Source of the DNA: Candidatus Sumerlaeales bacterium
GTDB lineage: Bacteria > Sumerlaeota > Sumerlaeia > Sumerlaeales > Sumerlaeaceae
Direction of reading: 5' to 3'
Length of the DNA stretch: 37,938 nucleotides
Assembly (NCBI GenBank): GCA_038243585.1
Contig: JBBSQY010000032.1
Coordinates: 1-37,938 of the forward strand
Shown: positions 1 to 37,938 of the stretch, piece after piece
Position numbering within the stretch: the stretch's first letter is position 1
How the letters are laid out: the number at the start of each line of letters is the position of its first letter
The notes under the pieces: generated by a model
Told to the model about the DNA's origin: nothing
The model's database searches: none
What the model saw: the letters and a program-made list of their open reading frames with translations, nothing else
Position numbers and translations under genes: made by a program

Positions 1-1
1 T

Positions 2-3000
2 CCGTTGACCACTGTGCTGGCGGATTTCGAATCTAATGGTGGCGCTGTTGCTGTTACCACGGGCAACTCCCATGCCTCCGGCAACTCGAACTCAGTCGCA
101 ACTATGGCAACAGAAACCGGCAGTGGCCGCTTAGTGATTACCGATTCCGATGGCGGATCGAACGGCGTTCTACTTAACATACCCGGCGGAATTCCCGGAC
201 CCGGCTACTACCTGTTTACCGCGGATGTCAAAGTGGACAACGCCGGCGCCCCAATTCAAAGTTACGGCATGGGCTTGCGTGACGGCGGACCGGGTACTGA
301 ACTCATCAGCGACGTAAACGCCGGCTATGTAATGAATCTTTCCGGATCCGGAGATGCCGCTCTTGGGTATCAAACCATTGGTGCCGCCATAGAGGTCGCC
401 AACACTGGCTCCTTCCCCCGCGACGTCGCCATATATTTCGGCACAGACGTATCCGGGAACACATACAACGCGCCTGCCGTTGACGGCGACTTCGCCAATG
501 CCCATCGTTCCGGCGCAGCCAGCTGGTCCGCCGGCTCATCCAACGCTGTGTATGTTGACAATGTCAAACGCATCGGTCCCGGTAATATGGGAGAAGAACG
601 TCACCTTTGGATCAGCGTAGGTGACGGTTATACTAATCTGACCGCGCTGGAAGATATACTTGTAAAGGCCAAGGCAAACAACTTTACCGCCGTCGACATC
701 CTTGCCCGGTACCGTGCGGACGCTTATTATGTTCCCAATCGCACAGACGCGACGTATGCGAATCCTGAGCCCTTTGGCTCCCGCGTAGGCACTGTGAACG
801 CCAGCCCGGAAAATGATCCGTTGCAATATGCCATTGATCGTTGCCGGCAGCTTGGACTGCGGGTTTATATCTCCTTCAGCACATTTCTGGTGACTCCGAA
901 CAGCACCTACCCGTCTACACTACCAAATGGCAGCATCATGGGAATCCTCCCGTCCGGCAGTTCATCGCCCCGCGACATGGTCTCCGCTGACAACAGTAAC
1001 GAAGGTCTTTGGGCAGACCTTGGACGCCAGGATGTGCGCGACTACACGAAGAACATCCTGATGGACATTGTTTCCAACTACGACATCGATGGTGTTGTTC
1101 TCGACCGCGTCCGTTATCCGGGTACCCGATTTGGCTATAATCCGCAGGCACTGTCTGATCTCGGCTTTTCCTCCGCTCCGTCTCCTTTCAGCGCCGCCTT
1201 CCGCGATGCACGTCGTGACGTGATCACCGATTTCATCCAGGAATGCTATGAAGCCGTCACCACCAAAAAGCCATGGGTTGTCATGGGCATGACCCCGGTT
1301 GCCTTCGGCATTGGCATGACCGACACGTACAATAACGTGCTTCAGTACTGGCCTAGCTGGACAAGCCGCAAAACCGCTAACCGCACCGTAGACTTTGGTT
1401 GCGTCGATCTTATGCAGCCCCAGTTTTATCGCCTCGCGGGCGCGGCACCTCCGAACAATGCCCCTGTCGCCAACGATACGCTTATGAAAAAAGCACAGTT
1501 TGGCGATGTCGCCACCGCGAGTCTCGACTTCGGGCTGATGCCAGGTGCGTACACTATGGTCGCCCCCACCTTTTTTCATCCATCTAGTGGCGATGCGAAT
1601 CAGTCCAAAGCCAACGCTCAAAACATAACCGACGCGCGAGCACTGGCCATGAGCGGTTTTGGATTATTCGCGGCAAAGACAACCCTTAACGACATTAACC
1701 TTATCCGCGCCGCAAGCGCGTCATCCGCTGGCACCGACGTATTAGCTGGAACGCCCACTAAGGTGGATTACCTGTTCAAAGCCGGCTATGACAGCATTGC
1801 TCCAAACGCAGTGACGAACTTCACCGCAACGCCGCAGGCGCGTGGTTCCGTGGTGCTCGAATGGGAAGATCCGGCCCCGGCCGCCGACGGCGAGACCGCC
1901 TCTAATTATGTGATCTATAAGAGCAAAAGCCAGCCGGTACAGGAGCTTTATGCCAACCAGGTGACGAAGCTGCCGGTCAGCGGCAACTGGGCCCACGTCC
2001 CTGTAGGCGAAGCCGGTTCATGGTATTACCGCATTGTGCCGATCGACGATTACAATAATCGCGGTGCTTCCACGGAAATCGGTCCCTTCACCGTTACCGG
2101 CGTAGCCGAAGCGCCAGCCGACATCATTATCGATAATACGGCGGCGACAGTGGTCGGAGCCTGGACCACCGGCACCTTTGCCGGTGACAAATATGGCATC
2201 AACTACTTATCCCGCGGCGCCGCCATCGGCGATAACAAAGTGATATTTAACGCAACACTGCCTGTCTCCGGTTCATGGACTGTTTCGGAATGGCACAATC
2301 AGGGTTCAAACCGGGCTCCGGATGCCCGCCACCTCGTACAGCACGACGGCGGCACGGCAACGGTCTTAAAGGATCAGCGCAGCAATGGCGGCAAATGGAA
2401 TGCACTCGCTTCCTACAACTTTACCGCCGGCAACAGCTACAGTGTTACCATTGACGACATATTTACCAACCTTGGTGGATCTGTCGTAATTGCCGACGCC
2501 ATCCGGTTTTCCTACGCGCCGGAAGTAACCGTGACCCCCGCGCAGCCGACCAACCTTACGGCGACCGCGGCCGGTACATCTCAGATCAATCTGACTTGGA
2601 ACGATGTTGCGACAAATGAATCTGGATATGAACTGGAACGCACGATCAGCGGCGGCACAACGATTATCATTTCACTGCCCGCCGACACCACGTCGTACTC
2701 GGATACGGCTTTGGCTACTGATACGGAATACGTCTACGTGATTCGCGCATACACAAGCGGCGCTCAGTCTGCAGACAGTAACATTGCTGCAGCCCGCACG
2801 ATGCTTGCGCCTCCGGATGATATTATCATAGACAATCCCCAGGCCCAGTTTGCGGGACTCTGGAGCACGGGTACCGGAGCCGGTAAATTTGGCCCCGATT
2901 ACAAATTCGTCTCCAAGGGATCTGGTCTGCGCACGGCAACCTTTAGCTTCACGCCCCAGCGTACCGCCGTCTATGACGTCTACGAATGGCATGTGGGCGG

Positions 3001-5323
3001 AACTAATCGGGCAGCCGATGCTCCGCACACTGTTAGCCACGCCGGGGGTTCTAGCCTGGTTGTTGTAAACCAGACACTTAACGGCGCGAAATGGAACAAG
3101 ATCGGCTCGTGGCTATTTAATGCCAATGGAACGTATTCGGTTGTTCTAAGCGACCAATACCTCAACGGCACGGTAATGATGGCCGACGCCATAAAGGTCG
3201 TCTACAATGCAGAGCCTCCTACAACGCCGGCGGCGCCGTCTGCCCTTGCCGCAACTGCCATCAGCGACACGGAAATCGGCCTGACGTGGTCTGATAATGC
3301 TGTCAACGAATCCGGCTACGAAATAGAGCGCACTCGCGACGGAGGCACCGCCGAAATAATATCGGCTCTTCCTGCAGACAGCGTCAGCTATATCGATACC
3401 GGTCTGAATGCACTCACCCAATATACCTATGTCGTCCGAGCCATCAACAGCCAGGGCGTCAGCGGAAACAGCAATATTGTCAGCGCGACAACCCTCAGTT
3501 CCACCCCACCGGACCAGATTATCGACAACACCCAGGCTGACCTGGTTGGTCCGTGGACAATCTCCACGGCAACCGCAGAAAAATACGGTGCAAGTTACGC
3601 GTTCCGCGGCAAATCCGCAACCGGGGCCAACTACGCCACGTTTGCTTTTGTCGCCCGCGACAACGGCCTGTATGAAATATCTGAATGGCACCCGCAAGGC
3701 ACGAATCGTCCGAACGATGCGCCCCACATCATCCAGCACCAGGGCGGTGCCGATACCGTATTAGTAAATCAGCAGATTAACGGTGGCATGTGGAACCCTG
3801 TAGGAACCTTTGCCTTCAGCGGCGGAAGCAACTACAGCGTTACCATCAGCGACAAATTCCTGAATGGAACGGTCATCATGGCCGACGCCATCAAGATTGT
3901 CTATGTCGGTGAAATCCCACCGGCTCCGGCTGCTCCTACCGGCGTTAACGCCACCGGCGTAGGCGCGTCCCAGGTAGACCTGGGCTGGACGGATACGACG
4001 GACAACGAATCCGGGTTTGAAATCGTGCGGAACGGTTCCGTTCTTACCACGGTCGGACCAAATGTGACGTCGTACTCAGACACTGCGGCGTCTGAGTGCA
4101 TCACCTACACCTACACCGTGCGTTCAGTTGCCTACGGCGTTCGCTCCGCCGACAGCACTGCTGATTCGGCCAGGCTCGACGCCACGGCCCCTGTCGTTAC
4201 TGCGCCGACGGACGTGGCTTTAAACACCGATGCGGGTTCGGCGACGGCCTCCGGAGCGAATCTTGGTGTCGCAACGGTTTCAGACAATTGCGACAACGCC
4301 CCGGCCGTTTCAAACAACGCGCCGGCCAGTTTTCCCATCGGTGAAACCATTGTAACCTACACGGCAACGGATACCCACGGAAATACCGGCACGGCCACAC
4401 AGAAGATCACCGTAACCGATGTTGAAGCTCCCGTCATCACCGCCCCGGCGGACGTGACGGTTGTCGCCGACACTGCCGGTTGCTTTGCCATAGACGTCGC
4501 GCTCGGCCTGCCGACCGCCTCTGACAACACCGGGGTGGCATCCGTCGTCAACGACGCCCCGACCACGTACTCGGTCGGTTCGACCACCGTCACATGGACG
4601 GCAACCGACGCCTACGGCAACGCCGCCACGGCGACCCAGACCGTAACCGTGCAGGACAACGCCGCACAGGCACCGGCCACAGTGTCAGCCGTGGCGCAGG
4701 CCTGGGACCGTATCGAAGTGACCTGGGCAGACGTCTCAAACGAGACGCTTTTTGAAGTCCGCTACGCGACGCAACTGGCCGGTCCATACACCGTCGCCGG
4801 CAGCACCCCTGCCGACGTAACCAGCTTCATAATAGGCAACCTGCTTCCAAATACCACATACTACTTCGCGGTGGAAGCCCGCAACGCCTGCGGCTCGGCG
4901 GATGGTCCCGTTGCCCAGACGACCACTCCCCTCTACAGCGGTAGCGCCAGCGATCCGGAAGCCAGTGATACCTGGGACTTCGTTTCCGATGACGGCGCAG
5001 AAGGCGGAAGCTACTATATCCGCGCTCGCCGCAGTTCAAACGACGCTGCGTCCTGGAGCATGAACGTGCCGGTCAGCGGAAGCTACCAGCTAAGCGTTTA
5101 TATCCCCGCCGTTTCGCACCTGTCGACGCAGGCCAATTATACGGTCAGCAACGGCGGCACGAACAGCACCACCGTAATCAATCAGCGCCAGAATAGCGGT
5201 AGCTGGGTCGTGCTGGGAACCTACTCCCTACAGGCCGGACCCGTGACCGTAAGCGTGTTTCAGCCAAACAACAGCCAGAACCCGGTTGTGGTGGACGCGC
5301 TGAACATTGAGCAGCTTAATTAA
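2..5323 (+). CDS. Large modular GHL10-family glycoside hydrolase with 5 Fn3, 4 golvesin/xanthan-lyase-CBD-like and 2 HYR domains (5' end outside window)
   Basis: Frame is open from the window edge. GHL10 signatures at about 600-1700: KANNFTAVDILARYRADAYY, DPLQYAIDRCRQLGLRV, DIVSNYDIDGVVLDRVRYP. Three IIDN...W...ADAI modules plus a fourth divergent C-terminal copy. Fn3 motifs (LTWND...GYELER...Y.Y.IRA) and HYR motifs (DxTAPVIT...GETxVTYTATD). Confidence 0.85.
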   Translation, partial: PLTTVLADFESNGGAVAVTTGNSHASGNSNSVATMATETGSGRLVITDSDGGSNGVLLNIPGGIPGPGYYLFTADVKVDNAGAPIQSYGMGLRDGGPGTELISDVNAGYVMNLSGSGDAALGYQTIGAAIEVANTGSFPRDVAIYFGTDVSGNTYNAPAVDGDFANAHRSGAASWSAGSSNAVYVDNVKRIGPGNMGEERHLWISVGDGYTNLTALEDILVKAKANNFTAVDILARYRADAYYVPNRTDATYANPEPFGSRVGTVNASPENDPLQYAIDRCRQLGLRVYISFSTFLVTPNSTYPSTLPNGSIMGILPSGSSSPRDMVSADNSNEGLWADLGRQDVRDYTKNILMDIVSNYDIDGVVLDRVRYPGTRFGYNPQALSDLGFSSAPSPFSAAFRDARRDVITDFIQECYEAVTTKKPWVVMGMTPVAFGIGMTDTYNNVLQYWPSWTSRKTANRTVDFGCVDLMQPQFYRLAGAAPPNNAPVANDTLMKKAQFGDVATASLDFGLMPGAYTMVAPTFFHPSSGDANQSKANAQNITDARALAMSGFGLFAAKTTLNDINLIRAASASSAGTDVLAGTPTKVDYLFKAGYDSIAPNAVTNFTATPQARGSVVLEWEDPAPAADGETASNYVIYKSKSQPVQELYANQVTKLPVSGNWAHVPVGEAGSWYYRIVPIDDYNNRGASTEIGPFTVTGVAEAPADIIIDNTAATVVGAWTTGTFAGDKYGINYLSRGAAIGDNKVIFNATLPVSGSWTVSEWHNQGSNRAPDARHLVQHDGGTATVLKDQRSNGGKWNALASYNFTAGNSYSVTIDDIFTNLGGSVVIADAIRFSYAPEVTVTPAQPTNLTATAAGTSQINLTWNDVATNESGYELERTISGGTTIIISLPADTTSYSDTALATDTEYVYVIRAYTSGAQSADSNIAAARTMLAPPDDIIIDNPQAQFAGLWSTGTGAGKFGPDYKFVSKGSGLRTATFSFTPQRTAVYDVYEWHVGGTNRAADAPHTVSHAGGSSLVVVNQTLNGAKWNKIGSWLFNANGTYSVVLSDQYLNGTVMMADAIKVVYNAEPPTTPAAPSALAATAISDTEIGLTWSDNAVNESGYEIERTRDGGTAEIISALPADSVSYIDTGLNALTQYTYVVRAINSQGVSGNSNIVSATTLSSTPPDQIIDNTQADLVGPWTISTATAEKYGASYAFRGKSATGANYATFAFVARDNGLYEISEWHPQGTNRPNDAPHIIQHQGGADTVLVNQQINGGMWNPVGTFAFSGGSNYSVTISDKFLNGTVIMADAIKIVYVGEIPPAPAAPTGVNATGVGASQVDLGWTDTTDNESGFEIVRNGSVLTTVGPNVTSYSDTAASECITYTYTVRSVAYGVRSADSTADSARLDATAPVVTAPTDVALNTDAGSATASGANLGVATVSDNCDNAPAVSNNAPASFPIGETIVTYTATDTHGNTGTATQKITVTDVEAPVITAPADVTVVADTAGCFAIDVALGLPTASDNTGVASVVNDAPTTYSVGSTTVTWTATDAYGNAATATQTVTVQDNAAQAPATVSAVAQAWDRIEVTWADVSNETLFEVRYATQLAGPYTVAGSTPADVTSFIIGNLLPNTTYYFAVEARNACGSADGPVAQTTTPLYSGSASDPEASDTWDFVSDDGAEGGSYYIRARRSSNDAASWSMNVPVSGSYQLSVYIPAVSHLSTQANYTVSNGGTNSTTVINQRQNSGSWVVLGTYSLQAGPVTVSVFQPNNSQNPVVVDALNIEQLN

Positions 5324-5389
5324 GCTTACGGCGCGCATCCTGATGATGTGCGTTAGCAGCAAATAGTATTAAGGCAGTTTTGGTAAGTT

Positions 5390-5420
5390 GGCGTCTCCGG
5401 AAACGGAGACGCCTTTTTTT
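5390..5420 (+). terminator. Rho-independent terminator
   Basis: GGCGTCTCCG-GAAA-CGGAGACGCC (perfect 10-bp stem, GNRA loop) followed by T7, 67 nt after the hydrolase stop. Confidence 0.9.
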
Positions 5421-5425
5421 ATGGG

Positions 5426-5440
5426 TGGCATACCCCTTGC
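5426..5440 (+). promoter_or_regulatory. sigma54 (RpoN) -24/-12 promoter
   Basis: TGGCATACCCCTTGC is GG-N10-GC, matching TGGCA-N6-TTGC. It lies 43 nt upstream of ATG 5484. Confidence 0.7.
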
Positions 5441-5483
5441 CCTTGGATAAAAGTGTAAATTGTTCAGACGGAGGGACAACCCC

Positions 5484-6053
5484 ATGACTGAGAACACCGA
5501 CAACGACAGGGCTGACCACGAGCGCGATGTGAATCGAAATTCCGGCGCCAGCGACGCTGCCCATGAACACCACGAACACCGGGACCCCCTGACTGGCACT
5601 CCCGGCGCCCACCCCCTGGGCACGGGCATCGGAGCCGCCGGCGCGGGTGCGGCAGGTGCAGCCATAGGCGCTGCAGCCGGTCCCCTCGGTGCTCTTGCGG
5701 GCGCGGCCATCGGTGCAGTGGTAGGCGGCCTTATCGGCAAAGGGATTGCAGAAGGCATTGATCCCACAGAGGAAGAGCGATTCTGGCGCGAATCCCATAA
5801 AGATCGCCCCTACTACGATCAGGGATTTTCTTACGATAGTGATTACGAACCTGCCTACCGATATGGCTGGGAGACCAGGAAGCATCATCACGATAAAACC
5901 TTTGATGAAGCTGAGCCTCACCTGCAAACCAATTGGCCAACCGTCAAAGGCCAAAGCCAGCTGACCTGGGACCACGCAAAGCCAGCCGTAAAAGACGCGT
6001 GGCACCGGATAGAATCCCGAGAGCCGAAACAGCAGGAACACGAAAAACTTTAA
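5484..6053 (+). CDS. Glycine-zipper domain protein (putative stress-related)
   Basis: GGAGGG RBS before ATG 5484. DPLTGTPGAHPLGTGIGAAGAGAAGAAIG...GAVVGGLIGKG glycine zipper, then a FWRE...RPYY...YEPAYRYGWE...LTWDHAKPAVKDAW domain. Confidence 0.8.
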   Translation: MTENTDNDRADHERDVNRNSGASDAAHEHHEHRDPLTGTPGAHPLGTGIGAAGAGAAGAAIGAAAGPLGALAGAAIGAVVGGLIGKGIAEGIDPTEEERFWRESHKDRPYYDQGFSYDSDYEPAYRYGWETRKHHHDKTFDEAEPHLQTNWPTVKGQSQLTWDHAKPAVKDAWHRIESREPKQQEHEKL

Positions 6054-6084
6054 AAGCCACAGATGGGACGCCTGCACTGTTGAA

Positions 6085-6208
6085 GTAGCATAGGCGTCCC
6101 GCCTGTGTGCATCATGCGAATCAGACCCTGAACTTCAGGGTTTAAGACTTTGAGTTATTTGCGCGCTTCTTCTTGTCGGGGCTTACACAGGCGGGACGCC
6201 TATGCTAC
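6085..6208. repeat. GTAG-type REP doublet (REPIN-like)
   Basis: GTAGCATAGGCGTCCCGCCTGTGT (6085-6108) and its exact reverse complement (6185-6208), 76 nt apart. Each is GTAG followed by an imperfect palindrome. A degenerate third copy lies at 6058-6077. Confidence 0.8.
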
Positions 6209-6423
6209 CTGATCCCTGGATTTTAGATCCGCTGTTCCCTTTATGGTTTCTAATCCGTCCCCAACGCCACTTCAAACCGTCCGCGGCCCCACCGCGATCG
6301 TAATCCTGTCCCCTTCCCAGGTGAATCGATTATGCCTTTTGGTTTAGCGGTCACGTCTTTCAATTGTATTCCTGACGGGCCGTACATCAGCTATTTTGAG
6401 AGACTGCTAGTCAACCTGAAATC

Positions 6424-6461
6424 AAAAAGAGCCGGGCAATCCAATTTGGAATGCCCGGCTC
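6424..6461 (-). terminator. Rho-independent terminator of lolA
   Basis: Minus strand GAGCCGGGCATTCCAAATTGGATTGCCCGGCTC followed by TTTTT, 30 nt after the stop. Confidence 0.85.
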
Positions 6462-6490
6462 GCTACTAATTACGACGTTTCAAAGTGCTT

Positions 6491-7156
6491 TTACTGCATG
6501 CTGACCTGATGCACACCTTTGCCGAAGTCTGGTTCGAAATCCGATGGAGACAATGACGGATTCATTTGCAGGCTGCCGGGGTCCATGACGACGATCAGGT
6601 CCGTGCCGTCTGTCTGGCGCATGGTAAAGCGGGTCGGGCTGAGCGTCTGCGGGTTGACTTCCATGGTGATATACTGGAAGCTGGCTTCCTTCTGGCTGCG
6701 AGGCGTCAGGCGCACGCCGTTGGCTCCGAGGCTGCTGACGCTATATACCTTTGTGATCTCATCGGTTTTCGCGCCGAAGCCAAGCAGCAGGTAGTTCAGG
6801 TCGCGGACGTTGCTCTCGCCCTGAAACTTATAGGTGGTTACCTGGTTCAGCTTTGGAACGTAGTGATAAAACATCTGCTTTGAAATGAGCTGAACCGAAG
6901 GTTTCTGACCCTGCGCGTCCTGAAATTCGGCACGGAAGTAATTGGGTTTCAGCAGTTCAAAACGCGCCGGCACGGTAACCTTTGTCTTAAAGGTTGGATC
7001 CGTCCGTGTCTGAGAAAAAGTTCCAGCCACGCTTTTCAAGTTTTGAAACTGACTCTCCATCTTTTGAAGCAGGGCCACGCCCTGATCTTGCGAAAAAGCT
7101 GTAGCGGCGCAAATGCAAAAAATTGCGGCAAGTGCCGTTTGTCTAAATATCATCAT
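6491..7156 (-). CDS. lolA: Outer-membrane lipoprotein carrier protein, LolA family
   Basis: Signal peptide (ALAAIFCICAATAFS), LKSVAGTFSQ, FELLKPNYFRAEF, YHYVPKLNQVT, LTPR and C-terminal NPSLSPSDF. About 220 aa. GAAAGG RBS before ATG 7156/7153. Confidence 0.8.
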   Translation of the reverse strand: MMIFRQTALAAIFCICAATAFSQDQGVALLQKMESQFQNLKSVAGTFSQTRTDPTFKTKVTVPARFELLKPNYFRAEFQDAQGQKPSVQLISKQMFYHYVPKLNQVTTYKFQGESNVRDLNYLLLGFGAKTDEITKVYSVSSLGANGVRLTPRSQKEASFQYITMEVNPQTLSPTRFTMRQTDGTDLIVVMDPGSLQMNPSLSPSDFEPDFGKGVHQVSMQ

Positions 7157-7394
7157 TGAAGTTTCATTGCCTTTCAGGCGAGGTTCGTTCAGGAATCCTG
7201 ACATGGAAATTATTTCATTTCCATTGCCGGGGTATTACCAGTACCATACCAGTACACGCGGATGATACGCGCATTGATAAATTGTGCTTAATTCCGCGCG
7301 GTAAACTCGCCAGGGTGGTTCATTATGTTACAGTGAGATAACTGCCCAAATATCCTTTCGCTGAAAATGCTTAACTTATGTAAGTTTCAGCGAG

Positions 7395-7409
7395 TGGCAT
7401 AACCGTTGC
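7395..7409 (+). promoter_or_regulatory. sigma54 (RpoN) -24/-12 promoter
   Basis: TGGCATAACCGTTGC is GG-N10-GC and nearly identical to the element at 5426. Confidence 0.65.
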
Positions 7410-7451
7410 GCTAAATCGCCCGGTAACTACAACTGAAAGGCGGGGCAGATC

Positions 7452-7634
7452 ATGAAGCATCAATATCAACAGGTTTCTGGCGCAGGTGGGTTTTGGGACA
7501 TTCCGGTGGTTCGTCTCGATTCAGCCGCGATACGAGTTCCCGTTGTTCTTAATGAAAGTCGTTTTAGCCCCAAAAATCATAAGCAGGTGTTTCGCATTAA
7601 GGCACTAAAGACAGACTCATGCGCCCGGCGCTGA
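7452..7634 (+). CDS. Putative small basic protein, 60 aa
   Basis: Preceded by a sigma54 motif and GAAAGG/GGGG, followed by a hairpin at 7654-7692. No recognisable family. Confidence 0.4.
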   Translation: MKHQYQQVSGAGGFWDIPVVRLDSAAIRVPVVLNESRFSPKNHKQVFRIKALKTDSCARR

Positions 7635-7653
7635 GAACAAATTAAACCAACTC

Positions 7654-7692
7654 AAAAAAAATCCCCCGTGGCCACTGGCGACGGGGGATTTT
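7654..7692. terminator. Probable bidirectional terminator
   Basis: A8-TCCCCCGT...ACGGGGGA-TTTT between convergent ORFs. Confidence 0.8.
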
Positions 7693-7713
7693 GTGTCTAA
7701 ATTTGTGGTTTTT

Positions 7714-9006
7714 TTACTGTATTGGCGCGCTGGTCTGGCTTGTTCCCGGATTCGTTACCGGAGCCATTACCAGAGGCACCCGAGAAGCAGCCTGCTCTGC
7801 TGTCGGCGGTGCAGCTGCGGGAATTGGGGTAGGAGCCGGTGTGGTCTGCGCCATAGGAGCCGCCGCCTGAGAACCGGATTGTCTTTCTGCCACCGCGTCA
7901 TCGGTCACCGGCAACACAATTTTCCAGTCATCCTCAATCTGTACCAGGTCAAACGATCTGCGGTTCGTTCTACCATCGCCGTATCCAAGTTCGGCTTCAA
8001 CGACAGCGCCTTCACCGCGCACAGTCGTATTAATATAAGTGACCATGTTGATGGTGCCGTTGGCGGTCAATTCATCAAGTACAGCCTTCTGAGTTCCGTT
8101 GACCGCGCTCATTTCGCTGGCAAAATACTTCTGAATCGCCGGAGCCAGACTTTCGCTGGCTTTGCTATAATAGCCGTCGTTGGCCTGCTTCAAAAATCCA
8201 GCAACCACGGTGGTGGCTTCGTCCGCAGCTTTAATGGCCATAGCGTGCGCTTTTTCCGCGGCAATTTCTTCTTTGGTCTTCTTTACTTCGACCTGTTCCT
8301 TTTTCTCAGACTGTTCAGCGTCTTCCTTTGGCGCGGCTTTTTTGGCGGCGCTACCAGACTCCACATTTTTCACGATCTTTTCTAATGCTGAAGATGAAGA
8401 AGATGACGATGACTTCTTTTCTGAATCATCTGAATCATCCGATGACTTAGTCGAGCGGCTCGATTTGGAAGACGAGCTATTTCCAGATGAGCTGTTTCCG
8501 GAGGACTTTGCAGACGATGACTTTTTCGAATCACTGTCGGAGTCGCTGCTCTTGGAGGTGCTGCGGCCGGAACGGGGCGTCTCTTTGTTTTTGTCCTTGT
8601 CCTCAGATGTGGAACGTCCCGAGCCTGATGTAGTTGCAGGCGTTTGGGCAGGGCGGGTTCCCGGCTGCTGTGCATTATACGGCATCTGACCAGGCTGTTG
8701 CTGCGGATTACCCGGCTGCGCCGCCTGTGGCTGCTGATATTGTGGCTGCTGATATTGAGGTTGAGCCTGGGGTTGCTGCTGCTGCGCCTGTTGAGGATAC
8801 GTCACGCCAGGTCTGTAGCCACCGGTATTGGCTGGCTGAGCCACCTGCACTGGCGCTCGCTGAAGCTGCTGCTGCACAGAGACTCCATTGCTCCGAAGCC
8901 GCGACAGTAATGGTTGACGCTCCTGCACTGCATCGCTGTCAGGCGAGACTTGTGCGAATGCCGCGCTGGACACCATAAGGCAGGACATTATAAACTTGTT
9001 ACGCAT
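7714..9006 (-). CDS. Secreted low-complexity protein with C-terminal NTF2-like (DUF4878-like) domain
   Basis: Signal peptide (SSAAFA-Q) and Q/P-rich then S/K/D-rich tracts. Globular part ATTVVAGFLKQANDGYYSKASESL...GEGAVVEAELGYGDG...FDLVQIEDDWKIV. GGAAAGG RBS. Confidence 0.7.
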   Translation of the reverse strand: MRNKFIMSCLMVSSAAFAQVSPDSDAVQERQPLLSRLRSNGVSVQQQLQRAPVQVAQPANTGGYRPGVTYPQQAQQQQPQAQPQYQQPQYQQPQAAQPGNPQQQPGQMPYNAQQPGTRPAQTPATTSGSGRSTSEDKDKNKETPRSGRSTSKSSDSDSDSKKSSSAKSSGNSSSGNSSSSKSSRSTKSSDDSDDSEKKSSSSSSSSALEKIVKNVESGSAAKKAAPKEDAEQSEKKEQVEVKKTKEEIAAEKAHAMAIKAADEATTVVAGFLKQANDGYYSKASESLAPAIQKYFASEMSAVNGTQKAVLDELTANGTINMVTYINTTVRGEGAVVEAELGYGDGRTNRRSFDLVQIEDDWKIVLPVTDDAVAERQSGSQAAAPMAQTTPAPTPIPAAAPPTAEQAASRVPLVMAPVTNPGTSQTSAPIQ

Positions 9007-9138
9007 TGGTTTTTTTCCTTTCCGCGGACAAAGGCATCCTTGCCAAAATCCATTGCGGACGTCGATTAAACTAAAAGATAGAAATCAGTAAATCCGCAAA
9101 TCAACTGCGGATTAACGGAAATCACCCATTTCGGCACA

Positions 9139-9771
9139 TTATTCGGTAATGCGGGGTTTTTCAACAGGGGATTTTGCGACTTTTACCATGGCTGCCCTTA
9201 GAAGCTTTTCTTTATAAATATATCCAGACATTAACACTTCCGAGATATGATTGTCGGGCACATCAGCGCGTTCTTCGGTGATAAGCGCGTCATGCATTGC
9301 AGGATTAAATTTCTGATGGAGCGCATCAACCTTTTGAAGACCTTCCGCTTCAAGCGTCCGGTAAAGCTGTGTAGAGATCATGGTAACGCCATCGCGCACG
9401 GATTTCACGTCAACTGCGGTTTCCGCACTGGTTATAGCCCGTTCCAGATTATCAATTACCGGAAGCAGCTTTGATAATATGACTTCTGCCGCTGCCTCTC
9501 GAATCATTTCCTTCTCCCGCTGCGCACGTTTGCGGAAGTTTTCGAACTCCGCCCGCTGACGCAGAACGGTTTCGCGTAGCTGTGCCAGTTCAGGATCCAG
9601 CGCTGGTCCGGACGGCGACTGGCCGGTGGCGGGTCTATCCACGGACACGGCAACAGGCGATTTCTCAGACAAAGCGGAATGGCCGGATCCAAGAAGATTT
9701 CGGCAGACGTTCATTTTTCGCCTGAGCCCGTAGCGTTGTCTGCCGTTGGAAGCCTGACGTCGTGTTGGCAT
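9139..9771 (-). CDS. grpE: Nucleotide exchange factor GrpE (start 9771 or 9714)
   Basis: LRQRAEFENFRKR, LLPVIDNLERA, FNPAMHDAL, GYIYKEKLLRAAMVKV. Confidence 0.92.
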   Translation of the reverse strand: MPTRRQASNGRQRYGLRRKMNVCRNLLGSGHSALSEKSPVAVSVDRPATGQSPSGPALDPELAQLRETVLRQRAEFENFRKRAQREKEMIREAAAEVILSKLLPVIDNLERAITSAETAVDVKSVRDGVTMISTQLYRTLEAEGLQKVDALHQKFNPAMHDALITEERADVPDNHISEVLMSGYIYKEKLLRAAMVKVAKSPVEKPRITE

Positions 9772-9916
9772 AAAAATAGGTCCTGCCGCATTTGTATTTG
9801 ATTCCGAAGGGTACCAGTAAGCGCGCTGTTCAATCACGGCGGACTGGCTTCCCCGCAAACCGTTGGCGCAAAAGCGGTAATAGGCGATCCTGTGATGCTT
9901 ATTAGGCGCCCGAAAG

Positions 9917-11113
9917 GTGATATTGGAAAATACGCGACATAGATATTCTCCGCGCGACTCGGTGGTCATCACCGGAATTGGATGCGTAACGCCTCTCGGG
10001 CAATGCGTCGATAATCTGGTCGCGGCAATGCGGGCGGGGCGAACGGCTGTTCATCCGGTTGTGCTTGATGCTGTGCTCCCTATTTTAATGGGGCTTGTCT
10101 CAGAGCGCGATTTCCCGCGTCATGATGGCGACATGGGCGGAGATTTTTGCCTGGCGGCAGCGCGAGCGGCCTGGGAAATGGCCAGACTGCCGGATCAGCC
10201 CCCTGACCCCTGGCGGGTGGCTACCGTAATCGGCTCCAGCAAAGGACGGGTAGGGAATTTCTGCGGCGGAAAGGACGGAGGCGCGTTGGCTGCGTTTGAC
10301 CCGGGAGCTTATCCCGGCCACACCCTGGCGCTTTATGTGGCCCGCGCCATGGGCCTCGCCGGACCTTTGCTCAACTTTCCCGCCGCATGCGCGACCGGAT
10401 CCGTAGGCCTTATCCGCGGAATTCAATGCCTGCAAAATGACGAAGCCGACATCGTCTTGGCGGGCAGTGGCGAAGCCAGTGGTTATGCGCTGATTATGGC
10501 CGGATTTAAGAACATGGGTGCTCTGAGCGATCAGCCGATGCGCCCGTTTGACCGGCGCCGATCCGGGTTTAACCCCGGAGAAGGTGCCGCGGTATTTGCC
10601 CTGGAGAGAGAAACCGACGCCCGCGCCCGCGGAGCCTCCATCCTGGCTAAAATCGCAGGCTGGGATTATCGCTCCGACGCCTTCCACCTGACCTCCGCCG
10701 ATCCCTCTGGCGATACCGTTGCGTACGCAATCCGCCGCGCCGTCGCTCAGGCTGGCTGGAGGGCCAGTGATGTGGAATACATCAACGCCCACGGAACCGG
10801 AACTGTGTTAAATGACTTGGTGGAAGGGCGGGCCATAATTGCTGCCCTGCCCGGCCACCAGCCCCTCGTGTCCGGCATCAAGCCGTACATCGGCCATCTG
10901 CTGGGTGCCAGCTCGTCGGTCGAACTCGCCTTGACTCTTTTATGTCTCCGCGAGGGCTTCGTGCCGCCCACCCCCGGCCTGGAACAGCCAGACGTCAATA
11001 TTCCCTTGCAGTTCGTTGAGCCGGGCGGCCGGAATGCGCGTGTGAATCGTTTTTTAAAACTCTCGTTAGGGTTTGGCGGTCATATCAGCGCGCTTGCATT
11101 GGAAATCTCCTGA
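9917..11113 (+). CDS. Beta-ketoacyl-ACP synthase II family protein (FabF-like)
   Basis: VVITGIGCVTPLG, catalytic Cys in AACATG, RPFDRRRSGFNPGEGAA, INAHGTGT, GHLLGAS, SLGFGG. The Cys-His-His triad is intact. Confidence 0.88.
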   Translation: MILENTRHRYSPRDSVVITGIGCVTPLGQCVDNLVAAMRAGRTAVHPVVLDAVLPILMGLVSERDFPRHDGDMGGDFCLAAARAAWEMARLPDQPPDPWRVATVIGSSKGRVGNFCGGKDGGALAAFDPGAYPGHTLALYVARAMGLAGPLLNFPAACATGSVGLIRGIQCLQNDEADIVLAGSGEASGYALIMAGFKNMGALSDQPMRPFDRRRSGFNPGEGAAVFALERETDARARGASILAKIAGWDYRSDAFHLTSADPSGDTVAYAIRRAVAQAGWRASDVEYINAHGTGTVLNDLVEGRAIIAALPGHQPLVSGIKPYIGHLLGASSSVELALTLLCLREGFVPPTPGLEQPDVNIPLQFVEPGGRNARVNRFLKLSLGFGGHISALALEIS

Positions 11114-11204
11114 CGCCAAAACGTATTTTGCGGCATTTTGAGAAGTTTGTCCTATATCTAATATTATCCGGCCTGTCCGCCATGGCCATGGGAGTTTTAA
11201 CCGA

Positions 11205-14200
11205 ATGCAATTTGTCTTCCGTGCAGCCATCATAGCGCTGCTCGTTCTGCCCTGCCTGGGAATAACCGCTAAGCCTATTGATTTGACTGGGCGTCACCTT
11301 CCGTTTATGATTTCTGACGACAGCATCCTGTCGGGCACTCTCGAAAGCCGGTTTGTACCCGGCGGAAAATCTGTTCAGGTTAAGCCGGAACTGACACCCG
11401 ACGCAGCCTCGCTGATCTATGGCCTATTGATCCCAGGTATTGCCGAGACCACCGTCACTGTAAACGGCGCACGGGTAGACATTGTACCGCTGGAGCGCCG
11501 CGACAGCCTGCTTTATTGGGTCGATGCGAACCAATTGACTGTCGGTGAAAACGCTGTTCGAATTGATCGCTCTACCGCCGCGTCGTGGGCCGGCGTTGTC
11601 ATGTTTTCTCTAATAGATACTTTCGAAGAGGATCATTTTAATCAGGCGTTCAGCAAAGTGTCTGCCACCTCCGAGGCCCGATCCGTGCGCGACACTCCGC
11701 CGTCATCTAATCAGGACGATTACGACGTCCTTTGGTATGACTGCACCTGGGCACCAAGTATGTCGGCCGCCTACATGAATGTTGGATCGGAAGCAACCAT
11801 GGGAGCGCGCGCGCTGGTTAATAATTTTCAAACAGCCGATATTGACTTCGACATGAACCCCAGCGGCAACGGTGGAGCGCCCATGGTTATCGATTATATC
11901 GATTCAGGGGCCGGGACAGCGCCCCTTTCCTATGTCATCATGCCCAGCAGTGTTGCTCCTCGAATTCGTGTCACGTTGCCAACCCCTCTAACGGCAGGCA
12001 GTGATTTTAAAATAAGGATTGGCTACCATGGCGCTCCGAACGACAACGCGGCCACCGAAATTTTCAACACAAATCCTCTTTATGCGCGTACGCACGGCTC
12101 TAACAACAGACCTGTCGTTTTCAGTGTCAGCCAGCCCTACGGCACGCGCCGGTGGTGGCCATGCAAAGACCACCCGTCGGACAAGGCGACAACTTCCATT
12201 CAGCGGATCGTAGTGCCGAAGCAGGCAGGCTACACGTTAACTGCCGTCAGCAACGGATTACTCACCAATACCATCGACCACGGAACCACCCTGGAGTACG
12301 TATGGGAAAACAGTTATCCCATCGCCACCTACCTGATGTCCATGGCCATCAGCGACTACATTTATCGCGGCGGCACTTACACATCTCAGGATGGGCAAAA
12401 GACGATGCCGGTGGGGCACTGGATTCACTCAGAGCATTTGGGCCTCGATGGAAACGGACACGTAGGGACCATACAGGCGATGAACTTTTTTGCGGAAGTC
12501 TTCGGCGAGTACCCTTTTATAAACGAAAAATACGAAACCGCCGCTTGGGGTCTCACCTACGCCATTGAGCATCAGACCGCTACCAGTATGCCTTCGGGAG
12601 CGAGCGACGGAGTTGGCAATGGCCTGGGCCGCCGCAACGTGCACGAACTTGCCCATCATTGGTTCGGAGACAAAGTTACCATGCACAGCTGGAATCACCT
12701 GTGGCTGAACGAGGGCTTCGCTACCTATTGCGAAGCGCTGTTCGACGAATATTTCAGAGGAAATTTCTCGTTTCACACCCGGGTGAATGGTTGGATTGTC
12801 GGTTCAGGTCCTGTAGTTAGTACAAACGGCGATGGCTTTGGGGATGGCAACATTTATAAACGCGGCGCCTGGGTGCTTCACATGCTGCGATTTACAATTG
12901 GCGACGATAACTTTTTTGCCGCCATGCGCGCCTATGCCGCCACGGGTTATACCACGGCGCTTTCCCAGCCGGGCAACGGTGACGCGCCAGTGGATTTTCA
13001 ATCGGTGGTGGAGCAGGCCTCCAATATGGCTCCCGGCACCCTGAATGCTTTTTTCACACAATGGCTCTATAGTTCCAACAACGGCCCAAACCATTCCAGC
13101 CGCCCCACCTACTCCTATTCAGCCTCCTATGATCTGGAAACGAGCAGCGTACAGGTACGCCTTAATCAAACCCAAAGCAGATCAGCCTTTCAGATGCCGG
13201 TAGAGATAGGGCTAATAGCTGCCGATAGCGCAACGACCTCCGTTATAGTACCGGCGGGCGATTCCATGGCGACATTCCCAATGGGGAATTTTGTGCCCGT
13301 CGTTTCGACTCTCGATCCGGACAATTGGGTGCTCAACTATCAAAGCACCAGCATCGAAACCGTCAGCCTGGCGCCGGCAATTTTAAACGAACCGTATTCC
13401 TTTACATTGTTGCAGTCCAGCACTAGCGGATCATGGCAAAAGATCAGCGGGGCAAGCTGGATCACTGTCAGCGGCACCGGCGTCATACAGGGGACTCCTC
13501 CCGCTACCGGAGTGTATCCTGTTTCCGTAAGATTGACTCGCTCAGGAATTTCGATCGACGCGGCGTATGACCTGATCGTAGCGTCAAACTCGCCACCTCC
13601 CAGCGTTGTCATTAATGAACTCCTTTATGAAAACAACGACGGAGACGATACCGCGGAATACGTTGAATTGCTGAACGTCACCGGCGATCCGGTTGATATC
13701 AGCGGCTGGCAAATCGCTCCGATTAGCGGCTCCACCGGCGAGGCCACCGCTGCGACGGTCACGATCCCATCCGGAACCATCCTGCAGCCGGGTGATTACT
13801 ACGTGGCGGGCAACCCGTCGCCCATTAACGCGGTCTACGGCAATGTCGTTGACCTTAACACCAACTGGAATGAATCGCTTTCAGACGCAGACCCCAGCGC
13901 CATCGTTTTGAAAACAAACCTGGGAGTGCGCGCTGATTCTCTGGCATATCGCTCCGATCGCTCATTTGCTTCTGGCAGCCAGACATCACTGGCCCTGGCT
14001 GAAGGCGGCACCGGGCGCGGTATCTCCGCCGGTATCACTAATGTCACAGACAACGCCGTGCTAGGGCGCTTGCCTAACGGCGCAGACAGCGGCAGTAACC
14101 TGTTGGATTTCGCACTCATCCCCCCGTCGCCCGGCGCTGCCAATTCCGCCGGTTACACACTTCCATTCTTCGATGATTTCAACGCGGGACCTCGTGCCGA

Positions 14201-14921
14201 ATGGAAACCCGCCTTCGAGACCCCTGTTCGCGTGGCCATCCCCGGTCAGGCGGGAAAACCTCCTGTTGCCGCCCCGGCGCCAGCCGGGGGAGCCGCCCTG
14301 GAAGTCTATGACACCACGGGTGGTGGCGATGTCGCTTATCTGCCCGGGGCATTCGAAAAGCTGAATATGGAAGGCTTCATCTGGATTCCTCAAAACGTAA
14401 GCCCGGGGGGGGCCTGGTCCACCGGCGTCGGGATCGCTACCCGTGTGGAATCAGCCTGGTTCAGCGGGTCCAATGGGTTCGCCCTTCAAAATGGCTTCTA
14501 CCTGGAATACCAGAACGGTCCCGACGTCCGCCTTTCAGGCGGACGGGTGCCTGACACCCCCGGCATCGCTCGTCTGCTGGCGGTGGACGCATCTGCGACA
14601 CCAGGCGTTGGATTTTCCGGTTTTTCCGTCACCTCGTTAGGCGGTTCTACGGTAGTAGCGCCTGGTAGCTGGCAACCATTCAGGCTCTTTTTTGATGGAC
14701 CCGCAAACCGGTTATACGCCAACATCGGCAACAGCGTAATCTACGACGGGGTCATTCCGGCCGGCGGCTATCCCCTCTCCGGGGGCGTTACCATTGGATT
14801 CCGAGAAAACCACTCGGGCAACTTATCCGCTGCCAACCGGGAAGGAACATGGGTGGATAATATAAAATTAAACACTGATGCTCCGGCTCGGGCCGGAATA
14901 GAAGACTTCAACCTGTATTAG
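11205..14921 (+). CDS. Secreted multidomain M1-family zinc aminopeptidase with Ig-like, lamin-tail (LTD) and C-terminal beta-sandwich domains
   Basis: Signal peptide, RRWWPCKDHPSDKAT, HELAHHWFG...WLNEGFATY (HEXXH-X18-E), catalytic Tyr in IYKRGAWVLHMLR, and LTD motif VVINELLY...AEYVELLN...DISGWQI. Confidence 0.88.
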   Translation: MQFVFRAAIIALLVLPCLGITAKPIDLTGRHLPFMISDDSILSGTLESRFVPGGKSVQVKPELTPDAASLIYGLLIPGIAETTVTVNGARVDIVPLERRDSLLYWVDANQLTVGENAVRIDRSTAASWAGVVMFSLIDTFEEDHFNQAFSKVSATSEARSVRDTPPSSNQDDYDVLWYDCTWAPSMSAAYMNVGSEATMGARALVNNFQTADIDFDMNPSGNGGAPMVIDYIDSGAGTAPLSYVIMPSSVAPRIRVTLPTPLTAGSDFKIRIGYHGAPNDNAATEIFNTNPLYARTHGSNNRPVVFSVSQPYGTRRWWPCKDHPSDKATTSIQRIVVPKQAGYTLTAVSNGLLTNTIDHGTTLEYVWENSYPIATYLMSMAISDYIYRGGTYTSQDGQKTMPVGHWIHSEHLGLDGNGHVGTIQAMNFFAEVFGEYPFINEKYETAAWGLTYAIEHQTATSMPSGASDGVGNGLGRRNVHELAHHWFGDKVTMHSWNHLWLNEGFATYCEALFDEYFRGNFSFHTRVNGWIVGSGPVVSTNGDGFGDGNIYKRGAWVLHMLRFTIGDDNFFAAMRAYAATGYTTALSQPGNGDAPVDFQSVVEQASNMAPGTLNAFFTQWLYSSNNGPNHSSRPTYSYSASYDLETSSVQVRLNQTQSRSAFQMPVEIGLIAADSATTSVIVPAGDSMATFPMGNFVPVVSTLDPDNWVLNYQSTSIETVSLAPAILNEPYSFTLLQSSTSGSWQKISGASWITVSGTGVIQGTPPATGVYPVSVRLTRSGISIDAAYDLIVASNSPPPSVVINELLYENNDGDDTAEYVELLNVTGDPVDISGWQIAPISGSTGEATAATVTIPSGTILQPGDYYVAGNPSPINAVYGNVVDLNTNWNESLSDADPSAIVLKTNLGVRADSLAYRSDRSFASGSQTSLALAEGGTGRGISAGITNVTDNAVLGRLPNGADSGSNLLDFALIPPSPGAANSAGYTLPFFDDFNAGPRAEWKPAFETPVRVAIPGQAGKPPVAAPAPAGGAALEVYDTTGGGDVAYLPGAFEKLNMEGFIWIPQNVSPGGAWSTGVGIATRVESAWFSGSNGFALQNGFYLEYQNGPDVRLSGGRVPDTPGIARLLAVDASATPGVGFSGFSVTSLGGSTVVAPGSWQPFRLFFDGPANRLYANIGNSVIYDGVIPAGGYPLSGGVTIGFRENHSGNLSAANREGTWVDNIKLNTDAPARAGIEDFNLY

Positions 14922-14965
14922 AATCAGCAATAAACATCTAATACTTGTCTCAATCAAAATACCTG

Positions 14966-14994
14966 TTGACCTCGCAGATCGCCGCTTATAGTTT
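14966..14994 (+). promoter_or_regulatory. Possible sigma70 promoter of the GGDEF-EAL/cbiX operon
   Basis: TTGACC-N17-TAGTTT in an AT-rich intergenic region. Confidence 0.35.
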
Positions 14995-15060
14995 AAGGAA
15001 GCGCTAAAATAAGCTTTAACAAGTGGAACTTCTTACGCGAATTAATTACTTAACTAGCAA

Positions 15061-18000
15061 TTGGATGAATCTTTGGAAGCAGATCGGGACAAACTCCAGG
15101 TAAAGCCACCGGAGGCCAGCGGCAGGAACAGGACGATTCCCGCCGACGCCGAAACGGTGATCGCACAGTTGCGTGCCGACTTGGAGCGAACGGATAATCT
15201 GAAAGCCGTCTCGCATCTGATGCGTGACGCCTGTAACCGTCTGTGGCAGTGGGACGCTTTTTTCTTCAATGTGCGGCGCGGTCGCGGGAGCGGCCATTTC
15301 AGGTCATTCCTTTTAATCGACACCATCGGTGGCGAAAAGATCGATTGCACCAAGGGACACAGTTTTCACGCGGAGTGGTCCGACACCTGGTCTCAGTTGT
15401 CACAAGGCAAGCCGGTTCTCAGAAACCCTATTGCGCACGAATGCAAAACCGGCGTCCATTCATGGGGAGATAGTGAAAGACTGTCAGCCAGCCTTATGTT
15501 TAGCCCGGTAGTCATCAACGACAGGGTCATGGCAATCATCTCAGTCCAAAGTTACACATCAAACCAATTCGACCGGGCGGACACCGCGTTGCTGATGCGA
15601 CTGGCGGACGTATGCGCGCCCACGGTTTCCCGCTGTCTGTCCAGCGAATATACCCAGGAATTTCTGAATCTGGGAAAGCGCCTGAACCGGGTGGTGGACA
15701 CCAATGGCGTTGCTCGCATAATAGCCGAAACGGCGGCGAACTTGCTGGGGTGGGATTTCTTCTCCCTTCATTTACTTGATCCTGCGAAGTCAGTGCTTAA
15801 TCTTGAAGTGGCGATTGAACGGCGTAAAACGGACAGCAAATTTTTCCCTGCTTCCGGAAACAGCATTTACCCTCAGCCGGGGCGGATACAGGACGCGTTG
15901 ACCGGCAAAGCCATTTCCGTCGTTACCAAGCAAATCACCCTGGACGACCGTCGGCAGCTGCTCCCGTTCGGCGATTCGCTCCCCCTCTTATCGTCGCTGA
16001 TATTTGCGCCCATTCGGGATGGCGATCATCTGATGGGCCTCATTTGCTTACAGAGCACGATATCATCAGCCCTTGGCCGCGACGAGGCAGAGACCGTAGC
16101 CGAGCTGGCCGAATACTGCAGCGGCGCCCTGAAACGTGCATGGGCGCAACAGGTTTTAAAGGAACACTCGGAAAACTATCGTCTCCTCGTCGAGAACATC
16201 AATGACGCCGTTGTCATAAGTCAAAATGAGCATTTCGTATTTTTTAACCATCGATTTGCGGCCATGCTGAATTACGACTTTGAAGAGCTCCAAGAGAAAA
16301 CATATAAGAACATTTACACAAAAGAGGGTTTGGATATCCTTTACGCCCGCGGAGCGCAGCGCGAGGCCGGCGTGGATGTGCCGGGGAATTATGAAACCTT
16401 TTTCGCGACAAAAAATGGCCATGCTCTGCCGGTGGAAGCCAATGTCGCCATCATTCCGGATTATAAAGGACAGCGAGCGACCTTTGCGGTTATAAGAGAC
16501 ATCACTGAGCGCAAGGAGGTAGAGGAAAAACTCCAGCAGTCAGAACAACAATTCCGAACCCTGTTCGACGCCATGACCGATCTCATCATGGTGCTGGATG
16601 AAAACGGCACTTATTTAAACCACGGGGTGGGCGGATACCACCAGCTGGCGCTCCCTTGGGAGCAGGTGGTTGGCAGGACTTGTCATGAGTTATTCTCTAA
16701 GGAAAAAGCGGACTATTTCGTCCAAAACATCCACCGTGCGCTGCAGCACCGTGAAACTGTCAGCATCGAATACGATATTGACCGCGAAGGAGGAAACCAG
16801 TGGTTTAACGCCTTTATTTCGCCATTATCTGAAACAACCGTGCTGATCGTGGCGCGGGATGTGACGGAAAAGCGAAAAGCGGCGGATGATCTGTTTCGCA
16901 GCAACGCCCGCTACAAGGCTCTACTGGACGGCAGCGAAGACTATATTTTCGTGCTCGACCGCGATTTGCGTTTCCTTCATGTCAATTCCGTCATCGAAAA
17001 ACGGTTTGGCACCACCCCGGAAGCACGCATCGGACAGACCGTCTGGGACCTCTATAAAGATAAAGAGATCCCTCCATACATCAGCGTTATACAACAGGTA
17101 TTTACCACCGGTGAATCCGCGACCTACGATGACGACGCAGTTTTGAATGAGAAGCTGATCTGCACGGAAACCGTGATTAGTCCTGTCTTTGACCGCTCCG
17201 GAGAAGTGGAGGCCGTATTAGGCGTTTCCCGCGACGTGACAAGCCGCCGGCAATCCGCCCTGGCGCTCGAAAAAAGCGAGCAGCGTTATGCGGTGGCTGT
17301 CCGCGGAGCCAACGATGGAATCTGGGATTTGGATATGCAGGCAAATAACCTGTATCTGTCCCCGAGGTGGTGGGCTATAATCGGGGAGGAGACCGACGGC
17401 GACGACGGCAATTTTGCTCCCGACGTCTGGTTTGATCGAGTCCATGTGGAGGATGTCGTTCTACTCCAGGAGAAAATTCATGATCACGTCCAGGGCAGGA
17501 CTCCCCACCTGGAAAATGAACACAGAATCAGACATTCCGACGGAACCTACTGCTGGGTGCTTTGCCGCGGGCTCTGCGTGCGCGACGACAGCGGCAGAGC
17601 TATTCAAATGGCCGGGTCCATGAGCGACATCACCTCCAGAAAAGACGCCGAGGAGAAACTCCAGTTTGGGGCGCGACATGATGCCCTTACCGGCCTTCCA
17701 AATCGACCCCATTTCCTCTACTGCCTGCAAAAGGCCATGGCGAGAGCGCGCCGTCGGGGCAATGATTCCGGACAGTTCGCGGTGCTGTTTCTGGATCTGG
17801 ACCGGTTCAAGGTTGTCAATGACAGTCTTGGACATCTGGCTGGCGACGAACTAATTATCGCTACGGCGCGGCGTCTGGAGAAATGTGTGAGACCGGGAGA
17901 CACGGTCGCGCGCATGGGCGGCGACGAATTTACCATACTGCTGGAAGACCTCTCCCAGGGCGGCGATGTCATTCAGGTAGCAACGCGCATCATCAACGAA

Positions 18001-18993
18001 CTGAGCGCGCCTGTTCGCATAAACAGCTTTCCCGTGGAGGTCACGGTAAGCATCGGCATAGCCTTTGACAGGCCCGAGTATGCGGAGCCGGATGAACTAC
18101 TGCGCGACGCCGATACCGCCATGTATCGCGCAAAAGAAAACGGAAAAAACCGTTACCAGGTGTTCGATCAGCAGATGCACAATAGCGTTTTAGGGCGACT
18201 CCAGTCGGAAAGCAGCCTGCGGCGGGCTGTGGCGCGGCAGGAGTTTGTTCTGCATTACCAGCCAGTATACTCCATGAGCGACAGCAGCCTGTCAGGATTT
18301 GAAGCATTGGTTCGGTGGAATCATCCGGAGAAAGGACTGGTGCCGCCGGCGGAGTTCATACCCCTCGCTGAAGAAACCGGTCTGATTATTCCCATGGGGT
18401 GGTGGATCATTGATCAGGCGGCCCGGGCTTCTGCCGTATGGAACCGTAATCGCTCCGACGACAACCGGTTAAAAATCAGTATAAACGTTAGCCCTAAGCA
18501 GTTTTCCCAGCCCAATGTGCTGGAGCACATGATGAGTCTGATAGCGGATTCGGGAGCTCGCCCGGAAGATATCGTTCTGGAAATTACGGAAACCCTCCTC
18601 ATGGAAGACTCCGCTGTTGTATCGGAAGTCTTGCAGCAGCTGAGAGGAACATGTATCTGCCTGGATCTGGACGATTTCGGGACCGGCTACTCCTCCTTGT
18701 CCTTTTTACGCCGCTCGCCCCTGGATATGATCAAGATTGATCAGTCGTTTGTGCGGGATTTATGCGCAGACACCAAAAGTCAGGAAATTGTAAAGGCCAT
18801 CATGTCTCTGGCCAGAGGGCTGGGTCTTCGGGTCACCGCCGAGGGCGTCGAAACCATTGAGCAGTATGAAACGCTTTTACAGATGGACTGCGACTGGGCG
18901 CAGGGCTATTTTTTCCATCGCCCCATGCCGTTCGAAGAGACACTGAAAATACTTTCACAAAAATTCGAACTGCCCTCGCTGCGCCCCCATTGA
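15061..18993 (+). CDS. Diguanylate cyclase/phosphodiesterase, GAF-GAF-PAS-PAS-PAS-PAS-GGDEF-EAL
   Basis: Four PAS/PAC units ending RDITERK, RDVTEK, RDVTSR and SDITSRK. HDALTGLPNR, DLDRFKVVNDSLGH, RPGD I-site plus RMGGDEF, GFEALVRW, DDFGTGYSS. The TTG start is uncertain. Confidence 0.95.
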   Translation: MDESLEADRDKLQVKPPEASGRNRTIPADAETVIAQLRADLERTDNLKAVSHLMRDACNRLWQWDAFFFNVRRGRGSGHFRSFLLIDTIGGEKIDCTKGHSFHAEWSDTWSQLSQGKPVLRNPIAHECKTGVHSWGDSERLSASLMFSPVVINDRVMAIISVQSYTSNQFDRADTALLMRLADVCAPTVSRCLSSEYTQEFLNLGKRLNRVVDTNGVARIIAETAANLLGWDFFSLHLLDPAKSVLNLEVAIERRKTDSKFFPASGNSIYPQPGRIQDALTGKAISVVTKQITLDDRRQLLPFGDSLPLLSSLIFAPIRDGDHLMGLICLQSTISSALGRDEAETVAELAEYCSGALKRAWAQQVLKEHSENYRLLVENINDAVVISQNEHFVFFNHRFAAMLNYDFEELQEKTYKNIYTKEGLDILYARGAQREAGVDVPGNYETFFATKNGHALPVEANVAIIPDYKGQRATFAVIRDITERKEVEEKLQQSEQQFRTLFDAMTDLIMVLDENGTYLNHGVGGYHQLALPWEQVVGRTCHELFSKEKADYFVQNIHRALQHRETVSIEYDIDREGGNQWFNAFISPLSETTVLIVARDVTEKRKAADDLFRSNARYKALLDGSEDYIFVLDRDLRFLHVNSVIEKRFGTTPEARIGQTVWDLYKDKEIPPYISVIQQVFTTGESATYDDDAVLNEKLICTETVISPVFDRSGEVEAVLGVSRDVTSRRQSALALEKSEQRYAVAVRGANDGIWDLDMQANNLYLSPRWWAIIGEETDGDDGNFAPDVWFDRVHVEDVVLLQEKIHDHVQGRTPHLENEHRIRHSDGTYCWVLCRGLCVRDDSGRAIQMAGSMSDITSRKDAEEKLQFGARHDALTGLPNRPHFLYCLQKAMARARRRGNDSGQFAVLFLDLDRFKVVNDSLGHLAGDELIIATARRLEKCVRPGDTVARMGGDEFTILLEDLSQGGDVIQVATRIINELSAPVRINSFPVEVTVSIGIAFDRPEYAEPDELLRDADTAMYRAKENGKNRYQVFDQQMHNSVLGRLQSESSLRRAVARQEFVLHYQPVYSMSDSSLSGFEALVRWNHPEKGLVPPAEFIPLAEETGLIIPMGWWIIDQAARASAVWNRNRSDDNRLKISINVSPKQFSQPNVLEHMMSLIADSGARPEDIVLEITETLLMEDSAVVSEVLQQLRGTCICLDLDDFGTGYSSLSFLRRSPLDMIKIDQSFVRDLCADTKSQEIVKAIMSLARGLGLRVTAEGVETIEQYETLLQMDCDWAQGYFFHRPMPFEETLKILSQKFELPSLRPH

Positions 18994-19475
18994 TTTCGAA
19001 ACCGGCATTGGTGCTGTTCAGCCACGGATCACTACTTTGTGGATCTGGAAGCACGCTGGATGCACACGCGCAGCAGCTTCGAGAATCTGGCGACTTCAGC
19101 ATGGTTGAACCAGGGTATCTTAACTACAGCATTCCGCCGGTGGAAGAAGCGGTGCGGCGATGCGTAGAGGCCGGCGCGACCACGATTGTTATAGCCCCCT
19201 ATTTCCTGGTGGCGGGCAAGTTTGTGATCGAGGATCTGCCGCCCAGACTGGAATCGGTGATTCCATTGTTCCCACAAATCAATTTTGTAGTGACGCGCGC
19301 GCTGGAAGATTCTGAAGACATGCCTCCCGCGATCGAACAGGTGCTTGTAACCGCAGAGGATCCGAAGAAATGGCAACGCCGCGCCATTGAGAAAGCCCGG
19401 AGCCAGTGTGAACTGCGCAAGGACTGCCCCCTGTATGGCTCGCCCATGTGCCGCTCAGGATCGGCGAGCGCATGA
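18990..19475 (+). CDS. Short CbiX/SirB-family chelatase domain protein with Cys-rich tail
   Basis: FSHGS, GYLNYSIPPVEEAV, APYFLVAGKFVIEDLP and C-terminal CELRKDCPLYGSPMC. TTGA overlap with the upstream stop. Confidence 0.8.
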   Translation: MISKPALVLFSHGSLLCGSGSTLDAHAQQLRESGDFSMVEPGYLNYSIPPVEEAVRRCVEAGATTIVIAPYFLVAGKFVIEDLPPRLESVIPLFPQINFVVTRALEDSEDMPPAIEQVLVTAEDPKKWQRRAIEKARSQCELRKDCPLYGSPMCRSGSASA

Positions 19476-19909
19476 TGGCTGACGAGACGGAAGGCGGCGT
19501 AGCGTCAGCTCTGGCCGAAGCGTCTGGTCGGGACCGTCCCGCCATAATTTTGATACTTCACGGCAGCCCACGCCCCAGTGCAAACCAACCTGCGTGCCAG
19601 ATCGCGGAGGTTCTTCGCGGCTCGGACAGATTCTCTCAAGTGATGATGGCGTACCTTGAATGCAACTCGCCGACAATTCCGGAGGCCCTGGATGAGTGCG
19701 CCAGCAGCGGTGCCAAACGAGTAATCGCGGTGCCCTACTTTCTACACGCCGGCCGTCACATCGTGCTTGATGTTCCGAACCTGCTTCTGGAAGCCGAGCT
19801 TCGCCATCCGCAAATGCAAATATTAATTTGTGACGCTGTGGGAACGTCCCCATTAATAGCGAAAGCCCTGACCGGCAGAGCCCATGAGGCGCTTGCAAAG
19901 TCATCATAG
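19472..19909 (+). CDS. Short CbiX/SirB-family sirohydrochlorin chelatase
   Basis: LHGSPR, AYLECNSPTIPEAL and VPYFLHAGRHIVLDVP (both His ligands present). ATGA overlap with the previous gene. Confidence 0.85.
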   Translation: MMADETEGGVASALAEASGRDRPAIILILHGSPRPSANQPACQIAEVLRGSDRFSQVMMAYLECNSPTIPEALDECASSGAKRVIAVPYFLHAGRHIVLDVPNLLLEAELRHPQMQILICDAVGTSPLIAKALTGRAHEALAKSS

Positions 19910-20008
19910 GAAACGTTATGTGAGGAGCGATCAGGTCCCAACCACTCTCCCATTTTCCCGCTAAAAGCTCATATCAATTGCGACTTTGTTGCTACCGCAG
20001 CCCGGCAG

Positions 20009-20512
20009 TTACATTGGCTGCATCATCAGATCCGGAGACGCTCCAGCCACAGGTTTTGTGGTAATCTCATCGAGCATTGTTTTTACCTCAGGATTATAAG
20101 AAACGACGCTGGCTGCAGCCTCCAACAGCGGGCGAGCTTCTTCAATTTTCCCCTGATCAATCAGCGTCCGTGCCTGCGCTACCTGGGCCTGCGCCTGAGT
20201 CTCTAGCGCAGCCTCCGCCTGGAGAGTGCTGAAGTCGAACATGTTCAGGTCCGCAACCCGCTTAATATCCGGCGCCGACTCGAGGGTCGGGGTTCCGGAC
20301 ATATTTTGCAGCAGCTCCAATGAAGGGCTCTCCGCCAGCTGATCTGTAAACAATGCTTCTTTGCCTGTCGCATCCGCAGAACCCAACGCGCTGTTTTGCT
20401 CCTGCCACCACGCGAAAAGCAGTCCGGCAAAAATCAACGCCAAAATACCGATAGTGATTTTGTCCGCATTCTTAGCCAGTTTCTTTTTCGTTTGCGCAGA
20501 TTTTTCGCTCAT
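20009..20512 (-). CDS. Bitopic membrane protein with a C-terminal TPR-like helical pair; probable partner of PilMN
   Basis: Basic N-terminus, TM segment ITIGILALIFAGLLFAWW, TPR-like QARTLIDQGKIEEARPLLEAAASVVSYNPEVKTML. Lies 47 nt downstream of pilMN on the same strand. Confidence 0.65.
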   Translation of the reverse strand: MSEKSAQTKKKLAKNADKITIGILALIFAGLLFAWWQEQNSALGSADATGKEALFTDQLAESPSLELLQNMSGTPTLESAPDIKRVADLNMFDFSTLQAEAALETQAQAQVAQARTLIDQGKIEEARPLLEAAASVVSYNPEVKTMLDEITTKPVAGASPDLMMQPM

Positions 20513-20559
20513 GTAATAATCCCATATTCTATATGACTTTAGTTAAACCGGCAAAACTC

Positions 20560-22530
20560 TTACATCATGCCTTCCATGCCCATCATGGCTGGGTCGCCCA
20601 TGTAGCCCATCCCGGCATCCGGGGTAGCTGCAGGCGCTGGCGTCCAATGGCCTGGCGTCAACGTTACTCTTGCGGGGGCCAAACGGGTGCTCTTCCAGGC
20701 CACTTCGCCAATGACGATAAAGGTCTGTTGGGCAGCACCGGCAGAAGGATTGGCGGCCGTGCCTGCGTTAGTCAGCTGCACGGTGTCCGCTTTGATCCAT
20801 TCAGGCTGAAGCCTTATGGCGTTAAGAAAAGAGACATAGGCGCTCTGCGACTGTGCTTTGCCGGTAATCCGGAACTTGCCGTTTGGCTGTAGTTCCAAGG
20901 CGTCAAATGCCACACCCGCCGGCTTCATGCTTTCAAGGGCGGCCATAAATTCCAGCCAGAAGTCTCGATCCCCAAGAGCCTGACCCACTGCCGTTATTTT
21001 ACTTTCCACGGCCTGCCGCTCGGCTCGCGCCTGGCTCAAGAGCCCTCGGTCCGTATTTGCCTGGGTCAGAGAATCCTGATTTTTATTAATCCAGCCGCGC
21101 ATATTGCTGATTTCACTGGTACCGATTAATGCGCTTAGACCGATCAAGGCAAGCAACAGCGCCGCCATAATCCCCAGCTCCAACTTTTTCTTTTTAAATT
21201 CTCTTACGGTTTTCAGGTCCCGAGGCAGAAAATCCGCGTTGACGTGACCAAACCCGAGTCCGCTGAGCGCCAGGCCAAATGCCACCAGGTAAGACGTCAA
21301 AACACTCCCGCTTGGCCCATCCACAATTAGCAGATCCGGATTCTGCGGCGCTTCCCGCAATTCGACAGGAACACCCAGACGATCTTCCATAAAGCTGGCA
21401 AGACCCGCCAGCTCTGCTCCCCCGCCGCTGATTACGACACTGTCAACGGCCATACCATCGGGCTGCGCGATATAGAAATCAAAGGACTTGCGGATTTCAA
21501 GGACCATCTTCTCTGCCCATTTCACCGCAATTTCCGAAGCGGGATTGGTAGGTTCAGTGTCCAGGTCCAGGCTGGTCGGAAGTACAACTTCTGTTTTCTT
21601 CAACTCATCCGCCTGCGCGGGATCAATATTAAGCTGCGCCACTAGAAGACGGGTTAGTTCTCCGCCGGCCCAGGCCACGCTGCGGGTAAAGCCGAGCATC
21701 TTGCGGCGGCCGTGACGGGCGATAGCCAGATCAAATGTCCGGCTGCCGATGTTGATGTAAGCCTTAACTTCTTCAAACAAGTCGTCCGCAGGCGGAAGAT
21801 CATCTATTTGGAACGTGTCTCCGTCCAGATCCTCTGGCATGGTCGCAGAAGCAACATCGTCCGGATCAAGCTTCTTTTTCTTGCCCAGCGACATCTTCGG
21901 CATCTTGAAGGATTTCTTGGTGGCGCGCTTGCCTGAGTCTGTTGATGGGGCTGCGGAAGTCGGCGCTTCAGCCTCTTTCAGCGCTTCCATCATATCGGCG
22001 AACGGCGTGCTGTCGAACACGTGAAAATTGAACAGGGCCAGGGATGTGACCGAAATCATGGCCGGCCGCAGACCACATTTGCGCACGAGACCCATGAAGT
22101 CGTTAACAATATCTGTTTTAATGGCGGCCAGCAGCACTTCCACCTCGCCGGAATCGCCGTAGTCGAACACCTGATACTCCATTAATGAAAGCTCAGGAGG
22201 AAATGGAATCTGCTGCTTCGCCTCATAAGCCACGATGCGGTGCAGGCGCTCTTCGTTTGTACGCGGGAATCGAATACGACGGATAAATACGTTCTGCCCC
22301 GGCACGGAAAAGACGGCGTCTTTCGTAGTAATTTTGTTGGCGCTAATTAATTGGCGCACAACCTTGGCGATCTCGTCCATGCGCGCCTGGTCCATGGGGC
22401 CCGGAGGCAGAGCCACTTCCCCACGCAGCATACGGGTTATCCGTGCACCGTTTTTTTCGGCGACTATTTCGGCAATCTTCACACTTGTGGTGCCGACATC
22501 AATTCCAAGGCATTTCTTAAGCCGCTGCAT
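20560..22530 (-). CDS. pilM: Type IV pilus assembly PilM-PilN fusion protein
   Basis: LGIDVGTTSVKIAE, EAKQQIPFP, EIRKSFDFY, ISGGGAELAGL, AFGLAL (actin-like PilM). Then VNADFLPR, a TM helix, a coiled coil and a ferredoxin-like PilN domain (FRITGKA...FLNAI). Confidence 0.85.
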   Translation of the reverse strand: MQRLKKCLGIDVGTTSVKIAEIVAEKNGARITRMLRGEVALPPGPMDQARMDEIAKVVRQLISANKITTKDAVFSVPGQNVFIRRIRFPRTNEERLHRIVAYEAKQQIPFPPELSLMEYQVFDYGDSGEVEVLLAAIKTDIVNDFMGLVRKCGLRPAMISVTSLALFNFHVFDSTPFADMMEALKEAEAPTSAAPSTDSGKRATKKSFKMPKMSLGKKKKLDPDDVASATMPEDLDGDTFQIDDLPPADDLFEEVKAYINIGSRTFDLAIARHGRRKMLGFTRSVAWAGGELTRLLVAQLNIDPAQADELKKTEVVLPTSLDLDTEPTNPASEIAVKWAEKMVLEIRKSFDFYIAQPDGMAVDSVVISGGGAELAGLASFMEDRLGVPVELREAPQNPDLLIVDGPSGSVLTSYLVAFGLALSGLGFGHVNADFLPRDLKTVREFKKKKLELGIMAALLLALIGLSALIGTSEISNMRGWINKNQDSLTQANTDRGLLSQARAERQAVESKITAVGQALGDRDFWLEFMAALESMKPAGVAFDALELQPNGKFRITGKAQSQSAYVSFLNAIRLQPEWIKADTVQLTNAGTAANPSAGAAQQTFIVIGEVAWKSTRLAPARVTLTPGHWTPAPAATPDAGMGYMGDPAMMGMEGMM

Positions 22531-22860
22531 AACCGGTCAGACGCCCTCCAGACTCAAAAAACGTTTTGATACAATGGACAAATAAGTAAAACAATTTGGC
22601 GCTGTCCAATACTTTTCGTACAACTTCCCGGTTAAATATTAAACCCGCCAAAGCCGCCAATCCATGAAGTAACGAATGCGCCTCACCTTTGTGAGCAAAC
22701 GATAATCGAAAAAAGTCGTTTAAATCGCCTGCGAATACCGTTCCCTGACCCCTTAGCCGTGACGCCTTTTTAACTCCATCGAAAGAACAGCCGACGGTAC
22801 CCCCTACGAGTTCGCAATTTCCGGCGAATGCCCATCCCCTCACATCATATATCGTGCCTT

Positions 22861-25761
22861 ATGACGAATGACAACTCGACCACCGACGCCGCGTCCCGCG
22901 AGCTTCCCACCCGCTATGATCCTCACGCCACCGAAGCCCGCTGGTATCCGCACTGGGAACAGCATGGCTATTTCAAGGCAGACGTCAACGCGCCCGGCGA
23001 GCCCTATTGCATCGTCATACCGCCACCCAACATAACCGGCATCCTCCACATGGGCCATGCCCTCAATAACACTCTGCAGGACGTTCTTATCCGCTGGAAG
23101 CGCATGGCGGGCTACAACGCTCTATGGATCCCCGGCACCGACCATGCTTCCATCGCCACGCAATATGTGGTGGAGAAAAAGCTGCGTGAAGAGGGAATGG
23201 AACGGCCCCGCGAAACCCTAGGGCGCGAAAAATTTCTTGATGAAATCTGGAAGTGGAAAGAGAAACACGGCGGCATCATTGTTGATCAGCTTAAGCGGCT
23301 GGGGTCCTCCTGCGACTGGAGCCGTGAGCGCTTCACAATGGACGAGGGTTTGTCGCGGGCGGTGCGCCATGTTTTTGCCCGGCTTTACGAGCAAGGTCAC
23401 ATCTATCGCGGAAACTATCTGGTCAACTGGTGCCCCCGATGTCAGACCACCCTCGCAGACGATGAAGTCGAATACAAAGACAGCGTCGGAAAGCTATGGC
23501 ATCTTAAATACCCGATTGAGGGGGAGCCTGGGCGCTTCGCTACTGTCGCAACCACCCGCCCTGAAACAATGCTTGGAGACACCGCCGTGGCGGTTAACCC
23601 TAAAGATGAACGCTACTCGGACCTTATCGGCAAATACTGCCTGCTACCGCTTGTGAATCGCCGCATACCAATTATAGCTGATGACTTTGTCGAGCGAGAG
23701 TTTGGAACGGGAATGGTGAAAATCACTCCCGCCCATGATCCAAACGATTATCAGGCCGGAAAACGCCACAATCTGGAAGAGATCAACGTGCTCACTCCAG
23801 ACGCCCACATCAACGAGAACGGCGGCGCATACGAGGGGCTGGATCGCTACGAGGCCCGTCGTCGCATTGTTGCGGATATGGAAGCCCAGGGCCTGCTTGA
23901 AAAGATTGAGGATCACCCTCAGCGTATCGGTGCCTGCTACCGTTGCGCCAGCGTAGTCGAGCCGTACCTGAGTTTGCAATGGTTTGTAAAGATCGCGCCG
24001 TTGGCTGAAAAAGCGCGTAAATCCGTGGAAGAGGGACGGGTTAATTTCCATCCAGATGCCCGAAAAGCCGATTATTTCCGCTGGATCGATAATGTGCGTG
24101 ACTGGGCCATTTCCCGCCAGCTCTGGTGGGGACACCAGATCCCTGCCTTCTATGAAGCCGACGGCACGGTGATCGTCCCGGCTTCTGACGAAGAATACGC
24201 CGCCCTGCGCGCCCGTGTTGCCGCCGGCGACGGCCTCCGTCAGGACGACGACGTTCTTGACACTTGGTTTTCCAGCGCCCTCTGGCCCTTTTCCACCCTC
24301 GGATGGCCGGACAAAACCGCTGAATTGGATAAATATTATCCCACAGCCACCCTTGTCACTGCCAAAGACATCATCTTTTTCTGGGTCGCCCGAATGATTA
24401 TGATGGGCGAGCATTTTATGGACACCGCACCCTTTAGCGACGTCTATTTCAACCCCATCGTCGGAGACGAGCACGGCAAAAAGATGAGCAAGAGTAAGGG
24501 CAACGCCCTCGACCCCCTTGACCTCATTGGCGAGTTTGGCACTGACGCCCTCCGCATTACTCTGGCTGCCTATGCCGGTCGTGAGCAGCACATCGCTTTC
24601 AGCACGAAAGAGCTGGAAGGCTATCGCAACTTCATGAACAAGATTTGGAATGCGACTCGTCTGATTCTATCCAATCTGGAAGATATGCCGAGCCACGCTG
24701 TCAGTCATGCCGGCCCTCTGCATGCCATTGCCCGCGAGGAGTTGGCACTGGAAGATCGCTGGATTCTATCACGCTTCGCCGAGACTGTCGAAGGCTATAA
24801 CAAGGCGTTGGAAGAGTTCCAATTTGATCAGGCCGTAAAGGTTTTCCGCGAGTTCTTCTGGAATGACTTCTGCGATTATTACCTGGAACTGGTCAAGCCG
24901 CGCCTGTACGCCAACCAAAACGACCTAAGCGCCACGCCAGAGTCCATCCACAGCCGTACCAATGCCCAGGCACTGCTGTTTACGCTGCTCGAATCTTCCA
25001 TGCGTCTGCTGCATCCAATATGTCCGTTTATAACGGAAGAGATATGGCAGGTTCTGCGCAATCTCCGTAGCGATGATATCGGGTTTAACTCACCCGGCAT
25101 AACAATGACCAGCCACATCGCTCCGCCAATCTTCAGCCCAAGCCAGGATGAAGTGATAGAGGGCGTGGTTAATCCCAACAGCGGGAGCTGCGACACCCTG
25201 GGCACCAGATCTCTCGCGGCGCTTGAGTCAAAAAGCATCATGATCAGCTCATGGGTTGATTTTGATCCGGAGCAGATGAAAGATAGCACCGCCGTAGCAC
25301 AGACGGAAGTAATGCAGCAAGTGCTGTATGCGATAAGAAATATCCGCGGTGAAATGCGCATCCCTCCCGGGGTCGCCGCCTCCATTTTGCTGGTTACACC
25401 AGATAGCGGCACACGAGACCTTCTCGTGGAACACGGCAACTTCTTTACGACGCTGACTAATATCAAGAGCCTCCTCATCAAGGAGGCCGCCGAACCCCCT
25501 GCTTTCGCGGCCACGGCCGTGACCGCAGGAGTTACGATTTTTGTAGAATTGCCCGAAGAGCTCCGCGGGCAGGAACGCGAACGCCTGCAAAAAGAGGTGT
25601 CGCGTCTGGAAAAGGAATGCGAGCGCCTGGTTGCTAAGCTCGCAAACTCCAGTTTTACGTCAAAGGCCCCGGCGGACGTAATTCAGAAGGAGCAGGAAAA
25701 GCTCACCTCTCAGATGAATGAAATGGACCAGTTGCGGGCAAAACTGGCCATGTTGCTATAA
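22861..25761 (+). CDS. valS: Valine--tRNA ligase
   Basis: PPPNITGILHMGH (HIGH), GTDHASIATQ, ATTRPETMLGDTA, WAISRQLWWGH, KMSKS and a C-terminal coiled-coil arm. Confidence 0.98.
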   Translation: MTNDNSTTDAASRELPTRYDPHATEARWYPHWEQHGYFKADVNAPGEPYCIVIPPPNITGILHMGHALNNTLQDVLIRWKRMAGYNALWIPGTDHASIATQYVVEKKLREEGMERPRETLGREKFLDEIWKWKEKHGGIIVDQLKRLGSSCDWSRERFTMDEGLSRAVRHVFARLYEQGHIYRGNYLVNWCPRCQTTLADDEVEYKDSVGKLWHLKYPIEGEPGRFATVATTRPETMLGDTAVAVNPKDERYSDLIGKYCLLPLVNRRIPIIADDFVEREFGTGMVKITPAHDPNDYQAGKRHNLEEINVLTPDAHINENGGAYEGLDRYEARRRIVADMEAQGLLEKIEDHPQRIGACYRCASVVEPYLSLQWFVKIAPLAEKARKSVEEGRVNFHPDARKADYFRWIDNVRDWAISRQLWWGHQIPAFYEADGTVIVPASDEEYAALRARVAAGDGLRQDDDVLDTWFSSALWPFSTLGWPDKTAELDKYYPTATLVTAKDIIFFWVARMIMMGEHFMDTAPFSDVYFNPIVGDEHGKKMSKSKGNALDPLDLIGEFGTDALRITLAAYAGREQHIAFSTKELEGYRNFMNKIWNATRLILSNLEDMPSHAVSHAGPLHAIAREELALEDRWILSRFAETVEGYNKALEEFQFDQAVKVFREFFWNDFCDYYLELVKPRLYANQNDLSATPESIHSRTNAQALLFTLLESSMRLLHPICPFITEEIWQVLRNLRSDDIGFNSPGITMTSHIAPPIFSPSQDEVIEGVVNPNSGSCDTLGTRSLAALESKSIMISSWVDFDPEQMKDSTAVAQTEVMQQVLYAIRNIRGEMRIPPGVAASILLVTPDSGTRDLLVEHGNFFTTLTNIKSLLIKEAAEPPAFAATAVTAGVTIFVELPEELRGQERERLQKEVSRLEKECERLVAKLANSSFTSKAPADVIQKEQEKLTSQMNEMDQLRAKLAMLL

Positions 25762-25898
25762 TAATTAAACCAGGGCAGCGTCTAAACCTGACAAGCTGAA
25801 ATTAAAGCTGCAATATATGAGGTTAGGGTCAACCTCGGCTTAATGCTTATTTTAATTGGCCGCCCGTTTAGTTGATTAAGACAGAATCTATATACATG

Positions 25899-25944
25899 AA
25901 AAAAAGCCGGAGGGACAATAGACCATCTATTGTTCCTCCGGCTT
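25899..25944 (-). terminator. Rho-independent terminator of the amidase gene
   Basis: GCCGGAGG.ACAATAGA/TCTATTGT.CCTCCGGC long stem with A7 on the plus strand (U7 on minus). Confidence 0.85.
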
Positions 25945-25967
25945 AACAGATTCTGCGATAACTGGGT

Positions 25968-27167
25968 TTAGCTGTTTCCGCTCACGATCGGACGGCTCGC
26001 GCCAATCGCTTTGCTGCGCTCAGTAAGTACAACCCGCGACTTGTTCGAAGTTGTCAGCGATTGTGCATTCTTTTGAGAGGCGGCCACGAACTTCGTAACC
26101 GCTGCGCTCGGTTTTGCCGAAGCAGTGGCTTTGTTTGAGCTCGTGCTCTTTTTAGCTGCTAATGAGCTGTTGCCGACAGGACGGCGAGCGACTTGCTTGC
26201 CCGAACGGTCTACCGTGACTTCTTCATAAGTTTTGTTAAACATGGACTTACGCTCCACAACCTGGCGACGGACAATTGCCGCGTCCGCCATGGACTGTGC
26301 AGTATGGGCCTGATCATCAAGAGGAGCGAAAATACCATTAAAATCCACCTCGCCGCCTTTTGCGGTTCGGAAATGATTAAGTATGCCGGTGGCGATAGCC
26401 TTGGCTTCCATCTTATTATAAGAAAGGTTTGCCAGTTTCTGATCTTCTGTCGGGTTGCTCATAAATGACGCTTCAACAATGATGCCAGGCATGTCGATCT
26501 GGTTTAGAACCCGATAATCTCCGACCTTGGCGCCGACGTTACGGATTCCGAGGTACTTACTAACTGCGCTGGAAACATTTTCCGCCAGCGGCTGTGACGC
26601 TTTAGATGTCCCGCGGTAGAACACTGCGGTGTAATTGATCTTTGGTTTGCTTTTTCCGGCTTCGTTATGGTGAACACTCACAAAGAAATCCGCGTTATGG
26701 CGCTTCGCAGCATTGCTACGAAAATCCAGCTCTTCACGCAGACAGGAGCCACCGTCGCTACAGCGATTATCCGCAATTCGCGTCATTACCACGTTTGCGC
26801 CCGCCGCTTGCAGATATTGACGCAGGATAAGAGCGACGCGCAGATTTACATCACCCTCTGTTTGTCCGGTAACTATGCCGGTCGTTCCACCGGTATAACC
26901 GGGTTCAGTGCCTTGGCCACCGTGTCCGGGATCTACGCATATCGTGATTCCCGACAACGGCTTGTTTGTCTTTGCGCTAAAAAATGAAACAGGGCTGCGC
27001 GCGGGCAGGACATTCATGGGCGTAAGCTTTTGCAGCTTCAACGACGCGAATGCGGGATTGCCCTCCAGGATGGGCATTGAAGCCACATGGGTCACCTGAC
27101 TCTGTGGTATAAATGCCATTGCTGTGACTACTGATCCGGCCAACACATATCTCCAGATTTGCATCAC
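25968..27167 (-). CDS. N-acetylmuramoyl-L-alanine amidase (Amidase_3)
   Basis: Signal peptide, ICVDPGHGG, TEGDVNL, VMTR, FVSVHHN and IIVEASFMSN (Zn ligands H, E, H and the catalytic E). AGGAG RBS. Confidence 0.92.
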   Translation of the reverse strand: MMQIWRYVLAGSVVTAMAFIPQSQVTHVASMPILEGNPAFASLKLQKLTPMNVLPARSPVSFFSAKTNKPLSGITICVDPGHGGQGTEPGYTGGTTGIVTGQTEGDVNLRVALILRQYLQAAGANVVMTRIADNRCSDGGSCLREELDFRSNAAKRHNADFFVSVHHNEAGKSKPKINYTAVFYRGTSKASQPLAENVSSAVSKYLGIRNVGAKVGDYRVLNQIDMPGIIVEASFMSNPTEDQKLANLSYNKMEAKAIATGILNHFRTAKGGEVDFNGIFAPLDDQAHTAQSMADAAIVRRQVVERKSMFNKTYEEVTVDRSGKQVARRPVGNSSLAAKKSTSSNKATASAKPSAAVTKFVAASQKNAQSLTTSNKSRVVLTERSKAIGASRPIVSGNS

Positions 27168-27247
27168 TTTTCTCCTCTCAACTCAAAACACTAATTTACT
27201 GATTCTAACTATTTACTAATTCACCGCGATGCCCTGCAGCTATCCGA

Positions 27248-28399
27248 TTACATGCGACTTTGCTGCTGAACCTGATCCCAATGTATGCACCGAACTGTAT
27301 GGCCCGGAGATACCTCGAACAGCGGCGGAACCGCCTCGGTACACTCGACCGTTGCAAACGGGCACCTCGTATGAAACCGACATCCCGCAGGATGTTGACT
27401 CGGATCTGGAACGTTGCCTTCGATGGAGTAAAGTTTTTTCTGCTGCTTTATCTCATCTATCCGGGGAATCGATTTTAATAAGCCAACAGTATAAGGGTGA
27501 CCCGGGTTGTCAAACAAACTTTTCACATCAGAATATTCAACTATCTGGCCCGCGTACATCACCGCAACATGGTCGCTAATTTCCGCGATAACCCCAAGAT
27601 CGTGAGTTATCATCATAATTGAGGAGCCAAATTCCGCTTTAAGCTCCTCCATTAAATTTAAAATCTGGGCCTGCACTGTGACATCCAGCGCAGTCGTTGG
27701 CTCATCCGCAATCAGCAGGTCCGGATTGCAGGCCAGCGCCATGGCGATCATAACACGCTGGCGCATGCCGCCGCTCATCTGGTGGGGATACTCTTTTACG
27801 CGTTGCTTCGAGCTCGGAATTTTGACAAGGTCAAGCATTCGAACCGCTTCCTGCTCTGCCTCGCGCCGTCCCATCCCGCGATGAACCCTGAACACTTCGC
27901 CAATCTGATCCCCAACTGTAAAAACCGGATTGAGCGACGTCATTGGCTCTTGAAAAATCATGCTGATTTCATTACCGCGTATGCGCCGCATCTCCCGCTC
28001 GGAGAGATCCAGTAGATTTTTTCCCCGATAAAAAATCCGACCGTTTTCAATTTTACCTGGTGGTGTGGGAATCAGGCGCAAAATGGATAATGATGTCACG
28101 GACTTGCCGCAACCGGACTCCCCAACGATGCCCAGGGTTTGACCTTTTTTGATCGCGAAACTCACGCCGTCGACGGATTTATACGTGGCTTCCGAAGTGT
28201 GAAAGTAAGTCTTAAGATCGTCAACAACCAGCAGGTTATCCGCCGGATCCATATGCAACTGCTGGAAATGGGGTACAGACTGGGCCTTTTCGGACGCAGG
28301 GCCAGCCGGCAGGTTAGGTCGCACCGCGCCGTCGGGCTTTGGTGCCACGGCGCTCAAAGCCACTGTCCTAATTTTTTCTGTAATGCGATCATCGGTCAT
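27248..28399 (-). CDS. Oligopeptide/dipeptide ABC transporter ATP-binding subunit (OppD/DppD family)
   Basis: GESGCGKS Walker [34 protein letters not shown] and GCRFHTRCP. Start taken at ATG 28399 (uncertain). Confidence 0.93.
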
Positions 28400-28484
28400 A
28401 GAACTAAACCATTGGAGGGGCCTGTCAAGGCGAACCGACCAAAAAAGCGCATTGAAGTTTAAAAGCAGGATTCGGGGTGCATAC

Positions 28485-28521
28485 AAAAAAAGCCGGGAAG
28501 AGAAAAAGCTCTCTTCCCGGC
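28485..28521 (-). terminator. Rho-independent terminator of the secretin gene
   Basis: GCCGGGAAGAGA/TCTCTTCCCGGC 12-bp stem plus U7 on the minus strand, about 30 nt after the stop. Confidence 0.9.
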
Positions 28522-28552
28522 ATCAGTTTCAAACACTTTTGAACTGCTTTAA

Positions 28553-31500
28553 TCAGGGATCAATAAGGTGGCAGGTAAGGAAGATCAGCAGGTTAGTGCG
28601 GTCGATCTTATCTGAGGTGCGTCCGAAGAGCAGTTTACCGACATAAGGCAGATTGCGCAACACTGGCACACCGGAATCACTGGTACGGCTACGTTCGCCT
28701 GTCCAGCCTCCCAGAACAATCGTCCCGTGATTATTAACGCGGGCTACTGTGGTGAGAGAGCGACGTCTAACTTCGTAAGGCACCACAGACCCATCTGGAG
28801 GAAGATGTAAAGCTGGCGGAGTAAAGCCATAGCCAACATAGTGGTCAACAGAGCCGCTGATAGCGGGGCCGCCTGCACCTATGGAAGTTGTGCTCCCACC
28901 GACAACTGTCGGAAATCCGGGGCTGATCTGATTGCCAAAGTCAGCAAATTGCAGATCGGTAATCTCCAGTCGTATCTCGCCCGCCTGCGTAATCTGCGGT
29001 GTGACCGACATGTTAACATGGTTAATACGTGGTACCCTGGTTTGCTCTGAGTCACCCGTACCTCCAACGCTTGTACTGACCAGACCGAAGTCACGGCTGA
29101 CCGAGAACTCCGCCAGTTCATTGTTTTCGACGGTAATGGTTGGACCATTCGTCATGTTCAAGACACCTTCACTCTCAAGTGCCCTGAGCGTAAAGCTGAT
29201 TGGAGACTCTCCGCCTGTAATAATGTTAAAGACAGACGTTCCTTTAAGCAGACTATTGTTAAAGGTATCGTCGGCGAAAGGATCGAAAGGCGACCGACCT
29301 AGCTCTCCAATCTGATCATTTTTAGCAAAGTCAAAAAAGTTGGAGTTGTTGCTGAAATCCGGTGAACCCTGGCCTAGATTGGCTAGATTCAACTCGGGCA
29401 TGAACTCTTTAGCCCTGGTCTCATTAACTTCCACCAGCTTTGTCTCGATGCTGACCTGCATGACTGGGATATCCAGTTGCTCAAGCCAGTCCTTAACTTC
29501 GGCTATTTCATTCGGGTTTGTATAACGAATCAGAAGCGCATTCATGTTTGGAACGTTTTCTATCACAATTCCGATCTCTTCATCGATCGAATTAGTAATT
29601 GCACCTGCGATTGTGTTGCCCGGAGCGCTCGGAACGAAGCCGAGTCCACCTCCAGCGAGGCCGCCACCAGGAAATCCGCCGCCCAAACCGCCCCCAAATC
29701 CTACGCCACCGATTGCGCCGGCGCTTATTGCGACTCGCAAGCGAACGCTGCCTTCACCGCTGCCGGCATCAGACGGACGGATGTCTTCAGCCGTAATCTC
29801 ATATTCGTCGACGAATTCCGTATCAAATTCTTCGAGCGTAAGATCCTGGCTGCTGGTTGCAGTGCGAACGATCAATTCTGCGGAGCGCTGGTTATTGCCA
29901 CCACCACCACCACCGCCGCCAGTGTCTGGCTGCCCTTCAATGCGCCGAACACGAATGTTCAGATCACCGAATATGAGTTCGCCCTCAGTGCGTACTGTCT
30001 TAGTTACTGAATTTCCAACTCCACCGCCTACACGGCCGAGCCCTGCGCCAAGGCCAAGAACCTGATCAAGTAGAGTTTTCATTTCGACTGCCGTCTGATG
30101 TTTCAGAAAAATAATTTCAGACTTCTGTTCGGATGAGCTAAGAGTCGGAAGTGATTTAAGATAATCGCTTACGATCTCCAGGTTGCCAGGGTTATCAGTT
30201 ATAGTAAGTTGAAGGCTGTTCGGATCATACCAGAAACGGCGGCCTTCTGCTGCGGCTGATTCTTCACCGCTTTGCGAGTAGAGGATAGTCTTAACAACGG
30301 TCACGATGCTTTGTGCCATGTCTCGTGCCTGCTCGACATTTTCAGGTCCGATAGGTTCCCGCGGTACAAGGCTGTAAGACTGAACTCCCAAGGTCTGATT
30401 TTCCAACTTTTTGAGAAAGTTTTTATCTAATAGGAGCTGTTCGATCTTCGCTACGTTTTCTGCGGAATCTTTTACAATCAGATCGTCGCCATCAACTACG
30501 ACGCGGCGATCAAGATCCCATGCAGCGTCCGAGTTAACTTTTACGATCGCCTCAACCAGGGCTTTAATCCGCTGGCCTTCTTCAGGTCTGATTTTCCAGT
30601 TTTTAAAGACCAGTTGCTGCGGCGCGTCCACTTGAAGATCCTTCAGGAACGCTTCGATCTTATTAAGATTCTCTGCGCTGTCTGTTACGATCAGCAGGTT
30701 TTCCCGATCGTCAAGCAACAGCTCGACGTTTCTCATCGGAGGCAGACCTTCGGGACCATAGAGGTACCGCTGTAGTGTCCGGTTTTCCAGCAAAGGCTTA
30801 AGGCGGCCTACTTGGGCCGGTGTCAGATTGTAGAACTTGTTGTGCAGATCCGTGGTTACTGATACCACGTCACCAGTGCGATGCCATTTCAACCCAACAG
30901 GCAGAAGCACGATGTCTAATGCGTCCTGAAGCACAGTCTGATCAAATTTAGCGGTAACGCTTAAGTCGGCGTCTACGCCGTCCGCCACATAAAAGTTGAT
31001 GTCCGTGATTAGCGACATCGCCTGCAGAAACTCTACGAGGGTTTTTTGCCCTGCGGAATCGTACGTTACTGCTGTTTCAAGCTTGTTGGTGGAAGAGACT
31101 TCTTTTTGGAGCTCCACCGCGTTATACTGATGCTGTTGCACCCAAGCCTCATACTCGGAGCGAGTTTGCTCAAGGTACTGAACGGCACGCGGATGGTTTG
31201 GATCAAGAGTCAGCGCAAAGTTCCAGTGTTGAACAGCGACATCAAGGCGCGCGGCCTGATAAGCCACGAGACCCTGTTGAAACGCGGACTCAGCATCCTG
31301 AGCTGTCTGCGCTGTTGCAATCGAAGGGCCACCCGGAATAGAAGGGAGCGGAACAGGTCCGCCTTCACCAGCGCGAGCAACTTCAATTTTCCTGATATAT
31401 GCTTTAGCCTCTGCATTGGCCGGGTCTTTATCCAGGACAGCCTGAAAAGTAGTCAGAGACTCGCGAAGCTGACCCGATTCAAATTTTGAGCGGCCTTCCG

Positions 31501-33631
31501 TTAGAAGCGACCCCACTCCGTCTGGTCCAGGACCAATAGGAGGAGGAAGAATCGGAGCTTCCGGCGACGCGACATCTAAAGAGGTTGATTCAACAACGGT
31601 GTCAGTTGCCGGCGTCACATCTGCTACGACCTCCGTGGTGGTAACAGCAACGGCACCCAGAGACGGCAGTGCTTTTACGCTATCGGAAGATAGTTCCTCC
31701 GCTAGTTTGGCAGCACTTGTGTTCTTCGGATCCAGTACTATCGCTTTGCGGACAGATTCCAGAGCCTGCTCGCGGCGCCCTTCCTGCAAATCAGTCTGAG
31801 CTGTGCGCAGGAGCTTATCTGCTTCTACGATCGGATCAGTTGATGCACTGGCGTCGCCTGCGGCTTCCCCATTTGAAGTTAAAGTAGATGTTGAAACACT
31901 GACTGTTTTTTCGGTTTCCGTAACGGCAACGCTGCTTGCCTGGGCGACTTCTTTAAGGTCATCTTTTAATTGATCAAGATTAAGAACCGGAGCGGCTTTT
32001 TCTTTAGCTGGCTTTGCCTTGGCTTCCTCCAGCTTGCGCTCGGCACGTTCAAGGTAGCTTTGAGCTTCGCGATAATCCGACTGCGTTGCCAGGGCCAACT
32101 CAAACTTTTTGCGCGAGTCCGAATACTTGCCCGCGTTATAAAGCTTAATTCCTTCGTTCGTTTCAGATACAGCCTGGTTAAAAAGTTTCTTATCCGCAGC
32201 GGCCTGGGCAAGCTTCTTCTCTGTCTCAGCTTTAGCGGCGGCTTCAGTAGCTTCTTTTTCAGCATCGGCAAGTTTGCGAGCTTCGTCAGCTTTTTTCTCG
32301 GCCGCTTTGCGGTCTTCTTCAGCCTTGGCGGCTACTTCAGCAGCTTCACGATCAGCTTCCGCCGTTTTGGCCGCAAGCTCTTTCTCAGCCTTTACCTTCT
32401 CGGCTTTTTCCTTGGCTACCAGTTCTTTTTCGGCTTTTTCGCGGTCAGCTTTTTCTTGCTCAGCCTGCGCTGCAGCCTTCTTCTCAGCGGCGATCTTTTC
32501 CTTCTCCGCTTTATCGGCTGCTAGTTTCTCCGCCTTGGCAACAGCTAGCTTCTCAGCCTTATCAGCCTTGGCTTGCTCAGCGGCTGCTTTTTCGTCTCGT
32601 GCTTTTTTCTCGGACTTCTGGCGTGCGGCTTCTTTTATAACTTCAGCCTTGGCATCAGCCTCAGCCTTGTCTTTGGCTTTCAGATCTACTTCAAGGTTAA
32701 GTTTTGCAGCTGCGCCTGGCGCTGGAGGATCCAGGCTGGCGACAACTTTGGCATCACCCTGCTGCAACTTCGCTGCTCCGTCGGCTAGCCCAATGCTTGC
32801 CTCCGATAGAAGTTCACGGGCAGATACCACACGCTGGCCGCCGACTTTTTGGGTCAGCCGACCGATAGCTTGGGCGGCATCATTCGCCGCCGCCTCATCG
32901 GACTTTGATGCAGGCGCGGCAGATTTGGAAACGTTATCATCAAGTTTGGGTTTTACGGGTTCGCTTTCAGGCGCATCTGCTTTAGCAACTTCCGCCTTAA
33001 TGGCCACAGCTTGAACTGCGGGCTTATCATCAAGCGAAACAGCTATCGACACCGGCCTCGAAAACGAATTACTGCCCCCGTCAAGGGCCATTGAAACGGA
33101 TCCCTTAACTGAGACTTGCTGGTCGTTTCCGCCAAATGACTGGGTAACAGGCGCAGGTGTGGCATTAGCTTTAACCGCGTTAACGGTAGCCACCACATCC
33201 ACTTTATCTGTACGGCCAGCAACCCCGGCAGGGATTTGGGCCGACAACGCATTTGGAGAAAAACGCTCTCCGCTGCTCTTCTGGTCAATCTCACGCAGAT
33301 ACCTCTGCGCCTCAGAATTAGCGTCATCCAGTTTCAGTGCATCACTGAAATACGAGCGCGCAGTAAGCATTTCACCATCACGATAAGCTCGGCGACCATC
33401 CACCAGCAGTCGTGATAATTGCTCAGTGCTACTCAGTCCGCCCCCAGGATTCTGGGGTGCAGGTTGTCCGCCCTTTTTTACGACGGCACGCTTATTGCTC
33501 TTAGTTGATTCAGATTTCGTGGGCTGCGCAGGGGAGTCCGCCGGTATAACACCGGCGCAGTAGCCCGCCATGCCCAGCGGCACGAACAGAAAAAAACAGA
33601 GCGTAAACTCTCGGCGAGTTTTTAACAGCAT
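28553..33631 (-). CDS. Giant outer-membrane secretin (GspD/PilQ superfamily) with N-terminal TPR units and a TolA-like helical segment
   Basis: C-terminal LDIPVMQVSIETKLVEV, LRALESEG, VTPQIT, GTIVLGG and SGVPVLRNLPYVGKLLFG...LLIFLT. N0/STN domain (LVEFLQAMSLITDINF...LQDALDIVL) and three N-type repeats. GAGGAG RBS. Confidence 0.9.
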   Translation of the reverse strand: MLLKTRREFTLCFFLFVPLGMAGYCAGVIPADSPAQPTKSESTKSNKRAVVKKGGQPAPQNPGGGLSSTEQLSRLLVDGRRAYRDGEMLTARSYFSDALKLDDANSEAQRYLREIDQKSSGERFSPNALSAQIPAGVAGRTDKVDVVATVNAVKANATPAPVTQSFGGNDQQVSVKGSVSMALDGGSNSFSRPVSIAVSLDDKPAVQAVAIKAEVAKADAPESEPVKPKLDDNVSKSAAPASKSDEAAANDAAQAIGRLTQKVGGQRVVSARELLSEASIGLADGAAKLQQGDAKVVASLDPPAPGAAAKLNLEVDLKAKDKAEADAKAEVIKEAARQKSEKKARDEKAAAEQAKADKAEKLAVAKAEKLAADKAEKEKIAAEKKAAAQAEQEKADREKAEKELVAKEKAEKVKAEKELAAKTAEADREAAEVAAKAEEDRKAAEKKADEARKLADAEKEATEAAAKAETEKKLAQAAADKKLFNQAVSETNEGIKLYNAGKYSDSRKKFELALATQSDYREAQSYLERAERKLEEAKAKPAKEKAAPVLNLDQLKDDLKEVAQASSVAVTETEKTVSVSTSTLTSNGEAAGDASASTDPIVEADKLLRTAQTDLQEGRREQALESVRKAIVLDPKNTSAAKLAEELSSDSVKALPSLGAVAVTTTEVVADVTPATDTVVESTSLDVASPEAPILPPPIGPGPDGVGSLLTEGRSKFESGQLRESLTTFQAVLDKDPANAEAKAYIRKIEVARAGEGGPVPLPSIPGGPSIATAQTAQDAESAFQQGLVAYQAARLDVAVQHWNFALTLDPNHPRAVQYLEQTRSEYEAWVQQHQYNAVELQKEVSSTNKLETAVTYDSAGQKTLVEFLQAMSLITDINFYVADGVDADLSVTAKFDQTVLQDALDIVLLPVGLKWHRTGDVVSVTTDLHNKFYNLTPAQVGRLKPLLENRTLQRYLYGPEGLPPMRNVELLLDDRENLLIVTDSAENLNKIEAFLKDLQVDAPQQLVFKNWKIRPEEGQRIKALVEAIVKVNSDAAWDLDRRVVVDGDDLIVKDSAENVAKIEQLLLDKNFLKKLENQTLGVQSYSLVPREPIGPENVEQARDMAQSIVTVVKTILYSQSGEESAAAEGRRFWYDPNSLQLTITDNPGNLEIVSDYLKSLPTLSSSEQKSEIIFLKHQTAVEMKTLLDQVLGLGAGLGRVGGGVGNSVTKTVRTEGELIFGDLNIRVRRIEGQPDTGGGGGGGGNNQRSAELIVRTATSSQDLTLEEFDTEFVDEYEITAEDIRPSDAGSGEGSVRLRVAISAGAIGGVGFGGGLGGGFPGGGLAGGGLGFVPSAPGNTIAGAITNSIDEEIGIVIENVPNMNALLIRYTNPNEIAEVKDWLEQLDIPVMQVSIETKLVEVNETRAKEFMPELNLANLGQGSPDFSNNSNFFDFAKNDQIGELGRSPFDPFADDTFNNSLLKGTSVFNIITGGESPISFTLRALESEGVLNMTNGPTITVENNELAEFSVSRDFGLVSTSVGGTGDSEQTRVPRINHVNMSVTPQITQAGEIRLEITDLQFADFGNQISPGFPTVVGGSTTSIGAGGPAISGSVDHYVGYGFTPPALHLPPDGSVVPYEVRRRSLTTVARVNNHGTIVLGGWTGERSRTSDSGVPVLRNLPYVGKLLFGRTSDKIDRTNLLIFLTCHLIDP

Positions 33632-34291
33632 CTAAGGGACCCTTCTCCTCTAGCGATGCTCACAAATGCTAGCAATCAATGGTTTTGGCAACCGGCGTCA
33701 CATCCCGTCGAATTTCAAACAATGGCGGAAAATTAACCAACTACCCTCGGCAATGCGGCTGTTATTAAGAACCCCGATATGTGAAAGCAACTAAAAACCG
33801 CACTGCAATCACAGGAAAACCAACGGACTTTTCACCAACAAACGCAAACTCCCTTGAAAGGGAAACCGCTTGTCGTATTTTACAGTACGGTCGTCAACAA
33901 TAAATTACGCACATGTATGGAAAAATGAAACTTCGCGACTTAGAGGCTAGGTCGCTGCGGTAAAAGATACGGGTTTAGCGTAATCCGTCCTAATTTATAA
34001 ATCATTAGTTAAAGCCGGAGTTCAGGCGCTATACCTGAGTACGGAGCTCTTTTTGACGGCGAGATATATTTAGAATTCGTGGCTAAATGACCCGTTCTGC
34101 AATTCGACATGTCAAAAAAAACACCCTGACAGACGGAGTACTGGAGAGCAGGGTTCCGTCCAACGACAAGATTTACGTTTTACAGATTATACGCTAATTT
34201 AAACAGCGGCAGTAATCCGTCCGCCATTAAATCCAGAGGTAGGTAATGGCGCGTCCATCCTCATCCTCCCGGAAACCGCAAGACACCTCTA

Positions 34292-35611
34292 TCATCCAGC
34301 AGATCGTTGCTTAATCTCAATAAACGAGTTTAACAGCGGAATCGTCAGTTGCTTCGGTTCCACATCCAGCACATGGATTCCGCTGCGTTTCAGGGTGTGC
34401 AGGGTTTGCTCCCGTTCCCGCATAAGCCTGAGGGCGAAAGTTTTTCGGGCAACGTCCTGACTATCATCAATCGGCTCCAGCGCCGCCTGAGTCAGCAGCG
34501 GCGTTCGCAGCGCGGCAAACACAATTTCGTGCCTCCCTCGCAAAGACATCAGTGCCGCCCGATACCGCTCTGTGGTCTCCGCCTCCATCATATCCGACAG
34601 GATCACAAGCAGCGCCCGCTTGCGCTGCCGGCTTTGCAGGGTGGCAAACATCGGGGCGAAATTCGTTTCCACCCAGCCCGGTTTCACATTATAAAGATGG
34701 TCGATAAGAATGCGGTGAGACGCCGCCCCGGCGATGGGCGACAAAAACCCGCGCACCTTGCTGTCGAAAATCCCCAACCCACAGCGGTCCCCGGTCTGCA
34801 GCGCCACCCTCGCGATTACCAGCGCCGCGTTCACTGCGCAATCCAGCTTAGTGCCATTCTCCACCTGAGTGCCCATCAACCGGCCACAATCCACCAGCAC
34901 CACCACGTCCCGGTGTTGCTCCATCTGATAGCGACACACGATGAGCCGGTTTAGCCGCGCGGTGCTTCGCCAATTGATCCGACGCACGTCATCGCCCTCT
35001 CGATATTCCGACAGCGATTCGAATTCGGTCCCGTCTCCGCGATTGCGAGACTCGCTGATCTGGTCCATTAACTGGCGTTCATCCAGGGCGTCCTTCGACA
35101 ATTCTTCATCCGGAACAAGACTTTCCGGCAGAACCCGAATGACCGAGCCAGTCGCACAGGATTTTTGCAACTCCACCAGTCCCAGCTTTCCCTTAATGCG
35201 CAACCATGAATTTCCGAAGGTATGACTCCCGCGCTCCGGGATCGTCAGCGGGTAGGAAAGCAGCGTCTCCCCCGGCCCGATTTCCGACGGATATATCTGC
35301 AACTGCTGCAATGCGCCCGGCGGCACAACATCCCGAACGATCCCCCGATAGTCGCCGCCGCCCACGTTCACGATATTAAGCTTCACCGAAAACATACGCC
35401 CCCGCGCGACAATCGGCGGCAGAATACGCTCCACCTGGATACGCTTAAGGGCCAGCCTCAGCGACCACCCCTCCGCGACCGACGCCACGACCAGCAGCGC
35501 CATCAGGACCAGAGAAGCCTGCATGGCCACGGGAGTAAAAAAGGCCAGTCCTGCCAGAACAGTAAGGACCGCCACAGCCCAAATGGCCGTTGTACCGGGC
35601 CGAAAGATCAA
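34292..35611 (-). CDS. DUF58 domain protein (MoxR-associated)
   Basis: Two N-terminal TM segments, GTEFESLSEYREGDDVRRINWRSTAR, LVDCGRLM, KLDCAVNAAL and GDRCGL. TTGA coupling to moxR. Confidence 0.9.
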   Translation of the reverse strand: MIFRPGTTAIWAVAVLTVLAGLAFFTPVAMQASLVLMALLVVASVAEGWSLRLALKRIQVERILPPIVARGRMFSVKLNIVNVGGGDYRGIVRDVVPPGALQQLQIYPSEIGPGETLLSYPLTIPERGSHTFGNSWLRIKGKLGLVELQKSCATGSVIRVLPESLVPDEELSKDALDERQLMDQISESRNRGDGTEFESLSEYREGDDVRRINWRSTARLNRLIVCRYQMEQHRDVVVLVDCGRLMGTQVENGTKLDCAVNAALVIARVALQTGDRCGLGIFDSKVRGFLSPIAGAASHRILIDHLYNVKPGWVETNFAPMFATLQSRQRKRALLVILSDMMEAETTERYRAALMSLRGRHEIVFAALRTPLLTQAALEPIDDSQDVARKTFALRLMREREQTLHTLKRSGIHVLDVEPKQLTIPLLNSFIEIKQRSAG

Positions 35612-36555
35612 CGGGGAACTTCAACCATATCCATTACGTTCTCCAGCAGGTCGTCCGCCCGGGCCCCTTCCATCTCGGCCATCGGGCTAAGCACCACGCG
35701 GTGCCGCATCGTGGGCAGAAACACACTCTTCACGTCATCCGGGGTCACATAGTCCCGGTCCGCGAACCGCGCCAGGCTTTTCGCCGCCATCAGCAGCATG
35801 ATTCCCGCGCGCGGGCTCGCTCCCACCGCCAGGCTGTCGTCGTCGCGGGTGCCCTGCACCAGCTTCTGCACATAAGTGATGACTTCGTCCCGAACGAAAG
35901 TCTCGCGGATTACCCCACGCGCCTCCAGTAACTCCGCCGGCGTCACCACGGCCTCCACGCCCATGCCCGCCGGGTTGCCCCGGCCGCCTGTCCCGTGGTG
36001 ACCGCGCAGAATCTGTTCCTCGTCCTGCGCCGCTGGATAATCCACAATTAGTTTAAACATGAAACGATCCAACTGCGCAATAGGCAGCGGATACGTGCCT
36101 TCCTGTTCAATGGGATTTTGCGTTGCGAAAACCACAAAAGGATCAGGAAGCGCATAGGTGTGCCCCCCATAGGTGATCTGCAATTCCTGCATGGCTTCCA
36201 GCAGCGCCGACTGGGTGCGGGCCGAGGCGCGGTTGAGCTCGTCCGCAAGAAGGAAGTTTGTAAAAACCGGTCCCCGCACAAAATCAAACGTGCGAGTGTC
36301 CTCTCGAAACACGCTGGACCCCGTAATGTCACCCGGCAATAGATCCGGCGTCATTTGCACGCGGCCATAATCAAGCTGCAACGCTGCAGCGATGGTTCGC
36401 ACCAGCAGGGTTTTCGCGGTGCCCGGCACTCCCTCCAGCAGCACGTGGCCGCTGCTGAACAACGCGACCACCGCAAGATCCACCACCTCGTCCTGCCCGA
36501 ATATCACCTTGCCAAGCTGCTCCCTGATGCGACCATGTACGTCTTTTAAAGACAC
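35608..36555 (-). CDS. moxR: MoxR-family AAA+ ATPase
   Basis: GHVLLEGVPGTAKT, TPDLLPGDITG, LLADELNRA, ATQNPIEQEGTYPLP.AQLDRF and GASPRA. Confidence 0.95.
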   Translation of the reverse strand: MSLKDVHGRIREQLGKVIFGQDEVVDLAVVALFSSGHVLLEGVPGTAKTLLVRTIAAALQLDYGRVQMTPDLLPGDITGSSVFREDTRTFDFVRGPVFTNFLLADELNRASARTQSALLEAMQELQITYGGHTYALPDPFVVFATQNPIEQEGTYPLPIAQLDRFMFKLIVDYPAAQDEEQILRGHHGTGGRGNPAGMGVEAVVTPAELLEARGVIRETFVRDEVITYVQKLVQGTRDDDSLAVGASPRAGIMLLMAAKSLARFADRDYVTPDDVKSVFLPTMRHRVVLSPMAEMEGARADDLLENVMDMVEVPR

Positions 36556-37862
36556 CGGTTTATCTCCCTCGATACTTCTAAAAATTGCGCGTCGTCCACT
36601 GATTGTTTCTGGCCTAAAAGCCCGTCGATCTTCTGGTTGGCCGATCTGAGATGTCCAGCTTTTTCCGGGTGATGCCGCTCCAGGGCGGCAGCCACATCCG
36701 TCACGTTTTCCTGCCCGGGCGAAAGAGACAGCCGCTCTCGCAGAGCCCAGACCACTCCCCTTCGCAGCTCATACAGCAAAAACCGCTTTTGGCGCGAACG
36801 CGTAAACAGGGTCGCCATGGCGTCCAGATATTCCCCGAGTGACCGACGACTGACCGGCTTCGGAGACAACGGCGGACCCAGGGCCACCGCCTGCCGCCAG
36901 ATCCACGCCGCGACACCAAATGCAACAATTACGAACAGCCACCCATAATGCGGCAGTGTAAGCAGCCAAAGCGGATTGCCGCGCGCCATGAGGCCATGGT
37001 AAAACTCATCAAATACAAGCGAGCGTCCCCCGCCGCCGAGAAGGTTAACCGTCAGCACAGCATTATCGCTTTTATCCACCAAATAATTATTAAACAGGGC
37101 AGAATCCGTCACCACCGTAACCTGCCCCCTCCCCTGTGGAAACATCGCCACCAGCGTATAATTAACATCATCTTCTGACGTAACCGTCAGGGCGCTTACC
37201 TCGGTCGTTGCGGTAGTTGTCTCTATCACCTGCAACTTTTTCGCGGGCAGGCGCAACTGCCTCACATCCGCAGCGAGATATGTCAGATCATTGATTAGCG
37301 TGGCGGATGTCAGTCGTGTGGAGCGCTCTTTGGTCACCTCAACGCCAACAACTTTTTCTCGCTGCGCCCGCTCCCGGTCCGCCACAAGATCCGCAGAGGT
37401 GGTCGTCTCAGCTTCCAGAGAAATCTCCGTCAATGCCAGCGCCGGAAATCCCAGTTCTTCGATAACCGTCGTGTCCCAGATTTCGTTGTCGGACAGTTTT
37501 TCCCAAGTATCATCGGCATAAGAAGCCAGGACGACAACAGCATGGCCTCCATTCTCTATCCATTCCGCGGTACGCGCCAGATGTTCGGATTCATATTCCA
37601 CGAGATTCTGGTCGGGCGCGATCAGCAGCAGACGATCGTTAGACCCCAGACCCATGGGCGGTGGCGTAAGCGATCGCCGAACCGGCACGCGTAGCTTCTC
37701 AAGGATTTCATAAATTCCGCGATGGCCGTGGGCCCTGGTGCCATAGGTGTTCTTCGCCAACCCACCGGAATCCGGCGGCTTCGACAGATTGTAAACGGTC
37801 GCGCCGATAGAGAGCAACGCCGCGAGAACAAACAGCACAAGGGCGTTACGGGCGCTAAGCAC
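36546..37862 (-). CDS. DUF4350 domain membrane protein
   Basis: N-terminal TM, NTYGTRAHGHRGIYEILEK, GRGQVTVVTDSALFNN, FDEFYHG, a second TM and EYLDAMATLF. Start more likely GTG 37862 (GAAGG upstream, overlapping the upstream stop) than 37931. Confidence 0.8.
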   Translation of the reverse strand: MLSARNALVLFVLAALLSIGATVYNLSKPPDSGGLAKNTYGTRAHGHRGIYEILEKLRVPVRRSLTPPPMGLGSNDRLLLIAPDQNLVEYESEHLARTAEWIENGGHAVVVLASYADDTWEKLSDNEIWDTTVIEELGFPALALTEISLEAETTTSADLVADRERAQREKVVGVEVTKERSTRLTSATLINDLTYLAADVRQLRLPAKKLQVIETTTATTEVSALTVTSEDDVNYTLVAMFPQGRGQVTVVTDSALFNNYLVDKSDNAVLTVNLLGGGGRSLVFDEFYHGLMARGNPLWLLTLPHYGWLFVIVAFGVAAWIWRQAVALGPPLSPKPVSRRSLGEYLDAMATLFTRSRQKRFLLYELRRGVVWALRERLSLSPGQENVTDVAAALERHHPEKAGHLRSANQKIDGLLGQKQSVDDAQFLEVSREINRCL

Positions 37863-37938
37863 GAAGGTTGCCTTCGGACACGAGTTGTTCGATCTGCTGG
37901 TGCGCCTGAAAACACGCCTCAACGTCGCCACGCGAACA
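37855..37938 (-). CDS. C-terminal fragment of upstream gene, probably a DUF4129 protein (partial)
   Basis: Open frame from the window edge reads CSRGDVEACFQAHQQIEQLVSEGNLRA*. Its stop overlaps the DUF4350 start. The family call rests mainly on the usual DUF4129-DUF4350-MoxR-DUF58 order. Confidence 0.5.
   Translation of the reverse strand, partial: CSRGDVEACFQAHQQIEQLVSEGNLRA

Follow-up and report, generated by a model that had tools for sequence, protein, structure and literature searches.

What does a secretin do with some 850 residues placed ahead of its N0 domain? Pili, type II and type III secretion and filamentous phage all use secretins as their ports in the outer membrane, and the ways in which these proteins are targeted, anchored and brought into line with the inner-membrane machine vary from system to system and are understood only in part. 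The question is raised by a gene on a 37,938-nucleotide stretch of DNA from a Candidatus Sumerlaeales bacterium, analysed here as a whole and referred to as the window. The gene (P0001, 28553..33631 (-)) begins with an ATG that has GAGGAG 11 nt ahead of it and encodes 1692 aa, as seen from the open reading frame list, the translation and Pfam matches to Secretin, Secretin_N and TPR. From the N- to the C-terminus the protein consists of a signal peptide, five TPR units with a Lys/Glu/Ala helix leading into the second, N0, four N domains and the secretin core.

The identity of the C-terminal half is clear. Pfam Secretin (PF00263) scores 91.5 bits against a cut-off of 27.5, and Secretin_N reaches 55.8 bits (cut-off 28.2) in two stretches, the best at residues 1172-1392. 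With a mean pLDDT of 75.5, the AlphaFold2 (AF2) model that covers residues 770-1692 puts N0 at about residues 854-935 (30827..31072 (-)), judged by its secondary-structure pattern and by Foldseek matches to the N-terminal domains of GspD/XcpQ, and hence about 850 residues do precede N0, as the first-pass annotation had proposed. Four alpha/beta ring-type N domains follow at about 938-1013, 1016-1087, 1096-1175 and 1181-1386 (29474..30820 (-); AF2 and Pfam Secretin_N), the fourth of which contains a beta-rich insertion (1208-1302, about 95 aa) that is conserved, as well as Gly-rich disordered loops. The core spans residues 1392-1690 (28562..29458 (-); Pfam Secretin, AF2 and Foldseek matches to PulD, GspD, InvG and PilQ) and has a disordered insertion at 1569-1617. 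When the model was compared with the PDB by Foldseek, at least 30 solved secretins were matched at E <1e-12, among them PulD 6hcg (1.9e-23), GspD 5zdh (2.4e-22) and PilQ 6w6m (6.4e-19); the top matches are type II secretion (T2SS) secretins, and the PilQ structures align with the core only. The last Secretin stretch, residues 1620-1690, corresponds to profile positions 99-168 of 169, and because the profile is matched almost to its end and the translation stops two residues later, the protein ends with the core and without an S-domain, again as first annotated. As modelled, then, the C-terminal 840 residues comprise a secretin barrel preceded by N0 and the four ring-type N domains, and from homology we would predict that the protein multimerises, as a 12- to 15-mer, into a gated outer-membrane channel for a pilus or pseudopilus.

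The N-terminal half is of a different kind. Residues 1-27 form a probable Sec signal peptide (MLLKTRREFTLCFFLFVPLGMAGYCAG; 33551..33631 (-)), identified by reading the sequence. The segment is almost identical across the homologues P0001-P0011, where the Cys varies as C/A/S/T (A, S or T in P0007-P0011). No lipobox could be read in the signal peptide (...GMAGYCAG, with Tyr at position -1), and this, combined with the replacement of the Cys in close homologues, argues against a classical lipoprotein-pilotin mode. Beyond it lie five TPR-like units. U1 occupies residues 66-120 (33272..33436 (-)), with AF2 helices at 68-84, 88-101 and 106-119 at pLDDT 96-97 and a match to a purpose-built unit HMM at 66-122. 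It is followed by an Ala/Val/Ser-rich linker (121-317; 32681..33271 (-)), called disordered from its composition and because most of the stretch 124-317 is modelled with pLDDT below 50 (124-130, 132-146, 154-220, 229-253 and 255-317). Residues 318-483 (32183..32680 (-)) then make up a long Lys/Glu/Ala-rich helix that runs on into U2 (AF2 helices 318-362 and 375-499), with pLDDT mostly 70-86 and falling to 55-60 near a break at residues 350-380. Its composition over residues 318-499 is 31% Ala, 22% Lys, 19% Glu and 10% hydrophobic, and at about 170-180 residues it would, by our own arithmetic, reach roughly 25-27 nm if fully extended. The first-pass annotation had called this segment a TolA-like stalk: the long helix is there, whereas the likeness to TolA domain II is one of composition only, Pfam and NCBIfam giving no match to the TolA family or to domain III at E up to 0.01.

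U2 covers residues 484-540 (32012..32182 (-); AF2 helices to 499, 503-516 and 521-539, pLDDT 94-97; unit HMM 481-537), U3 residues 598-649 (31685..31840 (-); Pfam TPR_2 607-637; AF2 helices 600-616, 620-633 and 638-648) and U4 residues 704-756 (31364..31522 (-); Pfam TPR_11 713-742; AF2 helices 706-718, 722-735 and 740-755). U5 and the long helix that connects it to N0 take up residues 770-852 (31076..31324 (-)) and appear in both AF2 models. The turns of U1 to U5 read LDDANSEA, TQSDYREA, LDPKNTSA, KDPANAEA and LDPNHPRA. AF2 thus gives five separate three-helix units, each a block with pLDDT above 90 (68-119, about 484-539, 600-648, 706-755 and 770-852), joined by linkers below 50 (23-65, 124-317, 543-597, 652-702 and 757-768) and having no defined arrangement relative to one another (pTM of the N-terminal-half model 0.29). 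Pfam TPR cut-offs are reached by two of the five only, U3 and U4; the unit HMM detects all five at i-E <1e-3, and each of the five stands out as a conserved block when 44 full-length homologues are reduced to a consensus. The annotated picture of isolated TPR-like units on flexible linkers is therefore upheld by model, HMM and consensus alike. A Foldseek search with the N-terminal-half model returned generic TPR proteins only, at a query TM of 0.09 or less, so that no specific relative can be named. The most conserved unit is U5, in which Y791, A799, W803, Y819, T823 and E826 are invariant in a 35-sequence alignment and A799, W803 and T823 also in the 44-sequence full-length alignment; it aligns with the TPR unit that precedes N0 in secretins of bacteria of the Planctomycetes-Verrucomicrobia-Chlamydiae (PVC) group.

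Such a protein might be suspected of being an artefact, the gene of a TPR protein fused to that of an ordinary secretin during assembly or annotation. A few short relatives could be read in this way: P0055, a 465-aa protein made up of N domains alone and encoded on a 119-kb contig, and several fragments of 119-918 aa. However, most of the short matches sit on contigs no longer than 5.1 kb, and free-standing matches to the N-terminal half amount to three fragments of 105-206 aa. The homologue search returned 50 long proteins (P0001-P0050, query included), all with E 1.7e-108 or better and with lengths of 981-2032 aa, so that about 50 independent assemblies share the fused architecture, and U5 passes into N0 through a single unbroken helix that is modelled with confidence. 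We regard the fusion artefact as effectively refuted. All organism-labelled members among the long proteins are Sumerlaeota/Sumerlaeaceae, save two labelled only 'bacterium'. About 51 independent Sumerlaeota-type genome loci were found, loci L001-L051 and L053 belonging to Sumerlaeota, UBP4 or MAGs without a name, L052 excepted. The survey of relatives that the first-pass annotation had proposed shows that the architecture recurs and is variable: each of the 89 family secretins has between 1 and 14 TPR units, 27 of them have five, and a Lys/Glu/Ala stretch of at least 60 aa is present in 33. In a tree of 61 secretin cores, which was drawn from the nearest matches, was computed with the quick tree search and held no Tad, T3SS or phage secretins, the 17 family rows form a single clade (SH-aLRT 99). 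Judged by their sequences, the Sumerlaeota secretins are a clade of their own with N-terminal regions much larger than those of Amuc_1098-type PilQ, and the annotated idea of a secretin with built-in TPRs is supported across the lineage.

Assigning this clade to a known family is less straightforward. The protein scores 108.9 bits with the PilQ model (TIGR02515, cut-off 284.35), 132.3 bits with the GspD model (TIGR02517, cut-off 351.35) and, over its last 70 residues only, 32.4 bits with the Amuc_1098 family (NF042912, cut-off 750). Pfam finds no AMIN domain in the 1692 aa; true PilQ-type matches (L052, L076) do carry one. Among the 52 nearest ordinary secretins scanned, 12 lie above the GspD cut-off and 14 above that of PilQ, an even split from which it follows that the core sequence does not say pilus rather than secretion. 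Sequence assignment to GspD or PilQ was accordingly set aside, since the scores, the scan and the tree do not decide it; the phylogeny gave the family a clade and left that choice undecided.

The closest design is found elsewhere. For Akkermansia, Ottman et al. 2016 (PMC4960237), in the portions available to us, present the 907-aa PilQ Amuc_1098 as a secretin whose N-terminal domain has three TPRs 'resembling the pilotin proteins', and its cluster is regarded as pilus-associated there and in NCBIfam names. Six Amuc_1098-like secretins from Lentisphaeria, Victivallales and Verrucomicrobiota score 270-320 bits with the Amuc_1098 family against the cut-off of 750. They have an N-terminal TPR match (residues 33-81 or about 190-250) that falls just ahead of N0 in the alignment, and they are located behind an Amuc_1101-like PilM, an order seen in L060. 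Aligning the Sumerlaeota family with these six by hhalign gave a probability of 99.9 and E 2e-34 over 636 columns, extending from the TPR region through N0 and the core to the C-terminus, which indicates remote homology to the Amuc_1098 family and not membership of it. On this alignment the Sumerlaeota secretin is a distant, much enlarged relative of Amuc_1098-type PilQ, and the shorter TPR-secretin design was already known. The claim of an undescribed variant has to be withdrawn to that extent; the protein stays below every GspD, PilQ and Amuc_1098 cut-off but shares its design with a secretin already in print (PMC4960237, as far as its available text goes).

A pilM-pilN fusion gene (P0082, 656 aa; 20560..22530 (-)) was recognised from Pfam PilM_2 and PilN, NCBIfam and synteny; its pilM score is 143 bits (cut-off 133) and its Amuc_1101-family score 171 bits (cut-off 650). 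Next to it lies C3 (P0081, 167 aa; 20009..20512 (-)), a small protein that spans the inner membrane once and has an NMFD motif and a single TPR unit. A C3 profile run against the PDB matched a consensus TPR at 2.7e-10 and also the C-terminal domain of FimV with its single TPR (4mal, E 4e-4), and the secretin-unit HMM matches C3 at residues 99-153, so that C3 carries the same type of unit. C3 was considered as PilO or PilP and rejected, as the PDB profile search gave TPR proteins only and Pfam and NCBIfam nothing specific; in the ESM Atlas it has no match of 0.9 or better, the best (0.77) being to clusters without a name. Co-folding of its periplasmic part (45-167) with secretin residues 590-1020 (U3-U5, N0 and N1) scored 0.00 in both runs, which speaks neither for nor against binding. 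In 30 of the 32 related loci with upstream sequence, pilMN and C3 stand directly upstream of the secretin on the same strand, the order in relatives being pilMN, C3, secretin, polA, coaE, rho. Pfam, NCBIfam and the C3 profile against the PDB detect no PilO, PilP or AMIN domain in this pilMN-C3-secretin cluster.

In the window the secretin is detached, with pilMN-C3 (20009..22530) 6 kb away. An intrinsic-terminator-like hairpin with a T run (28482..28521 (-)) lies 32 nt past the stop codon and has, at 28521..28492 (-), a 13-bp stem with 8 G-C pairs, followed by a T-rich tail (TTTTTTTGTA); the scan yielded 7 candidate sites overall against a mean of 9.7 in shuffled sequences, and the terminator call hence rests on the quality of this single hairpin. 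Upstream, 660 nt (33632..34291 (-)) without a same-strand open reading frame of at least 80 aa presumably serve as promoter or leader, and Rfam has no match in the whole window at gathering scores and none in 33500-34400 at E up to 1. The secretin gene does stand alone here, as a transcription unit with its own terminator, but not in its evolutionary context, where pilMN and C3 precede it. Apart from pilMN the window holds no pilin, ATPase or platform gene, and scanning the six reading frames for prepilin motifs brought up no pilin. Among related loci, a PilB/GspE-type ATPase lies a few kb off in L003, L005, L010 and L011, prepilin-like genes flank the secretin in L001, and the motif scan gave two matches there, one in L051 and an implausible 83-aa match in L035. 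No Gsp genes were found in the window or among the scanned representatives of recurrent gene clusters in the 51 related loci.

Taken together, we lean towards reading the protein as the outer-membrane port, in PilQ position, of a Sumerlaeota type IV pilus-like machine, an enlarged Amuc_1098-type relative whose TPR units are tethered docking modules. As U5 is helix-fixed to N0 and common to PVC secretins, it probably forms a structural collar, ancestral in origin, at the channel's base, and the remaining units are probably lineage-specific duplications. These would dock proteins and in this way hold the channel in place within the envelope or bring it into register with the platform of the inner membrane, possibly via C3. 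In classical systems it is AMIN domains, PilP, TsaP or FimV that do the anchoring and aligning. In the present lineage a rearrangement may have moved the secretin 6 kb from pilMN-C3, with the gain of its own promoter region and terminator. The available text of the phylum paper (PMC8092238) reports type IV pilus genes in all of its Sumerlaeota MAGs and never uses the word 'secretin', and our literature search, supplementary files aside, found no paper describing a Sumerlaeota secretin or its operon. Set against the docking-port reading are the absence of any curated family cut-off reached, the GspD-like layout with several N domains, the even split among the nearest ordinary secretins and the lack in the window of any pilin, ATPase or platform gene besides pilMN. 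The number of units, which ranges from 2 to 14, fits a loose scaffold and fits weak constraint equally well. A more ambitious form of the idea, which we think improbable, is that the units of the secretin and of C3 constitute a new periplasm-spanning connector, in which at least 60 tethered modules per channel replace the PilO/PilP alignment complex and AMIN anchoring, and the Lys/Glu/Ala helix acts as a distance-setting spacer in some lineages. If true, this would be a previously unknown coupling of an outer-membrane secretin to an inner-membrane platform.

Other functions can be imagined for the N-terminal half. It might be a built-in pilotin, its TPR units chaperoning the secretin's own outer-membrane targeting and assembly in place of a lipoprotein of the PilF/PilW/Tgl type. 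TPR pilotins are known for PilQ, no pilotin-like lipoprotein gene was seen in the conserved cluster, and the Foldseek list of the N-terminal half does include PilF (2fi7, 2ho1; E 3-4e-3), although the query TM is just 0.07 and the matches are to generic TPR proteins. Known pilotins act at the secretin barrel or the S-domain, whereas the units here sit at the N-terminal end, far from the outer membrane. Neither a lipobox nor a conserved signal-peptide Cys is present; the repeats are single and dispersed, five units between linkers of pLDDT below 50 and not a contiguous superhelix or groove of about six TPRs; and the number of units varies widely among family members. The idea has been put forward before, for Amuc_1098 (PMC4960237, in its available text), but for the Sumerlaeota protein we consider it unlikely.

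One could also imagine that the channel exports proteins or exopolymers instead of letting a pilus through. It would then be a secretin of T2SS-like or polymer-nozzle type, with TPRs that receive cargo or guide the polymer, by analogy with TPR-porin exporters such as AlgK/AlgE, BcsC and PgaA. From N0 to N3 the layout resembles GspD, and T2SS secretins head the structural matches, but an S-domain is missing, and it is PilM and PilN that are conserved as partners, not GspC/L/M. In L051 the prepilin-like protein gives a weak match to T2SSG. Glycosyltransferase genes immediately precede pilMN in L015, L018 and L025-L027; in L028 they stand two open reading frames upstream of the secretin, and in L001 one adjoins the secretin; these neighbours, however, are not kept across the phylum, and the conserved three-gene unit has no synthase or polymerase. 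A role in slime export has been attributed to secretins, and one in polymer export to TPR proteins (PMC12475490, in the part available), yet the homologous Akkermansia cluster is regarded as pilus-associated (PMC4960237, likewise). We consider an export channel quite unlikely, and keep to the docking-port reading.

No new class of machine is revealed by this locus. What the family shows is how far the TPR-secretin design of Akkermansia PilQ can be stretched, to as many as 14 units, an optional charged helix and extra ring domains, and it pairs the secretin with a membrane protein built on the same module, C3, without detectable PilO, PilP or AMIN. The PVC pilus-like cluster is now linked to a second, barely studied phylum, the Sumerlaeota, and the natural length variants provide a tractable set for testing the role of N-terminal TPRs in secretins.

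Among known systems, PilQ shares with this secretin the lack of an S-domain and an extension before N0; the order pilMN, C3, secretin of 30 of the 32 relatives resembles that of the pilMNOPQ operon, whereas in the window the secretin is detached. However, AMIN domains and a PilO or PilP homologue were not detected here, and four N domains follow N0 where PilQ has one. GspD/PulD is alike in having N0 and several stacked ring-type N domains and gives the best structural matches, but differs by its S-domain, its gspC-M neighbours and its lack of an 850-aa extension of TPR units and helix. The TPR pilotins PilF, PilW and Tgl, together with FimV, likewise tie TPR modules to a pilus secretin; the pilotins are separate lipoproteins with contiguous TPRs and the solved TPR domain of FimV is cytoplasmic, whereas the units of the present protein belong to the secretin chain itself and are placed in the periplasm. 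Amuc_1098-type PilQ has one compact three-TPR domain (PMC4960237, in its available text) in contrast to the five dispersed units and Lys/Glu/Ala helix of a protein about twice as long, and the PVC alignment leaves three additional ring-type N domains of the Sumerlaeota protein without a counterpart. The clusters differ too, with PilM and PilN fused and the small TPR protein C3 in place of Amuc_1099 and Amuc_1100 in Sumerlaeota, and with two secretins in tandem in the PVC loci L060 and L065. What the two have in common is an N-terminal TPR region, a TPR unit directly before N0 and then the secretin core, a C-terminal ...NLLIFLTC.L..P motif, and a gene placed behind a long PilM-like gene of the Amuc_1101 family.

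P0001, the TPR-bearing secretin of the window, is encoded by a single ORF of 1692 codons (28553..33631, minus strand), with an ATG start and GAGGAG 11 nt 5' of it. The Pfam Secretin domain scores 91.5 bits against a cut-off of 27.5, in two stretches, and Secretin_N scores 55.8 bits; the final Secretin stretch covers residues 1620-1690 (profile positions 99-168 of 169), leaving only two residues to the C-terminus, and the protein is therefore without an S-domain. Pfam also places TPR_2 at 607-637 and TPR_11 at 713-742. The signal peptide MLLKTRREFTLCFFLFVPLGMAGY (residues 1-24, window 33560..33631) is near-identical in 11 homologues (P0001-P0011), an unusually strong conservation, and the linkers downstream of it differ widely among the same proteins.

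The two halves were modelled separately by AlphaFold2 from homologue alignments, residues 1-870 from 35 sequences (mean pLDDT 66, pTM 0.29) and residues 770-1692 from 48 (mean pLDDT 75.5). The N-terminal half is predicted to hold five separate three-helix units in blocks with pLDDT >90, U1 (68-119), U2 (about 484-539), U3 (600-648), U4 (706-755) and U5 (770-852), each a TPR helix pair with a capping helix and with the turns LDDANSEA, TQSDYREA, LDPKNTSA, KDPANAEA and LDPNHPRA, split by linkers with pLDDT <50 (23-65, 124-317, 543-597, 652-702 and 757-768). Ala makes up 31%, Lys 22% and Glu 19% of one very long helix (318-362 plus 375-499, pLDDT about 70-86), in which 10% of the residues are hydrophobic; this composition is like that of TolA domain II, and the TolA-like stalk of the first-pass annotation stands in this respect, but Pfam and NCBIfam gave P0001 no match to the TolA family. 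The third helix of U5 continues directly into N0 (about 854-935), which is followed by four alpha/beta ring-type domains (about 938-1013, 1016-1087, 1096-1175 and 1181-1386) and by the secretin core (1392-1690, with a disordered insertion at 1569-1617). The last ring-type domain carries a conserved beta-rich insertion at about 1208-1302 plus disordered Gly-rich loops; across the family the insertion has the consensus VTKTLRVE..FRDLRIRV...SVEL..RT.T.S.D.TI.EF.SEF.DDYEI, flanked in P0001 by the Gly runs GGGGGGGG, GGGLGGG and GGGLAGGG (region 1208-1352, window about 29576..30010). Foldseek against the PDB placed T2SS secretins at the top for the C-terminal half (PulD 6hcg, 1.9e-23; GspD 5zdh, 2.4e-22), then InvG, with PilQ structures (6w6m, 6.4e-19) matching over the core only. 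Pfam, AlphaFold2 and Foldseek thus bear out the earlier structural description on every structural point, with about 850 aa before N0, five TPR-like units on flexible linkers and the secretin core at the very end.

An ORF of this length could be an artefact, for example of assembly fusion, yet it belongs to a conserved family. Residues 850-1692, searched against proteins of 930-2961 aa, retrieved 52, of which 50 (P0001 included) are at E 1.7e-108 or better and 981-2032 aa long; nearly all 50 carry precomputed TPR and secretin domains, and every one with a name is from Sumerlaeota or Sumerlaeaceae or bears just the label 'bacterium'. Matching proteins <930 aa are fragments, and most of these lie on contigs no longer than 5.1 kb, one exception being P0055 (465 aa, N domains only, 119-kb contig); beyond these the list falls to ordinary secretins (E about 1e-10, 23-28% identity). 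Among short proteins the N-terminal 850 residues match three fragments of 105-206 aa and nothing further. The TPR-secretin is a conserved, lineage-wide family and not a fusion artefact. A genome scan with one genome per species gave 349 related stretches, and 80 were retained. L001-L051 and L053, from Sumerlaeota, one UBP4 MAG or MAGs without organism label, match with a best-segment identity of 24-67% across 700-1690 residues if the contig is long enough; L052 and L054-L080, from other phyla, match the core only, mostly at 23-26%, with a few short stretches (about 70-100 residues) reaching 32-45%. An all-against-library search with residues 1160-1692 found 75 cluster representatives when E was limited to 1e-30 and 224 when it was limited to 1e-10. 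When 89 family secretins, some truncated, were surveyed with an HMM of the unit, they held 1-14 units each (five in 27 proteins, four in 19, three in 14), several lineages having 8-14, some of them repeating in tandem every 57 aa or so. Of the 89 proteins, 33 have a K/E/A-rich segment 60 aa or longer. U5 is the best-conserved unit, with Y791, A799, W803, Y819, T823 and E826 invariant in the 35-sequence alignment and A799, W803 and T823 also in one of 44 sequences.

P0001 falls below every curated cut-off for known secretin types: GspD (132 bits vs 351), PilQ (109 vs 284), SctC (82 vs 238), MshL (60 vs 250) and Amuc_1098, the Akkermansia PilQ (32 vs 750). Of 52 more distant hits, 12 scored above the GspD cut-off, 14 above that of PilQ and 26 above none. 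In a quick maximum-likelihood tree of 61 secretin cores (17 family rows, 13 GspD, 15 PilQ, 16 others; 312 columns kept; labels from NCBIfam, or from the source name for P0069 and P0077), the Sumerlaeota family forms one clade of its own outside the PilQ and GspD groups (SH-aLRT 99), within a sample of nearest matches that is without Tad, T3SS and phage secretins.

The gene had been described as standing alone with its own terminator, which holds for the window and not for most relatives. In the window, the 660 nt 5' of P0001 have no sizeable ORF on the same strand, and a hairpin 32 nt past the stop has a 13-bp stem with 8 G-C pairs and then a T-rich tail (TTTTTTTGTA); because the terminator scan overall found 7 sites, no more than the shuffle mean of 9.7, the case for a terminator depends on how good this single hairpin is. 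For the downstream ABC ATPase ORF (27248..28486, -), the TTG given as its start overlaps the T run; its ABC domain starts only at residue 106, and the true start probably lies further downstream. ORFs were called crudely in the window and in 51 related loci, then grouped by blastp; in GC-rich loci long antisense ORFs displaced some true genes (the secretin itself in L026 and L029, the upstream slot in L028). The recurrent order, with Pfam on representatives, is a pilM-pilN fusion (pilMN, about 650 aa), the small membrane protein gene C3 (about 170 aa), secretin, PolA, CoaE and Rho. Upstream of the secretin, pilMN is present in 30 of the 32 loci having any upstream ORF (exceptions L001 and L028); C3 proteins from 24 loci and the window cluster together, and several further loci have an unclustered ORF of 159-206 aa in its slot. 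The polA, coaE and rho genes follow the secretin in 36 related loci (e.g., L025 12727..20395), a stable synteny across a large part of the phylum; they are housekeeping genes, and the linkage is one of synteny and not of function. On the secretin strand the window reads DUF4350, MoxR, DUF58, secretin, ABC ATPase, amidase, ValRS (opposite strand), pilMN, C3. Since the nearer relatives L003, L005, L010 and L011 keep ValRS (opposite strand), pilMN, C3 and secretin together, the window lineage has moved its secretin, which is solitary only through local rearrangement; it is also detached in L001, the locus closest to the window.

Several neighbours may be recorded in passing. The DUF4350, MoxR (AAA_3) and DUF58 cluster directly upstream of the secretin (34292..37937, -) has no obvious link to it. 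Two adjacent, slightly overlapping CbiX-type chelatase genes (161 and 153 aa) lie at 18990..19909 (+). An M1-family peptidase of 1238 aa (11205..14921, +) carries a Lamin Tail Domain (LTD), and an LTD protein adjoins the secretin in L001 (2497..4854). A protein of >1770 aa (2..5323, +), open at the window 5' end, has GHL10, three fn3, four Golvesin_C and HYR domains. A LolA homologue, an outer-membrane lipoprotein carrier (6491..7204, -), is consistent with a two-membrane envelope.

In the window pilMN (656 aa) and C3 (167 aa) occupy 20009..22530 (-); in most Sumerlaeota loci this pair immediately precedes the secretin. C3 (20009..20512, -) comprises a short cytoplasmic tail, a single membrane helix, a linker, a conserved NMFD motif (F92 invariant and N90 nearly so in 23 sequences), one TPR unit and a Pro-rich tail. 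Its profile matches consensus TPR proteins (2.7e-10) and, in FimV, the C-terminal domain with its single TPR (4mal, 4e-4), with no match to PilO or PilP; the conserved cluster therefore comprises PilM and PilN without detectable PilO, PilP or AMIN domain. An HMM built from the secretin's own units recognises C3 residues 99-153, so that, judged by sequence, the same TPR module appears on an inner-membrane protein and on the secretin of one conserved cluster. In L003, L005, L010 and L011 the gene for a PilB/GspE-type ATPase bearing an MshEN domain is a few kb away from pilMN, and prepilin-like genes of about 200 aa with an N-methylation motif (GFTLIELLIVVAI...) flank the secretin in L001 (187..801 and 14818..15468), with one more in the UBP4-like MAG L051 (519..1109); the window contains neither. 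A GAF-PAS-GGDEF-EAL protein of 1310 aa (15061..18993, +) adjoins the pilMN-C3 pair, and in L003, L026 and L039 members of its blastp cluster (c14) also occur close to the secretin genes. MshEN domains are of the type that binds c-di-GMP, and together with the GGDEF-EAL neighbour this hints at c-di-GMP control.

These data establish P0001 as a secretin with a tall N-domain stack, a modular TPR array and conserved PilM, PilN and C3 partners. We infer that a type IV pilus-like machine would use it as its outer-membrane channel. U5 may form a collar under N0, and the other units would be duplicated docking modules on flexible tethers, anchoring the channel or aligning it with the inner-membrane platform, perhaps via C3, and possibly substituting for AMIN domains, PilP, TsaP or FimV. 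Less probably, the TPR units would let the secretin pilot itself, or would receive cargo or a polymer at an export channel; a pilotin or cargo-receptor role was proposed in the first-pass annotation, whose observation is confirmed and whose interpretation is partly supported.

Pilotin likeness has a precedent. According to Ottman et al. 2016 (PMC4960237), Amuc_1098 is a 907-residue PilQ whose N-terminal BAM-like domain consists of three TPRs 'resembling the pilotin proteins' and whose C-terminal part is a secretin domain; they found it to be the most abundant outer-membrane protein and located it there by immunogold labelling. Its host effects are studied in a 2026 paper (PMC13275887). The idea that a secretin may have pilotin-like TPRs built in is therefore already in print, and the refutation named in the first-pass annotation, a match to an already characterised secretin family, applies in part; P0001 is not the core of an undescribed machine class. 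The genome scan also retrieved Lentisphaeria, Victivallales and Verrucomicrobiota secretins through a common C-terminal motif. Six such PVC secretins (two each from L060 and L065, one each from L061 and L062) reach 270-320 bits with the model of the Amuc_1098 family, whose cut-off is 750, and all four scanned with Pfam have a TPR match in the N-terminal part, which in the alignment of PVC secretins sits just before N0; U5 is the unit they hold in common with the Sumerlaeota. Profile-profile comparison of the Sumerlaeota alignment with the six gave a probability of 99.9 (E 2e-34, 636 columns), extending from the U3-U5 region across N0 as far as the C-terminus and leaving the Sumerlaeota N1-N3 region unaligned. 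The gene order in L060 is an Amuc_1101-like PilM, a 420-aa protein, an Amuc_1099-like protein and two secretins. The Lentisphaeria/Victivallaceae loci L060 (5190..10294) and L065 (371..5233) have two tandem Amuc_1098-like secretin genes whereas Sumerlaeota loci have one, and PVC secretins have an acidic run in the N0 region instead of the Gly-flanked insertion in the last N domain. The P0001 family is a phylum-wide, greatly enlarged version of the TPR-secretin known from PVC bacteria.
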